Under the pieces are notes generated by a model. That model made no database searches, was not told the origin of the DNA, and saw nothing but the letters and a program-made list of their open reading frames with translations. Shown one piece after another: positions 1 through 64,000 of a stretch of DNA of 64,000 bases (positions are counted from its first letter, which is position 1; the number at the start of each line of letters is the position of its first letter). Source of the DNA: Alphaproteobacteria bacterium (GTDB lineage Bacteria > Pseudomonadota > Alphaproteobacteria > Rs-D84); assembly GCA_009784275.1 (NCBI GenBank), contig WRCA01000001.1, forward strand, positions 129,783-193,782, written 5' to 3'. Both the position numbers and the translations under genes were made by a program.

Positions 1-1
1 C

Positions 2-403
2 GCACAGGAGCTTGTTCAAACTTGCCAGGATGCTTTGAACAGCGCGATTGCAGTTTGCGCCCCTGGTGTACCTTTATCCGAAATCGGCCGCACCATCGAA
101 GCGATCGTTCGTCCGCACGGGTTCAGCATTTCCGAAGACTTTGTCGGGCATGGCATCGGCAAGGTTATGCATGACGATCCGCAGATTTATCATTGGCATG
201 ATAAAAAATTCGACAGTATGAAAATGGTGCCGGGTTTGGTTTTCACCATCGAACCGATAATCTGCGAATGCGGCAATAAATGCAAAATTGATGAAGACGG
301 CTGGACCGCACGGACTGTGGACGGTTGCTTGTCTGCGCAATGGGAACATACCATCGGCATCACCGAAGACGGCGCCGTAATATTTACGGAGCAGCAATAT
401 TGA
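2..403 (+). CDS. map: methionine aminopeptidase type I, C-terminal part (5' end lies outside the window)
   Basis: Translation ...GHGIGKVMHDDPQIYHW...GWTARTVDGCLSAQWEHTIGITEDG matches the MetAP-I C-terminal metal-binding region. The frame is open from the window start. Confidence 0.85.
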   Translation, partial: AQELVQTCQDALNSAIAVCAPGVPLSEIGRTIEAIVRPHGFSISEDFVGHGIGKVMHDDPQIYHWHDKKFDSMKMVPGLVFTIEPIICECGNKCKIDEDGWTARTVDGCLSAQWEHTIGITEDGAVIFTEQQY

Positions 404-1071
404 TTTCAGATTACAAAATCGGTCATCGTCAAAGGCTGCGCGATAAATTCTTGGAAACTCGCCTGGTGGATGCAGAACTGATAGAGCTTTTGATGACTTA
501 CGCGATTCCCAGAATTGATGTAAAGCCGGCCATTCGCGAGATGCTTCACAAGTTTGGAGGATTTCATAATGCGATAGCCGCACCAGTCGAAGAGCTTATG
601 AAGGTTCCCGGCATTGGCAAAAATTCCGCCATATTTTTAAAAGCTTTGCATGAGCTTACTTTGCGCGAATATATTCTTCAGATGAAGGATGCGCCTGTTT
701 TTCACAAGTTCGAGATTCTTGAAAATTACTGCAAACAGCTTTTTGCGGGAAAAACCATAGAAGAATTTCACATTTTATATTTGGATAAAAATAACCAATT
801 AATCGAAGAAAAAATTCATTCTGTCGGCACAATAGACCAAGCGGCGATTTATCCGAGAGAAATTGTAAAACATGCGCTGAATATAAATGCACGCAGCATC
901 GTCTTAACTCACAATCATCCGAATGAAACACCAACTTTTTCATTTGAAGATATCAGTCTGACGACAGTATTGCGGGATATGCTGAAAGCAGTGGGGATAG
1001 AACTGTTCGATCATCTTTTGGTGGCGAATGGATTAGTATTTTCTGCAAAAGCGCAGAATTTGCTTAAATAG
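400..1071 (+). CDS. radC: RadC-family JAMM protein (DNA repair protein RadC homolog)
   Basis: GHRQRLRDKF N-terminus, helix-hairpin-helix GIGKNSA motif, C-terminal HNHPN JAMM motif. The likely TTG start at 400 overlaps the map stop; the longer ORF from 325 is probably an artefact. Confidence 0.7.
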   Translation: MISDYKIGHRQRLRDKFLETRLVDAELIELLMTYAIPRIDVKPAIREMLHKFGGFHNAIAAPVEELMKVPGIGKNSAIFLKALHELTLREYILQMKDAPVFHKFEILENYCKQLFAGKTIEEFHILYLDKNNQLIEEKIHSVGTIDQAAIYPREIVKHALNINARSIVLTHNHPNETPTFSFEDISLTTVLRDMLKAVGIELFDHLLVANGLVFSAKAQNLLK

Positions 1072-1345
1072 TAATTTTTTTCTTAATTTCTTGGATTCTT
1101 TTTAAAATTTCGCTCAATTCGGAATTGTCTTGCGCGTTTGCCGCCGATTTTGACATTATTTCATCCGCCAAGACTATGCATAATGTCGCTAACAGAGAGC
1201 CCTCGGGAAGCGGCCCAATTTTTGCTTGGATTTCTTTCGCCCGGGAATCAACCATTTTGCCAATTTCTATCAGCCGGGCTTCCTGGCCGTCTTCGCATCC
1301 CATGGCATAATTCTTGTTCAAGATAGGAATTGCAACAACGCTCAT
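1064..1345 (-). CDS. zapA: ZapA-like cell division protein
   Basis: 93 aa. The V-I-L-K-Y...C-EDG...E...A..VD pattern is typical of ZapA. A small coiled-coil gene lies directly upstream, as in alphaproteobacteria. Confidence 0.5.
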   Translation of the reverse strand: MSVVAIPILNKNYAMGCEDGQEARLIEIGKMVDSRAKEIQAKIGPLPEGSLLATLCIVLADEIMSKSAANAQDNSELSEILKRIQEIKKKITI

Positions 1346-1548
1346 TCAATCCCCTTTAAAACCTTTATAGACTCGTCTATCAGTTCACCAGCATGGCGGT
1401 TCTTTTTACGCTGGTCCGCCAACTGGCGCTCCAGGATTGCAACCTCCAAATCAGTTTGGTTTTTTGCGCCATGGGCTGCTATGCGCAACTTGTCTGCTGC
1501 AGCCTCTAATTCCCTCAATTCCTGAAAGATTTTCTCTTTAATTTCCAT
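1342..1548 (-). CDS. small coiled-coil protein (DUF4164/ZapB-like), translationally coupled to zapA
   Basis: 68 aa predicted all-helical heptad-like sequence. It overlaps the zapA start by 4 nt. Confidence 0.35.
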   Translation of the reverse strand: MEIKEKIFQELRELEAAADKLRIAAHGAKNQTDLEVAILERQLADQRKKNRHAGELIDESIKVLKGIE

Positions 1549-1627
1549 TATATCGTCATATTAAGACATTTTCTTTATGCGTTCAACATTAAATATGGTA
1601 TAATTATGGTTTGTTTGGGGGGCTGTT

Positions 1628-2419
1628 GTGAAGACGAAAATAGTTTATATTTCTGGCGGGGAAACCTTTGATGTAGCGGATGTACGCCGCGCTTTCGATG
1701 AAGTACGCAAGACATTGGCATTAAGCGAAGACACTGTTTTATTCGGTGTTCCGGTAGACAGCGATGGTGTGGAGCAAAAAGCCGACTTGTTTGCTGAATT
1801 GCCTGTCACAGAAAAAGTAGAAGAAGAGATAGTTGAAAAACCAAAAAGAACCCGCAAACCAAAGGCTGAAAAGCCAGAAATAAAAGAAGAGCCAGTATCA
1901 GAGCTTGAACCTGAACGCGTTATTCCTATTTTATCAGTTCTGTCGGGTGGGAAAGCGGAAGAATCGAAACCTGCGCCAGAACCGGTCGAAATCGTTGCTG
2001 CTGAAGAGGTTGAACCAGTCGATGCTTTTGATGAAATTGCTGTTGCTTTGGGCGAAGATTTGCCGATCGATGATGATAAGACGCCAAAGACCATAGAAGA
2101 TATTTTTGAAAACCTGACCCCCCTGCCCGAAGAAAAAATCATAGAAAGCACGCATTCCGCTGACCGTGATGACCGTGCAGATTTGGATGACGATGCGACC
2201 CTTTCAAAGCTGGCGGCCGAATTCGTAGAATCCCAAGGGATAAGCGAACCGGCGCCCACGGCACGTGGCACAAGAATGGGCAAGCTGAAAAACATTTTGC
2301 CATTTAAAAAAGCCAAGAAAGACGATACATCGATGCTGGGGGATTTATTCGGTTGGGCAGGCATCGCCGCGAACGAAGATGAAGCGACAACCCAAAGTTT
2401 TTTCAGGGCCAGCAATTAA
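1628..2419 (+). CDS. hypothetical acidic protein (Glu/Asp/Pro-rich middle, conserved-looking termini)
   Basis: 263 aa ORF with a GTG/TTG-type start context. It is strongly acidic. The antisense Ser-rich ORF 1645-2415 is treated as a shadow. Confidence 0.4.
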   Translation: MKTKIVYISGGETFDVADVRRAFDEVRKTLALSEDTVLFGVPVDSDGVEQKADLFAELPVTEKVEEEIVEKPKRTRKPKAEKPEIKEEPVSELEPERVIPILSVLSGGKAEESKPAPEPVEIVAAEEVEPVDAFDEIAVALGEDLPIDDDKTPKTIEDIFENLTPLPEEKIIESTHSADRDDRADLDDDATLSKLAAEFVESQGISEPAPTARGTRMGKLKNILPFKKAKKDDTSMLGDLFGWAGIAANEDEATTQSFFRASN

Positions 2420-2421
2420 AA

Positions 2422-2456
2422 AACTGATAATTAGTTATCAGTTTTAGTTATCAGTT
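2422..2456. promoter_or_regulatory. palindromic element AACTGATAA-TTA-GTTATCAGTT plus a third half-site GTTATCAGTT (candidate operator, or a weak AT-only hairpin)
   Basis: Perfect 9/10 bp inverted repeat at 2422-2443 and a direct copy of the half-site at 2447-2456. It ends 4 nt before the ATG of the 362 aa gene. Confidence 0.4.
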
Positions 2457-2459
2457 CTC

Positions 2460-3548
2460 ATGTATAATATAGACCAGATTCTTCGCCTGCTTGAAAATTC
2501 TGGATTCCAGAGGGTGACTTCTGATGGGGTATATATTTTTATGGAAGACCCCACTTGTTTTGTCCGCAGCTTGGAAGGTTTTGTTAATATCGCTTGGATC
2601 GCGATCACTGCTTTTGCAGGAATACTGCTGTTCGGATGGGGCATATCTTTAATTCGCGGCGCAAAAAATGATTTAAAAAGCGTTGCTGTGAACATCCGCA
2701 ACCTTTTTCTGATATTCGGAATTCTGGCGCTATCAAGACCCATCGCGAATGCGATTTGGGGCGGCGATGTATTTGCCCTGGGGTGCAATACCATCCAAGT
2801 GCCTGTTGCGAAAGTTAATGAGCTTATCGCTACTTCAAAACTTACTTTGAAAATGCGCAATGAAAATGACCTTTATGAAGACTTCGATATTTATGACACT
2901 GCGGTCAGTGGCGAAACCATGGGTCCCGAAAGCTATACCGGTATTACGGGCGCAGTTGGCATTAATATGCCGGAGATGCCGATAGAATCCACGGGAATAA
3001 TATCATATGGCAATGCGACCGGTGCAACAGGCACCACCCCTCTGCCCAGCGAAATTTCAGGCAGCGCCGGACGCGCGGTCATAAGCGCGAATGGTAAAAG
3101 TGTTACTTATTACGATGCTTATGGAAATGTTCTGGGGACAAAAATCGAAGGTTCGGCATCATGGAGGAATAATAATCCTGGGAATATGACTTGCAGCAGC
3201 GGCAAAGGACTTTATCTGGGCGCCATCGCATGCAACGGAAGGTTTCTTGTATTCGCCAACGAAGAAGCAGGAATGGACGCGCATGTTGCGAGATTAAAAC
3301 AATCTCGATATCAAAATGCTTGGCATAAAGAATGTCCGGACTTGCCCAAAGGCAGCCTGGGGTCTGCAATTTGCGTTTGGGCGCCACCATCGGATAATAA
3401 TTCGACCAGAAGCTATATGAATGCAGTGTCAAGCCGTACAGGAATACCACTGCATACACAAATGTCATCGCTTAACGATTCACAATTGCGAAGCATAGCA
3501 AAAGTGCAAAAAGAAAGAGAAGGCTGGACAGTAGGGAGGACGCAATAA
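2460..3548 (+). CDS. membrane-anchored hypothetical protein (2-3 N-terminal TM helices, C-terminal soluble domain with a WRNNNPGNM motif and conserved Cys)
   Basis: 362 aa ORF. Hydrophobic segments IAWIAITAFAGILLFGWGISLI and LFLIFGILALS. No recognisable catalytic motif. Confidence 0.45.
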   Translation: MYNIDQILRLLENSGFQRVTSDGVYIFMEDPTCFVRSLEGFVNIAWIAITAFAGILLFGWGISLIRGAKNDLKSVAVNIRNLFLIFGILALSRPIANAIWGGDVFALGCNTIQVPVAKVNELIATSKLTLKMRNENDLYEDFDIYDTAVSGETMGPESYTGITGAVGINMPEMPIESTGIISYGNATGATGTTPLPSEISGSAGRAVISANGKSVTYYDAYGNVLGTKIEGSASWRNNNPGNMTCSSGKGLYLGAIACNGRFLVFANEEAGMDAHVARLKQSRYQNAWHKECPDLPKGSLGSAICVWAPPSDNNSTRSYMNAVSSRTGIPLHTQMSSLNDSQLRSIAKVQKEREGWTVGRTQ

Positions 3549-4240
3549 TGTCAGATTTAGAAAATTCAAAAATTATAAGCGGAAGCTCTTTCGACACGGG
3601 TTCAAAAATCCCATGGGTTATGATAATACTGATAGTATTAATTGTCGGGGTGGCGATCGTTATCTTTGGAAGGTTAGGCAAAAAAAGTGAAGTAGTTGGC
3701 ACCGAAAAGCTGGGCGCAAAATATCTGCCGGAATTAAGCGGAAATGTCCCGGCACCAAAAATCGTACAAAAGGCGGAAGAGTTCAACGAAAACTATGAAT
3801 TTAATGACGGATTGGGGAACCCGGATAATATTCAGCGTTTTGAATTAGATGAAGATGGCACGGGTCTGGCCAGCATTGAAACCTTTAATGTTGATATCAA
3901 TGGCGATGGGATAAAAGATAAGATCACAAAAAGCAGATTTGAAAACGGTACTGCTCATTTTCACTATGACTACAAAATAGAATTAAATTTGGATGGACAA
4001 TTTACAGATATCACCCCCGCAGGTTTCAGGACTGTCGAAGGCGCCGATTGTTCGCTACAAAAATTAAGATTCTCCTTTTATCCGGATTTCCAAGTTATAA
4101 AAATTTCTCGCGATTGGGAAGATACTTGGGTTACGCCAACTATGGCGACAAAGACCATCTATAGGTTAAAAGATAACAAATTGGAAATTGCATCGACTTC
4201 AGCACTGAAAAAAATCTGCAACGTTTCGGATTTGTTTTAA
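3548..4240 (+). CDS. membrane-anchored hypothetical protein (single TM then about 170 aa domain), start overlaps the previous stop (TAATG)
   Basis: 230 aa ORF with TM IPWVMIILIVLIVGVAIVIFG. Translationally coupled to 2460-3548. Confidence 0.45.
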   Translation: MSDLENSKIISGSSFDTGSKIPWVMIILIVLIVGVAIVIFGRLGKKSEVVGTEKLGAKYLPELSGNVPAPKIVQKAEEFNENYEFNDGLGNPDNIQRFELDEDGTGLASIETFNVDINGDGIKDKITKSRFENGTAHFHYDYKIELNLDGQFTDITPAGFRTVEGADCSLQKLRFSFYPDFQVIKISRDWEDTWVTPTMATKTIYRLKDNKLEIASTSALKKICNVSDLF

Positions 4241-5718
4241 TCGCATTTCGGGCTTGTTTCACCGGCTTCTTTCAGCTCTGCACAGGCGGCATCGCGAACC
4301 CTCTTTGCGGATTCATATCTCTGCCATTCTACTTCGCCACCAGGACCGGCAAGTATCTGTGACCGCAATAATTCTTCTTCGCCCAGCGCCTTTTGGCCCA
4401 TCACTTTGCCGCCGATTGCCTTGTTACCGAACAGCTCCATAGCCCCAACGCCAACCGCTGCGCCACCAACAGCACCCGCGACAGTTATTCCGGTACGCGC
4501 GCCTTTCTTGGCATCAAGAATTTGCTTTTCTATGTTTTTTTCATTCAGCCATCCGCCGCAAGTCACCGTGCTGCCCACCATAAAGTACCGCGCCGGCATA
4601 TCATAAGTTTTTATACGCGAATCTTCACTGGCGATTCCTATGCGCACCCAGCATGCATTATTATCCGGGTTCTGTATATCTTCGGTCAAGTCCATATAAG
4701 ATATTCCAGTATTGTTTTTGGACGCCCAGACGAAAATATTGCTTCGCGCATCACCGCAGTCTTCTTTTTTATTCGGGCCAGATATTTGAAACTCGTCGCC
4801 CCAGTCCGCAATTTTCTCGCCGGATAAAGTACAATTTAAATCTTCAAAACCTTTTTTGATTTGATGCTTTTTTGTTACAACTGCGCTGACAATTCCGCCA
4901 ACAGCACCAAGGGTCGCACCCGCGATAGAATCGGAAGCCAAGCGCGCGGTGTTGAATTTTCCTTCGGCGTTTTTCCAAGCCGAGGCTTTTTCGCCAGCAT
5001 ACTGGGATTTGATAGAATCCATCAATTGCGATGATGTGTCAATCCTGAACTGCAGACCGGAAAGATCATCATTATCAAATTCCACTTCCTGGGCAACCAC
5101 GCATTCTTCTATATCGACAACTTCTTCCTGCGTTTCCAGATTGATAAGTTGCCCCATATCATTTTCTTCGCATTTAGTTTCTACAGGCTTTGATTTTGCT
5201 GGTTGTTTTGGTTTCGTAAGCTCTGGAGCAATCTTGGATAATTCCGGATATTTGTCATATACTACTTTCAGATATTTATCGCGTTTTTTTGCATCTGTTA
5301 TTCTTTTTGCCCTTACTGCTACAGAATACGGGCTAGTAACCTTCATATATTTTCTTTCTGTGAGAAGGTCAAAGATTTCCATATTATCATTATCCATCGC
5401 TACATATATCGGATATTTGCCTTGAAAATCTACGCCGGAATAGCCTGCATCAGCCAACTTTTTTATCACTCTTATGTCCGGCCAATCACTCACTGCGATA
5501 TACAGTGGGTTAAGCTTGCTATACCCATATTCATCCGCTTTTACTGTATCAATCTTTTCATTCAAACAATTGAAGTCTTTATTTTTGATACAAGTATTCA
5601 GTGCGCTCAACCTGTTATTATCAGCATTTATCGAAGCCATAGTAGTGAAAGAGGACGGGCCTGAATACGCAGGAGACACGCAAGGTAATAGAAAAAGTAA
5701 TAAATAAAATTTCCGCAT
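4237..5718 (-). CDS. secreted protein: signal peptide, ankyrin-like repeats, C-terminal glycine zipper resembling the 17-kDa-antigen/Gly-zipper OMP family
   Basis: Start at the ATG (MRKFYLLLFLLPCVSPAYS signal peptide). LNPLYIAVSD...GKYPIYVAMDNDNMEIFDLL is ankyrin-like. GITVAGAVGGAAVGVGAMELFG is a GxxxG zipper. The G9 tract is immediately 5' of the ATG. Confidence 0.55.
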   Translation of the reverse strand: MRKFYLLLFLLPCVSPAYSGPSSFTTMASINADNNRLSALNTCIKNKDFNCLNEKIDTVKADEYGYSKLNPLYIAVSDWPDIRVIKKLADAGYSGVDFQGKYPIYVAMDNDNMEIFDLLTERKYMKVTSPYSVAVRAKRITDAKKRDKYLKVVYDKYPELSKIAPELTKPKQPAKSKPVETKCEENDMGQLINLETQEEVVDIEECVVAQEVEFDNDDLSGLQFRIDTSSQLMDSIKSQYAGEKASAWKNAEGKFNTARLASDSIAGATLGAVGGIVSAVVTKKHQIKKGFEDLNCTLSGEKIADWGDEFQISGPNKKEDCGDARSNIFVWASKNNTGISYMDLTEDIQNPDNNACWVRIGIASEDSRIKTYDMPARYFMVGSTVTCGGWLNEKNIEKQILDAKKGARTGITVAGAVGGAAVGVGAMELFGNKAIGGKVMGQKALGEEELLRSQILAGPGGEVEWQRYESAKRVRDAACAELKEAGETSPKCD

Positions 5719-5723
5719 CACGA

Positions 5724-5732
5724 CCCCCCCCC
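5724..5732. repeat. homopolymeric C9 tract on the plus strand (G9 on the coding strand), 5 nt upstream of the start codon of the 4237-5718 gene
   Basis: cgaccccccccccgtc read directly. On the minus strand it reads ACGGGGGGGGGTCGTGATG. Confidence 0.9.
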
Positions 5733-5828
5733 GTCTTGACAACTTGAATTATAACATAAAATGAGAAATATAAAAATGGCAAAAATGCCGCAATGCGGCA
5801 GCGTAGATTAGTAATTAATTTGTCGATT

Positions 5829-6695
5829 TTACATATCCAGTAATTTTTTCAGATACTCAACCACATCAAATGGGCGCAGATCGCCTATTTTTTCCCCGCA
5901 TCCGATTACCGCGATTGGCAACGGGGATTTTTCCTTTGCCGCGTAAGAAATCAAAAACCCGCCCTTTGATGTTGAATCCATTTTAGTGATTATTAACCCA
6001 GTTAGTTTTGCAGATTTATCAAAATGCTCTATTTGCGCGGTCGCATTTTGTCCCGTCATTCCATCCAAAACCAGCAGGGTTTCATGGGGCGCATCCGGGA
6101 CGATTTTCTTTATCACGCGTGTAATTTTCGACAGTTCGTCCATCAAATCGCTGCGATTATGCAGGCGTCCCGCAGTGTCCAAGATCACTATGTCCGCATT
6201 ATCTTCGATCCCCTTTTGAACCGCCGCATAAGCCGTTGCCGCCGTGTCATTCGACACTCCGCATACCAGTTCTGCCCCGCCGCGACGCGCCCATTCGCCC
6301 AGTTGCTCCCCTGCTGCCGCACGGAAAGTATCACATGCGCCGACAATAACTTTCTTGCCACTGTCTGTCCACTGCCTGGCCAGCTTCCCAATCGTAGTGG
6401 TTTTTCCCGCGCCGTTAACGCCGATCACCAACAAAACCGCGGGTTTTTCCTGAACAGAAAACAAAGAATCATGAACTGAAAGTTTATTTGCGATCGGTAA
6501 CATTGCGTCAAAGAGAATCTGCTTTGCCTCCGCCGCGTCAACGGTTCCGCGTGCGCGTAATTTTGATACCAATGATTCCGCCAAATCTGGCGCGATATCC
6601 GCAGCAATCAAGGCATCCGACAAAGATTCCGCCGTTGCGACATCCAGCTCTTTCTTGCCCGTAAAAAACGAAGAAATTTTAGAAAATATGCCCAT
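5829..6695 (-). CDS. ftsY: signal recognition particle receptor FtsY (NG domain only, 288 aa)
   Basis: GVNGAGKTTTIGKLA P-loop, DTAGR, and the SRP GTPase motifs. Confidence 0.85.
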   Translation of the reverse strand: MGIFSKISSFFTGKKELDVATAESLSDALIAADIAPDLAESLVSKLRARGTVDAAEAKQILFDAMLPIANKLSVHDSLFSVQEKPAVLLVIGVNGAGKTTTIGKLARQWTDSGKKVIVGACDTFRAAAGEQLGEWARRGGAELVCGVSNDTAATAYAAVQKGIEDNADIVILDTAGRLHNRSDLMDELSKITRVIKKIVPDAPHETLLVLDGMTGQNATAQIEHFDKSAKLTGLIITKMDSTSKGGFLISYAAKEKSPLPIAVIGCGEKIGDLRPFDVVEYLKKLLDM

Positions 6696-6696
6696 T

Positions 6697-8508
6697 TTAT
6701 TTTACACCCATAAATCCGCCGCTTTGATTTCTCCACATTCTTGCATACTTACCGCGCGGATTATCCAGCAGTTGTTTGTGTGTTCCCACCTCTACTATCT
6801 TTCCTTTATCCAGCACTATGATTCTATCCATTCTCATCAATGTCGACAAGCGATGCGCAATCACCAGCATCGTTTTACCCTTTGATATTTTCGTAATGCT
6901 TTTCTGAATAATTTCTTCGGTTTTACTATCAAGGCTGCTGGTCGCTTCGTCCACCAGTAAAATCGGCGCTTGTTGCAAGAACGCGCGCGCGATCGCAATT
7001 CTCTGCCGCTGACCACCGCTCAATTTTACCCCGCGATCCCCGACAACTGTATCATATCCGCATGACTGCTGGGTAATAAATTCATGCGCGCCCGCGAATT
7101 CTGCGGCCTTTGCCACCTGCTGCATCGTCGCTTTGTCGCAAGCATAGCGCAGATTTTCAAATATCGTTCTATTAAACAATGCGGTATCCTGTGGGATAAA
7201 CGCAATATTTCTGCGCAGCGAATTCAGTGATACATTTTCAATATTTTGACCGTCGATTTTAATGTTGCCTGCGTTTGTGTCATACAGCCTCATTAACAAT
7301 TTTATAATCGTCGTTTTGCCGCTGCCAGATACGCCGACAATTCCGACATGTTCGCCTGCGCTGACCGACAAATTAAAGTTCTTTAACACCAGCGGCGATT
7401 TTCTATCGTACTTGAAATTCACCTTTTCAAAATCGATTTTGCCGTGCGATACAGCCAATGCTGGCGCATTGCTTTTATCCTTTATGGAGATTTTACCATT
7501 CATCTCTGCATAATTTTGCATCAACTCTGTTCCGCTTTCAAACAGCTCTGTGCTTTTATCAATCAATCCCCACACGGCGGCATTAATAGACGCATATGCG
7601 CCGACCATAAATACAACAGCGCCCAAATTCATTTCACCGCTGTGAAAATACATTATGCACAAGAATACCACCGTGCTGAATACCAACGCTTCCAACACAG
7701 CCAATGGTGCCCAAAATTTACGTTCCGCATACATATGCGCGGAATACCGCATTCTCCATTTCGCCAAGACACGCGACAACAGACCAAGCTCTTTTTCGCG
7801 GCCGGAAAAAGCCCGGACATTCATGCTGCCGCCAATCGTATCTGTCGTTGCGCCATGTATCTGGCTTACCATTGCGGCATTGCGCTTGTGCGTCAAAACT
7901 ATATTTTTGAAATTGAATCTAAACCATGCAAGTCGTACAAGCATTTCTGATGCCAATATAACGGCGATAGACCAATGAAGCCCCGCAACCAATCCCAACG
8001 CCACAACCAACGTCACAAGATTAGTCGCAATATGACAGAATATTTTCGCAAGAACACTCAAAGAAGATGTCGCGATATTATTAACTTGCTGGTTCAGTTT
8101 GCCCAGCATCTTGTCATTAATAAATCCTATCGATTGGCAATGCAGGTAATTTATAAGATCCAAGGTCATCAAAGTTCTTGCCTTTGCGCGAACTTTTTTC
8201 CAGGTATAGTGGTGCATGATATATGCTATTTCGAAAATCATATTCACAATCAGAATAGTTCCCAAAACAATCAATGCCGAATGCCAAAAATTATCATGCG
8301 CCGAATCCAATAAATTCGTTAGCATTTGCATTTGAACAGCCGCAAAAATACTAAAGCCCGAACGGCTTATTACAAAAAGCAGGCTGGTGATGATAAAACT
8401 CCAACCAAAAAACTTCCAAAAATTTTTGCGCAGATATCCAAAGATAGTTTTAGGATTTTCTATCAAACTGCATTCCAATGGAAAAGTTTCTGGTATGAAT
8501 TTTTTCAA
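6697..8508 (-). CDS. ABC transporter fused permease/ATP-binding protein (exporter type)
   Basis: Six-TM N-terminal half, GVSGSGKTT Walker A, LSGGQRQRIAIARA signature, LLVDEATSSLD Walker B. Confidence 0.85.
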   Translation of the reverse strand: MKKFIPETFPLECSLIENPKTIFGYLRKNFWKFFGWSFIITSLLFVISRSGFSIFAAVQMQMLTNLLDSAHDNFWHSALIVLGTILIVNMIFEIAYIMHHYTWKKVRAKARTLMTLDLINYLHCQSIGFINDKMLGKLNQQVNNIATSSLSVLAKIFCHIATNLVTLVVALGLVAGLHWSIAVILASEMLVRLAWFRFNFKNIVLTHKRNAAMVSQIHGATTDTIGGSMNVRAFSGREKELGLLSRVLAKWRMRYSAHMYAERKFWAPLAVLEALVFSTVVFLCIMYFHSGEMNLGAVVFMVGAYASINAAVWGLIDKSTELFESGTELMQNYAEMNGKISIKDKSNAPALAVSHGKIDFEKVNFKYDRKSPLVLKNFNLSVSAGEHVGIVGVSGSGKTTIIKLLMRLYDTNAGNIKIDGQNIENVSLNSLRRNIAFIPQDTALFNRTIFENLRYACDKATMQQVAKAAEFAGAHEFITQQSCGYDTVVGDRGVKLSGGQRQRIAIARAFLQQAPILLVDEATSSLDSKTEEIIQKSITKISKGKTMLVIAHRLSTLMRMDRIIVLDKGKIVEVGTHKQLLDNPRGKYARMWRNQSGGFMGVK

Positions 8509-8571
8509 TTTTAACCTTCCTTCAAAATATATGACTTATTCCAGAGAGCGGGCCAGAAGCCAGCGGTGGCT

Positions 8572-10812
8572 TCACCGCCCAAATTTTCCGCTGCGGGGAA
8601 AGCCCACCGGAACTGTATGTCCCTGTGTGGCGCGTTTTCCGATCCATGGCGCCCAATCTTCCAACACCGTGCGGCCGCGGCCGGTTACCCAGCCAAAACC
8701 TTCACCCTTTGTAAAGAACATTGCGTCCATGACATAAGTTCTTTCAGCATTATACTTTTGCAAGATTACGCCTTTGCCGCGTGCCATCTCTGGAATTTCA
8801 TTTGCAGGGAAAATCAAAAGCTTATCGTTGCTGCCAACCATTGCGATGAATAATTCTTCCGCCATCGCTGGGCAATCGATGCACAGCGACGCCGGATTTT
8901 TTGCATCCGTGTTCATTACCTGTTTTCCGTTCTTGGTCTGCGCGAGGCAATTTTCGCCGGCCACAATAAAGCCAGTTCCACGACGCGCCACCAATAAATA
9001 TTTCGCGCTCATATCCAACACGAATACATTAACGATTGTTTCATTCGCCGCAATATCCGCCATCATTCGCACGCTTTCACCAAAGCCACGCGCACCCGGC
9101 AAGCCATTCGCCGCAATCGTGAACATCTTTCCTCCTGACGTAAACAGATTGATTTTATCCGTGCTCTGCGCATGAAACGCAAATGCAAGATCATCGCCTT
9201 CTTTGAATTTCATATCCAATGCGCCCATATCCAGATGGCCCTTGGCCGCACGAATCCAACCCATCTGCGATAAGATAATCGTCAATGGTTCTTTTTCAAT
9301 AAAGTCATCCGGATTAACCGCGACTTCTTCGCCGGCCGCCGCCCAGATTGTGCGTCGCCGCCCCAGTGCAGTTTTTTTATCGTACTGTTTTTTAATATCT
9401 GCGAACCAAGCCTTTAACTGCTCATTTTGCAATTCATCAGATGCCAGCAATTCTTTCAATTGTTTTTGTTCCGCACGCAACGCTTTATCTTCCTTGCGGA
9501 TTTCCATTTCTTCCAATTTACGGAGGCTGCGCAGTCTTGTATTTAAAATCGCTTCGACTTGAATTTCAGTCAGCGAAAATTCTTCCATTAACACCGCTTT
9601 CGCATCATCTTCAGTTCTGATAATTTCAATTACTCTATCCAGATTCAGATATACAACCAGCAATCCACCCAGGATCTCCAACCGACGCGCGATATTATCC
9701 AGACGCCAATTAGTTCGCCGCCGCAGAACAGTTTTCTGATGCGCCAAGAATTCTAATAATACATCACCAATTTTCATAACCCTGGGTGCGCCAGAAGAAT
9801 CAATAACATTGAAATTCATATTGAATCGCGATTCTAAATTCGTCGTTGCAAACAAGTGCGCCATTACCATATCAGCAACCGCATTACGATTTTTCGGCGT
9901 AATCACAATACGAATATCCGTTGTGGATTCATCAACAATATCATCGACCAATGGCAATTTCTTTGCATCGATAAGCGTTGCGATTTGCTCCACCAATTTC
10001 TGCTTTTCAAGACCATAAGGAATTTCTGTTATAACAATCTGATACTGCCCGCGGCCAAGTTCTTCGGTTTCCCATTTCGCACGGATTCTAAAGGCACCCC
10101 TGCCCGTTTCATAATTCTTTACAATCGTTTCAAAATCATCAATCAGAATTCCACCGGTTGGCATATCGGGCCCGATCATTTTCTTCATAATCTGCGCGGT
10201 TGTGCTTTCCGGCTTATCAATCATTAAATTCAATGCATCGCAAATTTCTGCAACATTATGAGTCGGAATATTCGTTGCCATACCAACGGCAATTCCAATA
10301 GAACCATTCGCCAACAAGTTCGGAAATGCGCCCGGCATCACGGTCGGTTCCATCGTCGTCCCATCAAAGTTCGGCATCATGTCGACTGAATTTTCATCAA
10401 GGCCTTCCATAATTAACATCGCGGCATTGGTCATTTTTGATTCAGTATAACGATATGCTGCCTGGGGGTCACCGTCAATATTTCCAAAATTTCCTTGGCC
10501 ATCAATCAACGGATAACGTACGGAAAAGTCTTGCGCAAGACGCACCATCGCATCATAGACGGATGTATCGCCATGCGGATGATAATGACCCAGCACATCA
10601 CCGACCACTGTCGCACATTTGCGAAAAGCCGCTGCTGGGGATAACCTTTGTCGCAACATGGAATAGAGTATTCGACGGTGCACGGGCTTTAACCCGTCAC
10701 GCACATCAGGCAAAGCACGCGCAACAATCGTGCTGACCGCATACGATAAATAACGCTCGCCCAAGGCATCCGCCAGCTGTTGCTTTTCAATATTCTCTAT
10801 TAGTTCTTTCAT
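8572..10812 (-). CDS. parC: type IIA topoisomerase subunit A, most likely DNA topoisomerase IV subunit A (746 aa)
   Basis: ALPDVRDGLKPVHRRILYSM active-site region. The length fits ParC rather than GyrA (about 850-900 aa). gyrA cannot be excluded. Confidence 0.65.
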   Translation of the reverse strand: MKELIENIEKQQLADALGERYLSYAVSTIVARALPDVRDGLKPVHRRILYSMLRQRLSPAAAFRKCATVVGDVLGHYHPHGDTSVYDAMVRLAQDFSVRYPLIDGQGNFGNIDGDPQAAYRYTESKMTNAAMLIMEGLDENSVDMMPNFDGTTMEPTVMPGAFPNLLANGSIGIAVGMATNIPTHNVAEICDALNLMIDKPESTTAQIMKKMIGPDMPTGGILIDDFETIVKNYETGRGAFRIRAKWETEELGRGQYQIVITEIPYGLEKQKLVEQIATLIDAKKLPLVDDIVDESTTDIRIVITPKNRNAVADMVMAHLFATTNLESRFNMNFNVIDSSGAPRVMKIGDVLLEFLAHQKTVLRRRTNWRLDNIARRLEILGGLLVVYLNLDRVIEIIRTEDDAKAVLMEEFSLTEIQVEAILNTRLRSLRKLEEMEIRKEDKALRAEQKQLKELLASDELQNEQLKAWFADIKKQYDKKTALGRRRTIWAAAGEEVAVNPDDFIEKEPLTIILSQMGWIRAAKGHLDMGALDMKFKEGDDLAFAFHAQSTDKINLFTSGGKMFTIAANGLPGARGFGESVRMMADIAANETIVNVFVLDMSAKYLLVARRGTGFIVAGENCLAQTKNGKQVMNTDAKNPASLCIDCPAMAEELFIAMVGSNDKLLIFPANEIPEMARGKGVILQKYNAERTYVMDAMFFTKGEGFGWVTGRGRTVLEDWAPWIGKRATQGHTVPVGFPRSGKFGR

Positions 10813-10818
10813 TTGAAG

Positions 10819-12609
10819 TTACTTCGTTTTTTTGAATTGAATATCGCGTAATTTTTTATATTCGCCGCCGAGCGCCACCAGTTGCGTATCCGTTCCGTGC
10901 TCTATTATTTTCCCGCCCATCACTACACAGATTTGATCGGCGTCAAGAATAGTGCTCAATCTATGCGCAATTACAAAAGTCGTGCGCCCCCTCATCAATT
11001 CTTTCAATGCTGCCTGTATCAGCTTTTCACTGTGAGTATCCAGCGCACTGGTTGCTTCATCCAGCAGCAATATCGGCGCGTCTTTCAATACCGCGCGCGC
11101 GATTGCAATTCTCTGTTTCTGTCCGCCGGACAATAATGCACCACGTTCCCCAACCTGGGTATTATATTTCTGCGGCAGTTTCATTATAAAATCATGGGCA
11201 TTCGCCGCCTGCGCTGCAGCTTCTATCTGTGCCTTGGTCGCATTTGGATTTGCGTACTTGATATTATCCGCGATTGTACCATTAAATAAGAACACATCTT
11301 GCGAAACCTCTGCTATATTTTTTCTTAACGATTCCAAGGTATAGCTTTTCAGCGATTTTCCATTGATCAAGACTTTACCTTTTTGCGGGTCATAAAATCT
11401 TTCCAGTAGATTGAATATGGTCGTTTTGCCACCGCCCGATGGACCTACAAAAGCACATACTGTCCCAGGCTTTACATGCAGCGACACGCCATGCAAGACT
11501 TCCCCATCCGCGGTATTATATGCAAAATGAACATTTTCCAATTTGACATCCATCTTGCCGCGCTTCAGTTCCGTCGCATTTTTCGCATTTTTAATTTCCG
11601 GCTGGGCATCCAGGAAATCGAACAGCTGTTCCGCGCCAATCAAACCGCTTTGAATACCGCCATTAATGCTGCTGATTTTCTTTGCCGGCTGATACGCCGC
11701 GGTCAGCGCCAGGATAAACGCCGTAAAGTCACCGACCGAAATTGTGCCATTCGCAATAAAGTGACCGCCGAAAATCAAAGATATAAACAGTCCCACAGAA
11801 ATCACTACTTCCAGCAGCGGTGACTGTATTCCGTTCAATTGTACGGTTTTATACCCATTACGGATTGCGGCATTTTCAATCGTGTTAAATTTCTCGCCTT
11901 CGGTATTTTCCGTACCAAAAGACTGTATCGTTTTAATCCCCTGTATGGTTTGATTCACATGGCTGGTGGAATCATTAGAAATCCCAAAGGACTGCCTTGT
12001 CAGCTTCCTCCGCTTCCGGGTAATAATTATCAATGGTATGAAAATCGCAGGTATCAGGAACAGCAGCAAGGCCACCATTTGCGGCGCGTAATAAATCATC
12101 AGCCCCAACATCATTAATATAGTCGCACCGTTATGCACTGCGTTTATAACCGTATCTGTAACCAAGGTCAGTACCGCCCCCGCTTGGACACTGTAATAAT
12201 TCATCAGCTTGCCCGTGCGGGAAGTATGAAACTGCCCGATATGCATGCGAACCATATGTCGGTAAATCCGACGACGCAGGCCGGTCGCAGCCAGCAAGCC
12301 TGCCTTGGCCATCGACAAGGTTTTCGAATAAGTAAAAATAGCCTTAAACCCGAATGCAGCGACAATCTGCAGACCTATGAAAAATAAGGTATCTACGCTT
12401 TTTTCAATAAACGCCTGGTCTATGATTTTCTTTACCAGGGTAATCGAAAAAGCCTCTGCCCCCGCAGCAATAATGGTAAACAGAACGCCCGCCGCCAGCC
12501 ATTTCCACTGGGGCTGGCCGATTTCGCGCCATACGCGCCCATAAAGATTCCATTTAATCTGGGCATCTTTATCATCGTTTTTTATAAAAGATTTGATTTT
12601 TTTCAGCAT
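10819..12609 (-). CDS. ABC transporter fused permease/ATP-binding protein, MsbA-like lipid exporter family
   Basis: GPSGGGKTT Walker A, LSGGQKQRIAIARA, LLLDEATSALD, N-terminal 6 TM. Confidence 0.8.
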   Translation of the reverse strand: MLKKIKSFIKNDDKDAQIKWNLYGRVWREIGQPQWKWLAAGVLFTIIAAGAEAFSITLVKKIIDQAFIEKSVDTLFFIGLQIVAAFGFKAIFTYSKTLSMAKAGLLAATGLRRRIYRHMVRMHIGQFHTSRTGKLMNYYSVQAGAVLTLVTDTVINAVHNGATILMMLGLMIYYAPQMVALLLFLIPAIFIPLIIITRKRRKLTRQSFGISNDSTSHVNQTIQGIKTIQSFGTENTEGEKFNTIENAAIRNGYKTVQLNGIQSPLLEVVISVGLFISLIFGGHFIANGTISVGDFTAFILALTAAYQPAKKISSINGGIQSGLIGAEQLFDFLDAQPEIKNAKNATELKRGKMDVKLENVHFAYNTADGEVLHGVSLHVKPGTVCAFVGPSGGGKTTIFNLLERFYDPQKGKVLINGKSLKSYTLESLRKNIAEVSQDVFLFNGTIADNIKYANPNATKAQIEAAAQAANAHDFIMKLPQKYNTQVGERGALLSGGQKQRIAIARAVLKDAPILLLDEATSALDTHSEKLIQAALKELMRGRTTFVIAHRLSTILDADQICVVMGGKIIEHGTDTQLVALGGEYKKLRDIQFKKTK

Positions 12610-12655
12610 GGGCGGAGTTTAGCCGAAAAAAAAATGCAAATCAAGTGCTTTGCAT

Positions 12656-12684
12656 TTGACTTTTGCCGTCTGGGGCTGTAAACT
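12656..12684 (+). promoter_or_regulatory. sigma70-like promoter for the tRNA-Ala/rpsU unit: TTGACT - 17 nt - TAAACT
   Basis: -35 at 12656-12661 and -10 at 12679-12684. The mature tRNA starts 12 nt downstream. Confidence 0.5.
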
Positions 12685-12695
12685 GGCGGAGCTTT

Positions 12696-12771
12696 GGGGC
12701 TGTAGCTCAGTTGGTAGAGCACCTGCTTTGCAAGCAGGGGGTCGTCGGTTCGAGTCCGATCAGCTCCACCA
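12696..12771 (+). tRNA. tRNA-Ala (anticodon UGC)
   Basis: GGGGCTGTAGCTCAGTTGGTAGAGC...CTTTGCAAG anticodon loop, G3:U70 pair, TTCGAGTCC T-loop, encoded CCA. Confidence 0.9.
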
Positions 12772-12796
12772 AAAATTTGTAAAGGGGGTGATTTTT

Positions 12797-13003
12797 ATGG
12801 TCAAAGTTTTGGTTCGCGACAATAATGTGGAACAGGCTCTGCGCGTGTCAAAGCGCAAGTCCCAGAAAGAAGGATTGTATCGCGAAATGAAAGAACGTCA
12901 GCGTTATGAAAAGCCGACGACAAAGCGCAAGCGCTTGAAAGAAGAAGCCGTACGTAATGAAAAAAAACGCCAATCCAAACAACGAATGGTGTTCGGATTC
13001 TAA
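12797..13003 (+). CDS. rpsU: 30S ribosomal protein S21
   Basis: [21 protein letters not shown]...RQRYEKPT. The AAAGGGGG ribosome binding site is 7 nt upstream. The upstream part of the ORF overlaps the tRNA and is discarded. Confidence 0.85.
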
Positions 13004-13029
13004 AAAAACCGCCTAAAGGCGGTTTTTTT
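13003..13029. terminator. bidirectional rho-independent terminator AAAAAACCGCCTAAAGGCGGTTTTTTT
   Basis: GC stem, 4 nt loop, flanking A and T tracts. Sits between convergent rpsU and the M23 peptidase gene. Confidence 0.65.
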
Positions 13030-14320
13030 ACATCGGAATTGATAATCTTGGATTTTTTTCCAGCGCAATCATCGCTTCATCAATTTTCTCGCGCACCTTC
13101 AAGAAGCTTTCTTTCTGCAACGCAGTCAAGTCATCTATACGCGGGAATGTCACAGTCATCGGATTCACGTGTACCCCGTTCTTTATAATTTCATAATGCA
13201 AGTGCGGCCCCGTCGATAACCCCGTGCTGCCCACATATCCGATAATTTGCCCCTGGGCCACCGTTGTGCCTACATTTACGCCCGCTTGAAATTTCGACAT
13301 GTGCGCATAAACCGTTTCGAATCCATTCGCATGTCGAATTCTTACGAAATTACCATATCCTTTATCAAAGGCGCGCTTTACGACCCGACCCGATCCTGCA
13401 GCCGGAATTTTGGTTCCCGATGCCGCACGGAAGTCTACACCCTTGTGCGCGCGGGTAAAGCCCAGCACCGGATGCTTTCTGTTTGGATTAAATTTGCTGG
13501 ATATACTGGCGCCGTCAATCGGGGTTCTTTTTAATGATTTAATTGCACCCTTGCCTTCTTCATCATAATACCCGAACTTTCCATCTGTTTTCTCATACCG
13601 ATACATTTTCAGTTTTCCACGACGATCAAGATGAGTATCGAAAGAAATCGCAATTACTCGTCCGCCATCTATGACTTTGCCATCTATCATGTTTTCTTCA
13701 TACAGCACTGCGAATTCTTGCCCTGGCTGAATATCACGTTCAAAGTCAATTTCAAACGCCAAGTAATTAATAATGTCATAGACTGTGCCAATCGGAATAT
13801 TAGATTCTATTGCCGTTTGGCTGAAAGTTCCGCCCGATGATATTTTTCCAGCGCGGCGAACTATGCGGGTATCTTTTTCAATGCTAACGATTTCCGCACC
13901 CCATTGTCCATCGGTGCAAGTCAGTTCTATCCGTTTCCATGCTCCGCTTGATAAAGTTATTTTTTCCACCGGCGCATCATTAGTTTTCTGTTGCAAAACC
14001 AACACATCCGAATTCGCGCGCAAGCCTGAAACCCCACAATCTTTCTTCAATAGCGCCGCGATAGTATTTATATCATTGCCAGATATATTATGGTCCGACA
14101 AAATCTTGGATAGAGTATCGCCCGCTTCTACTTGGATATGAGTTTCCACCGGCGGGCTGGAAATAATGCGACGGCCAGGCTTTGTTGCAAATAGAGCGGC
14201 CGCAACAACTATCAATATTCCTACCAAAATAATAGCTATGCGCGTCAGATTACGAGCTTTAAATATATTTTTTGCTTTTGCCATGGGGTGGATTATACTG
14301 TTTTTATGGATATGAATCAA
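13028..14320 (-). CDS. M23 family peptidoglycan metalloendopeptidase with LysM-like domain
   Basis: HKGVDF...GTKIPAAGSGRV...YGNFVRIRH...STGPHLHYEI (HxxxD and HxH motifs). N-terminal TM. LysM-like VEAGDTLSKIL. Confidence 0.8.
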   Translation of the reverse strand: MIHIHKNSIIHPMAKAKNIFKARNLTRIAIILVGILIVVAAALFATKPGRRIISSPPVETHIQVEAGDTLSKILSDHNISGNDINTIAALLKKDCGVSGLRANSDVLVLQQKTNDAPVEKITLSSGAWKRIELTCTDGQWGAEIVSIEKDTRIVRRAGKISSGGTFSQTAIESNIPIGTVYDIINYLAFEIDFERDIQPGQEFAVLYEENMIDGKVIDGGRVIAISFDTHLDRRGKLKMYRYEKTDGKFGYYDEEGKGAIKSLKRTPIDGASISSKFNPNRKHPVLGFTRAHKGVDFRAASGTKIPAAGSGRVVKRAFDKGYGNFVRIRHANGFETVYAHMSKFQAGVNVGTTVAQGQIIGYVGSTGLSTGPHLHYEIIKNGVHVNPMTVTFPRIDDLTALQKESFLKVREKIDEAMIALEKNPRLSIPM

Positions 14321-15070
14321 GCATTTGAGATATTAAGAAAAGCTGGTGGCGCACAAGCGGCACGGATTATCCTGCAAAATAAGAAAAAAATCAGCAGATT
14401 AAGGGTCTTTTTAATGGCGCGACAACTGCGACGCAGCATGCCGGTTGCAAAGATCATTGGCGAGAAATGGTTTTATGGATTAAAATTTCACACGACACGG
14501 CACACACTGGACCCGCGACCGGACAGCGAGACGCTGGTAGAGGCGGTGCTGAAGAATAAAAAGCAAAAAATAATTTTAGATATGGGTACCGGGACAGGTT
14601 GTTTAATTTGTTCCATTGTAAAAAACATGCCAGGGACGACAGGAGTTGGGATTGATAAATCATTTGCTGCTTGTCGCATTGCACGCAAGAATGTGAAAGA
14701 TTTGGGATTACAAGATAAAATTAAAATTATCAGAAGTGATTTTACCAATCATAAATCATCAATTTCCGGCTTCGACATCATTATTTCCAATCCGCCATAT
14801 ATTGCAACCAGTGATAATCGTGTGGATGCCGGCGCTTTGCATGATCCAAAGATTGCTTTGTTTGCCGGGGCGGATGGATTGGATGCTTATCGCGCAATTG
14901 CAAAGAATGCAAAAAATTGGCTGCGTGCTGGCGGCAAGATTTTCCTCGAAATCGGTGCGGGACAAGGCAACGCTGTGCGTAAGATTTTCACCGGAGCTGG
15001 CTGGCGTTTTGTCGCTTCTTATAAAGATTTGGGCAGCATTGAACGAGTTTTGGAATTTAGTCTTGTATAG
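14288..15070 (+). CDS. prmC: release factor glutamine N5-methyltransferase PrmC/HemK
   Basis: DMGTGTGC SAM motif and IISNPPYI catalytic NPPY. Confidence 0.8.
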   Translation: MDYTVFMDMNQAFEILRKAGGAQAARIILQNKKKISRLRVFLMARQLRRSMPVAKIIGEKWFYGLKFHTTRHTLDPRPDSETLVEAVLKNKKQKIILDMGTGTGCLICSIVKNMPGTTGVGIDKSFAACRIARKNVKDLGLQDKIKIIRSDFTNHKSSISGFDIIISNPPYIATSDNRVDAGALHDPKIALFAGADGLDAYRAIAKNAKNWLRAGGKIFLEIGAGQGNAVRKIFTGAGWRFVASYKDLGSIERVLEFSLV

Positions 15071-15082
15071 ACCTAAAAATTA

Positions 15083-15868
15083 TTGCCTTTTGATTTTTCT
15101 ATTATTAAAGTGTTTGCAACAAAGAGGCATGTCATGGCTGTATTCACACAGAATTTCAAAAAAACTATTCCTTGGGTGATTTTGTTTTTCATTCTAATCG
15201 GGGTAATTGCGTTTCAATGGTTTGCTTCGACAACCGCGATACGCAACCGTTCCGTTGCCGTGGTCGGCGAATGTATCGGGCGCACAGTAAAGGATACAAC
15301 TGCGATAACCCTGCGTATTCAGACGATGGGGGCAACAGGTGCGGAATCTATGGCGATGGCACGAAGCGCTTATAACATAACAGCCGCAATGCTGAATCAA
15401 TTCGACGGGTTGGAAATTCAAACCAATCGCTGGGAATCTTTTGAAAGGACAGAATGGGAAGGCAACAGCCAGAGGACAATCGGGATTCAGACCACAATCG
15501 GAATTGATGTATCCAGCAAAAATACCAATGACATCGAAGAAGTTCTGGCAAAAGCCGAAAAGATTGAAAACGTTTTTCCAGAGAACTTGCGGATGTTCGC
15601 TTCTAATGAAAAGCTGAAACCTGCATTAGAGGCCTGCATAAACGATGCAGTTCAGAATGCTCGGGCAAAAGCAGAGACTATTGCGGAAAGCGAAGGTGCG
15701 CGCGTTGGCGAAATGATTTCTGCTGAATATGGAAGAACTGCGGATGAAGCAATGCCACGTCCGATGTTGATGAGGGTAATGGCTGCGGACAGCGTGGCTG
15801 GCGCTGGATTCTTTGCAACTGATGCTGAATTTTCTGTAACGGTTCGCGCTGTATTTCAGATCAAATAA
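15083..15868 (+). CDS. periplasmic SIMPL/DUF541-like protein
   Basis: TM or signal peptide then a domain whose composition resembles the SIMPL family. Weak call. Confidence 0.4.
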   Translation: MPFDFSIIKVFATKRHVMAVFTQNFKKTIPWVILFFILIGVIAFQWFASTTAIRNRSVAVVGECIGRTVKDTTAITLRIQTMGATGAESMAMARSAYNITAAMLNQFDGLEIQTNRWESFERTEWEGNSQRTIGIQTTIGIDVSSKNTNDIEEVLAKAEKIENVFPENLRMFASNEKLKPALEACINDAVQNARAKAETIAESEGARVGEMISAEYGRTADEAMPRPMLMRVMAADSVAGAGFFATDAEFSVTVRAVFQIK

Positions 15869-15875
15869 GTTCGCC

Positions 15876-15890
15876 GGGCATATGGCGAAT
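15876..15890 (+). repeat. fragment matching the 5' acceptor/D-stem start of tRNA-Leu(UAG) (GGGCATATGGCG)
   Basis: Compared by eye with 16002-16016. Confidence 0.6.
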
Positions 15891-15960
15891 CCGAGTATAT
15901 GAAATCGAGCAAAGCGAAGATTGAATAACTACGAAGATACGCGCAGACGCGAAGCGGCAA

Positions 15961-15990
15961 GCGAAATTGGCAGACGCGCGGCGCGGATTG
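15961..15990 (+). repeat. fragment matching the D-arm region of tRNA-Leu(UAG) (GCGAAATTGGCAGACGCGC)
   Basis: 18 of 19 identity to 16010-16028, then divergence. Confidence 0.6.
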
Positions 15991-16001
15991 CATCTTTTTA
16001 C

Positions 16002-16086
<85 letters not shown>

Positions 16087-16201
16087 CGAATTTAGTGTAT
16101 GTGAACCTTGTAACCTCACAATGCGCGTCAACCGCTCGCGGCTTACACCGCCGCTCTCGGGACGCTTATACGCTCGGTTTCAAGTCCCTCTATGCCCACC
16201 A
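16087..16201 (+). repeat. tRNA-Leu tail module: about 90 nt conserved spacer ending in an imperfect 26 nt copy of the tRNA 3' end (GGTTTCAAGTCCCTCTATGCCCACCA)
   Basis: The 3' 26 nt have one mismatch against 16061-16086. The spacer is homologous to 47145-47232. Confidence 0.75.
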
Positions 16202-16253
16202 TTTATGACAAATTTATATTTTACATACTCCCTATTATTTTTTGACAAAATAC

Positions 16254-16281
16254 TTGACAAATTAATATATTACTCTATAAT
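16254..16281 (+). promoter_or_regulatory. near-consensus sigma70 promoter TTGACA - 16 nt - TATAAT, only 6 nt before the ATG at 16288 (possible leaderless transcript)
   Basis: -35 at 16254-16259, -10 at 16276-16281. A second TTGACA lies at 16242-16247. Confidence 0.5.
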
Positions 16282-16287
16282 ATTGGT

Positions 16288-16635
16288 ATGAAAATAAAGC
16301 AAAATTATTCAATATCAAACCATTCGCCATATAGTTGTGGGCCGGGAAAGACAGCTTTTAAATGGATAAAAGCCGTGGTTATTGTCGGCGGGTTGACGCT
16401 TGCGGGACTGGGTATAAATAAATTCGTAGAAGGATATATAGAAAATCGTGACGGCACAGGCATGACCCATGGAAAAGCGACCACGATTCTTATCTCCGAA
16501 GGTAAGCCCGAGCATCTGATGTATTCAGACCCAAGGTTTTTCGGGCCAACTGATAAAATGTTTTTCGGCGGTGGTATGACGATCGCTGGAGTGCTCATAA
16601 CTTTGATTGGAATTATAGTTCAAAGAAAAAGGTAA
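16288..16635 (+). CDS. small membrane protein (two TM helices), hypothetical
   Basis: 115 aa ORF with hydrophobic AVVIVGGLTLAGLGI and MTIAGVLITLIGIIV. Confidence 0.35.
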   Translation: MKIKQNYSISNHSPYSCGPGKTAFKWIKAVVIVGGLTLAGLGINKFVEGYIENRDGTGMTHGKATTILISEGKPEHLMYSDPRFFGPTDKMFFGGGMTIAGVLITLIGIIVQRKR

Positions 16636-17184
16636 TTGAAAATGAAAGACGGCTTGAAACAATTTTTCATGGGGACACTGGGCGGACGAGTACTGCGCGA
16701 TCAAGCTATTGTGTTTTCCTTATTGTTTATACTGGGCAGCGGATGGTATTTGCTGTATGAGAACGATAATAACGGTTGGCGAGATAGAGATTTGAAGAAA
16801 TTACCCAAAAGGTCCGAAGTATTAAAGCAAACCGAACAGCCGCCGGAAACTTTGCCTCCTTATATTGCAAGTCCATATTGGCGTTCGCTAAAGGAAGCAT
16901 ACACATTCAAAAATGCTGATATAGAATTGTTTGACTACAAAGACAAAAAAATTCTTAAAAAGAATCCCGAATTTGTGACGGCTGTCCATACTTGCGTACC
17001 TAGTGCTGGGCGGATATATGAAGAAGAGGAGAAAAGTTTTCATCTTCCCTTTATAATCATGAAGGGTTTCGCTACTTATGGTGCGCATATTTACACATTG
17101 TTGCTCAGCCTGGGGCTGTTTGATGAAAGAAAAAGAAAAGCTTTTCTAAATAATATCAATTCGGCGTTTAGAGCTTTGCGGTAG
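16636..17184 (+). CDS. hypothetical protein with N-terminal TM, coupled to the previous gene (stop and start adjacent)
   Basis: 182 aa ORF, no recognisable motif. Confidence 0.35.
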   Translation: MKMKDGLKQFFMGTLGGRVLRDQAIVFSLLFILGSGWYLLYENDNNGWRDRDLKKLPKRSEVLKQTEQPPETLPPYIASPYWRSLKEAYTFKNADIELFDYKDKKILKKNPEFVTAVHTCVPSAGRIYEEEEKSFHLPFIIMKGFATYGAHIYTLLLSLGLFDERKRKAFLNNINSAFRALR

Positions 17185-17267
17185 ATTTCCCATCATTTAA
17201 CTTTTTTTGTAACCTTTTTGTTCTTGCTTACGTATATATGGGTGAGCAACCAAAAAGGAAAGCAAAA

Positions 17268-17591
17268 ATGAAGAAACTTCTCTCTATCTCTCTGACTACC
17301 ATTATTATCGCTGCGGGGGCGACCGCCGCCGATGCTGCGGTGTACACTAACAAGACTGCACCGCATAACAAGCCTGGCGCCGTTGTTCAACGTGGCCCCT
17401 CGTTCGCCCGTCCTGCGCATAACCCACGCGCAAAGACTGTTGTTGTTCAGGCCGCCCCTTGCCAGCAACATCACAACTATAAATACAATTCTGGCTGTGG
17501 TTGTAACCATAATCATGGCGTCAACGATACGGTGGCATTGGTGACTTTGGGGCTGGTCGGCGCTGGGGTAATTTACGCCCTGGCGAAATAA
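17268..17591 (+). CDS. small His/Cys-rich exported protein with C-terminal TM anchor (possible metal-binding)
   Basis: MKKLLSISLTTIIIAAGATAADA signal peptide. CQQHHNYKYNSGCGCNHNHG cluster. C-terminal LVTLGLVGAGVIYAL. AAAAGGAAAG ribosome binding site. Confidence 0.4.
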   Translation: MKKLLSISLTTIIIAAGATAADAAVYTNKTAPHNKPGAVVQRGPSFARPAHNPRAKTVVVQAAPCQQHHNYKYNSGCGCNHNHGVNDTVALVTLGLVGAGVIYALAK

Positions 17592-17651
17592 TCATGGCGC
17601 GGTTACGGCCGCGCTTGATTTAATCATTCACTGATTTATAATAGAGCCAAC

Positions 17652-18203
17652 ATGGAATCATTCGACGATATATCATTGATGCAGGAAATTCAGAACGGAA
17701 ATCGCGGCGCGTTTTCTATTCTGGTAAATCGTCATTCGCAATATTTCTTCGCGATTGCTTATCGTTTTGCGAACAATCGCGATACGGCCGAAGATATTTT
17801 GCAAAACGCTTTTTTGAAATTATGGGAACGACCGTATAAGTTCGACCCAGACGGCGCGGCCGGATTCAAGACTTGGTTTGCAAAGGTTGTTATAAATTTA
17901 TGCCTTGATGACCGGCGGGCACGAAAGCCTATTGTTGTTCTGGACGATTCAGAAATTCCAGATGATCGTGATTCGGCGGCAGACATAATAGACAGGCAGA
18001 GAAAATATATCGCGTTGAACAATGCTATCAAGAAACTGCCCGCCGCCCAACAGACCGCGATTAATCTTGGCTGCATAGAAGACCTTAAATACGAAGATGT
18101 TGGAAAGATTATGAAAAAATCGACCAGCGCGGTGAAAGTATTAATCATGCGCGCAAAAGAACAATTAAAAATCTCAATGAAGGAGTACGGATATGCAGCT
18201 TGA
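17652..18203 (+). CDS. ECF (sigma-70 family group 4) RNA polymerase sigma factor
   Basis: Region 2 (AEDILQNAFLKLW) and region 4 HTH (LKYEDVGKIMKKSTSAVKVLIMRAK). Confidence 0.8.
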   Translation: MESFDDISLMQEIQNGNRGAFSILVNRHSQYFFAIAYRFANNRDTAEDILQNAFLKLWERPYKFDPDGAAGFKTWFAKVVINLCLDDRRARKPIVVLDDSEIPDDRDSAADIIDRQRKYIALNNAIKKLPAAQQTAINLGCIEDLKYEDVGKIMKKSTSAVKVLIMRAKEQLKISMKEYGYAA

Positions 18204-18447
18204 ACGCGAAAATATTCCAAAATTATCCGCAGATTTTTGCGACCGTGTAGTGGCGGCTTCGCGAAATGTACCCCAACGTCGGCCGATTTCATTGCGCGTC
18301 TTGTGGGAGCGCGCCGCAAATATCCTGCCAATTCGCCCGAACTGGGCAATCGCAATGATGGCCGCGGTATTTGTAATCGGCTTTGTCGCGGGCTTCGAAA
18401 CATACACCATTGACAATGTAGTCGAACTTATGGAGGTAGTATTATGA
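18193..18447 (+). CDS. putative anti-sigma factor (84 aa, single TM), overlaps the sigma gene stop
   Basis: Position and size typical of ECF anti-sigma partners. TM WAIAMMAAVFVIGFVAGF. Confidence 0.4.
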   Translation: MQLERENIPKLSADFCDRVVAASRNVPQRRPISLRVLWERAANILPIRPNWAIAMMAAVFVIGFVAGFETYTIDNVVELMEVVL

Positions 18448-18824
18448 CCAAAAATATCAAAATCATTCTAATCGTATCATTACTGTTGAACACGCTGATG
18501 ATCGGAATGTTCGCTGGACACTGGATGCAGAGCCATCGATATCGGCCGATTGCGGAACTAAATGATATTCGACCGAAACAGCGTAATGCGATTGCAGCTG
18601 AACGTACTCGCTTGTTCGTACTGATGAAGGAAGGTGCGCCGAATGCAGAAATCGAAGCGCAGTTGGAAAAATTAAACGATATTCAATGCAAATTCAATCG
18701 GGATTTTATGATTTCGATGAATGAAAAACTACAAAAAATGTCTCCAGAAGAACGCGCCCGAATGATTGATAAGATGATGCAGCAACGCGGTCCACGCGGT
18801 AAAGGCCAGAAAATGCGCCATTAA
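18444..18824 (+). CDS. periplasmic CpxP/Spy/ZraP-like (Metal_resist / LTxxQ family) protein
   Basis: Signal/TM then helical domain with LNDIRPKQRNAI and LNDIQCKF repeats and a Gln/Arg/Gly-rich tail. Classic third gene of ECF envelope-stress modules. Confidence 0.5.
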   Translation: MTKNIKIILIVSLLLNTLMIGMFAGHWMQSHRYRPIAELNDIRPKQRNAIAAERTRLFVLMKEGAPNAEIEAQLEKLNDIQCKFNRDFMISMNEKLQKMSPEERARMIDKMMQQRGPRGKGQKMRH

Positions 18825-18851
18825 AAAACGCCCGATTGGGCGCTTTTTTTT
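18824..18851. terminator. bidirectional terminator AAAAAACGCCCGATTGGGCGCTTTTTTTT
   Basis: Hairpin plus T-tract. It overlaps the stop codon of the convergent minus-strand gene. Confidence 0.65.
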
Positions 18852-19620
18852 ATTTCGCGGATAATTCCACAGACCATAGTTTGCTTTCCATGGAATCAGA
18901 ACGAGATGTAAGAATAACCGGCGGCATCTTTTCATTTCCAACCACAAACCCCGCTACTGAAAAACCACCGAAGATAGTCAATGCTTTATAAAGCGAATTT
19001 CCCTGATCGATATTATCCATTATCAAGATATCCGGGCGTTCTGCATTTTCGATATTCTTATCCTTTGCCGAATCAGTAAAGCACACATCAAGCGCATTAT
19101 GCATTGCGCGGATACCAGGGAAATTTTCATGAACATAATTTTCCAGATAGCATGCATCCACGGAAGATTTTATATTCGAAACTATGCGCGATGAAGGCGT
19201 TAAAAAATTCACAACCGGATTCTTGCTGATACCCGTACGCCGCGCCAGGAATATAGCATTCTTTGTAATTCCTTCCTTGTCGCGCAGATTTGGCGCGATA
19301 TTTAATGCGCTGTCGGTTACGATAAACGGACGCTCGCCGGCGCGTTGAAAAACACCGCACTGGGATATAAATCCGCCACCATAATTCTTATTAATTTGTA
19401 AAACGCGGCGCATAAAGTCGCTGGTTTCAGCCAAGCCTTTCATAATAATCGAATCATCGAACTCATCCGCGTTATTAAATTCTTCCATAGTCAGATTACG
19501 AATTTCACCGACATCGAATTTTTCTACGTCCGCCAGCTTTATTTTTGATTCACTTTCACCAATTATTAATAACTTTTTCATTCTTACCTTCCTGGGTTCC
19601 GATTTTAACCCATCTTGCAA
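18850..19620 (-). CDS. phosphate acyltransferase family protein (Pta/Ptb-like, 256 aa)
   Basis: The C-terminal ...ILTSRSDSMESKLWSVELSA resembles the Pta/Ptb SR(x)DS motif. The N-terminus IIGESE...IKLAD resembles the Ptb fold. Short for the family. Confidence 0.45.
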   Translation of the reverse strand: MQDGLKSEPRKVRMKKLLIIGESESKIKLADVEKFDVGEIRNLTMEEFNNADEFDDSIIMKGLAETSDFMRRVLQINKNYGGGFISQCGVFQRAGERPFIVTDSALNIAPNLRDKEGITKNAIFLARRTGISKNPVVNFLTPSSRIVSNIKSSVDACYLENYVHENFPGIRAMHNALDVCFTDSAKDKNIENAERPDILIMDNIDQGNSLYKALTIFGGFSVAGFVVGNEKMPPVILTSRSDSMESKLWSVELSAK

Positions 19621-19721
19621 CCCAGGACAACCATAAATTAAATACCTATTATTTTATTTGTCCTGATTGACAAAAGTTAACATTATGTTAGAATGCCTCC
19701 AATTTAAAAAGGAAGGCAATA

Positions 19722-20285
19722 ATGGGCGACTGGTTAAGCACACAATACATAACTTCTCAAGTCTTTGTCAGTATCGCATACTTATTGCTGGCTTCTACTT
19801 ATTTTATAACTCAAAGACGCAGGCTGCTTTTGACAGTCATAACCAGCAACACTTCTATGGGCATAGGATTTGCCTTGCTGGGCGGATGGGTTGCGGTTGG
19901 CATGTGCATTATCGCGATTTGCCGGGATATAGTCAGCGACATTATAAATTCGCGCCGCAGTCCTGCTGACAAGATGAAAATCACAAAGTCCGACTGGTGG
20001 TGGCTGGCGTTATGGATTTCTTTATTCACAACCGTGATGGCATTCACGCAAACCGGATTCATGACTTTGTTCGCGTATTTCGCAACTATGACATTTACGA
20101 TTTCAATCTGGCAGAAAAATCAATTCATTTACAGATTCCTTGGGATTTTCGTTGGAATATTCTGGATAACTTATAATGTTGTTGTAAAAAGCTTTATGGG
20201 CATAACCCTGGAATCAGCATTGCTGATATTTGTGATAGCCGGACTTATCCAATATTGTATAAAAGAAAGAAAATCGAAAAGGTAA
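19722..20285 (+). CDS. inner membrane protein, YgjV-like (about 5 TM)
   Basis: 187 aa, multiple hydrophobic helices. Family assignment is tentative. Confidence 0.35.
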   Translation: MGDWLSTQYITSQVFVSIAYLLLASTYFITQRRRLLLTVITSNTSMGIGFALLGGWVAVGMCIIAICRDIVSDIINSRRSPADKMKITKSDWWWLALWISLFTTVMAFTQTGFMTLFAYFATMTFTISIWQKNQFIYRFLGIFVGIFWITYNVVVKSFMGITLESALLIFVIAGLIQYCIKERKSKR

Positions 20286-20315
20286 TAAAAATCCGCCCGA
20301 AGGCGGATTTTTTTT
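20286..20315. terminator. bidirectional terminator AAAAATCCGCCCGAAGGCGGATTTTTTTTT
   Basis: Hairpin between the convergent genes. Confidence 0.65.
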
Positions 20316-21180
20316 ATTTCAGCGCTTGCTGTATCTGCGCCGCAGGGACTGCGCCCGGGAACGCCTGATCTTGTATGATCAAGAACGGAGTACCTTGGAT
20401 TCCAAACTGTTGCGCCAATTCGCCAACCTGTGCCAATTCATTGTTGACGGTTTCGCTTTTCATATCGGCTTCCAGTTTATCGGCATCCAAGCCAACTTTC
20501 TTTGCCGCCGTCAGGATATTCTTCAAGATCGCTTTTTCCAGCGCTTCTTGGGACTGGCCTTTCAGATCATCCGGCCAATATGGCTTTTCAATCAACAGCT
20601 TATCCAATTCCGCAGCTTTGGTATTGTCTTGGATTTTCGCAGCAATCACTGCACGCGCGGCACCATCTGACAAGACGCCATGGATCGAGAAGTTTTTGAT
20701 GACAACGCGAACGTCTTTGTTGTTTCCCAAGACGGTTAACAACTCTTTATGAACGCGCGCGCAATACGGGCAAGAATAATCAGTGAACAAGAATATTGTT
20801 TTCTTTGCATTCACATCGCCCAGGATCGGAGCATTCGCGACCATTTCTGCCATATGCTTTTTAACATATTTTTTAACTTCCTTGCTAGATTTGCCTTGTT
20901 CCGCATTCTGTGCACCTTTCACCATTTCCATAACGATGCCAGGATTTACATCCGTCAGATAATACGGAGTCCACAAACGCGCAACGCCGATTATCAACAA
21001 AACAATCGATAGCAATTTTATCGATTTTTTCGCGATCATCACGCCAATCGTTGCCGGTTTTTTCATATCATGTTTGATCAGCATTCCGCCGAACAAGTAA
21101 AGAGCGACTGCAATAATCAGCGCCAGGATTGCCCAAGTCATTTTTTCTCCTTTATGTTTGAACGGTATTGAGAGTAGCAA
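20314..21180 (-). CDS. membrane-anchored DsbA-family thiol:disulfide oxidoreductase
   Basis: Two N-terminal TM helices. Thioredoxin-fold domain with DYSCPYCARVH (CPYC active site). Confidence 0.65.
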   Translation of the reverse strand: MLLSIPFKHKGEKMTWAILALIIAVALYLFGGMLIKHDMKKPATIGVMIAKKSIKLLSIVLLIIGVARLWTPYYLTDVNPGIVMEMVKGAQNAEQGKSSKEVKKYVKKHMAEMVANAPILGDVNAKKTIFLFTDYSCPYCARVHKELLTVLGNNKDVRVVIKNFSIHGVLSDGAARAVIAAKIQDNTKAAELDKLLIEKPYWPDDLKGQSQEALEKAILKNILTAAKKVGLDADKLEADMKSETVNNELAQVGELAQQFGIQGTPFLIIQDQAFPGAVPAAQIQQALK

Positions 21181-21234
21181 AGTTCTAGGAATGATTGCAA
21201 GAGGTTTTTTAATGAATCTATCATGTGATTTATG

Positions 21235-21263
21235 TTGACAATAAATGTGATTATGTAATAATG
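21235..21263 (+). promoter_or_regulatory. candidate promoter TTGACA - about 16 nt - TAATAAT upstream of the 527 aa gene
   Basis: Hexamers read by eye. Lower confidence. Confidence 0.3.
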
Positions 21264-21302
21264 CGCCCGCCAGGAGAGAGATAAACTCAAAGGATTGAAA
21301 AT

Positions 21303-22886
21303 ATGGCAGGCCGCGATCTTATTAATGCTGACAAGACACGCAACCCAAAGAATGATGACAAGCGCTGTTCCAAAAGAACCCTGAAGCCAAAGGCGACCAA
21401 GGAATTTCCTTTTCGATTTCGGGAAACTACACATCTCAAATCCAGAGATGTTTCATACTCCGTATCACTGATGAATATGGATAGCAGAAAACCAATCAAA
21501 AGCATCATACAAGGAGCTTTGGAACCGATCGAGATCATCGCCAAATTCAAAGAAACCCCTGTCGCTATTTTACGTAGCACACGAAACAGTAAGAGATTAA
21601 AGCTCGTAGATTTCAATACCACAGAAATACCGTTCGAACAAGGGGCAGCGTTCATAGATTTTGATTCGGAAAACCGTATTTTTTATGCAATGCCTTTGAA
21701 TGCCTCGGGTAAAGTTATGTCCGAAACAATCAGGAAATATGATCCGAAAGATGGAACTGTAACTCCTATACCTGCCAAAGACTATTTCGACAATATCGCA
21801 TCTGAATCAAGACAGCCATGGTGCGCAGACGAAGCGATAGAACAAAGATTCTTTAATAAGACCGAAATAATAGAAAAAAATACACTGGAAGTTATCGAGG
21901 AAGAATCAGAGAATGAAAAAGAAGAGGTCCCTGTGACTGAATCCCAACCGATTATTCCTATTAAAACCGAAATGGAGGTCGAGCCAACCATTCTTGCCAA
22001 GACCGAAACAGAAGAAATCAAAGATTTCGAAGCTCTTAACAATTTAATAAACTCTAATAAGATGTTCGCTACATTGTTGGCTAAGGAGGTAGCAAATCTT
22101 CTTGTCAACGGAAAGAAAATTGAAACCGTCAAAGAGATCACTCCAAAGGCCAAGCCGGTCAAGATAGTAGAAATTATCGAGGATACGCCTGCCCCAAAGA
22201 TTGAGAAAATTCAAAAGAGATCCAAAAGAGATATCCCTCTTGAAGAGACGACTTTGCCGCAAGCGTTAAATAAAAGACGTAATTGGAAGCCCGGTAAAAA
22301 AGAATCTCTACAAGACATATTAGATAGAATTGCATTCCTGAAAAGCCAAGAACCAAAAAAGCAAAGAACGCGGACAAAGAAAGAGAAAGACACGACCGCT
22401 GCAATCAAACCACTGTCACAGACAACCGCCATAGAAGAAAAACAGATAGTTAAGCTTGATACGCCCGTTACGCTGATTCTGCCACCTGAAAAACCAAAAT
22501 CAGTAACAGTTGTAGAAATTCGGAATGATAACAAATCAAAATCTTTGAAAATCGGCAATCAAATCGTATTGAAAGATGTATTTGGCCTTAACTATGTCCT
22601 TAAAGAAAATAACCAGATATTACATGCTTGGTTCGCTAATAAAGACAACAGCAGAGTGACTGAACACAAATTATTTTATCCCGATGCAAAGCCGGTATAT
22701 ACCCCAAAGGATCCCAAGGCTTTTATCGAGAAGATAGAGATCGAACTTTCTTTCGCAAATTTCTACAGCGTCAGCTATGAACTGAATCCATTAAATCCAA
22801 CCAGATATCAAAAGAAAGATTTTTATTTGGAACTTGAAAATTATAAGAATCTTTTCATGACTATTGATGTACAAAATAAAAAATAA
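21303..22886 (+). CDS. hypothetical Lys/Glu-rich protein, no signal peptide (527 aa)
   Basis: Long ORF, charged low-complexity middle (EEESENEKEEVPVTE..., KIVEIIEDTPAPKIEKIQKRSKR). No known motif. Confidence 0.4.
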   Translation: MAGRDLINADKTRNPKNDDKRCSKRTLKPKATKEFPFRFRETTHLKSRDVSYSVSLMNMDSRKPIKSIIQGALEPIEIIAKFKETPVAILRSTRNSKRLKLVDFNTTEIPFEQGAAFIDFDSENRIFYAMPLNASGKVMSETIRKYDPKDGTVTPIPAKDYFDNIASESRQPWCADEAIEQRFFNKTEIIEKNTLEVIEEESENEKEEVPVTESQPIIPIKTEMEVEPTILAKTETEEIKDFEALNNLINSNKMFATLLAKEVANLLVNGKKIETVKEITPKAKPVKIVEIIEDTPAPKIEKIQKRSKRDIPLEETTLPQALNKRRNWKPGKKESLQDILDRIAFLKSQEPKKQRTRTKKEKDTTAAIKPLSQTTAIEEKQIVKLDTPVTLILPPEKPKSVTVVEIRNDNKSKSLKIGNQIVLKDVFGLNYVLKENNQILHAWFANKDNSRVTEHKLFYPDAKPVYTPKDPKAFIEKIEIELSFANFYSVSYELNPLNPTRYQKKDFYLELENYKNLFMTIDVQNKK

Positions 22887-22921
22887 ATAGCGCGGTTAAA
22901 TAATCCCTCTTCTATGGGGGA

Positions 22922-24034
22922 TTATGCCGCTTTCTTCATACCCTGCTTTGCTTCGCGGACGAGTTTGCGCAAGGCATCTATCGATACCAGTGTTCCATCC
23001 CGTTTTTCTGCCGACCAATAATCCCAACCGTTAAAGCTGACCGCGCGCTGTATCCTTGCCGCCATAACATGTATAGAACCTTTGCCATACAAAGCATGCG
23101 ACAGTTGGCCGTCCTTGGTAATCATAACCCTGTCGCCGCGCGGCCCCACCAGGGTTTGTCCCGCATACAACAGTCCGCCATCCAACAATTCCATAAATGA
23201 AACTTTGACTTCTTCGCGTTTCGCCGGCACTTCTATTTCAGACAGATCAATCGGCACAACCGCCGAGATACGACTTTGTGCAGGGGCTATATATTTTCCT
23301 TCCTGCTCTATCCCTATCCAATTCCGCCCCAGTTCCTTTGCAACCGCGCCCGTAGTGCCGCTGCCAAAGAATGGATCAAGTATTACATCGCCCGCGCGTG
23401 TCGATGCCAGGATTATTCTTCGCAGCATATCTGATGGCTTTTGCGTAGTATGCAGGCTCTTCCCGTCATCATCTTTCAACCTTTCCGCCCCCAAGCAGAT
23501 ATCCATTGCCCAATCAGACCGCATTTGCTTGCCACCATTGAACTTTTTCATAGTATCGTAATTAAAGGTATATTTGCCGGTTTTTTCCGGTGTCGCCCAG
23601 ACCAAAGTTTCATGGGCATTTGTAAATCTGGTTCCGCGGAAATTCGGCATAGGATTGGTTTTCACCCAGATTATATCATTCAGAATCCAGAACCCCAAGT
23701 CTTGCATCATAACGCCTACACGGAATATGTTATGATAGCTGCCGATCACCCATAATGATCCGGTTGGTTTAAGAACTCTGCGAACTTCTGTCAGCCACCC
23801 ACGAGTGAAATCATCATATTCCGCCAATGATTCGAAAGAATCCCAATCGTCGCGGACCGCCCGCGCTGCGGTTTGGTCTTCGGGCCTATAGAGTGTTTTA
23901 CGCCCAAGTTGCAGGTTAAACGGGGGATCGGCAAATACTGCATCGACACAACCATCAGGCAGCTTTTTCATCTGCGTAACACAGTCGCCGTGCAAAATCC
24001 GGTTCAGACATTCTCTCACCTCGCATTTTATCAT
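22922..24034 (-). CDS. ccrM: CcrM-like N6-adenine DNA methyltransferase (beta class, GANTC-type family)
   Basis: N-terminal LHGDC...VDAVFADPPFNL, downstream DPFFGSGTTGAVA SAM motif, C-terminal non-catalytic domain as in CcrM. Confidence 0.8.
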   Translation of the reverse strand: MIKCEVRECLNRILHGDCVTQMKKLPDGCVDAVFADPPFNLQLGRKTLYRPEDQTAARAVRDDWDSFESLAEYDDFTRGWLTEVRRVLKPTGSLWVIGSYHNIFRVGVMMQDLGFWILNDIIWVKTNPMPNFRGTRFTNAHETLVWATPEKTGKYTFNYDTMKKFNGGKQMRSDWAMDICLGAERLKDDDGKSLHTTQKPSDMLRRIILASTRAGDVILDPFFGSGTTGAVAKELGRNWIGIEQEGKYIAPAQSRISAVVPIDLSEIEVPAKREEVKVSFMELLDGGLLYAGQTLVGPRGDRVMITKDGQLSHALYGKGSIHVMAARIQRAVSFNGWDYWSAEKRDGTLVSIDALRKLVREAKQGMKKAA

Positions 24035-24123
24035 AAAACAGGGGTTAATGGTTAGCGGTTAGTGATTAGATTTATGAAAATAAATCACTTGATTTTTTTA
24101 TTTTTTTCAATTTCCCTGGGAGT

Positions 24124-24885
24124 ATGAGAATAATAATTTCATTTACTTCATATCCGCCCCGGATGGACGCAGTCCCAGCTATGGTGCAAACCTTGTTGAC
24201 ACAGGTTCCTGCGCCGGATTTAGTTGTTCTATATCTGGCAGAAAGTCAATTTCCCGGGAAAAAGCTGCCGGCTTCAACAACCGATCTGATGGCAAAGGAA
24301 AAGAAATTCGAAGTCAGGTGGGTTCCCAAGGATACCCGCGCTCATAAAAAATTAACCCCAGCATTGATAGATTTCCCGGACGATATTATCATAACCGCTG
24401 ATGACGATGTTCTGTATCCCGCAGACTGGCTGGCACGCCTTATGACTGCGCATAAGAAATATCCCAATGCTGTTATCGGGCATCATGTTTATCGGATGAG
24501 GCCGGACAAGCCTTATAGAAAATGGCGGAAAATTCAAAATCATTGGCGGCGTAGGGTTTTGTTCGGGCGTCCCAGCTTTAAAAATTTCGCAACCGGCTGC
24601 GGCGGGATTTTATACCCTCCGCATGCGCTGTATAAAGACGTTTTAAAAGAAGAATTATTCATGGATCTTGCGCCGACCGCAGACGACGTATGGTTCTGGG
24701 CCATGGCGGTTTTGAACGGCACGAAAATCGCCATCGTTTCGAATCCTATAAAACATTTGGAAGAGCAGGAAAACACTCAAGATTGCGCGCTGTGGGCTGA
24801 TAATGCGGTCGATGATAGAAACAATAAATTTTTGGCCGCTATTATGGAAAGATATCCAGAAATTAAAAGAAATTACCGTGGTTGA
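24124..24885 (+). CDS. putative glycosyltransferase-like protein (DxD-type)
   Basis: IIITADDDVLYP motif and FTSYPPR N-terminus resemble GT-A type transferases. Family uncertain. Confidence 0.3.
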   Translation: MRIIISFTSYPPRMDAVPAMVQTLLTQVPAPDLVVLYLAESQFPGKKLPASTTDLMAKEKKFEVRWVPKDTRAHKKLTPALIDFPDDIIITADDDVLYPADWLARLMTAHKKYPNAVIGHHVYRMRPDKPYRKWRKIQNHWRRRVLFGRPSFKNFATGCGGILYPPHALYKDVLKEELFMDLAPTADDVWFWAMAVLNGTKIAIVSNPIKHLEEQENTQDCALWADNAVDDRNNKFLAAIMERYPEIKRNYRG

Positions 24886-24918
24886 CACTTTATTGTTTTT
24901 TTGCTAGGTTTTTTGGTT

Positions 24919-25428
24919 ATGAGATGCCCTTATTGCAACAGTTCAGAATCCCAGGTCAAGGATTCCCGTCCTAATGAAGAAGACGCTACTATTCGTCGTC
25001 GCCGTGTCTGTAATGATTGCGGGGCAAAATTCACAACACTTGAACGCGTGCAGCTGCGCGATCTAATGGTGCGGAAAAGCAATGGAATATTACAGCCTTT
25101 TGACCGCGAAAAGCTGGCAAGATCCGTAAAAATCGCCTGTCGCAAGCGCGATATTAGCGATGACAGGGTCGATAAATTCATAACCAGCATACATCGCAGG
25201 TTAGAAGCTGAAAATACCGACGATATAATTTCCAGTGAAACAATCGGACAGATGGTGTCAGAATCTCTGTTACACCTGGATCCAATCGCATTCGTGCGGT
25301 TTGCAAGCGTTTATCGCAAATTTTCAAAGCTCGCGGACTTTAAGAAAATCATCAATCAAGTACCCGAAGCAGAAGAAGGCGCGAAAGTTTGCGAGCTGCC
25401 AAAAAAATACAAAAATTCGTTGTTCTGA
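24919..25428 (+). CDS. nrdR: transcriptional repressor NrdR
   Basis: MRCPYCNSSESQVKDSRP...RRRRVCNDCGAKFTTLE zinc ribbon plus ATP-cone. Confidence 0.85.
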   Translation: MRCPYCNSSESQVKDSRPNEEDATIRRRRVCNDCGAKFTTLERVQLRDLMVRKSNGILQPFDREKLARSVKIACRKRDISDDRVDKFITSIHRRLEAENTDDIISSETIGQMVSESLLHLDPIAFVRFASVYRKFSKLADFKKIINQVPEAEEGAKVCELPKKYKNSLF

Positions 25429-27146
25429 TGAAAAAATTACTATTCCTTATTCCTTTTTCCTTGTTCCTTTGCGCTGCGCGCGCGTCAAGTTTGCCGCAGA
25501 TTTTAAGCGAATCCGATGTTGCGGTTTATACGGAAATTTTCCAGCTGCAAACGGCTGAAAAAATCGATGCGGCGAAAAAATTGGATGCGACTATCGAAGA
25601 CAAGATTTTAATGCAGGAAGTTTTATTCCAAAGATATACTTCCAAGACTTACAAATCACGCGGCGTGGAAATTGTCGAATGGATGAAGAGCTATTACGAC
25701 CAACCCGGCGCCGACAGAATGCATAAGCTGGCGCAAATAAAAAAAACTTCTGCTCGTGCGCCAAAGTTGCCTACGCTTGCGATCGGCACAGGGGACACGG
25801 CTGCGAAATCCGAAACTTGGACCACGAAAAATTATGGTGGTGATGCAGGCGTAAAAATTAAAAAATTCAAGAACTCCCTGACACATGGAAATACAAAGAA
25901 CGCGCGGCTAATTCTGGAAGAAAAAGGATTTAAGAAATCCGTATCGAACGCGGATTGGGGACGGCTGGCGGGACGTTTGGCTTTCGTTTACTACACCAAC
26001 GGGGAATTCGATTGGGCCAAAAAATTCGGGGAACAATCGGCAGAACAGTTATCAGAATACGGCCTGTGGACCATGGGGTTGATGGCGTTCAAGGATGGAG
26101 AATTTTCTGATTCTTTGGCGCACTTTGAAAGCTTGACCGAATTGCAACATATCAATGATGCACGAAAGATAGAAGCTGCGTTCTGGGCGGGACGCGCAGC
26201 AGAGATGTCAGGCAGCCGAGATATTGCAAAAAAACACTGGAAGACAGCGGCAGAAAAACCACAGATGTTTTACGGCGCGTTAAGCGCGGCTATGCTGGGG
26301 CAAACGCCAAAGTACAAGTTCTTTGACAAGGAATATTCGGATGAAGACATCGAAGAACTTTCAAATACCGGATATGGAAAAACCGCGCTGGCGCTGCTGC
26401 AAATCGGGGATAAAGTCGCGGCAGAAAAATACCTGCGCTTGCTGCTGACTCATAATGCATCTGATAAGTTGCTGCATGCTGTTTATTCCGTGGCTTCCAG
26501 TGAAGAACTACCGCGCGTATCCATGCAGGCCGCAGGATTAGTGCGTGATCGCGGTATTATGGAAATTGATAATAATGTAATTTTCTCTGCCCAGTACCCT
26601 TTGCCCGACTGGGAACCGATGGGCGGATGGAGCATCGACCGCGCTCTGCTATTTGCAATTACTCGCCAGGAATCTGGATTCAAGGCCACAGCTGAATCCA
26701 ACAAAGGCGCAAAAGGGGTAATGCAATTAATGCCCAAAACCGCCAAACAAGTTGCAAAACGCAATGATGTATCTATGTCGGACTTAAATATTTCAAAGCC
26801 TGAACACAACATGTTCCTGGGTCAGCAATATATTGTGGACTTGCTGGGGCTGCCGAATGTCGAAAATAACATTATAAAAATGCTGGCGTCTTATAACTCT
26901 GGAAACGGAGCAATGGCAAAATTCGAAAAGAATTTTGAAACGAGCGATCCGCTGCTTTATATCGAAAGTTTTCCAAATGTCGAAACAAGAAATTATATCA
27001 AAAGGGTGATTTCAAATTTGTGGCTGTATCGCGCAAGGTTGAAGCAGCCATTGACCAGCCTTGAAGACCTGGCGAACGGCAAGTGGCCGCTATATTCCAG
27101 CGAAGATGAATTCGTGCGGAACCAAATCGCACGCAGAACAATATGA
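25428..27146 (+). CDS. slt: soluble lytic murein transglycosylase (Slt family 1)
   Basis: Signal peptide MKKLLFLIPFSLFLCAARA, superhelical repeats, catalytic ESGF...GAKGVMQLMPKTA. The start overlaps the nrdR stop (TGATG). Confidence 0.75.
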   Translation: MKKLLFLIPFSLFLCAARASSLPQILSESDVAVYTEIFQLQTAEKIDAAKKLDATIEDKILMQEVLFQRYTSKTYKSRGVEIVEWMKSYYDQPGADRMHKLAQIKKTSARAPKLPTLAIGTGDTAAKSETWTTKNYGGDAGVKIKKFKNSLTHGNTKNARLILEEKGFKKSVSNADWGRLAGRLAFVYYTNGEFDWAKKFGEQSAEQLSEYGLWTMGLMAFKDGEFSDSLAHFESLTELQHINDARKIEAAFWAGRAAEMSGSRDIAKKHWKTAAEKPQMFYGALSAAMLGQTPKYKFFDKEYSDEDIEELSNTGYGKTALALLQIGDKVAAEKYLRLLLTHNASDKLLHAVYSVASSEELPRVSMQAAGLVRDRGIMEIDNNVIFSAQYPLPDWEPMGGWSIDRALLFAITRQESGFKATAESNKGAKGVMQLMPKTAKQVAKRNDVSMSDLNISKPEHNMFLGQQYIVDLLGLPNVENNIIKMLASYNSGNGAMAKFEKNFETSDPLLYIESFPNVETRNYIKRVISNLWLYRARLKQPLTSLEDLANGKWPLYSSEDEFVRNQIARRTI

Positions 27147-27150
27147 AGCT

Positions 27151-27867
27151 ATGAAGTCTTTTCCGACATTCGATATTGAAAATGAAATCATAGATAATTT
27201 TTATTTATCTCCACTAGTTACGCATGATCGGGAATTGATAATCGCCGGCGTTGATGAAGCTGGACGCGGTCCCCTGTGCGGACCCGTGGTTGCTGCAGCG
27301 GTTATATTTAAATCTGATGCGCAATATCCACAGATCAATGATTCAAAACAGATGACCCATGCGCAGCGATCGCTGGCGTATGACTGGATTATGGAAAATT
27401 GCCTCGTTGGCATTGGGCAATGCAGTCCGGTAGAGATTGATGAGTTAAATATTTTGCATGCATCTATGTTAGCAATGAAGCGCGCAATTGCGGATTTATC
27501 GAAAAAGCCTGACTTTTGTTTGGTCGATGGAAACAGAATGCCGGACAATTTGATAAGCGCGCCATTGCGCAAGGGTAATATATCTTCACTGGCACAATTT
27601 GATTATATATCGCAAATGTCGGGAAATACTATTATTGGTCGCGCGGTTGTAAAGGGTGATTCAAAGTCCTTATCTATCGCCGCCGCCAGCATTATCGCAA
27701 AAGAAACTCGTGATAAAATTATGCATGAGTTGGCCGCGCAATTCCCACAATACGGATGGGATAAGAATGCGGGATATCCGACCGCAGCGCACTTGCAGGC
27801 AATCAAAGAATTTGGTATAAATCAACATTACAGGAAGAGTTACAAGCCAGTAAAGGATTTATTATGA
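27151..27867 (+). CDS. rnhB: ribonuclease HII
   Basis: IIAGVDEAGRGPLCGPVVAAAVI active site (DEAGRG). Confidence 0.85.
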   Translation: MKSFPTFDIENEIIDNFYLSPLVTHDRELIIAGVDEAGRGPLCGPVVAAAVIFKSDAQYPQINDSKQMTHAQRSLAYDWIMENCLVGIGQCSPVEIDELNILHASMLAMKRAIADLSKKPDFCLVDGNRMPDNLISAPLRKGNISSLAQFDYISQMSGNTIIGRAVVKGDSKSLSIAAASIIAKETRDKIMHELAAQFPQYGWDKNAGYPTAAHLQAIKEFGINQHYRKSYKPVKDLL

Positions 27868-28160
27868 AAGTCATAACCATGTGTGGTTCATTAAAGTTTG
27901 AATCTGATATTAGATATTGGTCAGAAAAGCTAGCGTTAGAAGGTAACTGTGTCTTATCAATTATCTATCCAACCGCTGACGATAAGGATGCGTACACTCC
28001 CGAGCAACACAAACAATTGGATACCGAACATAAAAAGAAAATAGATATGTCGGATGCTATCTTCGTAGTGAATAAAAATGGATACATCGGCAGCAGTACA
28101 AAAGACGAAATTGATTATGCGAAAGCACGCGGTAAGGAAATATTATTTTTAGAAAATTAA
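27864..28160 (+). CDS. nucleoside 2-deoxyribosyltransferase-like small protein (Nuc_deoxyri_tr2 / DNPH1-like fold)
   Basis: 98 aa. ITMCGSL N-terminus and GSSTKDEIDYAKARGKEILFL resemble the GTxxExGxAxAxGKPV core of this family. Confidence 0.4.
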   Translation: MKVITMCGSLKFESDIRYWSEKLALEGNCVLSIIYPTADDKDAYTPEQHKQLDTEHKKKIDMSDAIFVVNKNGYIGSSTKDEIDYAKARGKEILFLEN

Positions 28161-28191
28161 AAAACAGGGATGCGTATAAAAAGGAAGGAAG

Positions 28192-29379
28192 ATGCAAATA
28201 CATACTATTGATGAAATTGGTGATGTCCGCGGAAAATATATTTTGCTGCGCGATGATTTTAATGTTCAAATCGTCGATGGAAAAATTACTGACGCATTTC
28301 GTATAGAGCAAAGCATGCCGACCATTCGGCGGTTAGTGGCGGCGGGCGCACGTATTGCAATTTGTGCCCATTTGGGGCGGCCGGATGGAAAAATCGACCC
28401 GAATTACTCGCTGAAACCGATTGCGGAATATATGAAAATTCCATTGATTCCCGACTGTTTGGATAAAAGTTTTTTGCCCGGTATGAAGGATGGTGAAATT
28501 GTTTTGCTAGAGAACGTGCGCTTTCATGCGGGCGAAGAAGAAGACAATCCGGAATTTGCGGCAAAGCTGGCGGCTGGATTTGATATTTTCATAAATGATG
28601 CATTTGCTGTGTCACATCGCGCGCATGCTTCCGTTGTCGGCATTACGAAAATTCTGCCTTCTTACGCGGGGGAATTGCTGGCTTCGGAAATCGAACATCT
28701 TTCGCGCGTTATGGGAAATCCAAATCGACCGTTATTGGGGTTGGTATCCAGTGCAAAGATCAAATCTAAAATCGGCGTCATCAAGGCCTTTGGAAAACTC
28801 TGCGACAAGATTATTTGCGCAGGTGGAATCGGAACCAGCATTCGCATCGCTATGGGCATGACGAACATAGTTATGGACGAAGGGAATTTGGAAAAATCTT
28901 GGGATGATGCCGCCGTCAAAGAACAAATTTTGGAAATTATGCGGGATTATGGCGATAAAATCATTCTTCCTCTTGAAAAAGGCGTCGGCCCCGCATGGGA
29001 AAAAGATGTGCCCAGGGTAGATAAAATGATGGGCGACATAAGGCCGAATGACGTCATTATGGACGAAGGACCAGCATCAATTATTGAATACGAGCGTGCG
29101 ATTGCGAACGCTAAAACGATTGTCTGGAACGGCACGGTCGGAATGGCCGAATGGCAGCCAACATGGAGCATCGGCACATTCGCCCTGGCCCGCTATATAG
29201 CAAACAGAACCAAGGCTGGCGAGCTGGAATCAATCGTCGGTGGCGGCGACACTGTTGCGGCGTTGGAGGCCACCGGAACAAAGGATGATATGACTTATGT
29301 ATCCACTGGTGGCGGCGCATTCTTGGAATTTATAGAAGGCCGCAAACTGCCAGGAATCGTTGCGTTGGAAAAAGCATAA
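28192..29379 (+). CDS. pgk: phosphoglycerate kinase
   Basis: LLRDDFNV, ICAHLGRPDG, GGGDTVAA, STGGGAFLE motifs. Confidence 0.9.
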   Translation: MQIHTIDEIGDVRGKYILLRDDFNVQIVDGKITDAFRIEQSMPTIRRLVAAGARIAICAHLGRPDGKIDPNYSLKPIAEYMKIPLIPDCLDKSFLPGMKDGEIVLLENVRFHAGEEEDNPEFAAKLAAGFDIFINDAFAVSHRAHASVVGITKILPSYAGELLASEIEHLSRVMGNPNRPLLGLVSSAKIKSKIGVIKAFGKLCDKIICAGGIGTSIRIAMGMTNIVMDEGNLEKSWDDAAVKEQILEIMRDYGDKIILPLEKGVGPAWEKDVPRVDKMMGDIRPNDVIMDEGPASIIEYERAIANAKTIVWNGTVGMAEWQPTWSIGTFALARYIANRTKAGELESIVGGGDTVAALEATGTKDDMTYVSTGGGAFLEFIEGRKLPGIVALEKA

Positions 29380-29393
29380 ATAAATAACAACAA

Positions 29394-29424
29394 TAAAAAA
29401 ATCCGCCGATTGGCGGATTTTTTA
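29394..29424. terminator. bidirectional terminator AAAAAAATCCGCCGATTGGCGGATTTTTTA
   Basis: Between convergent pgk and the 717 aa gene. Overlaps the latter's stop codon. Confidence 0.65.
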
Positions 29425-31575
29425 TGGAATACAAGCACCACTGACAGTATCCCAGAATGGCGTTGCACTGGGGCAACAAATCTTTCCACCTACTGTTGCT
29501 GGATTGGTTCCCCCCCATTCATATCCTACGGCACACTCACATTCGCCGGTTTCATAGCTCCATGTAGAGTTTTTCGGACAATTACAGGTTTTCGTAGCCA
29601 TGCTCCATGTAGAACGTATCGGGCAATTACAACCAAATGCTGTCGAAGCTGTTCCTGGGACACTCCATGCATTATATGGAGGTTCAGCGCTGCCTTCTCC
29701 TGCGGTATAACACGCGATATCAACGACAAGCGATTCTTTACCGATTCCTAAAGTAGTGGCACAACTTTTAATCACCGACAAGCACGCGTTATATACAGCA
29801 TTTGAAACATATCCGATATCGGTTCCACTGCTGCCGATTATCGCGCCATTTGTTATCAGACATGACTGGACATCGGACTTACAACCTGCCCTGTATTCCG
29901 CAATAATATTATCTTGCCGCGCTTTTATCTGGGTTAACGCTTGGGTCAGGTATTCTTTAACAACCTGATTTTGCGGGTCATAACGTTTGTTGGCCCCGGT
30001 GCTGTAAGTATAAGCCTGGCATCTGTTCAACACGGACATACACATTCCGTAATCTCTGCCATTTTCATTTCTGCCAATCTTTGATACCAAGAAGCTGACC
30101 ATATTGGCGCTGTTGGAATTAAAGTTAGTTATATTCGAACTGATAAATTCGGAAAGCGAACCAGAGTTACCCCATACGCCCCACATGGAGGTAAAGCCCG
30201 GGGCGGTGAAATCGCTGCCAGGGATAACTTCGCCATTAACAATAAACTTGCCGGTCGGATCCAAGCACAATTCGTAATCATTTCCGCAAACAGAATCATT
30301 CTGCATACATGCATCCAACGCGCTGACGCATCCGCGCATATCATAAGAATTCCGGTTTTGCGCCACGACCAAGCGCGCCTTTTGCAGCACTGCCGTCGCA
30401 TTGCGCACTGTCCGTCTCATTTGGGTATTTGAATCATCCAATGCGCGCTCATACTCTATGCACTGTCTGTCGATTTCCAAGTCATAAGAATTTGTTATCA
30501 AGGCCGTATCCACGCCTTGTTTTTTGCAAGTATCCAAAACAGACGCTTTGCAACGGGTCGATGCTGTTTTAAACAATTCTGCCCCGCGCTGGTTCGATAT
30601 AGTGCTGCTGCCCATTCCGAACAACGAACTCAAATCAAACCCGCTTCCGAAATTCAAATCCAAGCTGGCGAAATCCAAGAACCCGTTTTCAAAACCCGTG
30701 CTGCTGCCGCCTTTTACATCCAGAACCAGTTTTTTAATTTTATCCAAATCATTTTTAAGCTGGCTGGTATCCTGGGTTCTTTGCATTTCCTGTTCTGCTT
30801 CGGTTTGAGTGAACAGAGAATTCACTTCGTCCTTGGTAAGACCCAGGTATTGAATTTTCATGGCGACATCTTGCAAGTCTTCGGTCGCCTGCTTTAACGC
30901 ATCTTCGCTCTTTTTGTAATTAGCAATATTGGCGGAACAACTGCACCGGCCCTGGTTATCATCCAGAACATCGCAGAAATTATCCATACAAGCAAAAAAC
31001 TGCGCTTTGCAGAAATCTTCCAGCTGTGCAATTTCTTCCATGCTTACGCCCGTATCAACCGGCGTAGCAGGAGAACTTCCAAACAGCGGCGTTCCCGCCA
31101 TACGTGTTGCGGAAAGCTGCCCTATGGCACTGCCACGAACGCCGACACGCGCATTATACAAAGGTGCTGTCACAGTATCTGACTGCACAATTCCGGCACG
31201 CGCTGTATTTACATTATTCGTGCCACTAGACCGCGTAGCGAGCGTTTTTTCGGGACCTGTCAAAGACATAGAACGAATACTGGTCGCCGCATTGCGTGAA
31301 GCAACCGCGCGGCTGGTCGCCGCTGCGCGTGGCGCAGTTTGCGCGCCCGCCGCCGGAACAGCACGCGTAGCGGAACGCGCCGTCACCGGGGTACGCGCAT
31401 TAAGCGCGGGTTGCCTTAAAATCGGCGCAGTTGCGGGTGCAGAAACTTCTTCGGGGTTTTCGTCATAGAACGGGCTTTCGACCACATCCGTTTCAGACTC
31501 GTAATAGACCGGTGCAACCTCTGCAAACGCGGGCATGCACAGCAGTCCGAACAATACGGGCAAGATTTTCTTCAT
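29422..31575 (-). CDS. large secreted cysteine-rich protein, paralog A (717 aa): signal peptide, Arg/Ser/Ala/Thr-rich repeats, Cys-rich core, C-terminal CxC repeats
   Basis: MKKILPVLFGLLCMPAFA signal peptide. AQFFACMDNFC...RCSCS block shared with the 822 aa protein. About 40 Cys. Confidence 0.6.
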   Translation of the reverse strand: MKKILPVLFGLLCMPAFAEVAPVYYESETDVVESPFYDENPEEVSAPATAPILRQPALNARTPVTARSATRAVPAAGAQTAPRAAATSRAVASRNAATSIRSMSLTGPEKTLATRSSGTNNVNTARAGIVQSDTVTAPLYNARVGVRGSAIGQLSATRMAGTPLFGSSPATPVDTGVSMEEIAQLEDFCKAQFFACMDNFCDVLDDNQGRCSCSANIANYKKSEDALKQATEDLQDVAMKIQYLGLTKDEVNSLFTQTEAEQEMQRTQDTSQLKNDLDKIKKLVLDVKGGSSTGFENGFLDFASLDLNFGSGFDLSSLFGMGSSTISNQRGAELFKTASTRCKASVLDTCKKQGVDTALITNSYDLEIDRQCIEYERALDDSNTQMRRTVRNATAVLQKARLVVAQNRNSYDMRGCVSALDACMQNDSVCGNDYELCLDPTGKFIVNGEVIPGSDFTAPGFTSMWGVWGNSGSLSEFISSNITNFNSNSANMVSFLVSKIGRNENGRDYGMCMSVLNRCQAYTYSTGANKRYDPQNQVVKEYLTQALTQIKARQDNIIAEYRAGCKSDVQSCLITNGAIIGSSGTDIGYVSNAVYNACLSVIKSCATTLGIGKESLVVDIACYTAGEGSAEPPYNAWSVPGTASTAFGCNCPIRSTWSMATKTCNCPKNSTWSYETGECECAVGYEWGGTNPATVGGKICCPSATPFWDTVSGACIP

Positions 31576-31650
31576 TCGAATTCCCTTCCTTATTACAGAA
31601 TTCTATCATTTTTTGCCAATAATGTAAATAGGAAATAGCGCTGACGACGT

Positions 31651-31681
31651 GATAAAAAGGGCGCAAGAAGCGCCCCCTGCT
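31651..31681 (-). terminator. rho-independent terminator of proS (GGGCGCTTCTTGCGCCC + T-tract on the minus strand)
   Basis: Hairpin immediately after the proS stop. Confidence 0.6.
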
Positions 31682-33106
31682 TTAATACGATTTTGCAACA
31701 AATACGAAACTGGGATCTTTTTCATCCAAGCAACGGCGAGAGATTTTATATTTTTCCATTAATCCCTCAAATTCCGGCGCAAGGGTCTCCTTGTACGGCA
31801 ATCGGAAAAATCCAATTTTTCCTTTTTCCAGATTTTTTGATAATTCAGCCAAATCCTTGACCTCTGTTATCATGGTTTTGTTAAACGCAGTGTTAGCAAC
31901 CAGCATATCAGACTGCATTTTACCCAAAAGCTCTTGAATCAAAGAATGAGCTGTTTTGACTGGTACCGTCGTTTTGCTTGCCTTTCCAATATCACGACGA
32001 GTTAATGTTATCGTGTTATCCGTGACTTCTTTTTCGCCTATTTCGACACGGATTGGCACGCCACGCTTTATCCATTTCCACATTTTATCGCTACTGCGCA
32101 TATCGCTGTCATCAAGCCAGACACGGATTCCAGCGTCTTTAAATTGTTTTTCAATTTTACGAGCGTACTCATTCTGTTCCGGCAAGATTGGAATTATCAC
32201 AACCTGATAAGGCGCAATGCTGGGGGGCAATACCAACCCATCATCATCACCATGTATCATAATGACCGAACCCATCATTCGGCTGGATGTTCCCCAACTG
32301 GTAGTATAAGCATATTGTAGCTTTCTATCCGGCCCCAAGAACTTTATATCAAACGATTTAGAAAAATGCTGACCCAAATCATGAGAAGTTCCGACCTGCA
32401 GCGCTTTTCCGTCCTGCGCTATTTGCTCACGCGTGTAAGTATGATCTGCACCGGCAAATCTTTCTTCCGGTGTCTTTTCCCCAACAATAGAATCAATCGC
32501 CAAGACATCGCGCATATACTTTGTATAAACATCATGCATTTTTTTCGCATCGGCGGATGCTTCTTCGGCAGTTGCAAAGACATTATGCCCTTCCTGCCAG
32601 AAAAACTCCCGTGTGCGCAAAAATATACGCGGGCGCATTTCCCACCGAAATACGCTTGTCCACTGATTTAACAGCAAAGGAAGATCACGATAAGACTGCA
32701 CCCAGCGCGACATAGCTTCGCCAATAATCGTTTCCGATGTCGGGCGCAATATATACGGGTCGGTTAACTTTGAATCCGGATCTGGTTGCAGTTTCCCATC
32801 AACCATTTTTAATCTGTGATGGGTAACCACTGCGCATTCTTTTGCAAAGCCTTCTACATGTTCGGCTTCCTTGTTAAAATACTCCAACGGGATAAGGGTA
32901 GGAAATTGCACGTTTTGAACTTTTTCGGCTTTTATCCGTTTATCCAATTCATCCCGCATAAGTTCCCATATCGCCCAACCGTACGGCTTTACAGTCATGC
33001 TGCCCGCAGAAGGTGAAGTTTCCGCCAAGTCAGCGGCAACTATGACATTCTGATACCACTCGCTGAAATTTTCAGCCCTTGTTGGCGTAATTGCTGTTTT
33101 TGACAT
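31682..33106 (-). CDS. proS: proline--tRNA ligase (class II, archaeal/eukaryote-like short form)
   Basis: Class II motifs (FRWEMRPRIFLRTREF, GDDDGLVLPPSIAP). 474 aa, lacking the bacterial insertion domain. Confidence 0.85.
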   Translation of the reverse strand: MSKTAITPTRAENFSEWYQNVIVAADLAETSPSAGSMTVKPYGWAIWELMRDELDKRIKAEKVQNVQFPTLIPLEYFNKEAEHVEGFAKECAVVTHHRLKMVDGKLQPDPDSKLTDPYILRPTSETIIGEAMSRWVQSYRDLPLLLNQWTSVFRWEMRPRIFLRTREFFWQEGHNVFATAEEASADAKKMHDVYTKYMRDVLAIDSIVGEKTPEERFAGADHTYTREQIAQDGKALQVGTSHDLGQHFSKSFDIKFLGPDRKLQYAYTTSWGTSSRMMGSVIMIHGDDDGLVLPPSIAPYQVVIIPILPEQNEYARKIEKQFKDAGIRVWLDDSDMRSSDKMWKWIKRGVPIRVEIGEKEVTDNTITLTRRDIGKASKTTVPVKTAHSLIQELLGKMQSDMLVANTAFNKTMITEVKDLAELSKNLEKGKIGFFRLPYKETLAPEFEGLMEKYKISRRCLDEKDPSFVFVAKSY

Positions 33107-33107
33107 T

Positions 33108-34364
33108 TTATATTTCCTTTATCGCAAGAACCTTTTTCAGAGGATACAATATTGCAACCAACATTACAAGTGTTACAGCCATCGTCCATCCAATTCCAAA
33201 TCCATCCATCAAAGGCTTCATCAATATCATCATGCCGCCGCTGATAAATGTAGCGTACATTGAACTAACTGATAAGACTGTGCCACGCTCTGACGATTTA
33301 ATTCTATGATGAATCAAAGTGTTGAATATTAACGAGCTCATTTTCTGACAGGCCGGAACAATCGCGATTATGACACACATAACATATACTATCCACATAT
33401 GTTCGGCGCCCGCAAACAGCGCACCAAACACAGCGGCAATAGCGATAACAACTGCAGCAATGCATGCATACAGAGTTTTTCTTACGCCAAATGATTCATA
33501 AACTTTATGTGCGTATTTCGCAAATAATATTCGCGAAAACTGATTAATCCCGACAAAGATTCCAAACAAGGCGACAGACACTCCAACCGCTTCCATCGTC
33601 GGCTGTAATATCCACATCATGATTAAAGTAAATGACCCAAATATCGCGGGAAACAGCATAAGCCATTTTATCTCTGGATGCTTTACTGACATCTTTACTA
33701 TACCCATTACATCCTTCCAAGGGCTTGTTTCCGGGAATACTTTGCGCCTGACTTCTTGCAATTCAGGCAACGCCAAAATGCACAAGACGCCAAAGAACGC
33801 CACCATGGCTTCTATTGCAACAACCCAATTCCCAATCACTGCATAAAGCGATCCACCTATGACTGCTGCGATGAATCCTGCGGATTGTCCGTATGTGCTG
33901 ATGCTGCCATTTTCTTTCAGGAATTGTTTTTCACGCTTCATGCGTTTCAGCAAGTCATATGCATATGCTTCCTTGGTTCCTGAAAACAATGCTCCGGCCA
34001 GGCCAAGCCCCGCTTCTGCCAGCATAATTTCCCAAAATCCATATGCAAAAAATAGCCCAACCATGGCAAGAAACCACATTATGCTGCCAAGTAAAAGTAC
34101 TTTCTTGCGACTGAATACATCTGACATATATCCGCTGGGGATTTCAAATAGAAATGTGGCGATTAAGAATATTCCCTGGATAAGGAAGAAATCCCCGGTG
34201 GTTATTCCTTTTTCTTGATAAAGCAAAACAATAATTGGGGTGATTATCATAAAATAGATAAAAAACTCGCTCCACTTCAATAAAGATAATGCAGTTTTAT
34301 CTGATACGGTAAACATTTTTATAACCTTTTGTCGGGATTGCATTCGAATCCCGAACGCAATCAT
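33108..34364 (-). CDS. MFS transporter
   Basis: 12 predicted TM helices. MFS motif-A-like loop. Confidence 0.7.
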   Translation of the reverse strand: MIAFGIRMQSRQKVIKMFTVSDKTALSLLKWSEFFIYFMIITPIIVLLYQEKGITTGDFFLIQGIFLIATFLFEIPSGYMSDVFSRKKVLLLGSIMWFLAMVGLFFAYGFWEIMLAEAGLGLAGALFSGTKEAYAYDLLKRMKREKQFLKENGSISTYGQSAGFIAAVIGGSLYAVIGNWVVAIEAMVAFFGVLCILALPELQEVRRKVFPETSPWKDVMGIVKMSVKHPEIKWLMLFPAIFGSFTLIMMWILQPTMEAVGVSVALFGIFVGINQFSRILFAKYAHKVYESFGVRKTLYACIAAVVIAIAAVFGALFAGAEHMWIVYVMCVIIAIVPACQKMSSLIFNTLIHHRIKSSERGTVLSVSSMYATFISGGMMILMKPLMDGFGIGWTMAVTLVMLVAILYPLKKVLAIKEI

Positions 34365-35164
34365 TTTAATTTTTTAAATTCATCATTAATAATTTTATGC
34401 AACTCTGTCGCGATTTCTTTTCTGTCTTTACCCGCCAATGGCGGTGGCGGCAAGATAAACACTTCTACCATAAATCCGCCAATCGAAAAGACATGAAATA
34501 TTTGTCCTATCAAGTTGCGCTCTACCTTGCAATACGGCGGCTGGGTCATTTTGCAATTATCAAAGAATGCATAATCATCCGCCATTATTTGATCCGGTAT
34601 CATGCTGCCATCGCGATAACGATAGAACTGAACAACCGGCTGAACCGTCACATCTTCGCCATTTTCCATAAAATTAAACAAGGTACTTTTAAATGGCAGA
34701 ACATAAGTGCCGCTGGTTGTAGTGCCTTCTGGAAACAAAAACATCGGATAATCTGCCTTGGCCATTTCCTTGCGTAACTTTTCTATGCCTTCCAGCGCAT
34801 GACTGGGGCGGCGATCAATGAAAATCACGCCGAACTTTTTGCACATCCAGCCAACCAAAGGATAACTTTCTATTTCTTTCTTTCCAAAGAAACTGCCGCC
34901 GAATGCAACCGGGAATGTTACCATTTCAAATACTGAAATATGATTGCCGACCACTAATAATGGACGCTTTTTTGATAACTGACCATGCACCTTTATACGT
35001 ATTCCGGCAATCAGCATCACCCCGTTCATAAAGAAACGCAAAGCCCAAAGGCCCAGCCGCGAACCCGTTGGTACAAACAATACAAATATCGCGTTCGGCA
35101 AAATCCACAGCACGAAAAGCAGAAACCGCACAGGTGCAAATAAAATATTAAATATCTTTTTCAT
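34361..35164 (-). CDS. olsA: lysophospholipid acyltransferase (PlsC family), probable lyso-ornithine lipid O-acyltransferase OlsA
   Basis: VVGNHISVFE (HX4D/E-type motif) and FPEGTTTSG motif. Sits directly downstream of the olsB-like gene. Confidence 0.55.
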   Translation of the reverse strand: MKKIFNILFAPVRFLLFVLWILPNAIFVLFVPTGSRLGLWALRFFMNGVMLIAGIRIKVHGQLSKKRPLLVVGNHISVFEMVTFPVAFGGSFFGKKEIESYPLVGWMCKKFGVIFIDRRPSHALEGIEKLRKEMAKADYPMFLFPEGTTTSGTYVLPFKSTLFNFMENGEDVTVQPVVQFYRYRDGSMIPDQIMADDYAFFDNCKMTQPPYCKVERNLIGQIFHVFSIGGFMVEVFILPPPPLAGKDRKEIATELHKIINDEFKKLK

Positions 35165-35166
35165 CT

Positions 35167-36117
35167 TTATTCATCCGTTTGTTTTTCTTCTTCAACCAGC
35201 TCTGCATCGTCGGCATCATCACGCAGGAAAAAATGCGCCGCCGCTTTGAACAAGGCAAATGACCCAGTGAACGGCAATAACATCGCTTTGCCGAACTTCT
35301 TCATTGCGCCCTCTTTCACCTCCAAATGAGCGAATGCCGTTTCAGAGCCAGTTATATATTTTTGATACGCACGGCTGATATTCTTGGTCTGCAAAACTAC
35401 AAATACATCATAAGTATTAAATGGCGCATCGATGAAAACTCCCTTGCCAAATGTTGCCCCCAGGCGCAAGTATCCCTTTAACACCGGTGGCATTTGCGAT
35501 TTTGCCACTGCTTCATCAATGAAATCCCGCGGCAAAATATTCATCTTCGTCAGCTTTGGATTTACCCCGTCAGGCAACTTATCTTTTTCCACCATGGTGC
35601 GCAAAGACAAAGGCGCCAGGTGGTTATAGTACAGATAAGAAATCGCCTGGGCCGATTCCGCCGGTTTTGTCCCAACCCAAGATGCCACCCCGAACAGAAC
35701 CACGATTTTTCGCTTTAATATATACTCTGCCAAGCCCATCCACAGCATGCGTATGACCAAGCCTTCTTCGCGATAATCCGCATCCACGCAAGCCCTGGAC
35801 ATTTCCGCGATATTCCCGCGAACTTTTTTGATTTTCTTTAAATCAAATTCTGTTTCGGTATAAAATCCATCCATTTTTTCAGCGGCATCACGATCGATAA
35901 TGCGATAAGTTCCAACGATTTTACCCTTGTGAAACACCCCCATATAATCTGAATAAAGGTCAAATGAATCATATTCTTCGCGCAGATTTTTCTGTTCCTC
36001 GGTCGCGCTGGCACCTTCTTCTTCAACAAAAACTTTATAGCGCAACTGTCGGACTTGTTTTCTTTCTTCCTTGTTTCTGGTCAACCGGACTTCATAGTCA
36101 CGCACCTTAATAGCCAT
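35167..36117 (-). CDS. olsB: GNAT-family N-acyltransferase, probable ornithine N-acyltransferase OlsB
   Basis: VRQLRYKVFVEEEGA hemolysin-like/OlsB N-terminal motif. Start chosen at MAIKVRDYE, which has an AAGGAG ribosome binding site. Confidence 0.6.
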   Translation of the reverse strand: MAIKVRDYEVRLTRNKEERKQVRQLRYKVFVEEEGASATEEQKNLREEYDSFDLYSDYMGVFHKGKIVGTYRIIDRDAAEKMDGFYTETEFDLKKIKKVRGNIAEMSRACVDADYREEGLVIRMLWMGLAEYILKRKIVVLFGVASWVGTKPAESAQAISYLYYNHLAPLSLRTMVEKDKLPDGVNPKLTKMNILPRDFIDEAVAKSQMPPVLKGYLRLGATFGKGVFIDAPFNTYDVFVVLQTKNISRAYQKYITGSETAFAHLEVKEGAMKKFGKAMLLPFTGSFALFKAAAHFFLRDDADDAELVEEEKQTDE

Positions 36118-36182
36118 AAATAAACTCCTTTGATGATAGGAAAGATAGCAGATAAAGCATATGCATGCAATTAAATTGTAAT

Positions 36183-37148
36183 TTACAGCTTCTCTGCAAG
36201 TTCCGCGATCGCGATCGCATACCAATTCGAATTATTCCATTTCTTTATGCGATAAAAATTCGGATAAGTCAGATATGCCAAGGCCGGACTGAAGTTAGCT
36301 GCATCACACACCAGGCCTGCTTCCATATTAGCATCCGGCACGCCCGCTATATCCATCGCAGCCCATTCGGCCAGCGATTTTTTAGTTTTTCCATCACATA
36401 AGCTAACATCGAAATTTTCTGGCAACTCAACACGACGAACTATTTTTTCATTCGGATTCCAACCCAGTCTATTCAGATAGTTTCCGGCTGAAAACATAGC
36501 ATCGCTTATATTATTTATAATATCAATTCTGCCATCGCCGTTGCCATCTGCACCGTATTGCTGCAGTGTAGTTGGGATAAACTGAAAGTGTCCCATCGCG
36601 CCCGCCCAGCTGCCCCTGACCCCTTCAATCTGAATCCTATTCTTGCTGGAGATTTTCATCAACGCAATCATCTGGTCAGTAAAGAACTGTTCGCGCCGAC
36701 CTTCATAAATCAGCGTTAAAAAAGAATCCGTTAACTTACTGCTGCCTTTGGTTTCACCATAGTTGCTTTCCAGTCCCCAGAACGCCAAGATAACCTCTGG
36801 CGAAACGCCATATTTCTGATGAACCTTGTTCAGCAACGTCGGGTATTTAGCGCGCATCTTATGCCCATTTGCGATACGCTTTTCATTTACCGTTTTTGCC
36901 AGATACTCCCCCAAAGTCAATTTAAATTCTGACTGATTTTGATCCCGCCATACGATTTTTGGAATAAATGCGGCATCTTGGATCGCGGCATTAATAGTAC
37001 GATCATCAACATTTTCCGCAACTGCACGATCTTGAATTTTATTAAGAATCATATTCCAACGATCGAAATCAAATCTTCCTTCTGCGGCATATGTCGCGCC
37101 AGAATAAAGCACAGAGCATAAATAACAGATAAGAGATAATTTTTTCAT
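36183..37148 (-). CDS. mltB: lytic murein transglycosylase, MltB family
   Basis: Signal peptide, FWGLESNYGE catalytic motif, C-terminal peptidoglycan-binding-like region. Confidence 0.7.
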   Translation of the reverse strand: MKKLSLICYLCSVLYSGATYAAEGRFDFDRWNMILNKIQDRAVAENVDDRTINAAIQDAAFIPKIVWRDQNQSEFKLTLGEYLAKTVNEKRIANGHKMRAKYPTLLNKVHQKYGVSPEVILAFWGLESNYGETKGSSKLTDSFLTLIYEGRREQFFTDQMIALMKISSKNRIQIEGVRGSWAGAMGHFQFIPTTLQQYGADGNGDGRIDIINNISDAMFSAGNYLNRLGWNPNEKIVRRVELPENFDVSLCDGKTKKSLAEWAAMDIAGVPDANMEAGLVCDAANFSPALAYLTYPNFYRIKKWNNSNWYAIAIAELAEKL

Positions 37149-37209
37149 ATTTGCATTATAGCATAAAAAAAACTTCGCGCAACGCACGAAGCTGTCTATG
37201 CCTTATGCC

Positions 37210-38685
37210 TTAAAACGCATATTTAACGCCCAAATGAACACCGAATGACTGCCAATTCGCGTACTTCAATGAATCCGGGATGTTCACCGTATGCGCCTCT
37301 ACCGTTTCCAGCACAGGATAACATCCCGCCTGGACTGTCGGATCACAAGGTAGTCCGCTGACATCATTAAATACATACTGGCCAAATTCATCCATCAAAT
37401 AAGTCGTATATGATGCTACAAACAACTTCCCACCAATATTGCCTACATGGAAAAAGTTCGTATCCACTTTCAACGACAGATTCATTCGGTCTGACAGCTT
37501 GTAATTATACTCCATTTCCGCAAGATATGAATATGCGCCGGTGTTGCCTTCGTCGATAAAGCTGGGATTTTGCTGCCAGTCCGTTCTGTTCGGCCATATG
37601 CCTTCGGATGAATAGTGAGGCATTCCGACCTGAACATAAAAACGCAACTTATCCTTGAAAGTCATTTGTTTTTCGACTTCCAGTCCCAGGAAAAGCCCGC
37701 TCCATGTCGTATTATAAATATGCGTTACCCCAGGGACTATTATCGGTCCATCCCCGCCAATAATCACGCACTCGCCCGGTCCGACACCCCATGGCAAATA
37801 CATCCACAGCGGATCATAATCTGTTGTATTTAACGAACCATCAAGATTAACACTGGGCGATCCATCCGGATTTACCGCCGCAACTTTGATATCTTCTGGC
37901 GACAAACAAACTTGATACCAACCATTTTCAGCATATTCTTTGGCCAGACCTTGTGGCACGCTGATAAAAGCGCCAGCCGCATCACCGAAAACATAGTTTC
38001 CGTCCGGTGTTAACAGAGGAAGGTATACCGCAGGGTTCGGATAATAATGATCCGACATTCTTAAATCATGTTTGAAAATTTCGTACCCGATTGACGGCGA
38101 CAGCTTCCATCCCGCCACATCCCACATATGTTTCGCACCAAAACCAAATTTAATATTATTTGTTTTTCCAGTTTGGTTTCCGACTGAAATTGTGAAAATT
38201 CCTATATCAGGTTCTGACCAATTGTATGGTTCCAAGTCATAGTCGATGGAAAATCCAGCGCTGGCCATTGTACCCATGCGATATTCGCCATAAGCGAACA
38301 GGTCATAATTTCTCATAGTGAAATTACTATCCAAACGAACGCCGATTTCGTTATAGACCATATTGCTCCATTCCAAAACCGAATTCACCCCGGTTTTGAA
38401 AGAAAAATCTGCGTATCTTCGGGCATAATCCGCCGACAACACCCATGGCGGTTTTTCATCGGTTGCAACGCCAGCCGGTGTCATTGTTCCGCCAATACCT
38501 GGCGGTAATTCCTGGCGCGGGACTTGATAAGTATAGCTTCGTTGGGCCACTATTTGAGGTTGACGCTGGGTTCCGACATATGTATTTGGCCCAGCTTGGT
38601 AATAAGTCGGCGTTCCTTCACGCGCAGCAAACACCGCCAAAGGCGCAAAAATCCCAAGTAAAACGGCGAAAAAGCCCATTCTCAT
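37210..38685 (-). CDS. outer membrane beta-barrel protein (porin/MOMP-like), 491 aa
   Basis: Signal peptide MRMGFFAVLLGIFAPLAVFAA, alternating amphipathic strands, C-terminal ...GVHLGVKYAF ending in aromatic Phe. Confidence 0.5.
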   Translation of the reverse strand: MRMGFFAVLLGIFAPLAVFAAREGTPTYYQAGPNTYVGTQRQPQIVAQRSYTYQVPRQELPPGIGGTMTPAGVATDEKPPWVLSADYARRYADFSFKTGVNSVLEWSNMVYNEIGVRLDSNFTMRNYDLFAYGEYRMGTMASAGFSIDYDLEPYNWSEPDIGIFTISVGNQTGKTNNIKFGFGAKHMWDVAGWKLSPSIGYEIFKHDLRMSDHYYPNPAVYLPLLTPDGNYVFGDAAGAFISVPQGLAKEYAENGWYQVCLSPEDIKVAAVNPDGSPSVNLDGSLNTTDYDPLWMYLPWGVGPGECVIIGGDGPIIVPGVTHIYNTTWSGLFLGLEVEKQMTFKDKLRFYVQVGMPHYSSEGIWPNRTDWQQNPSFIDEGNTGAYSYLAEMEYNYKLSDRMNLSLKVDTNFFHVGNIGGKLFVASYTTYLMDEFGQYVFNDVSGLPCDPTVQAGCYPVLETVEAHTVNIPDSLKYANWQSFGVHLGVKYAF

Positions 38686-38796
38686 AATTCCAATTATAGC
38701 ATAAAAGCATCTTTAAAAAAACACTTTTGAAAAAGGTGCTTGCAAATTGCTTGAAATTTAATAAAATGTGCGTCTGAACATAAAAGGACTTTAAAA

Positions 38797-38946
38797 ATGG
38801 CAGTTCCAAAGAAAAAAACCAGCGCAGCTCGCAGCAAACAACGGCGTGCTCATGACGCACTGCCGGTTATGCCGGCCTCTACCTGCAAAAAATGTGGCGA
38901 AAAAAAACGCCCACATCATGTTTGCGCAGCGTGCGGAACGAAATAA
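38797..38946 (+). CDS. rpmF: 50S ribosomal protein L32
   Basis: MAVPKKKTSAARSKQRRAHDAL...CKKCGEKKRPHHVCAACG. 49 aa, below the ORF-track cutoff. Found by direct translation. Confidence 0.8.
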   Translation: MAVPKKKTSAARSKQRRAHDALPVMPASTCKKCGEKKRPHHVCAACGTK

Positions 38947-38988
38947 AAGAATGGGGAAGAATAATTTTCTAACCCGTCTTTTCATCCA

Positions 38989-40062
38989 ATGTCAAACGCA
39001 AAAAAAATTATCGCTATCGATGCAATGGGGGGGGATAAAGCCCCGCGCTCTGTCTTGGGCGGTATGAATCAATTTTTATTTCAATATGGCGGAGATAATG
39101 TTCTATTCCGTGTTTTCGGGGACGAGCCGCGAATTCGCCGCTTGCTTCGGAAATATCCCCGCGTAGCCCGCCATTCGGAAATCATTCACGCGCCAGGTAA
39201 AATAAAATCTACCGACAAGGTTGTCGAAGTTATTCGTCATTCCGGCGACACATCCATGTATATGGCAATAAAAGATGTTCGCGAAGGCAATTCCTGCGCG
39301 GTTGTTTCTGCCGGAAATACGGGCGTTCTTATGGCTTTGTCAAAACTGGCGCTGAAAACTGTCGAGGGGATTTCCAGGCCTGCGATCACAACCATGCTGC
39401 CCAGCGGCGGTGGCGATCAACGTGTTGTAATCCTCGACCTGGGTGCGAATGTTATATGCGACGAGGAGAACTTATTCGATTTTGCTCTGATGGGAAGCGT
39501 GTATGCCGAAAAAATCGGAAAGATGCCACGCCCAAAAGTTGGCATTCTAAACATCGGGGAAGAAGACACCAAAGGCGACGAAGTTTTACAACGGCTGAAC
39601 AAAGTGTTATCCGAGCATAAGGAAGAATTGCCTTATGAATACATCGGTTTTGTAGAGGGCACAGATATCAGCGGTGGAAATGTTCAGGTTGTGGTAACAG
39701 ACGGATTTACCGGCAATATTGTTTTAAAGACTGTCGAAGGTACGGCAAAGCTGATAAAACGAGTGTTAATGGACACCTTTAAAAAATCTTGGGTTGCGGT
39801 GGCGGTTTCATTCCTATTGATTCATGTCTTCAAACGGCTTAAAAACAAGCTGGATCCACGTGCTTATGCTGGCGCAATATTTTTGGGACTAAATGGGTTT
39901 TCGGTAAAGACTCATGGCAACAGCGATGCCTTGGCTTTTTCGAACGCGATAAAATACGCGTCAGACCTGGCGGATGCCAGCTTTAACGACCAGATAAAAG
40001 CCAGTGCGGAAAAGTTGAAAAATGTGAAGGGTTTATTAAGGGAGAAGACGGATGGGGAATAG
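38989..40062 (+). CDS. plsX: phosphate acyltransferase PlsX
   Basis: IAIDAMGGDKAP and GNTG motifs. Position after rpmF. Confidence 0.85.
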   Translation: MSNAKKIIAIDAMGGDKAPRSVLGGMNQFLFQYGGDNVLFRVFGDEPRIRRLLRKYPRVARHSEIIHAPGKIKSTDKVVEVIRHSGDTSMYMAIKDVREGNSCAVVSAGNTGVLMALSKLALKTVEGISRPAITTMLPSGGGDQRVVILDLGANVICDEENLFDFALMGSVYAEKIGKMPRPKVGILNIGEEDTKGDEVLQRLNKVLSEHKEELPYEYIGFVEGTDISGGNVQVVVTDGFTGNIVLKTVEGTAKLIKRVLMDTFKKSWVAVAVSFLLIHVFKRLKNKLDPRAYAGAIFLGLNGFSVKTHGNSDALAFSNAIKYASDLADASFNDQIKASAEKLKNVKGLLREKTDGE

Positions 40063-40990
40063 ATTAATCGGCTATGGTTCTTATTTGCCGGAAAAGATTA
40101 TGACTAATGCTGATTTCGAAAAAATTTTGGATACTACTGATGAATGGATTTTATCGCGTACCGGAATAAAGCAACGACATTTCGCGCGTGAAGACGAAAC
40201 AGTTTCTGATATGGCGACGATCGCAGCGCGGCGCGCACTTGAAAATGCAAATTTACAGCCCGATGATATTGATCTGATTATTGTCGCGACGACTTCGGCA
40301 GAGATGGCTTTCCCATCTGTCGGCGCAATGGTATCGCGCGATTTGGGAATGACTAATAATGCGCCGGCGTTTGATGTTCGCGCTGCTTGCACCGGATATG
40401 TTTATGCGCTGCATTGCGCACGGGCTTTTTTCAATGCCGGAATGCATAACAGAATTATGGTTATCGGTGCGGAAAAAATGTCACGCTATATAGATTGGCG
40501 CGAGCGCAGTACCGCTGTTTTATTTGGCGATGGCGCAGGCGCAATGATTTTTGAGCATTCTTCGTCAAACTATTCAGGAATCATCGATACAGTCGTAGAT
40601 GCCGACGGACACGGTTATGGAATGCTGCATGAAAGCAATCATCAATCTGTCGAAATGAACGGTCCGGAAACTTACAAGCATGCCGTGCAATTAATGCCAG
40701 AGGCTGCGAACTATATCATGGATCATGCTGGCATTCAGGCTGAGAATATCGATTGGATTATCCCACACCAGGCAAACCTGCGCATTATTGAAAGCGGAGC
40801 GCAAAGGTTGGGTTTTCCGTTGGAAAAAATTATCATTACTGTGGATCAACATGCGAATACCAGCGGCGCATCAGGCGCATTAGCATTTGCATGGGGCATG
40901 GATAATGGTAAGATAAAGCATGGTCAATTAATAATGTATCCAGCGTTCGGGTCGGGTTTGACTTGGGGCGCAGCAATGATAAGGGTGTAA
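40052..40990 (+). CDS. fabH: 3-oxoacyl-ACP synthase III
   Basis: Active-site AACTG (Cys), HQANLRI (His), GSGLTWG. Confidence 0.9.
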   Translation: MGNRLIGYGSYLPEKIMTNADFEKILDTTDEWILSRTGIKQRHFAREDETVSDMATIAARRALENANLQPDDIDLIIVATTSAEMAFPSVGAMVSRDLGMTNNAPAFDVRAACTGYVYALHCARAFFNAGMHNRIMVIGAEKMSRYIDWRERSTAVLFGDGAGAMIFEHSSSNYSGIIDTVVDADGHGYGMLHESNHQSVEMNGPETYKHAVQLMPEAANYIMDHAGIQAENIDWIIPHQANLRIIESGAQRLGFPLEKIIITVDQHANTSGASGALAFAWGMDNGKIKHGQLIMYPAFGSGLTWGAAMIRV

Positions 40991-40992
40991 AA

Positions 40993-41277
40993 ATGGCAAC
41001 TGTTTCAAGAATAGATTTTTCAAAAAGATTAAGCGCGACAACCGGATTAAGCATGGCAGAAGCCGGCAAGCTGGTAGATCTTGTGTTTTCAGAAATCGCG
41101 GAATCATTAATTCGCGGGGAAGAAGTGAAAATCGCAAATCTGGGGACTTTCAAAATCTTGGAAAAAAACGCACGCATGGGACGCAATCCAAAGACCGGCG
41201 AGACCGCAGTAATTTCTGCCCGTCGTGTTGCATCATTTAAACCCAGCGCAGAATTAAGAAAAAAAATGGCTAATTAA
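40993..41277 (+). CDS. ihfA: integration host factor alpha subunit
   Basis: MATVSRIDFSKRL...GLS..EA..LVD.VF.EI...GE.V...GTF....ARMGRNPKTGE. Follows fabH as in alphaproteobacteria. Confidence 0.75.
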   Translation: MATVSRIDFSKRLSATTGLSMAEAGKLVDLVFSEIAESLIRGEEVKIANLGTFKILEKNARMGRNPKTGETAVISARRVASFKPSAELRKKMAN

Positions 41278-41302
41278 AATCCCGCTTTCGCGGGATTTTT
41301 TA
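41277..41302. terminator. bidirectional terminator AAAATCCCGCTTTCGCGGGATTTTTT
   Basis: Between convergent ihfA and pepO. Confidence 0.65.
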
Positions 41303-43282
41303 CCACACTTTCACCCTCTCTTCCGGAGAAATATAAAGTTTGTCCGTTGGCACTACATCAAATGCTTCATACCATTTATCAATATGCGGCAAAATTCCAT
41401 TAACACGCCACTCGGATAAAGAATGCGGATCGACTTTGGTAAGACGCACAACTTCTTCTGGACGTATGTTCTGATTTTCGCATGCCGCATAACCCAGGAA
41501 AAATATTTGTTCTGGCGTGAATTCGGATTTCGCCGCACCGCTACCCGCCAGTTTCCATGCATCAAATGAAATCATGATTCCACCATAGTCTGCCAAATTC
41601 TCACCCAATGTAAATTTTCCGTTCGCATACAATCCTGGCGCGACTTCAATTTTATTGAAAAAGTCTTCCATGACTTTCGCACGCGTTTCGAACGCTTTGG
41701 CATCCGATGGTTTCCACCAGTCTTTCAGATTACCATCCTTGTCAAACTTTCTTCCTTGGTCATCAAAGCCATGTGTCATTTCGTGTCCGATGACGCTGCC
41801 GATCGCGCCATAGTTTATGGCATCCGGAGCATTGAAATCAAAAAACGGGGGCTGCAAAATCCCTGCAGGAAAACAAATCTCGTTCGTTGGCGGATTATAA
41901 TAAGCATTAACTGTTTGCGGATACATATGCCAATGATCTCTATCAACAGGACCATCAGCTTTTTCTATCCAGAACGCATCTTCAAAAGCTGCTGCCGCTC
42001 GCAAATTCTCATACAGCGAAACCTTTTCGGAAATTTCCAGCTTTGAATAATCACGCCATTTATCCGGATAGCCGATTTTCACGCGGAAAGTTCCCAATTT
42101 TTCCAATGCCTGCTTCTTTGTTTCTGGCGACATCCATTCAAGGTTTTCAATTCTTATGGCATATGCACGACGCAGATTTTCAACCAGGTTCAGCATTTTT
42201 TCTTTTGCCGCGGGCGGGAAATATTTTTCTACATAAACCTGTCCCACGGCCTCGCCCATCACACCCTCTGCCAATGACACCGCGTCTTTCCAGCGTGGGC
42301 GCCGTTCGGTTTTTCCCGATAATGTTTTGCTGTAGAATTCGAACTGCAGTTCGTACTGCGCATCGCCCAACACGGCCATCGCGCTATTTGCAACCCGCCA
42401 TTTCATATAAGCGCGCAGATTTTCCAATGGCTCTTTTTTGATGATCTCAAGCGCAGCTGCAATCGCTTCGGGTTGTGCGACATTGATGTTTTTCGGGTTC
42501 GCCATACGCAATTCGAAATAATTTTTCCAATTAAGGCCCGCGTATTTTTTAACAAGCTCCGCACGAGTCATTTTGTGATAATTCGCATGTGGATCACGCA
42601 ACTTTTCTTTTTTATAATGCGCCTTGGCAAGTTTTTCTTCGATCTGATAAACAGCCTTTGGGTCGCCTGGGATTGAAAACATTACGAAAACATCGCCCAT
42701 ATACTTCTTATACTTTTCGCGAATTTCTTGTGACCGCTCATCAGTATCAAAATAATATTCGCGTTCCGGCAGGCCGATTCCGCCTTGGCCCATGGAATAA
42801 ATATAATGATCGCTGTCCATTATGTCTTCTTCGACGCCATTGCTCCAAAAAGCGCCGCCAAAACGATGAAAGTCCGCCAGCACACCCCAGAACTCTTCCG
42901 CATTTTTAATCATATCTATCAGTTCGAATTCTTTTGATACAGGCGCGACCCCGTCCTTGTTCAAACGATTTGCATCCATGGCTTGTTTATAAATCGTTGC
43001 GATTTTTTTATTGCTGGTATCGCGGACAATTTTATGAAGCTTTTCTGAATTTTCCTGACGTAGCTTGTCAAAAACGCCATAACGAGCATACTCGCCAGTC
43101 AGCGGATTCTTGCGGCGCCATCCCGCGCCCGCATAGCTGTAAAAATCGTCGCCCGGACGAATAGTCAAATCCATATTTGTAATATCAATCATGCTTCTGG
43201 GTTCCTTTCTTATATAATAAATTGTCACGGCTGTAATCACTACCGCGAGTATTCCAATGATGTTGAGTAGTTTGCTCTTCAT
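41300..43282 (-). CDS. pepO: M13 family zinc metallopeptidase (PepO / endothelin-converting-enzyme-like), membrane anchored
   Basis: N-terminal TM IIGILAVVITAVTIYYI. HEMTHGFD zinc motif and ENLADYGG downstream motif. Confidence 0.8.
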   Translation of the reverse strand: MKSKLLNIIGILAVVITAVTIYYIRKEPRSMIDITNMDLTIRPGDDFYSYAGAGWRRKNPLTGEYARYGVFDKLRQENSEKLHKIVRDTSNKKIATIYKQAMDANRLNKDGVAPVSKEFELIDMIKNAEEFWGVLADFHRFGGAFWSNGVEEDIMDSDHYIYSMGQGGIGLPEREYYFDTDERSQEIREKYKKYMGDVFVMFSIPGDPKAVYQIEEKLAKAHYKKEKLRDPHANYHKMTRAELVKKYAGLNWKNYFELRMANPKNINVAQPEAIAAALEIIKKEPLENLRAYMKWRVANSAMAVLGDAQYELQFEFYSKTLSGKTERRPRWKDAVSLAEGVMGEAVGQVYVEKYFPPAAKEKMLNLVENLRRAYAIRIENLEWMSPETKKQALEKLGTFRVKIGYPDKWRDYSKLEISEKVSLYENLRAAAAFEDAFWIEKADGPVDRDHWHMYPQTVNAYYNPPTNEICFPAGILQPPFFDFNAPDAINYGAIGSVIGHEMTHGFDDQGRKFDKDGNLKDWWKPSDAKAFETRAKVMEDFFNKIEVAPGLYANGKFTLGENLADYGGIMISFDAWKLAGSGAAKSEFTPEQIFFLGYAACENQNIRPEEVVRLTKVDPHSLSEWRVNGILPHIDKWYEAFDVVPTDKLYISPEERVKVW

Positions 43283-44370
43283 TTTAATAACCTTACTATC
43301 AAATTGTCCAAAAGCAAAAAATTTTTCGCGACTAATCTATTATCTTTAATCGTCAATTCCGCAGAATTCCAATTAGTGATTTCTTTGATTTCCGGCGTCA
43401 GTTTAACGCCCTGCGTTGTGCGCAACCCAGTAAGCAGGACTTCCAAAGCGCGTTCGCGGTTTTGTAGGGGCGCTTCACGAAGCACCCCTATGGAATCGTA
43501 TTTAGTCTCATACCACTGATTATTTATAAAAACTCTGCCTGCGGCGCCGTCACCCAGACCCAGATAAGGCTGACCATCCCACACATTCGCATTATGCTGG
43601 CACGGGGTTCCATAGTTTGACACTTCGTATCGTTGCAAATTTAATGTTTCGCCCACTGCCTCGTACATCTGCGCCATCGTTTCATTGTCGGGCATTTTTA
43701 GATTTTGTTTTGCAAGCGCCGTACCAGATTCGATAGATAACTCATACATAGAACAATGTTCCAATCCCAATTCATTTATTTGCTGGCAGAGTTTTTTTAC
43801 ATCCGCCACAGTTTGATCCGGCAGTCCATAAATAAAATCTGCGCTGACGCGAATACCCGCGTTTTGCGCGTCCGCAATAAATTTTCGCGCATCTGTCGCA
43901 TTATGAATTCGTCCCAAGAATTTTAGTTCTTCATCATTTAATGACTGCACACCAATAGAAATTCTATTGACGCCTGCGGCGATAAATTCTTGCAAACGCT
44001 GTGTATCGATTGTTCCAGGATTTGCTTCGATTGTAATTTCTGTATCTGGCGCGACATCGAATGCACTGCGGATTGCATTCATGATTTCCGCAAAGATTTT
44101 TGTCGGCATCAAGCTGGGCGTGCCGCCGCCGAAAAAGATCGTTGGCACGGCGGCGCGCCCGATCTTCCCGACCCAAAAATTAATTTCTGATAAGATTTGA
44201 TTTTTATAATCCAGCCAATCGGGCGCACCGCAAACCTTGGAATAAAACGCGCAATAATTACATTTCTTTACGCAGAATGGAACATGGATATAGATATTAT
44301 GCGGTGATACAGTCATACGATTATTGCAGAGCTTTTGGAACATATCCAAAAGTTTCATCATTGATACCAT
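43279..44370 (-). CDS. hemW: radical SAM heme chaperone HemW (HemN-like, oxygen-independent coproporphyrinogen oxidase family); true start probably the ATG at 44316
   Basis: IYIHVPFCVKKCNYCAF CxxxCxxC cluster. 4 nt overlap with the pepO start. The longer ORF overlaps the upstream gene by 50 nt. Confidence 0.75.
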   Translation of the reverse strand: MVSMMKLLDMFQKLCNNRMTVSPHNIYIHVPFCVKKCNYCAFYSKVCGAPDWLDYKNQILSEINFWVGKIGRAAVPTIFFGGGTPSLMPTKIFAEIMNAIRSAFDVAPDTEITIEANPGTIDTQRLQEFIAAGVNRISIGVQSLNDEELKFLGRIHNATDARKFIADAQNAGIRVSADFIYGLPDQTVADVKKLCQQINELGLEHCSMYELSIESGTALAKQNLKMPDNETMAQMYEAVGETLNLQRYEVSNYGTPCQHNANVWDGQPYLGLGDGAAGRVFINNQWYETKYDSIGVLREAPLQNRERALEVLLTGLRTTQGVKLTPEIKEITNWNSAELTIKDNRLVAKNFLLLDNLIVRLLK

Positions 44371-46789
44371 TACAGTATGTTTGACTACCGGTAATTCCAG
44401 ATGTACCAGTAGTCTTCAAACCAAATGGACATACTTTATTATTGAAATCTGCGAAACTTACATCGTCGAGAGGAAGGCTTACTACACTGCGCTGACAGCT
44501 GGTACTATTGCAAAGATCCGGATCATTGCTTGCAACTGCATTTGGATCTGGCTGCAGTATTGCTGGAGTACTTGGATAAGTATTATACCGCTCTGGACTG
44601 CAACCCAACGAAGTACCATTAGCACTACGCCGCCCCCCATTTTCCCAACAGCTGCATATCCCCCAAGATGTCGTGTCTATTTTCTTCCCGTAATCCATCG
44701 GGCACATATTTTCTTCAAATACGCCATTCGCAGAAACTATGTCATACAATACAGCCAGCATTGTGATAAAGCCGCCGGGCGTAGAGAAATCCGCCACGCA
44801 GAATTGAGAATACATATCTGGCGATAAAAATCTTTTTTGAACAAATCTGCCGCCATAGTTCTGACATTCGGAAGACAACCTGTTTGTTATCTGATTATAA
44901 ATTTCCGTCGCGACACCCCGGCTATGCATCGATTTTGGATTAAATGTAGTTCCTTCTTCCAACCCATACGTGCCATTCATTTTGTCGAACCCGCCAAATA
45001 CTTCAAGCGCAAAATCAGCATTGTCATCGGTCTTGAAGTTGCAGGCAGTAACATCAATTAGCTGCCTTGCGCATGGCGATATAACAGACCCGCTTTCATC
45101 CTTGAATGTAAACCAATCCAATGCTCTGCCAGTCGAAAAGATTCCGCTGATCGGATTATAAAAGTTGTTATATCCAACGCCACCGAAGTTATCAAAGCAC
45201 TGCTTAACCACCGCGCGGCAGGAATCCATCAGGTCTTGATTCTTTCTATTTTCAATATACTGCGCGATTATTCCCTGCCCTTCGCCGCGGCTGAACATAT
45301 AATCGCATGCGGTCACATATTTCTGACAAGTTGCATCCTGCAGATCGATCATGCCGGGGGTCAAATCTACCGCGCTGTTAATCAATCCAGCCATTGCCGC
45401 GGTTATCGCATGTGACCCATTCATATAACAAGCCGACACGAAGTCCATGCATCCGGTTTTGATTTCATCGACCTTTTCCCTTTGCGAGTAATAGATTTCC
45501 AGCATCGCTTTATCCAAATAATCCGCCCAGACTTGATCTGCTATCTCGGTACATTTATCCAGCGAAGGTTGAGCAAACTGTCTGACCTTTTTTTCAAATG
45601 TAGTCACAAACGTACGATTGTTCGGATTCCTTGCCAGTTTTTGTTCCCCCAGCGATATATTGCTTGTAAATGACAGCATTTCTTGCAATCTGAAAAACTC
45701 TACTACACCCTCCAACGGTCTGCCTGTTGTTACATCTATGAATTTTCCATTATCAAGACACTTGCGGTATCCCAAACCGCAAACTTCTTCAGACTGCACC
45801 GCTTTCTCAACATTGCGCAAGCATTCTGTCGCGTCCGAAGAATTTCGTTCTTGGCGATCCTGAACGCGCGCCAGGTTCAGCATAGCGCCGCCTTCGCGCA
45901 CAGCAGCAGCCATCTTCTTTTTATTTTCATCTATTTGTCTTTGCACTGTGTTGCAATCTTGCTCCACCGCCATCAAATATGCCGTAACCGCGCGCTGCAA
46001 GGCCGCATCGTTGCAATCACCGCGTACAGCTTCGCGACATTTTCCATAAATCGCGGTATAAAGATTTTTTCCGTTGTATGCCGCAATCGCTTGACCGCTG
46101 TCCATAAAGCCAAATCCCGCGGACTCATCCATTTTTATATTGATGCTGTTCAGGCCTTCGTACGCGCCGCCAACCGTGGCATTTTCACCCTTTATTGAAT
46201 TCATAATCGCTTGCAGCAAAGCCTTGGATGCGGACTTGTCGCCGGTCAGTGCCAGCTCTCCCTCGCTGGCCTTGCGCATGGCTTCTGCTTGGGCGGCGCT
46301 CATCCCGACTACATCCAAAGACTCGGTAAAAGTCGTCAGCTGCGCACCAGCATCCCTCATTACGCCTTGCGCCGCAGTAATGTCATAGATTTTATCCGAG
46401 CAAGAACAACGTTGATAAGTTGGATCTTTTATCGCGCAAAATTGGTCCATACAGGCAAAATAAGCGGACTTGCATTGATCGTACTCCATGCCGGTGCGCG
46501 TGCCGACTGATTGAGTTTCCGTTGCAGCGCGCGCCCTTACCAAAGGTTGTTGCGTTGCGGAACGTGTTGTTTGGACTTGCGTTGCACTGCGTGCAGGTGT
46601 TGATGTTGCAGAGCGTGCTGCAACCTGGGGCGCTGCGCCACGCGTAGAAATATTGGTGGTTGCGCTGCGGCTGACAACCTCTGCCGACGTTGCAGGGCGC
46701 GCAGACCTGGTGACATCACGCGGTGCGGCATCTGCATGATGCGCACAAAACAGCGTCAATCCGATAAAAATCAGAGAAATTTTTTTCAT
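44321..46789 (-). CDS. large secreted cysteine-rich protein, paralog B (822 aa)
   Basis: MKKISLIFIGLTLFCAHHADA signal peptide, RSAT-type repeats, SAYFACMDQFC...RCSCS block and further colinear Cys and motif conservation with the 717 aa protein. Confidence 0.6.
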   Translation of the reverse strand: MKKISLIFIGLTLFCAHHADAAPRDVTRSARPATSAEVVSRSATTNISTRGAAPQVAARSATSTPARSATQVQTTRSATQQPLVRARAATETQSVGTRTGMEYDQCKSAYFACMDQFCAIKDPTYQRCSCSDKIYDITAAQGVMRDAGAQLTTFTESLDVVGMSAAQAEAMRKASEGELALTGDKSASKALLQAIMNSIKGENATVGGAYEGLNSINIKMDESAGFGFMDSGQAIAAYNGKNLYTAIYGKCREAVRGDCNDAALQRAVTAYLMAVEQDCNTVQRQIDENKKKMAAAVREGGAMLNLARVQDRQERNSSDATECLRNVEKAVQSEEVCGLGYRKCLDNGKFIDVTTGRPLEGVVEFFRLQEMLSFTSNISLGEQKLARNPNNRTFVTTFEKKVRQFAQPSLDKCTEIADQVWADYLDKAMLEIYYSQREKVDEIKTGCMDFVSACYMNGSHAITAAMAGLINSAVDLTPGMIDLQDATCQKYVTACDYMFSRGEGQGIIAQYIENRKNQDLMDSCRAVVKQCFDNFGGVGYNNFYNPISGIFSTGRALDWFTFKDESGSVISPCARQLIDVTACNFKTDDNADFALEVFGGFDKMNGTYGLEEGTTFNPKSMHSRGVATEIYNQITNRLSSECQNYGGRFVQKRFLSPDMYSQFCVADFSTPGGFITMLAVLYDIVSANGVFEENMCPMDYGKKIDTTSWGICSCWENGGRRSANGTSLGCSPERYNTYPSTPAILQPDPNAVASNDPDLCNSTSCQRSVVSLPLDDVSFADFNNKVCPFGLKTTGTSGITGSQTYCNGINDETFGYVPKALQ

Positions 46790-46884
46790 TCCTGATGAAA
46801 TTATACAGAATTTTGCAAAGCCCGGTCAATCAGTATTTAATTCTTGCAAAGGGGATTTTTTTGGGATAATATTGCTGTCGCTTG

Positions 46885-46968
46885 CGGATATGGCGGAATT
46901 GGTAGACGCGCTAGTTTCAGGTACTAGTGGGGCGACCCTTGGAAGTTCGAGTCTTCTTATCCGCACCA
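46885..46968 (+). tRNA. tRNA-Leu (anticodon CAG)
   Basis: GCGGATATGGCGGAATTGGTAGACGCGCTAGTTTCAGGTACTAG... long variable arm ...TTCGAGTCTTCTTATCCGCACCA. Confidence 0.85.
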
Positions 46969-46975
46969 TTTTTTA

Positions 46976-47051
46976 GGGGTTGTAGCTCAGTTGGTAGAGC
47001 GCTACGTTCGCATCGTAGAGGTCGTGAGTTCGAGTCTCATCAGCTCCACCA
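46976..47051 (+). tRNA. tRNA-Cys (anticodon GCA)
   Basis: GGGGTTGTAGCTCAGTTGGTAGAGCGCTACGTTCGCATCGTAG...GTTCGAGTCTCATCAGCTCCACCA. Anticodon loop TTCGCAT. Confidence 0.75.
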
Positions 47052-47057
47052 GTTTCT

Positions 47058-47144
47058 GGTCTTGTGGCGGAATGGTAGACGCTGAGGACTTAAAATCCTT
47101 TGGTTATTGCAACCGTGTGGGTTCGAGTCCCACCAAGACCACCA
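47058..47144 (+). tRNA. tRNA-Leu (anticodon UAA)
   Basis: GGTCTTGTGGCGGAATGGTAGACGCTGAGGACTTAAAATCCTT... long variable arm ...GGGTTCGAGTCCCACCAAGACCACCA. Confidence 0.85.
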
Positions 47145-47258
47145 TGAACTTTGTTCCTATAAACCTTGCAACCTTACGACGCGCACATCTGCTCGTTGCT
47201 AATAACGCTCCTCGCAGTGTGCTTTTACGCTCGGTTTCGAGTCCCACCAAGACCACCA
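47145..47258 (+). repeat. tRNA-Leu tail module (homolog of 16087-16201) ending in an imperfect copy of the tRNA-Leu(UAA) 3' end (GGTTTCGAGTCCCACCAAGACCACCA)
   Basis: 3' 26 nt have one mismatch against 47119-47144. Shared spacer motifs are AACCTTG(T/C)AACCT.AC.A.GCGC and TTACGCTCGGTTTC. Confidence 0.75.
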
Positions 47259-47354
47259 AAAAATTCCCCGCGATCTTCGTAATTTTATTTCATGCTAAGT
47301 GAAATAAAAAAACCAGCACAAAGTATGCTTTACGCTGGTTAATTTTGAACTTAC

Positions 47355-48020
47355 TTATCTATTTTTAATATTCCGATTGATGACCGCCATTGCGCGGGCG
47401 TGGTCTTTCGGATTATCCGGAAAGTTAACTAATGCCTTCTTTGCGCCAGCGCCATCACGGCTGGGTTCTACTATTACTTCTGGAACGCTCGATGTTTCTT
47501 TGCCTATATCTTCCAAAACAAAACACCCATCAAATGAAACTCGTTTTGCTTTGAAGCACAATGCTTCATGTTCGCAACGGTCGCAATCAAGCAATAATGG
47601 TCCATGCATCGCTAACTCGGCACATGCCTCTTTGAAAATGTTTTTGGCAGTTTTTTCATCCATACCTATCGCTTTCCCCACCGTCGAGATCGTCAATGCA
47701 ATCGCTTTCTCTGCTTCTGTAGGAGTAATCTCAATTTTATCAAAAAGCTGGTGGGTAACTCGGAAAATATATTTCGACACATTTTGCATTTGGACTAACG
47801 GCGTGGCTTTTTTATATTCTTCGACCTTGTTTCTGGGAACATTCAGAATATCACCAGGCTGGTGCATCGCAGCAACCAAATAATTCGTTTCCGGATATAT
47901 TTTTGCACATTCTTCTGCAAGCGCGGCTTTTTCAAGCAACTGTTCAAACCAATGCTTCATCGAACGCGCATTGCCAATGATCAATCTATTAAATTCTTTT
48001 TCAAATTTTTCAAAAGACAT
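47355..48020 (-). CDS. hypothetical protein with C-terminal Cys cluster (DCDRCEHEALC...C)
   Basis: 221 aa ORF, no family recognised. Possible metal-binding site. Confidence 0.4.
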   Translation of the reverse strand: MSFEKFEKEFNRLIIGNARSMKHWFEQLLEKAALAEECAKIYPETNYLVAAMHQPGDILNVPRNKVEEYKKATPLVQMQNVSKYIFRVTHQLFDKIEITPTEAEKAIALTISTVGKAIGMDEKTAKNIFKEACAELAMHGPLLLDCDRCEHEALCFKAKRVSFDGCFVLEDIGKETSSVPEVIVEPSRDGAGAKKALVNFPDNPKDHARAMAVINRNIKNR

Positions 48021-48186
48021 CTTAAACTCCTATTATTTTGACACCAATATAACACAACTTTATTATTTGTCAATAAATAATATTCATTCTTGCTTATAAT
48101 GGTATTATAATACCCGTCTGATTTTCCTTGACTTTCTGGTGGCTACAAGGCATAATTGCCTCGCTTTTTAATAAAAGGTTAAAAAT

Positions 48187-48669
48187 ATGCAACTCACTAA
48201 ATCAACCAAATCGCTGAAAGCGAAGGAATTGGAGTCCAAATGGATTCTAATCGACGCAACCGGCGTTACCCTGGGACGTTTGGCCGCTTATGTCGCCACC
48301 GTTCTGCGCGGAAAGAATAAGCCGACTTTCACACCCAACATGGACTGCGGCGATCATGTCGTCATCATCAATGCTGAAAAAATCGCTTTGTCCGGTCAAA
48401 AAGCTGACAAAACAAAATTCTTTTGGCATACCGGTTGGACCGGCAGCATCAAAGAACGCACTTTTGGTCAGATGCGCGCTGAAAAACCTGAACAGTTTGT
48501 TTTCAATGCCGTTAAACGCATGATGGGACGTCGCACTTCGGTCGCTTTGGCTAACCAACGTTTGAAAAAACTGCACGTTTATGCTGGACCAGAACACAAA
48601 CATGCCGCGCAAAACCCAGTCGTCGTCGACTTTGCAAACATGAATCCGAAAAATAAAAGGGGCGAATAA
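48187..48669 (+). CDS. rplM: 50S ribosomal protein L13
   Basis: [32 protein letters not shown]...[13 protein letters not shown]. Confidence 0.9.
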
Positions 48670-49250
48670 TGGCAGAAGCTACTAAAAAAACTACTACGAC
48701 TGCGAAAAAAGCGGCCCCAGTGAGAAAAGAAGCTGCGCCGAAAGCAGTAGCAGAAAAAAAGACAACTGCACCAAAGGCAGCGGCCCCAAAGGCTGCCGCA
48801 CCAAAAGCGGCACCGAAGGTGGCAGCGGCGAAAGCCCCTGTTGCAGGTGCCAGCGCAAAGCTGAATAAAGCCACTTATGCCACTGGCAAGCGCAAGGATT
48901 CCGTTGCACGCGTATATTTGATTCCAGGCAAAGGCAACATCACTGTAAACAACAAACCGATTGCTGAATATTTCCGCCGTCCTGTGTTACAGATGATCAT
49001 TGCCCAACCATTTGGCGTTACAAAGCGTGATGGTTCTTATGATGTTGTTGCTATGTGCAGCGGCGGCGGATTATCAGGTCAAGCAGGCGCAGTAAAGCAC
49101 GGTATTTCCAAGGCCTTGGTCTTGGTTGAACCGGATTTGCGCAAACCTCTGAAAGCCGCCGGATTCCTGACGCGCGACAGCCGTGTTGTGGAACGTAAGC
49201 ACTATGGCTTCCACAAGGCGCGTCGTTCGACTCAATTCTCGAAACGTTAA
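48669..49250 (+). CDS. rpsI: 30S ribosomal protein S9 with about 60 aa N-terminal Ala/Pro/Lys-rich extension
   Basis: C-terminal ...[20 protein letters not shown]...[17 protein letters not shown] is canonical S9. N-terminal [13 protein letters not shown] repeats. The start overlaps the rplM stop (TAATG). Confidence 0.85.
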
Positions 49251-49307
49251 TTCGTGAATGTGTCCGTGATTTTTCACGGACACAAACCACGGGTACGGAG
49301 TTGTCTT

Positions 49308-50594
49308 ATGATTACAAAAGAAAAAATTAAAGAATTGCATTATTCATTAAACGGAGTTTTGACCGCAGCGGATATCACCACAGCGGCGGATGAAATTCTG
49401 TTGGAACACGGCAAAAAGGCAAAGATGCCGGGATTTCGTCCCGGGAAAATTCCTTTGTCGATTCTGCGCCAAAAGTTCGGCGCATCTGCGACCGGTGAAT
49501 CCGCCGACAAGATGATAAATGCTGACTTGGAAAAATTTGTCGCCGATAAAAAAATCCGCTTGGCAGGTTCTCCGCGTGCAAACATTGCAAAGTTCGAAGC
49601 CGGAAAAGATTTGGAATATACTTTGGAATTCGATATTTTGCCATTCTTGCCACCAATTGAATTAGATAAATTTACCGTTACCAAAAAGGTTGCAAAGGTC
49701 GAAGATTCCGAAGTTGAAAAGTCTTTGGAAAATCTGCGTAAGTCACGCGCACAGGCTGAAAAACAAGATGAGAACTATAAAGCCGCTGATGGCGATATCG
49801 TAGTTATCGACTTCAAAGGATTTATCGGGAAAGAAGCATTCGAAGGCGGCGAAGCGAAAAAGCATCGTTTGATTCTGGGCAGCGGTTCATTCATTCCTGG
49901 CTTTGAAGAAAAACTGATCGGGCATAAGGTTGGCGAAGAGTTCGACATAAAGGTTAAATTCCCGAAAGAATATCACAGCGAAAAGCTGGCCGGGAAAGAT
50001 GCCAAATTCGAAATCAAGATTCATGAAATCCGCCACCATGTTTTGCAAGAGTTGAATGATGAATTAGCGAAAGAAGTCGGACAAGAATCTGTCGAAGCCT
50101 TGAAGACCCATATCCGTGAAATTCTGGAAGAACAATTTGCAGAGGCTGCGAAGCGTGATATGCGGAACGAGCTGTTAGACATTCTGGGTGAAAAAGTGAA
50201 ACTTGACCTGCCGGAATGTTTGGTAGAGCAAGAATTGGAAATGGCGAAGAATGAGCACAAACGCTCTGGAAAAAACGATAAATTCGACGAAAAGCAAGAG
50301 CGTAAAGAAGCCGAGCATCGCGTGAAGTTGGGACTTATTCTGGCGGAATGGGGTACGGCGAACAAGGTTGCCGTCACGAATGAGGATTTGCAACGTGCGA
50401 TTTGGGCCGAAGCTGGCCGTTATCCAGATCCCAATGTGGTGTTTGATTTTTATAATAAAAATCCGAATGCTTTGGCGATGCTGCGCGGAATGCTGTACGA
50501 GCAAAAATCGCTGGACGCCATGCTGGAACAAGTAAAGACAAAAGAAAAAATCGTAAAACCAGAAGAGCTGTTTAAACAAGCAGAGCCTAAATAA
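49308..50594 (+). CDS. tig: trigger factor
   Basis: GFRPGKIP ribosome-binding motif, FKBP-like middle (GFIGKEAFEGGEA), C-terminal arm. ACGGAG ribosome binding site before the ATG at 49308. Confidence 0.85.
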   Translation: MITKEKIKELHYSLNGVLTAADITTAADEILLEHGKKAKMPGFRPGKIPLSILRQKFGASATGESADKMINADLEKFVADKKIRLAGSPRANIAKFEAGKDLEYTLEFDILPFLPPIELDKFTVTKKVAKVEDSEVEKSLENLRKSRAQAEKQDENYKAADGDIVVIDFKGFIGKEAFEGGEAKKHRLILGSGSFIPGFEEKLIGHKVGEEFDIKVKFPKEYHSEKLAGKDAKFEIKIHEIRHHVLQELNDELAKEVGQESVEALKTHIREILEEQFAEAAKRDMRNELLDILGEKVKLDLPECLVEQELEMAKNEHKRSGKNDKFDEKQERKEAEHRVKLGLILAEWGTANKVAVTNEDLQRAIWAEAGRYPDPNVVFDFYNKNPNALAMLRGMLYEQKSLDAMLEQVKTKEKIVKPEELFKQAEPK

Positions 50595-50595
50595 G

Positions 50596-50619
50596 AATCG
50601 CCCATTTCGGGCGTTTTTA
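50596..50619. terminator. bidirectional terminator AATCGCCCATTTCGGGCGTTTTTA (near-identical to the one after ppdK)
   Basis: Hairpin plus T-tract between the convergent genes. Confidence 0.6.
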
Positions 50620-51510
50620 TAAATCCCCAACTGGGACTTTTTCGATGATGAAATCAATGCGCGCGCCGATTTTTTCCCCGGCGGCAATAATATTTTCTTC
50701 GGTAAGTTTGATGCCGGCGGAGGTTAAACCTTGCGCGCTGATTCCACTATCTAATGTCAGGCAAGTTTTAATACCCGCACGCGTTGCGCCCAAGATATCT
50801 GTATCCAATGTATCACCCACCATCAAGGTATGTTCAGGATCAAAATCGCCCAGCGCAGACATAGCCGATGTATATATCTCCGGATAAGGTTTACCATAGT
50901 AAATTACTTTCAAACCACGTTGTTCCCAGATTTTACATGGCAGTCCTGGAGTTATAATAAACTCACTCTTATAAAATGCATGCAAATCAGGATTTGGACA
51001 TACAACCGGCAGACCCGATGCGATAACTTTTTCTAACTCCGGCGCCAACAGTTTTTCATCCGGGAACTGGGAATCATTATAATTCGGCTGGCCGCAAAAT
51101 ACAAAATCCGCATCACTAATAGAATCTACCCTTTGAAAACCCAGGCCGTCGAGTGCGCTTTGATAAGGTCCGAAAGCGGGATTATCATTATACCAAGCGA
51201 TATAAAATTTCTTCCCAGGTATCGGCAATTCGCTCTTTTGCGCGACATCTCTGCATAACTGGCCCGCGGTGAAAACTTGTTCGTAATGCACGCCTTGGAT
51301 CAGATCTTCCTTGCTATATTTTTTGATAACATCATCAGCAGGTTGCGCGGTATTCGATACCAAAGATACGGATTTGCCGGCCTTAACCAATTCAGCCATA
51401 ACCGCGACTGCAGATTGCGAAAGGCTGCCGCCTATATTAAATACCCCCCACGCATCAAAGAAAAATGTATCGAAATTATCTGCGATGTCATGCAAAGACT
51501 TGTATATCAC
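50617..51510 (-). CDS. HAD superfamily class IIA hydrolase (TIGR01459-like)
   Basis: FFFDAWGV N-terminal motif I (DxxG), GDTLDTDILGA motif. Confidence 0.6.
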   Translation of the reverse strand: MIYKSLHDIADNFDTFFFDAWGVFNIGGSLSQSAVAVMAELVKAGKSVSLVSNTAQPADDVIKKYSKEDLIQGVHYEQVFTAGQLCRDVAQKSELPIPGKKFYIAWYNDNPAFGPYQSALDGLGFQRVDSISDADFVFCGQPNYNDSQFPDEKLLAPELEKVIASGLPVVCPNPDLHAFYKSEFIITPGLPCKIWEQRGLKVIYYGKPYPEIYTSAMSALGDFDPEHTLMVGDTLDTDILGATRAGIKTCLTLDSGISAQGLTSAGIKLTEENIIAAGEKIGARIDFIIEKVPVGDL

Positions 51511-51582
51511 TGCCGGTTCCTTTATTATCGAAATAGCATAACATATGCTTACAGTTTGTCCAACAACGAAGTTTACGGAAGC

Positions 51583-52173
51583 TTATTTTATAACTGTCAA
51601 TAATTCTGGAAAATCGCGGCCTATGCAGCCCCAAGAGAAATGCTCTTTATCATCAAATTCGTGATATTTGATTTTATCCCCATAAACTTCTTTAATTTTT
51701 TCAACGGACGTTAATACTATATTCATATCATCAGAAGATACGAACAAGTCAATCTGTCCGCAACGCGACGGCAGATTTTTATCGAATTCCCAATTTGTAA
51801 AGAAAGTCGGATGTTCGCGCTCTATATCTATCCATGGCGCAACCAATATCAACTGCCCTACCTTTATTTGTGGATTCAAAGACAGGTATTTAAGCCAAAA
51901 TCCTGCACCGCAGGAATGGCCTATTAAAAGAGTGTCTTCATTGATTTCGCACCTGGAAATCATGGCGACCCATTCATCATAATTCATATCAGGTAAATAC
52001 GGGTTCGGCATTTCTGGGGTTTGTGTCAGAATGCCGCGCTTTGTCAGTTCCCACTGCACTATTGGATACCAACCAAGGTTTGATGGGCTTTCGGATAAAC
52101 CAGTATAATCCTTTCGATTTTCTTCAATTCCGTGGAGGATAATTCCGTTTTTCATGTCGCTTTTTCCTTTCAA
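51583..52173 (-). CDS. alpha/beta-fold serine hydrolase, RBBP9/YdeN-like
   Basis: GHSCGAG nucleophile elbow (GxSxG). About 190 aa. Confidence 0.5.
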   Translation of the reverse strand: MKGKSDMKNGIILHGIEENRKDYTGLSESPSNLGWYPIVQWELTKRGILTQTPEMPNPYLPDMNYDEWVAMISRCEINEDTLLIGHSCGAGFWLKYLSLNPQIKVGQLILVAPWIDIEREHPTFFTNWEFDKNLPSRCGQIDLFVSSDDMNIVLTSVEKIKEVYGDKIKYHEFDDKEHFSWGCIGRDFPELLTVIK

Positions 52174-52374
52174 TATGGGAGCGACCGGACTATAACATAA
52201 TCAAATTATCTGTCAACGTAAAAACTAGCCAAATCATGGATATAGCTATAAATTTATTTGCTTTTCTGAATTTTATTGGCTATAATCCCCTGGCTTTCGC
52301 GGGGCGGCGCGTCAGCAATCAGAATAACCCGCCAAGACCGCGTATCATACGCAGGCAAGCTTTGTTTATTTTCT

Positions 52375-54063
52375 ATGAAAGATTTATCCAAAGATTTATT
52401 TAACCCAATTTCAGGCGAAAACTTCGCCGAATTGTTCGATACCTCATATGGCAAGCAAGAGACCTTGCAAGGCTATGCAACCAAGGGCACCGTCAAAGAT
52501 ATTCGTGTCGACTTCGTTCTGGTTGATGTTGGCTTGAAATCCGAAGGTCGCGTGCCGCTGAAAGAATTCGGTGCGAATCCCCCGAAAGTCGGCGATATTA
52601 TCGACGTTTTCGTCGAACGCTATGAATCACGCGAAGGCACTGCAATTCTGTCTTATACCAAAGCTCGTGCAGAAAAGGCTTGGAAAGAATTGGAAAAAGC
52701 CGTTGCTGAAGGTATTGACCCGGAAGGAACCATTATGGAAGCCGTTCGTGGCGGATACACTGTCGACATCAACGGCGTATTTGCATTTATGCCATCGTCC
52801 CAAGCGGACAGCCGTCCAATTCGCGACGCGAAGTCCCTTGTTGGCGTTACAGACAAATTCCGCGTTTTGAAGATGGACGCCTTGCGCACCAACGCAATCG
52901 TTTCACGTCGCGCGATTCAGTCTGACTCCATCGCTGCCGCGCAGAAAGAAGCTATGAAAAATATTTCGCTGGGCGCTGTATTAGAAGGCACCGTTAAAAA
53001 CATCACCGATTACGGCGTGTTCGTTGACCTGGGCGGAATCGACGGCTTGCTGCACGTTACCGACCTGTCTTGGAAGCGTGTTAATCACCCGCGTGAACTC
53101 GTTCATGTTGGCCAAAAGATTCAAGTCAAAGTCATTCAATTCGATCCGGAATCTCACCGCGTTTCGCTGGGCGTAAAACAGTTGGAAGAAGATCCTTGGA
53201 ACACCGCGTCCCGCGCGTTCAATATCGGAGATACTGTTACCGGAAAGGTTACTTCGTTGACTGATTATGGTGCATTTGTCGACCTGGGCAGTGGAATCGA
53301 AGGCCTTGTTCACATGTCTGAACTGTCTTGGACGAACAAGAACATTCACCCCAGCAAAGTTTTGCAAAACGGCCAAGAAATCAGCATCATTGTTTTGGGA
53401 ATCGATCAGGACAAGCGTCGCATCTCGCTGGGATATAAACAGCTGCGCGCTAATCCTTGGAAAGAATTTGCCGAAGCTCATAACGTTGGCGATGTTGTCA
53501 CAGGACCGATTAAGAACACCACTGAATTCGGCTTGTTCGTACAATTGACCCCAGACCTTGATGGAATGGTTCATATCTCTGACTTGTCTTGGGATAAGTT
53601 GGATGAGGAAGAACTGAAAAAATTCGTTCGTGGCCAGGAAGTCACTGCGAAGATTCTGGATATCAACCCGGAAAAAGAACGCATCACTCTGGGAATAAAA
53701 CAGATGACCGCAGGTTCGGGCGATGGCAAGATTGCACTGAAGAAAGGCGCGGTTGTTTCCGGCACTGTTTCCGAAGTTACCCCGGATGAAATTATCGTTA
53801 CACTGCAAGGCGATGCACGTGGAATAGTCCGCAAGACTGACTTGTCGCGCGACAAAGAAGGTCAGAACACCACGAAGTTCAAAGTCGGTGATATGATCGA
53901 GGCTTCGGTTGTATCTATCGAAGGCAACGAAGTAAAGCTTTCTGTTCGTGCATTGCAAGTTGCGATGGAAAAGCAAGCGGTCAAAGATTACGCAAATCAA
54001 GCCGACAGCGGTTCGGTCCTTGGCGATATCTTGGGCGCTGCGATAGAACAGAGCAAAAAATAA
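52375..54063 (+). CDS. rpsA: 30S ribosomal protein S1 (six S1 domains)
   Basis: Repeated S1-domain pattern (G..V.G.V..I.D.GAFVDLG...GL.H.S). Start at MKDLSKD. Confidence 0.9.
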   Translation: MKDLSKDLFNPISGENFAELFDTSYGKQETLQGYATKGTVKDIRVDFVLVDVGLKSEGRVPLKEFGANPPKVGDIIDVFVERYESREGTAILSYTKARAEKAWKELEKAVAEGIDPEGTIMEAVRGGYTVDINGVFAFMPSSQADSRPIRDAKSLVGVTDKFRVLKMDALRTNAIVSRRAIQSDSIAAAQKEAMKNISLGAVLEGTVKNITDYGVFVDLGGIDGLLHVTDLSWKRVNHPRELVHVGQKIQVKVIQFDPESHRVSLGVKQLEEDPWNTASRAFNIGDTVTGKVTSLTDYGAFVDLGSGIEGLVHMSELSWTNKNIHPSKVLQNGQEISIIVLGIDQDKRRISLGYKQLRANPWKEFAEAHNVGDVVTGPIKNTTEFGLFVQLTPDLDGMVHISDLSWDKLDEEELKKFVRGQEVTAKILDINPEKERITLGIKQMTAGSGDGKIALKKGAVVSGTVSEVTPDEIIVTLQGDARGIVRKTDLSRDKEGQNTTKFKVGDMIEASVVSIEGNEVKLSVRALQVAMEKQAVKDYANQADSGSVLGDILGAAIEQSKK

Positions 54064-54090
54064 AAATCCGGCGAAAGCCTGATTTACATC

Positions 54091-54114
54091 GGGGGCGGAA
54101 GATATTCCGCCCCC
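54091..54114 (+). terminator. GC-rich hairpin GGGGGCGGAAGATATTCCGCCCCC followed by a T-rich stretch (rpsA terminator)
   Basis: 8 bp G/C stem. Confidence 0.5.
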
Positions 54115-54152
54115 TGTAATTTTCCCAAACTTTATGCTATAATGTTCTCGCT

Positions 54153-54710
54153 ATGCAAAACATAACCATTATCATGGGCGGGCCGGGAAGTGGCAAGGGG
54201 ACCATTGCCCGAATGCTGACGCAGCAACATAAATTCAAATATATAGAAACCGGCGCCTTATTCCGCAGTTTATCCGACAATTCCGAAATTATGAAAATTA
54301 TGAGGACTGGCGAGCTGATTCCAGACAATCTCATTTTTCCCCTTATCAAAAGCAAAATAAAGGGAATGCGCGACATTCTTCTGGATGGATTTCCGCGTGA
54401 TTTGAAGCAGTCGAAATGGCTGCTTGCGAACTTTCATGTGCATATCGAAGTCGTTTTCTTAAACATTCCTCAATCTGTGATGATAGAAAGGGTTCATAAT
54501 CGTTTATCCGAAGGTTCTGATCGCGTGGATGACGCGAAAGACCAAATCATTCGCCGCAGGATCGAGACTTTTGAAAAACTTACTATGCCGGCGGTCGAGT
54601 TTTTGCGCGATGCGCCCGGGATAGAATTTTTCGAAATAGACGGCACCCATACGCCCGAAGAAATCTTTGAAAAGATAACCCATCATTTACTTCTGTTTAA
54701 ACAATCCTAA
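54153..54710 (+). CDS. adk: adenylate kinase (short form)
   Basis: GGPGSGKGT P-loop and LLDGFPR NMP-binding motif. 185 aa. Confidence 0.65.
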   Translation: MQNITIIMGGPGSGKGTIARMLTQQHKFKYIETGALFRSLSDNSEIMKIMRTGELIPDNLIFPLIKSKIKGMRDILLDGFPRDLKQSKWLLANFHVHIEVVFLNIPQSVMIERVHNRLSEGSDRVDDAKDQIIRRRIETFEKLTMPAVEFLRDAPGIEFFEIDGTHTPEEIFEKITHHLLLFKQS

Positions 54711-54757
54711 AGTTTACCTTGATTTCATATACCGCCAATGTATAATTGCTTTCGCGT

Positions 54758-54834
54758 CGGGGTGTAGCTCAGCCTGGTAGAGTACTTGCATGGGGTGCAA
54801 GGGGTCGCAAGTTCGATTCTTGTCACCCCGACCA
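54758..54834 (+). tRNA. tRNA-Pro (anticodon GGG)
   Basis: CGGGGTGTAGCTCAGCCTGGTAGAGTACTTGCATGGGGTGCAAG...GTTCGATTCTTGTCACCCCGACCA. Confidence 0.85.
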
Positions 54835-54984
54835 AATGTTTCCAAATAAAAAGCATACTTTTACAAAAAACTTGTTTTTTCAATTTTCATAAGCTATAGT
54901 TTTCTTTGAATCCACAGGGATGTGGTTTCGGGACGTAGAAAATCCCATAGAAACGCGGCGCGGTTGCGTCGTAATCCGCAAAAG

Positions 54985-55133
54985 GCTTGCGGCGCGATTG
55001 CGCCTCTGTTTTTACCCGGCTTTATAGTCGGGAAGTCGCAGCTATACAACAGGCTATGCCAAAAACTGCGAGGTCATTCGTTTCTATGATTTTTCTAACT
55101 TCCCGACCGCCATTCCTTGGCGGTTTCTTTTCG
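54985..55133 (+). promoter_or_regulatory. structured leader of the flotillin gene with two terminator-like hairpins (GGCGCGATTGCGCC+TCTGTTTTT at 54991-55013; CCGCCATTCCTTGGCGG+TTTCTTTT at 55107-55133) and a 10 bp inverted repeat GTCGGGAAGT/ACTTCCCGAC (55028-55037 / 55098-55107)
   Basis: Read directly. 340 nt with no ORF between tRNA-Pro and the flotillin ATG. Confidence 0.4.
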
Positions 55134-55171
55134 TCCAACCGGAGAGAGAAGAAAAAAAAAGGAAAAGAAAA

Positions 55172-56752
55172 ATGAACTTCGCAGAATTGAATTATGTTTT
55201 GATCTCCTCCGTTGGTGTGGGATCCATCGCCGCTTTATGGATCGGCAGAAAGATACTCTCTTGGCGTACAATCGTGGAACCGGAAACTGTGCACGTTGTG
55301 ATGACCGCAAACAAAGCGACATCCTATGGTAAAGATACCGGAAACGGAAACGTTTACTATGAATGGCCGAAATGGATTCCAGGTCTTGGTGTTCGTAAAA
55401 AATCACTTTCTGTTGCTAACTTTACTATCCCAATTGATGGTTATGACGCTTATGACAAAGACCGTGTTCCATTCCTTGTTGATATCCGCACCTTCTTCCG
55501 TATTGAAAATACAAATCGCGCAGCGGAAAGAATCACAACAGAAAATGAAATGAAAGATCAAATTAAGGAAATTGTCAGGGGTGCTGTCCGTAACCTGCTT
55601 GCCAAGGCAAAGATCGCCGAAATTATGGAAGAACGTTCTAAATACGGTGAAGACTTCACAAATTCTATCAAAGAACAATTAGAAGAATGGGGTGTCGTTC
55701 CTGTTAAAAATATCGAGCTCATGGACATTCGCGACGTTCAACAAAAAACAGACCCAAAGACAGGGATAGCTGAAGTTGGACCGATTGGAAGAATTATGGC
55801 AATGAAGCAGGCGGAAATCGAAAAAGAATCCAGAATGAAAGTTGCCGTATCTAATCAGGAAGCACGAGAAAAGGAAATTGAAGCAGAACGACAAGTTGCC
55901 ATTAAAGAAGCTGAAAAAGAAGAGCATGTTGGCAAAAGAAATGCTGAAAAAGATCAGACTGTCGGTATCGCGGAAGAAAAATCCAAGCAAAAAGTCGCGG
56001 AAGAAGCCAAAGTGACCATGGAAAAGAACTTGGCTGTTGAGCAAGTCAACCAGGTTACGAATGCCGAAATCACCCAGAAAAAAGCTGTTATTGACGCCGA
56101 AACCACAAAGAAGACCACGATCATCCAAGCCGAACAGGACAAAGAAAAACGGATTATCGACACTGGTGCGGAAAAAGAACAGATCAAAATCCAGACTGAT
56201 GCGGAAAAGTATAACATCGAAACGATTGCGGATGCGAATCTTGATGCTGCAAAGAAGGGTGCTGACGCGGTTATCGCTGCGAAAACAGCCGAAGCAAAGG
56301 GTGTCAGGGAAGTCGGAACTGCTGCTGCGGATGCCGAAAAGCAGATGCAGTTGGCGCGTGTGACCGCGGAAACGACCCTTGCGGAAAAGATTGGAAAAAT
56401 CCCGGAATATCAGGATTACTTGGTTAAAATCGAAACGGTCAAGCAGAACGCGAATGTTGAAATCAAACGTGCCGAATTTGGCGCAACCGTTGGAATAGAG
56501 CAAGCGAAAGCGCTCGAAAAAGCCAATGTAAGCGTTGTTGCAAATACCGGCGGCAGCGTTCAGTCAGGCTTGAAATCAGTCGGTGATTTATTCACACCTG
56601 AATTTGCGACCAAGCTGGGGGCTGCGGATACTGCGCTTAAGAATGCAACCGGCGGTACCGGTTTGATCGATACTGTCAAAGAAGCGCTTGATAAGTTCGC
56701 TTTGGCAAAGGGCAACCTTCCAAATAACGCACGGCCACAAGCCACAAAATAA
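55172..56752 (+). CDS. flotillin-like SPFH/Band-7 protein (FloT/YqiK family)
   Basis: N-terminal TM, SPFH domain, long Glu/Ala/Lys-rich coiled-coil (EA repeats), C-terminal flotillin tail. Confidence 0.8.
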   Translation: MNFAELNYVLISSVGVGSIAALWIGRKILSWRTIVEPETVHVVMTANKATSYGKDTGNGNVYYEWPKWIPGLGVRKKSLSVANFTIPIDGYDAYDKDRVPFLVDIRTFFRIENTNRAAERITTENEMKDQIKEIVRGAVRNLLAKAKIAEIMEERSKYGEDFTNSIKEQLEEWGVVPVKNIELMDIRDVQQKTDPKTGIAEVGPIGRIMAMKQAEIEKESRMKVAVSNQEAREKEIEAERQVAIKEAEKEEHVGKRNAEKDQTVGIAEEKSKQKVAEEAKVTMEKNLAVEQVNQVTNAEITQKKAVIDAETTKKTTIIQAEQDKEKRIIDTGAEKEQIKIQTDAEKYNIETIADANLDAAKKGADAVIAAKTAEAKGVREVGTAAADAEKQMQLARVTAETTLAEKIGKIPEYQDYLVKIETVKQNANVEIKRAEFGATVGIEQAKALEKANVSVVANTGGSVQSGLKSVGDLFTPEFATKLGAADTALKNATGGTGLIDTVKEALDKFALAKGNLPNNARPQATK

Positions 56753-56840
56753 GAAAGCAAAAATGTCAAAAACAATCCAGAAAGGTTATTAAACCTTTGG
56801 ATTGTTTTGACATACCCATCAGCAATAAAGAGGTATCCAC

Positions 56841-57881
56841 ATGAATAATTCAGGATATGATGCACTTCGTAAAAAATATGGTATTGGAAACTCATCGACA
56901 GATACTAAACCGGCACAAAAGCAAACTGTTGAAAAGCAGACTGTCGTTGCGCCTGAACCTGGCGCAAAACCAGTTACACCACCAGTTATGCCGCGTCCTG
57001 TCGAAGTCCAAAAACCCATTATTCCGACATACGAGAAACCAAAACCGCAAGCTCCGGTTCCTGTAAAACCACAATTGCCCAGCCAATTAAAATTATTCAA
57101 GAAATTAAAAGAAGATGCAGAAATAGATGATGAATGTGAATTTCTGGAAAAATTATTGGAAAAAGTGGAGCTGTTGAATGAATCCGACGCTAAAACAATG
57201 ATGCGCGATTCTTTTAACGATAACGATGAAGGCGAATTCTCATTCGATTACAACGGTTATAATTTCAATATCAAGTACAGTTCAGAAGATGATTTATATA
57301 CCATTACATTGTCGAATGATGACCTGTCGGAAGAAGTCGAACAAGAATTCAAATATGATCCGAAGTCTGAAACGCCGGCGCTTCTTAAAGTTTTGGAACA
57401 AAGATATATTGAATCATTAAATGATGGGGCAAAGAAAGATTTCGAAATTATGCAGAATGTTGAGAAAAACCTTGGAACTAAAATAAAGCATTATTATTCG
57501 GAATCTATCAACTATGGCGAGAATGGCGGCGAGTATTATCTGAAAACCGAGTCAAAACAAAATAAATACATATGCGTCAAAGATACTCAAGATGAAAATG
57601 AAGATATCGCTGATTTCAATAGCATGGATGTGTCCTTCACTAATATTGACCCGGCCATAGATGGCTTTGATATAAGCGACTGCGCACATCACACGATTGA
57701 AATTAATAATTATGAAGTGCCTTATTGGCGCATTGCAAAAAAAATTATTGATTATATCGGCAACGAATATGACAAAGATAGCAATGCCGCTGCAACATCG
57801 CATAATCAGTTGCTGGAAACTCGGAATAAACCCGCCGATGTTCGCCAAAAAATCGTTTTAGATGGAATTAGGCAAATGTAA
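56841..57881 (+). CDS. hypothetical Pro-rich N-terminus / acidic C-terminal domain protein downstream of flotillin
   Basis: 346 aa ORF, GAGGTATCC ribosome binding site-like context. Not an NfeD. Confidence 0.4.
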   Translation: MNNSGYDALRKKYGIGNSSTDTKPAQKQTVEKQTVVAPEPGAKPVTPPVMPRPVEVQKPIIPTYEKPKPQAPVPVKPQLPSQLKLFKKLKEDAEIDDECEFLEKLLEKVELLNESDAKTMMRDSFNDNDEGEFSFDYNGYNFNIKYSSEDDLYTITLSNDDLSEEVEQEFKYDPKSETPALLKVLEQRYIESLNDGAKKDFEIMQNVEKNLGTKIKHYYSESINYGENGGEYYLKTESKQNKYICVKDTQDENEDIADFNSMDVSFTNIDPAIDGFDISDCAHHTIEINNYEVPYWRIAKKIIDYIGNEYDKDSNAAATSHNQLLETRNKPADVRQKIVLDGIRQM

Positions 57882-57887
57882 ATATGA

Positions 57888-57917
57888 TAAAATCCCGCTT
57901 TTGCGGGATTTTTTTAT
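57888..57917. terminator. bidirectional terminator AAAATCCCGCTTTTGCGGGATTTTTTT
   Basis: Between convergent genes. Confidence 0.65.
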
Positions 57918-57922
57918 AACAT

Positions 57923-58723
57923 TTAAAACCTTGCCCCTATATTAATTCCAAGTTCTCTGGTTATATTTGCGGGTTCCATCATCTCAATTTCTATTTGTTT
58001 TCCATTCGATAAAGTTACTTTCTCTACAGATCTTTCCGAATTACCAAATTGTTGATATTTAAAATAAGGTTCTAACCAAAAATAACCATATTCGTAAGAT
58101 ACAGAAAATTCGAACAGAGATCCTTCTTTTTGTTTATATACAACATCTACATCTTTTTTTGACACAGTTCTTGAATATACTACTGTTCCTGACTTAACCG
58201 CGGGAGTGATTATATGTCCCCCTATTTTCCATATATATTTGGTTCCAAAAGTCCAAAAAATCGAATTACGAATACGGCGATGTCCATAATCTGTATTTTT
58301 ATCATTCGAATCATCAAATCCTTTATAATTAGAGCCCGTAAAAAGCACCCAATAATCATCGCCTAACTCATAAAAATTAAAGGCTACGCCAACCTGGGCA
58401 TCTGCGCCAAGATTAACTTGCGATCCATTGAATTCATACGGACTTTTAGCGCTGGTTAGCATATTTACTAGGGAACCGTTATACGAATACTCTTTATGGG
58501 AATAATCTGCCGTAGCATTAAGATAAAGATTGGCTTCATTGCCATTTCCATAGTGTTGAAATCTTACAATAGCCCCCAGAAGGTACCCTGCTTGCTGCAT
58601 ATAACCGGATTCTTTATAAAGGTGATGTCCGACCGTACCGCCAAGATAAAAATTAGTATCTGCATTTGCCTCAAATGGAAGCAACACAGCGGGTATTAAA
58701 AATACAAAGTTAGATTTTTTCAT
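57923..58723 (-). CDS. outer membrane beta-barrel protein (OmpA-like/OmpW-like barrel, about 260 aa)
   Basis: Signal peptide MKKSNFVFLIPAVLLPFEANA. Alternating Tyr/Gly-rich strands. C-terminal ...GINIGARF. Confidence 0.5.
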   Translation of the reverse strand: MKKSNFVFLIPAVLLPFEANADTNFYLGGTVGHHLYKESGYMQQAGYLLGAIVRFQHYGNGNEANLYLNATADYSHKEYSYNGSLVNMLTSAKSPYEFNGSQVNLGADAQVGVAFNFYELGDDYWVLFTGSNYKGFDDSNDKNTDYGHRRIRNSIFWTFGTKYIWKIGGHIITPAVKSGTVVYSRTVSKKDVDVVYKQKEGSLFEFSVSYEYGYFWLEPYFKYQQFGNSERSVEKVTLSNGKQIEIEMMEPANITRELGINIGARF

Positions 58724-58833
58724 TTTTTCCACATTATGCGAAAATAGGGAAATTCTGCCCATAGGTATGAAATCGCTTTTCAGTCAGGTCACAAAAACTT
58801 GTAAAAGCTTAAAATTAATAGTACAATCTTTCT

Positions 58834-59352
58834 ATGTCAGTTATCGATGATATAATTCAATTCAATACCAAATTTGTGGAAAGTAAGGAATACATTCCGC
58901 ATTTATCTGAAAAGATCCCAAAGAAAAAACTAGCTATCCTTTCTTGCATGGATACCAGATTAACACAACTGCTGCCTGCTGCGCTGAATATAAAAAACGG
59001 CGAGGCAAAGATTATAAAAAATGCCGGCGCGATTATATCCCATCCATATGGCAGTGTCATGCGTAGCTTGCTGGTTGCTGTTTATAATTTGGGCGTGCGC
59101 GACATAATGGTAATCGGGCATACAGACTGCGGCATGGAAAAGTTAAATCTGCCAGAGCTTATTAATAAGATGGAACAAAGAGGCATATCCCCAAACATCG
59201 AAAACTATGAATGGCTGCGCGGATTCGATAACACTAATGAATCCATTATGGCCGGTGTGAACATCATAAAGAATCATCCCCTGATGCCAAAGGACATAAC
59301 AGTTCGCGGATTTTTAATGGATATAAATACTGGTAAAATCAACGAGATTTAA
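58834..59352 (+). CDS. beta-class carbonic anhydrase
   Basis: CMDTRL (CxDxR) and GHTDCG (HxxC) zinc-ligand motifs. Confidence 0.7.
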   Translation: MSVIDDIIQFNTKFVESKEYIPHLSEKIPKKKLAILSCMDTRLTQLLPAALNIKNGEAKIIKNAGAIISHPYGSVMRSLLVAVYNLGVRDIMVIGHTDCGMEKLNLPELINKMEQRGISPNIENYEWLRGFDNTNESIMAGVNIIKNHPLMPKDITVRGFLMDINTGKINEI

Positions 59353-59426
59353 GTCATTATTTTTTTTCTTGCACGAATCGGAATGTTGTGATTAGTATGG
59401 CGGCATAATCAAGATGGAGTCTTGTT

Positions 59427-59801
59427 ATGCTGGTTGGTCTGGGATTAGACTTGGTCGAATGCGGGCGGTTCTTGGATTGGTCGCCGTTTAAAAAATCTCG
59501 CATATTCACAAAGAAAGAACTGGAATTCGCGGAAAACGATTCTGCAAACAGCGAACGGCATCTTGCTAACTTTTGGGCCGCGCGCGAAGCTTTTCTTAAA
59601 GCACTGGGTTGCGGGTTTGGCGATAACATAAATTTTTCCGATGTTTCTGTAACTCATGACGAAGCGGGCAAACCAGATTTGATTATAGCCGGCGGCGCCA
59701 AGGCCGTGCTTAAAACCATCGCCGGCGCAGATGCCAGAATTCATGTTTCTATTACCGACCAAGGTGACTATTGCGCTGCGGTGGTAATCATTGAAAAATA
59801 G
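59427..59801 (+). CDS. acpS: holo-ACP synthase
   Basis: MLVGLGLDLVECGRF N-terminus and the FAAREAFLKALG motif. Confidence 0.8.
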   Translation: MLVGLGLDLVECGRFLDWSPFKKSRIFTKKELEFAENDSANSERHLANFWAAREAFLKALGCGFGDNINFSDVSVTHDEAGKPDLIIAGGAKAVLKTIAGADARIHVSITDQGDYCAAVVIIEK

Positions 59802-59828
59802 GCAGAGAAGGCGTCGCTGCCCCCTAGT

Positions 59829-59859
59829 TTTTACTCCCCGTTTCTACGGGGATTTTTTT
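59829..59859. repeat. hairpin element TTTTTACTCCCCGTTTCTACGGGGATTTTTTT (family shared with 63776-63811)
   Basis: Same TTTACTCCCCGT...CGGGGATTTTT flanks at both loci. Confidence 0.55.
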
Positions 59860-59912
59860 GTTGCCTTACCCTTCCCTTTTCCTTATATTCCATTGGCTTA
59901 AAAGGAGTAAAA

Positions 59913-62564
59913 ATGAAATGGGTATATACCTTTGGAAACGGTGCGGCAGAAGGTACCGCAAAGGATAAAAACTTACTGGGTGGCAAGGGCGCAAATTTGG
60001 CAGAGATGAACTTGATTGGTCTACCGGTGCCTGCGGGTTTTACTGTTACCACGGATGCTTGTGTTCACTATTATTCAAATAATAAATCTTATCCGGCCGG
60101 ATTAATTGACCAGGTAAAAGCCGGGGTTGCATATGTAGAATCCATTATGGGACATAAATTCGGCGATATGGAAAATCCATTATTGTTCTCTGTTCGTTCC
60201 GGCGCGCGCGTTTCTATGCCAGGCATGATGAACACCGTTTTAAATTTGGGCCTTAATGACGAAACTGTAAAAGCCCTCGCGAAATTCACCAACAACGAAC
60301 GCATGGCATATGATTCTTATCGCCGATTTCTGATGATGTTCAGCGATGTTGTTCTGGGTGCGGATATGGATTTATTTGAACACACTCTGGAACGCATGAA
60401 GGAAGACAAAGGCTATAAGTTCGATACAGAACTAACCGTTGCCGACCTGCAAGAACTGATCGTGAAGTTCAAAGAAATTGGCGTGAAGATTGGAAAGATT
60501 GTTCCACAGGATCCTTGGGTGCAATTAGAGGCTGGTATCGGCGCAGTATTTGATTCTTGGATGTCAAAGAAGGCCATCATTTATCGCAAGCTGAACAATA
60601 TTCCAGGTGACTGGGGCACTGCGGTTAATGTCCAGGCGATGGTGTTTGGAAACTCTGGTGATAATTCTGCGACTGGCGTATGTTTCAGCCGTGACCCTTC
60701 CACCGGAGAAAACAAATTCTATGGCGAATATCTTATTAACGCCCAGGGCGAAGACGTCGTTGCCGGAATTCGCACTCCGCAGCCAATGGCAAAGGATGAT
60801 TCTGGACGTATGTCGCTGGAAGAAGCGATGCCCGTGGTTTATGCCGAACTGGTTGCTGCGCGCGACAAATTGGAAAAGCACTATAAAGACATGCAAGATA
60901 TGGAATTTACCATAGAGCATGGAAAGCTGTGGATGCTGCAGACCCGTAATGGAAAACGCACCGCAACCGCAGCTGTTCGCATCGCGGTAGAAATGGTTGA
61001 AGAAAATCTGCTTAACAAAGAAGAAGCGATTTTGCGTGTTGGTGCAGACCAATTAAATCACTTGCTGCATCCGATGCTTGATCCAAAAGCGACCAAGAAA
61101 GTTATCGCGACCGGCTTGCCTGCAAGTCCAGGCGCAGCCGTTGGACGTGCGGTATTCAATGCCGACGACGCAGTTGAATGGGCGTCGCGCGGCGAAAAGG
61201 TTATGTTGATTCGCATAGAGACTTCACCAGAAGATATCGCAGGAATGGACGCCGCCCAGGGAATCATAACTGCGCGTGGTGGGATGACATCACACGCAGC
61301 AGTGGTGGCGCGCGGAATGGGAACACCTTGCGTTTCAGGTTCCGCCGACATAAAAATCGATTATGTTTCAAAAACGATGAAGACTACATCCGGCGCAGTG
61401 ATTAATGAAGGCGACTGGATTTCCATTGATGGCGGCAAAGGCGAAATCATTGAAGGTCAGGTTCCGACCGTATCTGTGGAATTAACCGGAAACTTTGGCA
61501 AGCTGATGGAATGGGTTGACAGTATCAAGACTTTGGAGATTCGCGCGAATGCCGAAACTCCGCGAGATGCAAAACAAGCACGTGAATTCGGATGTGAAGG
61601 AATTGGCCTGGCACGTACAGAGCATATGTTCTTTGACCCGGCACGCATCATGGACATGCGCGAAATGATTTTGGCCGATACTGTTGAAGGTCGCCGCAGC
61701 GCGCTTAACAAACTGTTGCCTTATCAACGCGCGGACTTTGTAGAGCTATTTAAAATTATGGATGGATTGCCAATTACTGTTCGTTTGATTGACCCGCCGC
61801 TGCATGAATTCTTGCCGCATACCACCGAAGACATCAAAGCGTTGGCGATTCATGCCGGGAAGACGGTTGAGTTCGTGAACGAGCGCGCGTCAGCACTGCA
61901 CGAACAAAACCCGATGTTGGGTCACCGCGGCTGCCGCTTGTGCATCACTTATCCGGAAATTGCAGAGATGCAGACCCGCGCAATTTTGGAAGCCGCATTG
62001 GAATGCAAAAAAGCCGGAATCAAAGTTTTGCCTGAAATTGAAATTCCCCTTATCGGTTCCAGAAAAGAACAAGACATTGTCAAAGCCGTAATCGATGCGA
62101 CCGCGAAACAAATTTTTGCTGAAAAAGGCGCAACTGTTGACTACAAGGTTGGTTCAATGATAGAGCTGCCGCGTGCGGCATTGCTGGCTGATGAAATTGC
62201 AGAAAGCGCAGAATTCTTTGGCTTTGGCACAAATGACCTGACGCAAACTACTTTGGGCATGTCGCGCGATGATACTGGAAAAATCTTGGATGAATATCGC
62301 GCGCGTGGTGTTTATGTTGCCGACCCGTTCGCCAGCATCGATGTACCAGGCGTTGGCGCAATGGTCGATATGGCTGTGCAAAAAGCCCGCAAGACCAAGG
62401 GACATGACATACACCTGGGCGTTTGTGGCGAACATGGCGGAGACCCGGAATCTATCCAATTCTTTCATAAGGTCGGAATGGATTTCGTATCCTGCAGCCC
62501 GTTCCGCGTGCCAATCGCACGCCTCGCCGCCGCCCAGGCTGCGGTTAAAAACCCACGCAAGTAA
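59913..62564 (+). CDS. ppdK: pyruvate, phosphate dikinase
   Basis: Phosphohistidine region GGMTSHAAVVARGMG. PEP-utilising C-terminal domain. 883 aa. Confidence 0.9.
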   Translation: MKWVYTFGNGAAEGTAKDKNLLGGKGANLAEMNLIGLPVPAGFTVTTDACVHYYSNNKSYPAGLIDQVKAGVAYVESIMGHKFGDMENPLLFSVRSGARVSMPGMMNTVLNLGLNDETVKALAKFTNNERMAYDSYRRFLMMFSDVVLGADMDLFEHTLERMKEDKGYKFDTELTVADLQELIVKFKEIGVKIGKIVPQDPWVQLEAGIGAVFDSWMSKKAIIYRKLNNIPGDWGTAVNVQAMVFGNSGDNSATGVCFSRDPSTGENKFYGEYLINAQGEDVVAGIRTPQPMAKDDSGRMSLEEAMPVVYAELVAARDKLEKHYKDMQDMEFTIEHGKLWMLQTRNGKRTATAAVRIAVEMVEENLLNKEEAILRVGADQLNHLLHPMLDPKATKKVIATGLPASPGAAVGRAVFNADDAVEWASRGEKVMLIRIETSPEDIAGMDAAQGIITARGGMTSHAAVVARGMGTPCVSGSADIKIDYVSKTMKTTSGAVINEGDWISIDGGKGEIIEGQVPTVSVELTGNFGKLMEWVDSIKTLEIRANAETPRDAKQAREFGCEGIGLARTEHMFFDPARIMDMREMILADTVEGRRSALNKLLPYQRADFVELFKIMDGLPITVRLIDPPLHEFLPHTTEDIKALAIHAGKTVEFVNERASALHEQNPMLGHRGCRLCITYPEIAEMQTRAILEAALECKKAGIKVLPEIEIPLIGSRKEQDIVKAVIDATAKQIFAEKGATVDYKVGSMIELPRAALLADEIAESAEFFGFGTNDLTQTTLGMSRDDTGKILDEYRARGVYVADPFASIDVPGVGAMVDMAVQKARKTKGHDIHLGVCGEHGGDPESIQFFHKVGMDFVSCSPFRVPIARLAAAQAAVKNPRK

Positions 62565-62588
62565 AATCGCCCATACGGGCGATTTTTT
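62561..62588. terminator. terminator AAAATCGCCCATACGGGCGATTTTTT
   Basis: Hairpin plus T-tract right after the ppdK stop. Confidence 0.65.
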
Positions 62589-62624
62589 ATTGTGATTGGA
62601 GGTTTTTGGGCTATAATTCCTTTT

Positions 62625-63041
62625 ATGTTGGCTGGAATAACATTTTGGACGGATGATATTATATGGCGGCATATTTTGACCGACCTGGGGGCAGAGTTTG
62701 TCGAACGACAGCTGGCCGATGTAATTTTCTCGTCAAATAAAAAACTTTCGCCTATAGAGCTGAAAGCAGAAATATTACAGCAGATTGATGCACGCGAAAA
62801 CAAGATCATAGAAAAACTCTGTGGGGGCGGGCAGCTTACAGGATCACAAAGGAAAATAATAATCGCGCTGCACCGCGGCGGCAATCTGGGTGTCAGTGCG
62901 GATCAACTGCAGCAACAGTTGGGGTATTCTTCCGGTGCGACAACAAATACTGCGAATACTGCTATTTATCAGCTGCGGAAAATTTTCGGTAAGGATTTTA
63001 TAACAAACAAAAATGGAAGATTTCAACTTGGCAAGCTATAA
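62625..63041 (+). CDS. membrane-anchored protein with C-terminal OmpR/PhoB-type winged-helix DNA-binding domain (no receiver domain)
   Basis: N-terminal TM (WAIIPFMLAGITFW). C-terminus RKIIIALHRGGNLGVSADQL...NTANTAIYQLRKIFG...GRFQLG fits the trans_reg_C pattern. The alternative GTG start at 62592 sits inside the terminator. Confidence 0.4.
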   Translation: MLAGITFWTDDIIWRHILTDLGAEFVERQLADVIFSSNKKLSPIELKAEILQQIDARENKIIEKLCGGGQLTGSQRKIIIALHRGGNLGVSADQLQQQLGYSSGATTNTANTAIYQLRKIFGKDFITNKNGRFQLGKL

Positions 63042-63696
63042 ACTGCTTTCTTTTGATAAAATCCCCAGTACTCAAACCCATGCCCAAGGTTTAGTAGCCA
63101 GCGGCAATGCCGTTGATCGCATGATAGTTTTGGCAGAAGCACAGAGTGCGGGACGCGGTCGCTATCGCCGTGCTTGGGTTTCGCACCATGGAAATCTTTA
63201 TGCCAGCTTTATTTACAAGGCTGGGCGACGCGACCCCAGGCTGTCTTATGCGGTGGCAGTGGCAGTTGCCGAGACCTTGATCGCGTTCGACATGGCGCCG
63301 CAAATAAAATGGCCGAACGATATTCTGATAGATGGTAAAAAAATCAGCGGAATTTTAATCGAATATGCCAAAGATTTCGTAATCGTCGGGATTGGGATAA
63401 ATATAAAGACTAATCCGACTATACGCTCCTACCAAACGACAAAGATCGCAGATTATGCCCCGAAAGTTACGCGCGATGCATTGCTGGCAATGCTGATGAA
63501 CAAGATGGACCTTTGGCTGCCGCACAATTTTTCCGCGGTAAGAAAACGCTGGACGGAACTGGCGGCAAATTTGAATGAAACGATTGTTTATCATGGGCGA
63601 GATGCGGTGCTTTGCGGGTTGGGCGATGATGGCGCGCTAGTTCTGCGCCGCGGGAAAGAATACATTATGGCATATGGCGATGAAATTAGTATTTGA
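63013..63696 (+). CDS. birA: biotin--[acetyl-CoA-carboxylase] ligase, group I (no N-terminal HTH)
   Basis: GRGRYRRAWVSHHGNLYAS (GRGRxxRxW motif) and KWPNDILIDGKKISGIL. Confidence 0.75.
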   Translation: MEDFNLASYKLLSFDKIPSTQTHAQGLVASGNAVDRMIVLAEAQSAGRGRYRRAWVSHHGNLYASFIYKAGRRDPRLSYAVAVAVAETLIAFDMAPQIKWPNDILIDGKKISGILIEYAKDFVIVGIGINIKTNPTIRSYQTTKIADYAPKVTRDALLAMLMNKMDLWLPHNFSAVRKRWTELAANLNETIVYHGRDAVLCGLGDDGALVLRRGKEYIMAYGDEISI

Positions 63697-63747
63697 CTTT
63701 TGCCTCGATTTTTGATATGCTATTTAACATTCAGAAATGGAAATCTA

Positions 63748-63772
63748 ATCGCGCGCTGCGCGTTTTTTTATT
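63748..63772 (+). terminator. hairpin GCGCGCTGCGCG + T7 after birA
   Basis: Read directly. Confidence 0.45.
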
Positions 63773-63775
63773 CGC

Positions 63776-63811
63776 TTTTTTTTACTCCCCGTCATTCCGA
63801 TGGGGATTTTT
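63776..63811. repeat. hairpin element TTTTTTTACTCCCCGTCATTCCGATGGGGATTTTTC (second member of the 59829 family)
   Basis: Shared flanks. Confidence 0.55.
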
Positions 63812-63834
63812 CTTGCAACCAAAAGGAAAATTGC

Positions 63835-64000
63835 ATGCAATTGATGCTGATTAAAAATAATGACGATGCAAAAATCGCTCTGTATAAGCTTGCACGGATA
63901 ATTTATGCGGAAACGCACGCGTCGTCATTACCTGCGGTTGAAGCATTGGCATCAATGATTGGCAACCTTTGCGCAAAATCTACTCGACAGTTGGCCGATA
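63835..64000 (+). CDS. cell wall hydrolase, SleB/CwlJ-like (Hydrolase_2 family), 5' part only (runs off the window)
   Basis: MQLMLIKNNDDAKIALYKLARIIYAETHASSLPAVEALASMIGN resembles the ...YAEARGE...VAV..V..NR motif. AAAAGGAAAA ribosome binding site. Confidence 0.4.
   Translation, partial: MQLMLIKNNDDAKIALYKLARIIYAETHASSLPAVEALASMIGNLCAKSTRQLAD

What the first reader, a model, noticed from the sequence alone, without database searches (positions are those of the whole stretch)
16242..17591. Near-consensus promoter and three small membrane/exported proteins just downstream of the tRNA-Leu scar
TTGACA-16-TATAAT lies 6 nt before the ATG at 16288, so the transcript may be leaderless. It drives a 115 aa two-TM protein and a coupled 182 aa protein, followed by a His/Cys-rich exported 108 aa protein (CQQHHNYKYNSGCGCNHNHG). 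All are orphans by eye and lie between the tRNA-tail module and an ECF sigma module. They are candidate cargo remnants of the lost element, or an ECF-regulated metal-handling unit.
Basis: partly seen in the sequence, partly recalled or inferred. Interest (0 to 1): 0.5.

Follow-up and report, generated by a model that had tools for sequence, protein, structure and literature searches.

The report
Variable tRNA-side gene pair plus ECF-controlled gene
The three small genes are real but are not one unit: a strain-variable, probably leaderless two-gene membrane-protein cassette sits beside tRNA-Leu, and a separate conserved Cys/His-rich envelope gene has a stress-sigma-type promoter and belongs with the neighbouring ECF sigma module; none of the proteins has a known function, and the arrangement is ordinary.

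Summary
A perfect TTGACA-16-TATAAT ends 6 nt before the ATG at 16288, and the three ORFs exist as described.

They form two units. Unit A (about 16202-17188) is the consensus promoter plus ORF1 (115 aa, 2 TM) and the coupled ORF2 (180 aa). In a related metagenomic contig (L004), the stretch between the same tRNA-Leu and the same ORF3 promoter holds an unrelated 172-aa gene. Both versions are AT-richer than their backbone, so Unit A is swappable accessory DNA. Its "leaderless" geometry is common here: 7 of 55 ORFs have a -10-like hexamer 6-7 nt before the ATG.

Unit B is a conserved GTAACC-N16-CGTA (ECF-type) promoter, an SD, ORF3 (107 aa; signal peptide, Cys/His cluster, C-terminal TM) and a hairpin. 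The sigma/anti-sigma/126-aa operon follows. ORF3 is under strong purifying selection (pN 0.075, pS 0.62).

ORF1 and ORF3 each have only one or two homologues among billions of proteins, and ORF2 has one remote homologue. No family, phage, plasmid or defence match was found, so function remains inferred. This is a new member of known kinds, of modest interest.

The parts
16002..16086 (+). Intact tRNA-Leu(UAG); left anchor of the variable slot
   Evidence: ARAGORN and Rfam tRNA at 56.5 bits. The same tRNA 3' end, with 1 mismatch, opens contig L004.
16176..16201 (+). Direct copy of the tRNA-Leu 3' tail (25/26), 89 nt after the gene; a scar of an earlier integration or deletion
   Evidence: No second copy is present in L004.
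16202..17188 (+). Strain-variable segment (promoter + ORF1 + ORF2), 38.7% GC against 44.4% for the window
   Evidence: The alignment with L004 loses homology after the tRNA tail and regains it at window ~17189.
16254..16281 (+). Consensus sigma-70 promoter TTGACA-16-TATAAT; the predicted start site is the A of ATG 16288
   Evidence: 12/12 match and sequence.
16242..16271 (+). Overlapping second promoter TTGACA-18-TATATT (11/12); it would give a leader of ~10 nt without an SD
   Evidence: The TTGACAAA boxes are repeated at 16242 and 16254, with ATGACAAA at 16205.
16288..16635 (+). ORF1, 115 aa, two-TM inner-membrane protein with a conserved ~45-aa loop (RDGTGMT, HLMYSDPRF.GPTDKM)
   Evidence: pN 0.19 / pS 0.72 overall, and the 23 N-terminal codons are constrained too.
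16642..17184 (+). ORF2, 180 aa, coupled to ORF1 (SD AAAGG inside the end of ORF1); weak N-terminal anchor and C-terminal amphipathic/hydrophobic helix
   Evidence: The only homologue is P0006.
17209..17234 (+). ECF-type promoter GTAACC-N16-CGTA upstream of ORF3
   Evidence: It is the only match in the 64 kb. Both boxes are identical in L004, where only 3 spacer bases differ. It matches the Caulobacter sigmaF site GTAACC-N16-CGAA (PMC3511200).
17268..17591 (+). ORF3, 107 aa: signal peptide-like N-terminus, basic Pro-rich linker, Cys3/His cluster next to a C-terminal TM; SD AGGA at 17256-17259
   Evidence: pN 0.075 / pS 0.62.
17597..17614 (+). GC hairpin followed by UUGAUUU: terminator of ORF3 (possibly leaky)
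   Evidence: -18.7 kcal/mol, z -3.8. L004 has a different-sequence hairpin at the same place.
17615..17642 (+). Sigma-70-type promoter TTGATT-16-TATAAT of the sigma operon, ending 9 nt before the ATG at 17652
   Evidence: It is conserved in L004.
17652..18824 (+). ECF sigma (183 aa), short single-TM anti-sigma candidate (84 aa) and N-terminally anchored helical periplasmic protein (126 aa), in overlapping reading frames
   Evidence: Sigma70_r2/r4_2 and TIGR02937 matches. Hydropathy is, the AF2 model of the 126-aa protein, and a terminator-like site at 18829.

Best explanation
The interval holds two independent transcription units of different evolutionary status.

Unit A. This is a ~1-kb accessory cassette in a replaceable slot immediately 3' of tRNA-Leu(UAG). 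A consensus sigma-70 promoter starts transcription at, or within a few nt of, the A of ATG 16288. ORF1 is therefore translated from a leaderless mRNA. ORF2 is translated by SD-dependent coupling 6 nt after the ORF1 stop. Both products are small inner-membrane proteins that are probably made constitutively. Their biochemical role is unknown. My best guess is an accessory envelope function brought in by horizontal transfer, such as exclusion, immunity or stress tolerance.

Unit B. This belongs to the conserved ECF module. An ECF-type promoter (GTAACC-N16-CGTA) drives an SD-led monocistronic ORF3 mRNA that ends at a hairpin. ORF3 is exported and stays tethered by its C-terminal TM, which places a Cys/His cluster at the outer face of the inner membrane. 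There it most likely binds a metal or reacts with a thiol oxidant. It would act as an output of, or co-sensor for, the adjacent sigma / 84-aa anti-sigma / 126-aa periplasmic protein set.

Shown: the anatomy, the conservation pattern, the selection and the motif matches. Inferred: the transcription start sites, sigma dependence, topology, and metal or redox chemistry.
For: Promoter and geometry.

The ATG at 16288 is the true start. The N-terminal residues MKIKQNYS align with MQIKENYS in P0003. The first 23 aligned codons give pN 0.19 against a saturated pS.

Leaderless class in this genome:
- A -10-like hexamer (at least 5/6) ends 6-7 nt before the ATG in 7 of 55 ORFs. The background is 0.73 per offset at offsets 11-40.
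- Examples are listed.
- The first 50 nt of the putative mRNA have an MFE of 0 kcal/mol.
- Leaderless mRNAs are known to be frequent in Alphaproteobacteria (375 in Caulobacter, PMC4117421).

Variable slot:
- L004 reads tRNA-Leu tail, unrelated 172-aa gene, then homology resuming at window 17189 and continuing through ORF3 into the sigma gene.
- Cargo GC is 38.7% against 44.4% here, and 32.0% against 45.1% in L004.
- Codon-usage likelihood of ORF1 and ORF2 falls in the lowest 1-2% of length-matched segments.
- The ORF1 homologue sits in a different gene context (L003).
- The ORF2 homologue lies 1.3 kb from a tRNA-Gln, beside HicAB and RelE-type pairs (L053).

Unit B:
- The motif is unique in the window and identical in L004.
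- The upstream 78 nt are 90% identical, against 73% third-position identity in the sigma gene.
- ORF3 dN/dS is about 0.06.
- Hairpins of different sequence occupy the same position in both genomes.
- The sigmaF consensus is GTAACC-N16-CGAA.
- All Cys and His residues of the cluster are invariant between the two ORF3 sequences.
Against: - Only one short contig (L004, 1687 bp) documents the alternative cargo. The direction of change is not known, and neither an integrase nor a clean flanking repeat bounds the cassette. The right edge resembles the tail-copy end (CCCATCATTTA against CCCACCATTTA), but the same 11-mer occurs in two coding sites elsewhere.
- No hairpin separates ORF2 from ORF3. Read-through could therefore make a longer transcript, and the units may not be fully independent in this strain.
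- The ECF motif alone would occur somewhere in 64 kb in about 10-20% of shuffles.
- The sigma gene has a sigma-70-like promoter of its own rather than the autoregulated ECF promoter that is usual.
- The overlapping 11/12 promoter could give a ~10-nt leader instead of none. One gene caller chose GTG 16375 as the ORF1 start (P0002).
- Nothing ties the Cys/His motif to metal experimentally. ORF3 also has atypical codon use.
Confidence: 0.6

Rival explanations
1. One operon. The consensus promoter drives ORF1-ORF2-ORF3, and perhaps the sigma operon, as a single ECF-linked metal-handling unit.
For: No terminator-like structure lies between ORF2 and ORF3. All genes are on the same strand with short gaps. 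All three show atypical codon use.
Against: L004 keeps the ORF3 promoter, ORF3 and the sigma gene but lacks ORF1-ORF2. ORF3 has its own conserved promoter and SD. The homologues of ORF1 and ORF2 are not next to sigma genes or to each other.
Confidence: 0.12
2. ORF1-ORF2 are ancestral core genes of this lineage. On this view L004 shows a secondary replacement in another species, so nothing here is 'cargo'.
For: A single comparison cannot set the direction of change. The GC of ORF1 and ORF2 (42%, 40%) lies within the range of window genes, at the 22nd and 10th percentiles. No mobility gene is nearby.
Against: - The codon likelihood of both genes is in the lowest 1-2%.
- There are no orthologues anywhere except near-identical strains.
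- The closest ORF1 relative is in a 49%-GC contig with other neighbours.
- The slot adjoins a tRNA gene with a duplicated tail.
Confidence: 0.15
3. ORF1-ORF2 is a two-gene membrane toxin/immunity or phage-exclusion cassette, kept on by a strong constitutive promoter.
For: The evidence is circumstantial. The proteins are small membrane proteins in a variable tRNA-side islet. The ORF2 homologue lies beside two toxin-antitoxin pairs. The promoter is a consensus one.
Against: There are no PADLOC, PHROG, phage, plasmid or viral-contig matches. The two families do not co-occur elsewhere.
Confidence: 0.1
4. ORF1 is not leaderless. Either transcription starts from the upstream 11/12 promoter and gives a short SD-less leader, or translation starts at GTG 16375.
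For: An overlapping promoter, TTGACA-18-TATATT, ends at 16271. One gene caller produced the 86-aa GTG version.
Against: The N-terminal 29 residues are conserved at protein level and carry an in-frame indel. The perfect promoter puts +1 on the A of the ATG, and the same 6-7-nt geometry recurs in the window.
Confidence: 0.2

Closest known systems
Leaderless mRNAs of Alphaproteobacteria (Caulobacter crescentus 375, about 9.6% of CDSs; Sinorhizobium meliloti 171; PMC4117421)
   Same: The -10 hexamer ends 6-7 nt before an AUG, there is no SD, and the 5' end is unstructured. The arrangement recurs in about 13% of ORFs in the window.
   Different: No transcript data exist for this uncultured organism. 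Here the leaderless cistron is followed by an SD-coupled second cistron.
tRNA-gene-associated genomic islets or integration hot spots (general knowledge: tyrosine-recombinase elements that duplicate the tRNA 3' end)
   Same: The segment lies directly 3' of a tRNA gene with a duplicated 26-nt tail. Its content differs between relatives, and it has lower GC and atypical codon use.
   Different: No integrase is present. The cassette lies outside the tail repeat pair, is only ~1 kb long, and has at best an 11-nt degenerate repeat at its right edge.
Caulobacter crescentus sigmaF (ECF) promoters, GTAACC-N16-CGAA, heavy-metal stress regulon (PMC3511200)
   Same: The -35 box and spacer length are identical, and the -10 differs by one base (CGTA against CGAA). 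The promoter sits next to an ECF sigma gene in an alphaproteobacterium.
   Different: The anti-sigma here is an 84-aa single-TM protein. By my recollection, sigmaF's partner NrsF is a multi-pass protein. The sigma is not shown to belong to the sigmaF group (best NCBIfam match is PRK05602, below its cut-off). ORF3 has no counterpart in that regulon.
CnrYXH of Cupriavidus metallidurans (short anti-sigma CnrY, periplasmic metal sensor CnrX, ECF sigma CnrH; PDB 2y39, 4cxf)
   Same: The module has three parts: an ECF sigma, a very short single-TM anti-sigma candidate, and an N-terminally anchored all-helical periplasmic protein. CnrXs appears among the top Foldseek matches, and CnrH among the PDB sequence matches.

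Membership tests
Leaderless mRNA | [quoted passage not shown] | not testable with these tools
   This needs 5' RACE or dRNA-seq. Geometry predicts +1 = 16288.
Leaderless mRNA | AUG start codon, no SD, -10 hexamer about 6-7 nt upstream, unstructured 5' end | tested here: met
   ATG start, TATAAT ending 6 nt upstream, and no SD. MFE is 0 kcal/mol for nt 1-50. A window-wide peak occurs at 6-7 nt. The N-terminus is conserved.
Integrase-mediated tRNA-associated genomic island | Segment bounded by direct repeats of the tRNA 3' end | tested here: not met
   The tail copy (16176-16201) lies upstream of the cassette. The right edge has only CCCATCATTTA, an 11-mer that also occurs in two unrelated coding sites.
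Integrase-mediated tRNA-associated genomic island | Integrase or recombinase gene inside or next to the segment | tested here: not met
   No integrase domain is found among the genes called within 10 kb on either side, or in ORF1-3.
Integrase-mediated tRNA-associated genomic island | Presence/absence or content polymorphism between relatives, and atypical composition | tested here: met
   L004 carries a different gene in the slot. This rests on one relative only.
ECF sigma-dependent promoter / regulon member (ORF3) | -35 with an AAC core (GTAACC) and -10 CGT at a 16-17 nt spacing, suitably placed upstream of the gene | tested here: met
   GTAACC-N16-CGTA at 17209-17234, 33 nt before the ATG. 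It is conserved in L004.
ECF sigma-dependent promoter / regulon member (ORF3) | Transcription depends on the cognate ECF sigma | not testable with these tools
   This needs genetics or in-vitro transcription.
CnrYXH-type periplasmic metal-sensing ECF module | Periplasmic sensor homologous to CnrX, with its metal ligands | tested here: inconclusive
Any curated protein family (Pfam, NCBIfam, PHROGs, PADLOC) for ORF1, ORF2, ORF3 | Profile match above the family threshold | tested here: not met
   There are no matches, apart from a sub-threshold PapR hit on the ORF3 signal peptide.

The most novel reading that the evidence does not exclude
ORF3 may be a previously undescribed fourth component of an ECF signalling module. 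On this reading it is a sigma-induced, C-terminally anchored periplasmic Cys/His peptide. It would work with a sensor-less 84-aa anti-sigma and a helical 126-aa periplasmic protein to sense metal or thiol stress and feed back on sigma activity. The neighbouring tRNA-side cassette, with its outward-reading consensus promoter and no terminator, would then rewire ORF3 expression in this strain.
Probability: 0.12. Interest if true: 0.5.

Novelty: new member of a known kind. Interest (0 to 1): 0.27.

Why it matters
If correct, the interval gives a compact example of a replaceable gene slot beside a tRNA gene in a barely sampled alphaproteobacterial lineage. It also adds evidence that leaderless initiation is routine in that lineage. 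It further offers a small, easily testable candidate for an ECF-controlled periplasmic Cys/His protein. None of this changes current understanding. The main practical value is to correct the annotation: two units rather than one, the ATG at 16288 as the ORF1 start, and an ECF-type promoter for ORF3. It also flags three lineage-restricted protein families for later work.

Tried and rejected
- **Homology searches.** The word-indexed search of 5.8 billion proteins gave only self and near-self hits. The exceptions were P0003 (ORF1, 66% identity) and P0005 (ORF3, 85% identity). A full HMMER scan of 1.84 billion representatives with ORF2 gave one remote hit, P0006.
- **Family libraries.** Pfam, NCBIfam, PHROGs and PADLOC gave nothing.
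- **Other sequence collections.** PDB sequence search gave nothing for ORF3 or the 126-aa protein. tblastn against plasmids and phages gave nothing. Viral contig scans gave nothing.
- **Genome scan with the sigma.** It returned only ECF paralogues of at most 31% identity from unrelated phyla, and no relatives of this lineage.
- **JGI metagenome scans.** The ORF3 alignment gave nothing. A degenerate HLMYSDPRF pattern for ORF1 gave two chance matches.
- **Cluster look-up.** The clusters of the sigma module proteins and ORF3 hold only this MAG's sequences.
- **Rejected: homology of the ORF1 promoter region with the L004 promoter region.** The local alignment was matched or beaten by 38 of 500 shuffles.
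- **Rejected: CCCAYCATTTA as a real att core.** It also occurs in unrelated coding sequence.
- **Rejected: the ORFs as spurious.** This is ruled out by dN/dS.
- **Rejected: Rfam elements in the region.** Only the tRNA was found.
Full report
**What is there.** The window comes from an uncultured alphaproteobacterium. NCBI names the MAG 'Alphaproteobacteria bacterium' with locus tags FWE50_00750/00755, and the same sequence is in ENA ERZ27257304. The sequence confirms every element of the observation:
- tRNA-Leu(UAG) lies at 16002-16086, with a 26-nt copy of its 3' tail at 16176-16201 (25/26).
- A perfect TTGACA (16254) -16- TATAAT (16276-16281) follows, and the ATG at 16288 is 6 nt further on with no Shine-Dalgarno sequence.
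- A second, overlapping 11/12 promoter (TTGACA 16242 -18- TATATT) is also present.
- ORF1 (16288-16635, 115 aa) has two hydrophobic spans.
- ORF2 (16642-17184, 180 aa) starts 6 nt after the ORF1 stop and has AAAGG upstream.
- ORF3 (17268-17591, 107 aa) has a signal-peptide-like N-terminus, the cluster CQQHHNYKYNSGCGCNHNHG and a C-terminal TM.

**The genes are real.**
- ORF1 has a 66-69% identical homologue (P0003) on a Logan contig, L003. Codon comparison gives pN 0.19 against pS 0.72. The 23 aligned codons upstream of the alternative GTG start are equally constrained, and the two sequences differ there by an in-frame indel. The ATG at 16288 is therefore the start, not the GTG at 16375 that one gene caller chose.
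- ORF3 has an 85-87% identical homologue (P0005, contig L004) with pN 0.075 and pS 0.62.
- ORF2 matched only itself in the word-indexed search. In a full HMMER scan of 1.84 billion representatives it found one remote relative, P0006 (297 aa, E 3.5e-8; 33% identity over 160 residues in pairwise BLASTP).
- None of the three matches any Pfam, NCBIfam, PHROG or PADLOC model, or any plasmid or phage record, and ORF3 matches no PDB sequence.

**The three genes are not one unit.** The key comparison is contig L004 (1687 bp, same study, a related species; sigma pS 0.47).
- L004 opens with the 3' end of the same tRNA-Leu, with one mismatch.
- It continues with an unrelated 172-aa gene behind its own TTGACA-16-TACTAT promoter.
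- It regains homology with the window at position ~17189, five bases after the ORF2 stop codon.
- From there it runs through the ORF3 upstream region, ORF3, a hairpin, the sigma promoter and the sigma gene.

So the stretch between the tRNA and ~17188 is interchangeable, whereas ORF3 travels with the ECF module. Supporting observations:
- Both versions of the interchangeable stretch are AT-richer than their backbone: 38.7% against 44.4% here, and 32.0% against 45.1% in L004.
- ORF1 and ORF2 fall in the lowest 1-2% of length-matched gene segments for codon-usage likelihood. Their plain GC, however, is within the normal range.
- The ORF1 homologue in L003 is followed by an unrelated 98-aa membrane protein and a CxxCxxCC protein.
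- The ORF2 homologue in L053 lies 1.3 kb from a tRNA-Gln, next to a nucleoside-deoxyribosyltransferase-like gene and two toxin-antitoxin pairs.

The two families are thus independent, rare and found in accessory surroundings.

**Limits of the 'lost element' reading.**
- The cassette lies downstream of the tail repeat pair, not between the two copies.
- No integrase is called within 10 kb either side.
- The only repeat-like feature at the right edge is an 11-mer (CCCATCATTTA against CCCACCATTTA at the tail copy), and it also occurs inside two unrelated coding regions.
- Apparent similarity of the two promoter regions is not significant.
- Only one relative is available. Scans of GTDB genomes, JGI metagenomes and viral contigs found nothing closer, and the 90% clusters contain only this MAG.

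The segment is best described as a replaceable tRNA-side islet of unknown transfer mechanism.

**Leaderless start.** The geometry puts +1 on the A of the ATG. I tested whether this is special.
- Among 55 non-overlapping ORFs of at least 100 aa in the window, a -10-like hexamer (at least 5/6, with A2 and T6) ends 6 or 7 nt before the ATG in 7 cases.
- The background is 22 cases spread over offsets 11-40, or 0.73 per offset.
- Examples include the M23 peptidase, the adjacent methyltransferase and, at 9 nt, the ECF sigma gene itself. Other genes have clear GGAG/AGGA sites.
- The first 50 nt of the putative ORF1 mRNA are predicted to be completely unstructured (MFE 0).
- Leaderless mRNAs are well documented in Alphaproteobacteria (375 in Caulobacter, 171 in S. 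meliloti; PMC4117421).

The leaderless reading is therefore well supported by inference, but it is a routine feature of this genome rather than a peculiarity of this gene. The overlapping 11/12 promoter leaves a short-leader alternative open.

**ORF3 and the ECF module.**
- Upstream of ORF3 lies GTAACC-N16-CGTA (17209-17234), then about 20 nt, then AGGA, then 8 nt and the ATG.
- The motif occurs once in the 64 kb. Taken alone it would appear somewhere in the window in 9-22% of shuffles.
- It sits in an 80-nt intergenic region next to an ECF sigma gene and is identical in L004 apart from three spacer bases.
- The upstream 78 nt are 90% identical, against 73% identity at third codon positions of the sigma gene.
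- It matches the experimentally defined Caulobacter sigmaF site GTAACC-N16-CGAA (PMC3511200). From memory, it also resembles the Bacillus sigmaX/sigmaW type TGTAAC/TGAAAC-N16-17-CGTA.
- No acceptable sigma-70 promoter is present there.
- After ORF3, a GC hairpin (-18.7 kcal/mol, z -3.8) followed by UUGAUUU is replaced in L004 by a different hairpin at the same place. This fits a terminator.
- The sigma operon then has its own conserved TTGATT-16-TATAAT promoter.
- The sigma is a generic ECF.
- The 84-aa protein has one TM and almost no periplasmic part.
- The 126-aa protein is N-terminally anchored and helical. Its resemblance to CnrX, ZraP or CpxP cannot be told apart from any other helical bundle.

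The metal-sensing label for the module is therefore unproven. The metal or redox role of ORF3 rests only on its invariant Cys/His cluster.

**Mechanism proposed.**
- Unit A is constitutive. Transcription from a consensus promoter gives a leaderless ORF1 and an SD-coupled ORF2, both inserted in the inner membrane, and their role is unknown.
- Unit B is inducible. When released from the 84-aa anti-sigma, the ECF sigma transcribes ORF3. The ORF3 product is exported, stays anchored by its C-terminal helix, and presents a Cys/His site at the membrane surface.
- Because no terminator separates ORF2 from ORF3, the cassette's promoter may add constitutive ORF3 transcription in this strain. That is an inference, not a finding.

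**Verdict.** The region is a new member of known kinds: a tRNA-side variable islet, a leaderless alphaproteobacterial gene, and an ECF-promoter-linked small envelope protein. The proteins themselves are lineage-restricted orphans. Interest is modest.

Noticed in passing
window 14250-14310: The M23 peptidase gene (13028-14284, minus strand) and the PrmC-like methyltransferase gene (14306-15070, plus strand) are divergent, and their ATGs are only 22 nt apart. Each has a -10-like hexamer 6-7 nt upstream (TATAAT and TATACT). Each promoter must therefore lie inside the other gene's first codons: a back-to-back pair of apparently leaderless genes.
   Followed up: partly
window 17615-17654: The ECF sigma gene has no SD, and its TTGATT-16-TATAAT promoter ends 9 nt before the ATG. 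This is conserved in L004. The -35 box overlaps the U-tract of the ORF3 terminator hairpin.
   Followed up: partly
window 15875-15979: Fragments of the 5' half of tRNA-Leu lie upstream of the intact gene: 15875-15887 (13/13) and 15961-15979 (18/19). This suggests a decayed or rearranged second copy on the 5' side, in addition to the 3' tail copy. The 95-aa ORF called across the tRNA (15921-16208) is spurious.
   Followed up: no
window 15880-15890 and 16322-16332: An 11-nt perfect inverted repeat links the upstream tRNA fragment and ORF1. The ORF1 arm falls in the six-codon insertion (NHSPYS) that ORF1 has relative to its homologue P0003. About 0.3 such repeats are expected by chance in this region.
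   Followed up: no
window 16195, 17189, 54679, 57418: CCCAYCATTTA occurs four times against 0.14 expected. Two copies flank the variable cassette, and two lie inside unrelated coding regions.
   Followed up: partly
L053 1-4217: The only remote homologue of ORF2 (P0006) lies downstream of a tRNA-Gln. It sits between a nucleoside 2-deoxyribosyltransferase-like gene and HicAB plus RelE/HI1420-type toxin-antitoxin pairs.
   Followed up: partly
window 17193-17516 (minus strand): A 107-aa antisense ORF mirrors ORF3 and is also open in L004 (693-1016, minus strand). The plus-strand frame has the SD, the signal peptide and a dN/dS of about 0.06, so the antisense frame is most likely a by-product.
   Followed up: partly
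L002, L005, L055, L056, L057: In other samples that carry the same strain, the assemblies break inside tRNA-Leu (~16007-16058), inside ORF2 (~16866) and at ~17238. This is compatible with shared tRNA k-mers, low coverage or population heterogeneity at this locus.
   Followed up: no

Follow-up and report, generated by a model that had tools for sequence, protein, structure and literature searches.

Two paralogous cysteine-rich proteins, predicted to be exported, represent a previously undescribed family of reduced-genome gut Alphaproteobacteria

Introduction

What are the two large, cysteine-rich proteins encoded within one genomic fragment of a gut alphaproteobacterium, and where in the cell would they act? 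The question arises in a lineage, the order Rs-D84 with Ca. Enterousia and relatives, that is widespread in the guts of humans, livestock, birds and termites and has no cultured member; its reduced, host-dependent genomes lie under 1 Mb and have no lipid biosynthesis, and its bacteria are predicted to be obligate symbionts or parasites drawing metabolites from other cells (PMC12306168). A first-pass annotation of the 64,000-nucleotide stretch analysed here (the window) had described the genome as symbiont-like, which the reduced and host-dependent character of this lineage bears out, and had singled out the two genes as members of an undescribed family of surface or host-interaction proteins. 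A search of the literature found no description of such a family or of Rs-D84 surface proteins.

Results

Two colinear paralogs of one family

The two open reading frames, hereafter A and B, are present with exactly the coordinates and lengths first reported (Table 1). Together they occupy about 4.6 kb of a small genome, and the last 50 nt of B overlap the annotated start of hemW. The deposit contains a protein identical to A (P0001), named 'hypothetical protein FWE50_00830'; in the ENA and Logan assemblies A was called as a 717 aa gene with no Pfam match, and B, on the same ENA contig as A, as an 822 aa gene likewise devoid of Pfam matches.

Table 1. Features of the two genes, and of a nearby oxidoreductase gene, by position in the window
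Feature	Position	Strand	Evidence
Member A (A-type), 717 aa, complete gene including stop	29422..31575	-	ORF list
A, Sec-type signal peptide, aa 1-18 (MKKILPVLFGLLCMPAFA/EV)	31522..31575	-	Hydrophobicity, ortholog conservation
A, acidic stretch, then cationic disordered T/A/S/R-rich segment, aa 19-176; conserved island aa 121-150	31048..31521	-	AF2 pLDDT, composition, charge, conservation
A, helical core, disulfide-stapled by prediction, aa 177-622, 18 conserved Cys; conserved unmodelled G/S/F/D loop aa 288-327	29710..31047	-	AF2, column conservation
A, variable C-terminal tail, aa 623-717, 10 Cys, small beta-hairpin CxC...W modules	29425..29709	-	AF2, conservation
A, promoter-like site, TTTACA-17-TAGAAT with TG extension	31600..31628	-	Sigma-70-like, 10/12 consensus match only
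A, terminator-like hairpin after the gene, 12-bp stem, then T-run	29396..29423	-
Member B (B-type), 822 aa, complete gene including stop	44321..46789	-	ORF list
B, signal peptide, aa 1-21 (...CAHHADA/AP)	46727..46789	-	Sequence, hydrophobicity, conserved 'A.AAVRD' junction in B-type consensus
B, disordered Arg-pentad T/A/S-rich segment, aa 22-97, four ARSAT-like motifs	46499..46726	-	AF2 pLDDT, composition
B, helical core homologous to A core, aa 98-500	45290..46498	-	BLASTP alignment, hmmalign, AF2 helices
B, B-type-specific conserved C-terminal alpha/beta region, aa 501-822, including SWGxCxCWENGGRRS motif	44324..45289	-
B, promoter-like site, TTGACC-18-TATAAT	46800..46829	-	11/12 consensus match only
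Membrane-anchored DsbA-like thiol:disulfide oxidoreductase (CPYC)	20314..21141	-	Pfam DSBA 7.3e-22, Thioredoxin_4 2.2e-18; CPYC in sequence

The proposal that A and B are colinear paralogs was confirmed by BLASTP, which aligned about 518 aa at 25% identity and 41% positives (E = 4e-32). The window holds no third paralog by tblastn, which returned A and B only, and a secreted Cys-containing hypothetical protein at 4237-5742, considered as a further candidate, proved unrelated to either. The motifs VCGNDYELCLDPTGKFI and VCGLGYRKCLDNGKFI were found in the sequences, as was the Y...GC...V..C..NG block in both proteins. The strongly conserved block described at the outset is also real (FFACMDNFC-x8-RCSCS in A, YFACMDQFC-x8-RCSCS in B), with the correction that its spacer is of eight residues in both proteins rather than nine in one and eight in the other. 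The estimate of about 40 cysteines per protein was too high, the counts being 29 in A and 31 in B; this still represents 4.0% and 3.8% of residues, roughly four times the background of 0.91% in the window's other 46 ORFs.

A and B share a common layout, in which a Sec-type signal peptide is followed by a disordered T/A/S/R-rich segment, a helical core of about 430 aa and a variable C-terminal part; the signal peptide and the low-complexity Arg/Ser/Ala/Thr-rich region behind it had already been recognised correctly. Both carry the C-x6-CMD.FC-x8-RCSCS block and 16 core cysteines in register, and both match the family HMM (665 bits for A, 987 for B). They belong to a single, hitherto undescribed protein family, in which A stands for the A-type and B for the B-type members.

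Distribution and conservation of the family

An exhaustive profile search recovered 977 family clusters at 50% identity. At least 551 loci were found in species-representative genomes, all of them gut MAGs of Ca. Enterousia, 'Rickettsiales' or Alphaproteobacteria, and searches returned over 1,174 and over 938 sequence matches, none of which carries a name or a Pfam domain; family members in deposits are everywhere 'hypothetical protein'. Its members come only from gut Alphaproteobacteria with reduced genomes (order Rs-D84, Ca. Enterousia and relatives), and the closed genomes carrying them measure 716-959 kb. The initial description of the family as undescribed holds in that no named family was matched, with the qualification that it is lineage-wide and not particular to one genome. 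Genes of the two types are found together within single genomes, and in other MAGs they lie on one contig (LBL75, 84,446 bp; FWF97, 72,955 bp).

Orthologs of A are 42-56% identical, similar to the values for PGK, M13 peptidase, HemW and Pom of the same loci, and column conservation within the core (residues 181-450) reaches 80-90%, a pattern suggesting that the core is under purifying selection. Such a housekeeping-like rate argues against a fast-evolving arms-race antigen. Together with the conservation of the B-type C-terminal region, it would fit a structural role in the envelope as well as, or better than, that of an adhesin.

Export and the disordered segment

Both N-termini consist of MKK, a hydrophobic stretch and an AxA-type site (PAFA/EV in A, ADA/AP in B). 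In A the signal peptide is the sole hydrophobic window above KD 1.4, and in each protein it is the sole TM-grade hydrophobic segment, the maximum KD19 outside it being 1.23 in A and 1.56 in B. Among 66 A-type orthologs, the cleavage-site residues P15, A16, A18 and E19 are invariant. A reading of A as a lipoprotein with a 'GLLC' lipobox was rejected because C13 is not conserved (many orthologs have V, I or A there) and PAFA/E is invariant; B-type proteins have an AxA-type site instead of a lipobox. No TM anchor, lipobox or beta-barrel was found in A or B, and no secretion system, type II and type V included, was linked to family genes in the neighbourhoods examined. Both proteins are, by these sequence features, predicted to be Sec-exported and soluble. 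A Sec signal accompanied by no beta-barrel, lipid anchor or linked type II or V secretion genes would place them in the periplasm by default; that they are surface or host-interaction proteins, as originally proposed, is inferred.

The segment behind the signal peptide is predicted to be disordered (AF2 pLDDT below 50 for residues 14-176 of A and 16-97 of B). Across the family it spans 80-300 aa, with Arg at about every fifth residue: in 316 members its composition is T 18%, A 17%, S 13%, R 10.5% and K 1.5%, C, W, H and F being absent, and an Arg spacing of five occurs 981 times against 304 expected (z = 41). Residues 41-160 of A contain 13 R and a single K. No tandem repeats were found in the DNA under the low-complexity region, so the 'repeats' reflect a degenerate peptide periodicity and not recent repeats.

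Helical core, invariant cysteines and C-terminal parts

In the AF2 models of both proteins the core consists of long helices and much of it scores a pLDDT above 90 (in A, residues 410-620), confidence being moderate in the first half of the core (pLDDT 55-85). By hmmalign, C106...C495 of B map onto C189...C605 of A. The 16 core cysteines, all in register in both proteins, are invariant across 384 family members (100% in the 368-381 members aligned), CX6C pairs recur on the predicted helices, and C423 and C512 occur together in 231 members, neither ever without the other. We suggest that the invariant cysteines would form eight disulfides, with C423-C512 a ninth in A-type proteins, made in an oxidising periplasm by the DsbA encoded nearby (Table 1), which is likely to be a disulfide-forming catalyst for exported proteins.

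Beyond the core, the tail of A is modelled as beta hairpins (residues 634-716) and is poorly conserved and gapped among orthologs. A-type tails are 0 to about 1,700 aa long and made up of small Cys-rich beta-hairpin modules, arranged in tandem and of about 28-40 aa each, with 4-6 Cys (CxC...W...C) and hairpins by prediction; through such arrays some relatives are as long as 2,338 aa. Tandem paralogs share 71-77% identity in their cores and differ in tail length and Cys number.

Searches for known domains, folds and origins

None of more than 70 members (A, B, 66 A-type and 5 long members) matched Pfam or NCBIfam at threshold, PHROGs gave 0 matches, PDB profile searches with A-type and B-type alignments returned nothing at E up to 1, and phmmer against PDB with two long members gave 0 matches. 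No known adhesin, lectin or Ig-like domains were detected in the members scanned. Isolated A-type tails searched at E up to 10 matched no Pfam model at threshold, EGF, laminin-EGF and TIL included. The first-pass annotation had named a match to a characterised family, or a failure of the two proteins to align, as grounds for abandoning its proposal, and neither was observed. Below threshold, isolated members matched Laminin_II (a coiled-coil model; 2.3e-4, 1/66), Pvs28 EGF (0.036-0.057), TIL (0.057) and DUF5874 (0.005), and FTA4, a recurrent match (42/66 members; best E = 1.4e-4, which misses its cutoff), was dismissed as a coiled-coil composition match at residues 214-288. The top Foldseek matches were weak and fell on the long-helix toxins TcA, colicin Ia and pyocin S5 (E 0.17 or worse, TM < 0.11).

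Several specific identities were considered and rejected. A viral origin, including a phage tail fibre or receptor-binding protein, found no relative in an IMG/VR scan in addition to the empty PHROGs search. The TraN of F-type conjugation gave no Pfam match, and the neighbours are chromosomal housekeeping and envelope genes, with no tra genes. No autotransporter Pfam domain marks the proteins as type V, and A ends in Cys-rich hairpins, B in an alpha/beta domain. A Sel1-repeat Hcp was rejected on the lack of a Sel1 match (Pfam PF08238) and of repeat periodicity in the core, and EGF or laminin-type EGF modules on Pfam matches that all stayed below threshold and the empty PDB search with long members. 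OmcB (Chlam_OMP6, DUF11) had no Pfam match in A, B, the 66 A-type or the 5 long members, and the models are alpha-helical. The CysRRep repeats of gut fungi (10.64898/2026.06.07.730663) differ from the family tails in Cys spacing.

Expression signals and gene neighbourhood

A promoter region had been attributed to each gene; a promoter-like site indeed lies 5' of both A and B, each a consensus match only. That of A is downstream of the terminator-like hairpin that follows proS, and no terminator was found between B and hemW. The neighbourhood is one of envelope and lipid biogenesis (Pom porin, MltB, OlsA/OlsB, PlsX/FabH), and LpxA/LpxB adjoin a B ortholog. In 58 of 80 loci an A-type gene has a divergent PLD-like lipoprotein gene as its partner, a pairing absent from this window. 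The Pom porin of the window is Protochlamydia-type, and related loci and genomes carry a genuine Chlamydia-type PMP-repeat autotransporter. A general chlamydia-like Cys-rich outer membrane is unsupported because the Pom-like porin has only 4 Cys. Neither a conserved operon partner nor a secretion system recurs across loci. Neighbourhood evidence is weak in this setting, the genome having about 900 genes and contexts varying between genera.

Discussion

Four known designs offer points of comparison. The chlamydial-type protein OmcB is Sec-exported and Cys-rich, belongs to a host-dependent Gram-negative bacterium with a reduced genome, and carries a basic N-terminal segment ahead of its Cys-rich body; it is built of beta-sandwich DUF11-type repeats, and its basic part is a short heparin-binding motif. 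The new family resembles OmcB/OmcA in its predicted Sec export, Cys-richness, size (about 60-90 kDa), basic N-terminal segment and reduced-genome, host-dependent bearer, and its host genome likewise has a Pom porin, with PMP-repeat autotransporters in relatives. It has no sequence or fold relationship to OmcB, however, being composed of long-helix bundles (AF2) preceded by a long Arg-pentad T/A/S-rich segment. The Helicobacter Hcp proteins are exported and alpha-helical, with regularly spaced Cys pairs that staple helices, in tandem Sel1 alpha/alpha repeats of about 36 aa each holding a Cys pair. The CX6C pairs on predicted helices recall this arrangement, whereas the family is without Sel1 repeats, is much larger, and adds a disordered N-terminal segment and modular tails. 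Surface proteins of eukaryotic parasites, of the trypanosome VSG/HpHbR type and the Plasmodium DBL/RH5 type and in some cases multigene families, share with its predicted architecture the general design of elongated helical bundles with conserved disulfides, displayed by obligately host-dependent organisms; structures like these were among the low-scoring generic fold matches (4wjg, 6d03, 9ftd), none of them significant. Unlike them, the family is bacterial, has no homology to them, and possesses a strongly conserved core that is not antigenically variable. Finally, the tandem small Cys modules of A-type tails, with their predicted hairpins, are reminiscent of EGF/laminin-type modules but match no EGF, laminin or TIL model at threshold.

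We tentatively favour, at somewhat less than an even chance, the reading of A and B as disulfide-stapled envelope or surface proteins displaying a variable binding tail. As envelope-associated or surface-displayed structural adhesins, they would be tethered by the cationic Arg-pentad segment to an anionic envelope polymer, e.g. LPS or peptidoglycan; the rigid disulfide-stapled helical core would serve as a stalk, and the variable C-terminal modules could touch the surface, of a partner cell or of a host, that these metabolically dependent bacteria inhabit. The default location given by the signal peptide agrees better with a periplasmic envelope scaffold, either free of the outer membrane or lining its inward side, that would form a disulfide-stabilised and possibly cross-linked layer with an OmcB/OmcA-like function, its Arg-rich segment binding peptidoglycan or lipid head groups. 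The observations that speak for cross-linking between molecules are the invariant Cys and the DsbA. No outer-membrane translocation device was seen in protein or neighbourhood, the core is conserved in housekeeping fashion, both paralogs are kept across the lineage, and the neighbours belong to the envelope (the Protochlamydia-type Pom porin, lytic transglycosylases, Lpx/Ols genes), with Chlamydia-type PMP autotransporters in related genomes pointing to chlamydia-like envelope elements. Yet variable Cys-module tails of 1,000-1,700 aa, and their divergence in tandem paralogs, look outward-facing and specificity-determining, the 4-Cys porin gives no sign of a Cys-rich outer membrane complex, and the predicted helical fold is unlike the OmcB beta-repeats, so that we regard such a scaffold as possible if rather doubtful.

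The toxin-like Foldseek matches, the conserved unmodelled G/S/F/D-rich loop, the frequent divergent pairing with a PLD-like lipoprotein and the lack of lipid biosynthesis in the lineage (PMC12306168) are what one might expect of a secreted effector or membrane-active toxin, whose long-helix core would insert into or remodel a partner membrane in the manner of colicins or Tc toxins and may harvest lipids with the PLD-like protein. We consider this unlikely: the fold matches are insignificant, the hydropathy maxima leave no hydrophobic helical hairpin, nine disulfides would hinder the large refolding of pore formers, no immunity gene is evident, and the window does not have the PLD pairing. The cysteines might instead bind Zn, Fe or Cu, or buffer redox, in a metal- or ligand-binding periplasmic protein with no structural disulfides. 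The high Cys content with CxC and CC motifs is compatible with that, as are anaerobic gut habitats, where disulfides require a dedicated oxidant; the even number of invariant Cys, the strictly paired gain and loss of C423 and C512, the i/i+7 spacing on helices, the presence of DsbA, the lack of CxxCH or CxxC-rich clusters and the near absence of His make it quite improbable. Slimmest of all is the chance that A and B are highly divergent members of a characterised family (EGF/laminin-type adhesins, Sel1-like Hcp, F-type TraN, OmcB): a superficial likeness (Cys-rich, exported, CxC tail modules) and the sub-threshold Pfam matches of isolated members are outweighed by the lack of any Pfam or NCBIfam match at threshold in the members searched and by the empty PDB profile searches.

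A wider version of the envelope or surface protein reading, which we hold to be on balance unlikely, is that the family's helical, disulfide-stapled proteins sit on the surface and make up a new fold class, serving the whole Rs-D84 order as its main cell-cell attachment apparatus or coat, with the invariant core as stalk, the Arg-pentad segment as a new type of envelope tether and the expandable Cys-module tails setting partner specificity. If true, bacteria would have their own equivalent of the Cys-stabilised helical coats known from eukaryotic parasites, and the family would give a handle on the partner of these gut bacteria; were the proteins periplasmic scaffolds only, their interest would be narrower and lineage-specific. 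The retention of both paralogs, the near-consensus promoter-like sites and the 16 invariant Cys rank A and B with the best candidates for envelope or attachment machinery that defines the lineage. The family offers a clean target for the definition of a new domain family and its core, an apparently unrecognised fold, a candidate for structural work, and it could yield antibodies or baits with which to localise Rs-D84 cells and find their partner.

Paralogous genes for exported, cysteine-rich proteins

The ORF coordinates and lengths proposed for A and B in the first-pass annotation were exactly confirmed, and their products are indeed colinear paralogs (BLASTP E = 4e-32, 25% identity and 41% positives over about 518 residues), a relationship that is real and well above chance. 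The conserved blocks named there occur in both proteins, but the spacer between CMD.FC and RCSCS, given as nine and eight residues, is eight in each, and the cysteines, put at about 40 apiece, number 29 (A) and 31 (B), a content four times that of the window's other 46 ORFs (0.91%). No third family copy was found within the 64-kb window with tblastn and the family HMM.

For the separate promoter regions claimed for the two genes there are good putative sigma-70-like sites, both no more than consensus matches. That of A (10/12 matches plus a TG extension) follows a terminator-like hairpin that lies 3' of proS, and A has its own terminator; that of B matches at 11/12 positions, and no terminator was seen between B and hemW. 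The longest hemW ORF and the stop end of B (44321-44370) share 50 nt, and hemW therefore probably starts at an internal ATG. B is divergent from a tRNA cluster lying just 94 bp upstream.

Both proteins begin with MKK, followed by their sole strongly hydrophobic segment and an AxA-type cleavage site, between PAFA and EV in A and between ADA and AP in B. All of 66 orthologs share the A-type site, while Cys13 varies among them, which marks the site as a predicted signal peptidase I site and rules out a lipobox. Judged from these sequence features, A and B are predicted to be exported and soluble.

Features of the window, of related loci (L numbers, family-bearing loci of species-level genomes) and of proteins A and B (aa; AlphaFold2)
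Feature	Position	Strand	Description
A	29422-31575	minus	717 aa
B	44321-46789	minus	822 aa
N-terminal segment	A aa 14-176; B aa 16-97		disordered
Core	A about aa 179-621; B about aa 98-543		long helices, up to 51 residues
C-terminal part	A aa 634-716		small beta hairpins
C-terminal part	B about aa 556-822		conserved alpha/beta region
ORF without Pfam domain	2460-4240	plus	
Hypothetical protein	4237-5742	minus	signal peptide, about 493-501 aa, 11 Cys, no Pfam match
DsbA-family oxidoreductase	20314-21141	minus	membrane-anchored, CPYC active site, Pfam DSBA 7e-22
Protein without Pfam domain	21303-22886	plus	527 aa, adjoins RAMA methyltransferase
N6/N4 DNA methyltransferase	22922-24034	minus	RAMA domain
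OlsA-like acyltransferase and OlsB-like GNAT	34361-36225	minus	adjacent; Acetyltransf_5/FeeM (OlsB-like)
Pom-family porin homolog	37210-38685	minus	Pfam Pom 1.5e-9
PlsX and FabH genes	38989-40990		
tRNA-Leu/Ala/Leu cluster	46884-47144		
ORF without Pfam domain	47355-48020	minus	
ORF without Pfam domain	56841-57881	plus	
ORF without Pfam domain	57923-58762	minus	
PLD lipoprotein	L038:1812-3377	minus	immediately upstream of A-type gene
Autotransporter-like protein	L062:9421-12129	minus	Chlamydia PMP repeats

A periodic N-terminal segment, a conserved core and variable tails

AlphaFold2 models, built with alignments of 66 and 73 sequences, reached pLDDT above 90 for residues 410-620 of A and 520-730 of B, and 55-85 across the first half of the core; a G/S/F/D-rich loop (A 288-327) was unmodelled, yet its columns are about 70-80% conserved.

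The 'RSAT repeats' of the first-pass annotation are not repeats at the DNA level; what stands is a cationic, periodic and disordered protein segment that amounts to a degenerate R-x4 pentad in which the other residues are small or carry a hydroxyl. Across the pre-core segments of 303 family members (in the window, A aa 41-160 and B aa 22-97), 981 Arg gaps of exactly five were observed where shuffles predict 304 (z = 41, which overstates independence since the sequences are related), and gaps of 1-3 were strongly depleted. Among 316 members, the segment is 90-310 aa long and extreme in composition: it has 18% T, 17% A, 13% S, 10.5% R, 9% V and 1.5% K, and is essentially without C, W, H and F; in A-type proteins, an acidic stretch precedes it. 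We know of no described motif with arginine preferentially at every fifth residue in which Arg adjacency is avoided and Lys almost absent.

The cysteines of the family are invariant in a disulfide-type pattern: among 384 members aligned to the family HMM, 16 are 100% invariant (A numbering: 189, 196, 201, 211, 213, 342, 350, 372, 416, 430, 437, 519, 565, 572, 598 and 605), and C423 and C512 occur together in 231 members and never singly. This even number and the strictly pairwise gain or loss of C423/C512 argue for structural disulfides, putatively eight with a ninth in the A-type, which would imply an oxidising, extracytoplasmic location. The i/i+7 spacing of cysteines recurring on the helices and a DsbA gene 8 kb away fit this reading, with which the export signal is also consistent; the CPYC-bearing DsbA shows that this reduced genome retains a periplasmic disulfide-forming enzyme.

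The C-terminus is modular and variable. The tail of A (10 Cys, CxC...W modules) is common only to close relatives, tandem paralogs at 5 loci, with 71-77% identity in the core, have tails of unequal length and Cys number, and some members attain 1,200-2,338 aa via arrays of CxC...W modules or other Cys-rich repeats.

An orphan family of the Rs-D84 lineage

No above-threshold Pfam match was obtained for A, B, 66 A-type representatives, five long members or isolated tails searched at E up to 10, nor any in NCBIfam or PHROGs; profile and phmmer searches of the PDB gave 0 matches at E up to 1 or 0.1, and a scan of viral contigs was negative. The relatives retrieved (>1,174 proteins with A, >938 with B) are all unnamed or 'hypothetical' and include none with a precomputed Pfam domain, and literature searches found no paper describing the family. 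The proposal of an undescribed family is therefore supported, with neither a significant match to a characterised family nor a failure of A and B to align; the family is a sequence orphan and, judged by the PDB, an orphan in fold as well. The hypothetical protein with 11 Cys was rejected as an A/B relative (family HMM E = 0.09).

An exhaustive profile search of 1.84 billion representatives yielded 977 clusters at 50% identity (441 at E <= 1e-30), and a scan of one genome per GTDB species yielded at least 551 family loci. Apart from MAGs that are evidently mislabelled, the genomes are titled Ca. Enterousia, 'Rickettsiales bacterium' or 'Alphaproteobacteria bacterium'; the guts sampled were those of humans, ruminants, horses, chickens, rodents and termites. 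Closed chromosomes bearing the family measure 716,531 and 958,618 bp. The order Rs-D84 is uncultured, with genomes below 1 Mb (PMC12306168), and is also found in higher termites without flagellates (PMC11257099). Six loci (L001, L002, L005, L017, L035, L039) belong to MAGs titled 'uncultured Muribaculaceae bacterium' (e.g. OZ246409.1, the 716,531-bp chromosome), evidently mislabelled Rs-D84-type alphaproteobacteria; neighbours in L001, L002, L005 and L035 (ProS, OlsB, PlsX, FabH etc.) are 70-81% identical to those of the window.

In other MAGs, A-type and B-type orthologs share contigs; the duplication is hence old, and both genes have been retained. Orthologs of A are 42-56% identical to it, comparable to PGK, M13 peptidase, HemW and the Pom porin at the same loci, and conservation in the core columns is 80-90%; the predicted helical core, confined to this lineage, is thus under purifying selection like that on housekeeping genes and does not evolve in the manner of an arms race.

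Genomic neighbourhood

The window is ordinary chromosome. A is flanked on one side by an SLT-domain transglycosylase, RNase HII and PGK, and on the other by ProS, an MFS transporter, OlsA-like and OlsB-like acyltransferases, MltB and a Protochlamydia-type Pom porin; PlsX, FabH, an M13 peptidase and HemW separate this block from B, beyond which lie three tRNA genes and then rplM and rpsI. The A/B neighbourhood contains neither a secretion system nor a conserved operon partner. In species-level genomes of other genera, a PLD lipoprotein (about 521 aa, two PLD-type HKD domains, PLDc_2 5e-34) is divergently paired with the A-type gene at 58 of 80 loci (median gap 242 bp); it is absent from the window. 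The two genes may have a functional link, such as lipid acquisition, or their pairing may be inherited synteny. A B-type ortholog adjoins lpxA and lpxB in another genome, and the neighbourhoods lean to envelope and lipid biogenesis, a weak sign where a genome has about 900 genes.

The OlsA/OlsB-like pair suggests synthesis of ornithine lipid or another N-acyl amino-acid lipid; the lineage is reported to lack fatty-acid biosynthesis. The Pom homolog in this alphaproteobacterium and autotransporter-like proteins of about 900 aa with PMP repeats in related genomes indicate that Chlamydia-like envelope components are present in Rs-D84. The RAMA methyltransferase and its 527-aa neighbour may form a restriction-modification or other defence pair. 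Among the further ORFs without Pfam domain, one encodes 279 aa with a signal peptide, lacks Cys and may be a small outer-membrane beta-barrel, and another, adjoining B's promoter region, encodes 221 aa with 6 Cys.

Discussion

Modular, disulfide-rich envelope proteins exported by host-dependent bacteria are, as a general design, of a known kind. Chlamydial OmcB is Cys-rich and exported with a basic N-terminus in a reduced, host-dependent Gram-negative bacterium, Helicobacter SLR/Hcp proteins consist of helices stapled by Cys pairs, and eukaryotic parasites carry helical, disulfide-locked surface proteins. These are the closest analogues by design, set beside the family by description; every testable membership feature of the three was lacking, and a divergent member of a known family is highly improbable.

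We tentatively favour A and B as envelope-tethered or surface-displayed proteins, in which the Arg-pentad segment would attach to an anionic polymer of the envelope, the stapled helical core would be the rigid stalk, and contact with a partner or the host would fall to the variable C-terminal modules; the surface or host-interaction role first proposed is a plausible candidate. A strictly periplasmic, possibly cross-linked structural scaffold would suit the housekeeping-like conservation and the want of an evident outer-membrane export route, but sits poorly with the long variable tails, and we consider it rather unlikely. It is improbable that the proteins are membrane-active effectors, perhaps cooperating with the PLD lipoprotein, and a little more so that they are metal or redox proteins. 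As read from its sequences, the family makes a strong and lineage-defining candidate for explaining attachment or envelope construction in a widespread, uncultured lineage of gut bacteria.

What the first reader, a model, noticed from the sequence alone, without database searches (positions are those of the whole stretch)
44321..46789. Member B of the Cys-rich family sits in a tight operon with hemW and an M13 peptidase
The 822 aa Cys-rich secreted protein ends 4 nt before the probable hemW start (44316). hemW overlaps pepO (M13 zinc peptidase, membrane anchored) by 4 nt. That gives three co-oriented, translationally coupled genes: a secreted Cys-rich protein, a radical-SAM heme chaperone and a secreted metallopeptidase. 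The coupling suggests co-expression. The peptidase might process the Cys-rich protein, or the arrangement may be incidental to genome compaction. Paralog A is not linked to such genes, which argues for caution.
Basis: partly seen in the sequence, partly recalled or inferred. Interest (0 to 1): 0.5.

Follow-up and report, generated by a model that had tools for sequence, protein, structure and literature searches.

The report
Cys-rich gene fused onto hemW–peptidase operon
In this small-genome gut alphaproteobacterium, a gene for a secreted cysteine-rich protein of unknown function sits directly in front of an older two-gene unit (a haem-chaperone-like enzyme plus a membrane-anchored peptidase); the three genes are probably read as one transcript, but comparison with about 140 related loci shows the link to the cysteine-rich gene is a local rearrangement, not evidence that the proteins work together.

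Summary
An 822-aa secreted Cys-rich protein (B, 44321-46789, minus strand) ends 4 nt before hemW (43279-44316). hemW overlaps an M13 peptidase gene (41300-43282) by 4 nt. A strong promoter lies just upstream of B and a strong terminator just after the peptidase, so co-transcription is likely.

Comparative data change the interpretation. The conserved unit is hemW plus a membrane-anchored oligopeptidase. It is tightly joined in 54 of 57 informative related loci, usually with its own promoter and a divergent porin-like gene upstream, and without B.

B orthologues in about 73 of 80 species genomes lie elsewhere. There B has its own conserved promoter and usually its own terminator, convergent with lpxB-lpxA. 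B→hemW fusion occurs in only seven genomes of the window's own subclade; three more have B divergent from hemW.

The peptidase slot holds three different catalytic types (M13, M3A, M3B) behind one conserved anchor. All are oligopeptidase families, so specific processing of an 80-kDa protein is unlikely.

B belongs to a large, uncharacterised family restricted to this lineage (order Rs-D84, Candidatus Enterousia relatives). It has no Pfam or NCBIfam match and no match among solved structures. Overall this is an ordinary lineage-specific operon fusion, with two modestly interesting side findings.

The parts
46800..46829 (-). Promoter of B: -35 TTGACC (46829-46824), 18-nt spacer, -10 TATAAT (46805-46800). 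The -10 ends 10 nt before the ATG, implying a very short or absent leader.
   Evidence: 11 of 12 consensus matches; sequence read. The same layout is present upstream of 58 of 67 B orthologues, against 0.6% of all ATG trinucleotides in the loci.
44321..46789 (-). Gene B: 822-aa secreted Cys-rich protein (NCBI MCL2748615.1, FWE50_00895, annotated hypothetical). Signal peptide is aa 1-21. A disordered Arg/Ser/Thr/Ala-rich segment with (S/A)R(S/A)A repeats spans aa 22-98. A mostly helical Cys-rich core spans aa 99-560, a mixed alpha/beta part aa 560-735, and a Cys-containing tail aa 736-822.
   Evidence: No Pfam, NCBIfam or PHROG family. More than 900 homologues, all unnamed. 803 clusters at 50% identity. 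AF2 model with pLDDT 70. No structural match.
43279..44316 (-). hemW: radical-SAM HemW-family protein, 345 aa, with CVKKCNYCAF at residue 15 and HNANVW at residue 241. It starts 4 nt after B's stop codon.
   Evidence: PF04055; TIGR00539, 260.3 bits against a 205.4 cut-off; start and motifs conserved in nine orthologues.
41300..43282 (-). M13 family zinc metallopeptidase, 660 aa (NCBI MCL2748613.1), with an N-terminal membrane anchor MKSKLLNIIGILAVVITAVTIYYI, HEMTH at residue 500 and ENLAD at 561. Its ATG overlaps the hemW TGA (ATGA).
   Evidence: The anchor is conserved across relatives and is shared with the M3A and M3B replacements.
41272..41299 (-). Intrinsic terminator directly after the peptidase stop: AAAAAAUCCCGC-GAAA-GCGGGAUUUU. 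It looks bidirectional and also closes the convergent HU/IHF-like ORF at 40963-41277 (+).
   Evidence: Sequence read. Fold of -19.3 kcal/mol, z = -4.9, with 0 of 200 shuffles as stable. Found by my hairpin + U-tract rule. The stricter scan missed it.
46884..47144 (+). tRNA-Leu(CAG), tRNA-Ala(CGC) and tRNA-Leu(UAA), divergent from B. They mark the upstream boundary of the transcription unit and leave a 94-nt control region (46790-46883).
   Evidence: tRNA-derived ORFs (cluster 15) are the immediate upstream neighbour of B in many relatives.
29422..31575 (-). Paralog A: 717 aa, 29 Cys, 0 His (NCBI FWE50_00830). It shares the N-terminal domain, about 480 residues, with B.

Best explanation
The three genes form one transcription unit in this genome, but that unit is a lineage-specific fusion of two older, independent units.

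Unit 1 is B. In most of the order it is monocistronic, with its own strong, conserved promoter placed 10 nt from the ATG and its own terminator. B is exported by a Sec signal peptide. Its roughly 30 Cys residues, many of them invariant, most likely form disulfides outside the cytoplasm. I infer, without a test, that it is a structural or surface protein of the cell envelope in these reduced-genome, probably partner-dependent bacteria.

Unit 2 is a bicistron found across the order: hemW followed by a membrane-anchored oligopeptidase. The two are translationally coupled (mostly an ATGA overlap), and in most relatives the unit is driven by its own promoter next to a divergent Pom-like outer-membrane protein gene.

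In the window's subclade a rearrangement placed hemW directly behind B. The gene order is consistent with inversion of the block hemW-peptidase-ihf-fabH-plsX. B's terminator and hemW's promoter are both absent here, so hemW and the peptidase are now most likely expressed by read-through from B's promoter and by translational coupling.

Nothing indicates that HemW or the peptidase acts on B.

Shown: gene identities, geometry, promoter and terminator sequences, and the synteny statistics. Inferred: co-transcription, the direction and mechanism of the rearrangement, and B's location and role.
For: (1) Geometry and signals in the window.

(2) B→hemW→oligopeptidase occurs in seven distinct genomes: the window, L001=L081, L003, L004, L082=L087, L083 and L086. 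Junctions are TAATG, a 4-nt gap or an 11-nt overlap, and the outer flanks differ.

(3) On a neighbour-joining tree of B orthologues, the five of these genomes that are in the tree (the window, L001, L003, L004 and the contig-truncated L002) form one clade.

(4) B is divergent from hemW in L017, L084 and L119.

(5) In 52 loci of the main clade, B is followed by convergent lpxB. 34 of those 52 have a hairpin plus U tract after B.

(6) B's promoter layout is conserved in 58 of 67 orthologues.

(7) hemW-peptidase: 54 of 57 informative metagenomic loci have the peptidase start -11 to +9 nt from the hemW stop (one locus at +36). 46 loci have a divergent Pom-like gene about 100 nt upstream, with -35/-10 elements ending a few nt upstream of hemW's ATG, estimated by eye at about 7-10 nt.

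(8) The window's order Pom(-) plsX(+) fabH(+) ihf(+) pepO(-) hemW(-) B(-) is the inverse of the common order Pom(-) hemW(+) pepO(+) fabH(-) plsX(-). The left flank A-proS-...-Pom is unchanged.

(9) B has no CxxCH, no CxxC and only 4 His. Paralog A has no His at all. That argues against these proteins being haem clients of HemW.
Against: - There are no transcript data; promoter and terminator calls are consensus matches.
- A weak promoter-like match (TGGATA-17-AATAAT with an upstream TG, 9 of 12) overlaps B's stop codon at 44348-44320 and could drive hemW separately. Read by eye in the junction sequences, the corresponding spacing in L003 looks wrong; other relatives were not checked.
- B stays adjacent to hemW in ten genomes in two different orientations. 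That could reflect selection for shared regulation rather than inertia.
- With the tree rooted on paralog A, the hemW-linked clade is sister to all other B orthologues. Which arrangement is ancestral is therefore not resolved by the B tree alone.
- Metagenomic loci are not all independent species; some are near-duplicates (L101/L102, L113/L114).
- B's function is inferred only from sequence features.
Confidence: 0.72

Rival explanations
1. Functional module: B is a substrate or client of its neighbours. The membrane-anchored peptidase would trim B (for example by removing the Arg-rich N-terminal segment), or HemW would deliver a cofactor to B. Co-expression would then be selected.
For: - Tight, conserved junctions in seven genomes whose outer flanks differ.
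- B remains next to hemW even where it is inverted (L017, L084, L119).
- B carries an export signal. If the anchored peptidase faces the periplasm (its topology is unresolved), the two could meet.
- Both paralogue families carry a disordered Arg/Ser/Thr/Ala-rich N-terminal region that might be removable.
Against: - About 73 of 80 species genomes keep B with no hemW or peptidase within 10 kb.
- 54 loci keep hemW-peptidase without B.
- Paralog A is never fused to them.
- The peptidase slot is filled by three unrelated catalytic modules. From established knowledge of M13, M3A and M3B enzymes (not tested here), all are oligopeptidases whose enclosed active sites accept only short peptides.
- B lacks haem-binding motifs and A has no His.
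Confidence: 0.08
2. Adjacent but separately transcribed: B is transcribed from its own promoter, while hemW-peptidase is driven mainly by a promoter inside the 3' end of B. The three genes would not then be one operon in practice.
For: - A weak -35/-10 match with an upstream TG lies at 44348-44320, ending 4 nt before the hemW ATG.
- This lineage generally places the -10 a few nucleotides from start codons, so a promoter overlapping B's last codons is mechanistically plausible.
- A secreted, probably structural, protein and two enzymes may need very different expression levels.
Against: - The match is 9 of 12, in a region where 21 such matches were found against 14.8 +/- 3.8 expected by chance.
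- Read by eye, the spacing is not kept in L003 (about 13 nt); other relatives were not checked.
- There is no terminator between B and hemW, so read-through from B's strong promoter would occur anyway.
Confidence: 0.15
3. Pure coincidence of compaction: the three genes are packed together only because the genome is about 93% coding. Neither the pair nor the triplet would have any significance.
For: 18 of 39 co-oriented neighbour pairs in the window have gaps of 5 nt or less. Genomes of this order are under 1 Mb (PMC12306168).
Against: The hemW-peptidase pair is kept in 54 of 57 informative loci while the outer flanks vary. It survives three independent catalytic-domain types with the same anchor and the same overlap. 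That is more than compaction explains for the pair. For B's attachment, this rival largely merges with the best explanation.
Confidence: 0.05

Closest known systems
HemW (YggW, HemN-like radical-SAM haem chaperone; NCBIfam TIGR00539)
   Same: Full-length match above the curated cut-off. It has the CxxxCxxC radical-SAM motif followed by Phe rather than HemN's fourth Cys, an HNxx(V)W motif corresponding to HNXXYW, and lacks the long HemN N-terminal extension.
   Different: The host order is reported to lack respiratory chains and the TCA cycle (PMC12306168), so the known client type (respiratory nitrate reductase in E. coli) is probably absent. Here the gene is translationally coupled to an oligopeptidase. 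I found no paper describing that pairing, but I ran no search for it specifically (addressed HemW and Rs-D84 in general). The Tyr of HNXXYW is Val or Ile.
M13 peptidases (PepO / neprilysin / endothelin-converting-enzyme family; PF05649 + PF01431)
   Same: Both Pfam domains, HExxH (HEMTH) and the ExxxD zinc ligand motif (ENLAD) are present. The N-terminal hydrophobic anchor resembles that of type II membrane M13 enzymes.
   Different: It scores only 321 bits against the lactococcal PepO equivalog, which has a cut-off of 1000. It is therefore an M13 member, not a PepO orthologue in the strict sense. In relatives the same anchor carries M3A or M3B catalytic domains instead. Membrane topology is unresolved because both flanks of the helix are basic.
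Chlamydial cysteine-rich outer-membrane-complex proteins (OmcB/OmcA) and other disulfide-rich surface proteins such as Plasmodium DBL adhesins
Operon fusion by rearrangement in reduced genomes
   Same: Two units with their own promoters and terminators in relatives are joined here, with the internal terminator and promoter lost. The junctions are of the overlapping or 4-nt type typical of translationally coupled genes.
   Different: Nothing unusual. This is the ordinary kind of event.

Membership tests
HemW (TIGR00539) | Whole-protein score above the curated equivalog cut-off | tested here: met
   260.3 bits against a cut-off of 205.4. HemN (TIGR00538) scores only 110.3 against 324.95.
HemW (TIGR00539) | Radical-SAM CxxxCxxC cluster motif, without the fourth Cys of HemN (CxxxCxxCxC) | tested here: met
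   CVKKCNYCAF at residue 15, invariant in nine orthologues. That HemW lacks the fourth Cys is from my own knowledge of the HemW literature.
HemW (TIGR00539) | HNXXYW motif proposed to contact haem | tested here: inconclusive
   HNANVW at residue 241. H, N and W are invariant in orthologues, but Tyr is replaced by Val or Ile. The motif is taken from PMC10114718.
HemW (TIGR00539) | Binds haem and transfers it to client proteins | not testable with these tools
   Needs purified protein. The order is reported to lack respiratory chains, so clients are unknown.
Peptidase M13 | Pfam Peptidase_M13_N and Peptidase_M13 domains above the gathering scores | tested here: met
   371.6 bits (cut-off 32) and 219.6 bits (cut-off 24.5).
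Peptidase M13 | Zinc-binding HExxH plus a downstream ExxxD | tested here: met
   HEMTH at residue 500 and ENLAD at 561.
PepO equivalog (NF052391, lactococcal endopeptidase O) | Score above the equivalog cut-off | tested here: not met
   321.1 bits against a cut-off of 1000. Call it an M13 family peptidase, not PepO in the strict sense.
Single operon (B-hemW-peptidase) | Co-orientation, no terminator at the internal junctions, a promoter upstream of the first gene and a terminator after the last | tested here: met
Single operon (B-hemW-peptidase) | Gene order and junctions conserved in relatives | tested here: inconclusive
   Kept in seven genomes of one subclade. Absent in about 73 of 80 other species genomes.
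Single operon (B-hemW-peptidase) | One transcript spans all three genes | not testable with these tools
   No transcriptome data are available here.
Haem protein / c-type cytochrome (as a possible HemW client) | CxxCH haem-attachment motif or conserved His/Met axial ligands in B | tested here: not met
   B has no CxxCH, no CxxC and 4 His. No His is invariant among 26 orthologues. Paralog A has 0 His.
Chlamydial Cys-rich OMC proteins (OmcB-type) | Sequence membership (a Pfam or NCBIfam hit) | tested here: not met
   B and A match no family in Pfam-A or NCBIfam.

The most novel reading that the evidence does not exclude
Two unexcluded ideas, taken together.

(a) hemW and a membrane-tethered oligopeptidase form a real functional pair in the order Rs-D84. 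The requirement would be for any oligopeptidase on this anchor, co-translated with HemW. That would point to an unrecognised role of HemW-family proteins in organisms without respiration, for example in handling scavenged peptides or haem-peptides.

(b) The Cys-rich family (B, A and hundreds of clusters) is the order's own disulfide-stabilised surface or attachment protein set, with a fold not represented among solved structures. In the window's subclade it would have been wired to the same transcript because envelope building and peptide scavenging are co-regulated.
Probability: 0.15. Interest if true: 0.55.

Novelty: new member of a known kind. Interest (0 to 1): 0.3.

Why it matters
As an operon, this matters little. 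It is a local fusion of two units in a compact genome, and it should not be used to infer that the peptidase or HemW acts on the Cys-rich protein.

Two by-products could matter to people working on reduced-genome gut symbionts.

- **The Cys-rich family.** It is found in every one of the 80 genomes examined, is served by a conserved consensus-like promoter, has expanded widely (803 clusters at 50% identity) and is unlike any characterised protein. That makes it a sensible first target for learning how Rs-D84 / Candidatus Enterousia cells build their surface or attach to partners.
- **The hemW–anchored-oligopeptidase pair.** Its catalytic domain has been swapped between three families behind one retained anchor. 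This is a clean natural experiment in non-orthologous replacement. It is also a hint about what HemW-family proteins do where there is no respiratory chain.

Tried and rejected
- **First AF2 run** with a 26-sequence alignment gave pLDDT 54 and was not used. A 106-sequence alignment that included paralog-A relatives raised it to 70.
- **Structure and profile searches found nothing specific.**
  - PDB profile search: best E 0.34.
  - Foldseek against PDB: best E 1.4.
  - Foldseek against BFVD: best E 0.55.
  - afdb50 was not available.
- **PHROGs** had no match for B, A or the 221-aa upstream ORF.
- **Rfam** found only the three tRNAs. A 25.5-bit RsmY match (gathering score 57) over the terminator was rejected as spurious.
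- **Conserved ORF upstream of B** (cluster 15, 46991-47302). I considered it a real gene, but it is a translation of the tRNA genes.
- **B as a haem protein served by HemW.** Rejected because haem motifs are absent and paralog A has no His.
- **Upstream secreted proteins in the main clade** (clusters 5, 11, 14, 17). I tested whether they belong to the B family; a profile search says they do not.
- **hemW and the peptidase in main-clade genomes.** The metagenome scan shows the pair in rumen and gut relatives at 50-60% hemW identity, but I could not link those contigs to particular B loci.
- **Literature.** Searches found no paper on the Cys-rich family; no search targeted a hemW-peptidase pairing.
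Full report
**1. What is in the sequence**

The region holds three co-oriented genes on the minus strand.

- **Gene B (44321-46789)** encodes 822 aa with 31 Cys.
  - It starts with a Sec-type signal peptide (MKKISLIFIGLTLFCAHHADA).
  - Residues 22-98 are a low-complexity Arg/Ser/Thr/Ala-rich stretch with (S/A)R(S/A)A repeats.
- **hemW (43279-44316).** B's TAA is followed by 'tcgt' and then the ATG at 44316.
  - Nine orthologues align from this Met (M-x-VPHNIYIHVPFC), so it is the true start rather than the longer ORF from 44370.
  - The protein is a HemW-family radical-SAM protein. It scores 260.3 bits against TIGR00539 (cut-off 205.4), against 110 bits for true HemN.
  - It carries CVKKCNYCAF and HNANVW.
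- **M13 peptidase (41300-43282).** hemW's TGA overlaps this gene's ATG (ATGA).
  - Both Pfam M13 domains are present, with HEMTH at residue 500 and ENLAD at 561.
  - It has an N-terminal hydrophobic anchor.
  - It does not reach the cut-off of the lactococcal PepO equivalog (321 against 1000 bits), so 'M13 family peptidase' is the accurate name.

**2. Boundaries of the unit**

- Upstream of B lie three tRNA genes on the opposite strand (46884-47144). This leaves a 94-nt control region.
- That region contains TTGACC-18-TATAAT (46829-46800, 11 of 12 matches). The -10 ends 10 nt before the ATG.
- There is no terminator-like hairpin at the B/hemW junction, and the hemW/peptidase junction is an overlap.
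- Directly after the peptidase stop is AAAAAAUCCCGC-GAAA-GCGGGAUUUU. It folds at -19.3 kcal/mol with z = -4.9, and 0 of 200 shuffles fold as well. It faces a convergent HU/IHF-like ORF.
- The internal promoter-like matches are weak (9-10 of 12). The region as a whole has 21 matches against 14.8 +/- 3.8 expected by chance.

Co-transcription from B's promoter is therefore the simplest reading, but it is inferred, not shown.

Tight spacing by itself means little. 18 of 39 co-oriented neighbour pairs in the window have gaps of 5 nt or less, and about 93% of the window is coding.

**3. The organism**

- B is NCBI MCL2748615.1 (FWE50_00895, 'hypothetical protein'), from an Alphaproteobacteria MAG on a 196,885-bp contig. 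The peptidase is MCL2748613.1.
- Paralog A is FWE50_00830.
- Relatives of B come from gut MAGs named Candidatus Enterousia, Alphaproteobacteria or Rickettsiales bacterium. Sources include termite, ruminant, chicken and human guts, and complete chromosomes are 0.72-0.96 Mb.
- Candidatus Enterousia belongs to the uncultured order Rs-D84. All known members have reduced genomes and lack the TCA cycle and respiratory chains. The authors propose they are obligate symbionts or parasites of other cells (PMC12306168).

**4. Synteny of B**

I scanned one genome per species and kept the 80 best loci. I located hemW, the peptidase and other window genes by tblastn, clustered all flanking ORFs, and built a neighbour-joining tree of B orthologues rooted on paralog A. 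Further close relatives came from exact-protein look-ups.

- **B→hemW, co-oriented and tight.** This is found only in the window, L001 (same organism as L081), L003, L004, L082 (= L087), L083 and L086.
  - Junctions are TAATG, a 4-nt gap or an 11-nt overlap.
  - Of these, the window, L001, L003 and L004 (with the truncated L002) group as one clade on the tree; the other three came from later look-ups and are not in the tree.
  - The triplet persists although the outer flanks differ, for example rpsA downstream in L082 and L083 against ihf-fabH-plsX in the window and L001.
- **hemW adjacent but divergent from B.** This is seen in L017 (which, with L005, forms the sister group on the tree), L084 and L119.
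- **No hemW or M13 gene within 10 kb.** This holds for all other loci, about 73 of 80, plus L085.
  - In 52 of them B is followed by convergent lpxB-lpxA and a membrane protein.
  - 34 of those 52 have a GC hairpin plus U tract in the short gap after B.
- **B's promoter layout is conserved across the order.** A typical sequence is cTTGCc...TGCTAAGAT-ttcatcagag-ATG. It is present in 58 of 67 orthologues, against 0.6% of all ATGs in the same loci.

In most of the order, then, B is a self-contained monocistronic gene with a consensus-like promoter and an almost leaderless start.

**5. Synteny of hemW**

I scanned metagenome contigs with a hemW alignment, which gave 80 loci, and analysed them the same way.

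- Among loci with hemW at least 49% identical and at least 400 nt of downstream sequence, 54 of 57 carry an oligopeptidase gene. One more has an apparent frameshift.
- The peptidase start lies -11 to +9 nt from the hemW stop, mostly as the ATGA overlap. One locus has +36.
- In 46 loci the upstream neighbour is a divergent Pom-like outer-membrane protein gene about 100 nt away, not B.
- That intergenic region carries -35/-10 elements ending a few nt upstream of hemW's ATG, estimated by eye at about 7-10 nt.
- More distant hemW genes (35-40% identity) have no peptidase neighbour.

The unit conserved across the order is therefore hemW plus the peptidase.

The window's order is Pom(-) plsX(+) fabH(+) ihf(+) peptidase(-) hemW(-) B(-). 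This is the inverse of the common order Pom(-) hemW(+) peptidase(+) fabH(-) plsX(-). The left flank A-proS-...-Pom is unchanged. One inversion that put hemW behind B would explain the window; this is an inference.

Caveat: some metagenomic loci are near-duplicates, so the counts overstate the number of independent species.

**6. The peptidase slot**

- In L003, L086, L084 and L093 the gene after hemW is an M3A (thimet/OpdA-type) peptidase with TOP_N and Peptidase_M3 domains. In L004 it is an M3B (PepF-type) peptidase with Peptidase_M3_N and Peptidase_M3 domains.
- These proteins keep the same N-terminal anchor as the M13 versions. L003 (M3A) and L083 (M13) share 25 of the first 29 residues, and their DNA is also alike.
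- The catalytic parts are unrelated (blastp E of 0.2 or worse).
- In L003, L004, L086 and L093 the 4-nt overlap with hemW is kept; L084 has a gap of about 42 nt.

Three catalytic families thus occupy one slot behind one anchor. From established knowledge of these families (not tested here), all three are oligopeptidases with enclosed active sites that accept short peptides. This fits a generic peptide-degrading role, useful to an organism reported to lack amino-acid biosynthesis. It argues against specific processing of an 80-kDa folded protein.

The anchor's topology cannot be decided from charge, because both flanks of the helix are basic.

**7. What B is**

- B has no Pfam, NCBIfam or PHROG match.
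- It has more than 900 word-indexed homologues, all unnamed.
- A profile search of 1.84 billion representatives found 803 clusters at E of 0.001 or better. Most share only the N-terminal 520 or so profile positions and have variable C-terminal parts.
- Paralog A (25% identical) has its own set of more than 1,100 relatives. A and B are therefore old paralogues, both widespread in the order.
- 33 columns are invariant across 106 A- and B-type sequences, 14 of them Cys.
- The better AF2 model (pLDDT 70, pTM 0.54) is largely long helices, with a confident mixed alpha/beta region at residues 520-735.
- It matches nothing specific in PDB or BFVD.
- B has no CxxCH, no CxxC and only 4 His. A has no His. 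A haem-client relationship with HemW is therefore unlikely.

My working inference is an exported, disulfide-stabilised envelope or surface protein. It rests on the signal peptide, the invariant Cys pattern, the consensus-like conserved promoter, and the organism's lifestyle as proposed in the literature. It is untested.

**8. Verdict**

The three genes are probably co-transcribed here and in six related genomes. The arrangement is best explained as a lineage-specific fusion of a monocistronic B gene to an older hemW-oligopeptidase bicistron. The suggestion that the peptidase processes B is not supported and is disfavoured.

As a finding about an operon this is ordinary. The uncharacterised Cys-rich family and the hemW-anchored-oligopeptidase module with swapped catalytic domains are the parts worth remembering.

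Noticed in passing
L003:4645-6681, L086:11014-13050, L084:3736-5778 (-), L093:11062-13077, L004:13391-15286; window 41300-43282: The gene after hemW is M13 in most relatives, M3A in four loci and M3B (PepF-type) in one. All share the same N-terminal membrane anchor (up to 25 of 29 identical residues between an M3A and an M13 version), and four of the five M3 loci keep the 4-nt overlap with hemW (L084 has a gap of about 42 nt). The catalytic parts are unrelated. This looks like in-place catalytic-domain replacement behind a retained anchor.
   Followed up: yes
window 46790-46830; loci L003-L080 upstream of B; L088-L157 upstream of hemW: Promoter-like -35/-10 pairs sit with the -10 ending only about 7-11 nt from the start codon, both for B (58 of 67 orthologues) and for hemW in the main clade. 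No usable Shine-Dalgarno spacing is left. Leaderless or near-leaderless mRNAs may be common in this order.
   Followed up: partly
window 37210-38685 (-): A 491-aa protein with a signal peptide matches Pfam PF17251 (Protochlamydia outer membrane protein, E 1.5e-9). Its orthologue is the divergent upstream neighbour of hemW in 46 related loci. A chlamydia-type porin family in an alphaproteobacterium is curious.
   Followed up: no
L085:853-5983 and clusters 10, 11, 17, 5, 14 in L007-L074: In many main-clade genomes B is preceded by a co-oriented set of genes. The set is an A24 prepilin-peptidase-like gene followed by four secreted proteins of about 105-580 aa with no Pfam match, several of them rich in Cys. 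A profile search says they are not members of the B family. They may form a surface-structure gene cluster. No counterpart lies in the 64-kb window.
   Followed up: partly
window 46496-46726 (B residues 22-98) and the equivalent part of paralog A, 29422-31575: Both paralogue families carry a disordered Arg/Ser/Thr/Ala-rich segment of variable length after the signal peptide, with repeated (S/A)R(S/T/A)A motifs. Several Arg positions are over 90% conserved even between the A and B families.
   Followed up: partly
window 38989-44316 compared with L103, L104, L110, L120-L122, L137: The block hemW-peptidase-ihf-fabH-plsX is inverted in the window relative to the common order in the main clade. The flank A-proS-...-Pom is unchanged.
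   Followed up: partly
window 47355-48020 (-), with a terminator-like hairpin at 47340-47311: A 221-aa ORF with 6 Cys has no match in Pfam, NCBIfam or PHROGs. It ends in a clear 13-bp hairpin plus U tract. Its function is unknown.
   Followed up: no
L002, L003, L007, L016, L022 (record titles): Several public MAGs that carry this alphaproteobacterial gene neighbourhood are titled 'uncultured Muribaculaceae bacterium'. One protein is named Lachnospiraceae (P0021). These are probably taxonomy labelling errors in the source records.
   Followed up: no
window 41276-41383 (-): A weak Rfam RsmY match (25.5 bits against a gathering score of 57) overlaps the terminator after the peptidase gene. I judged it spurious.
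   Followed up: yes
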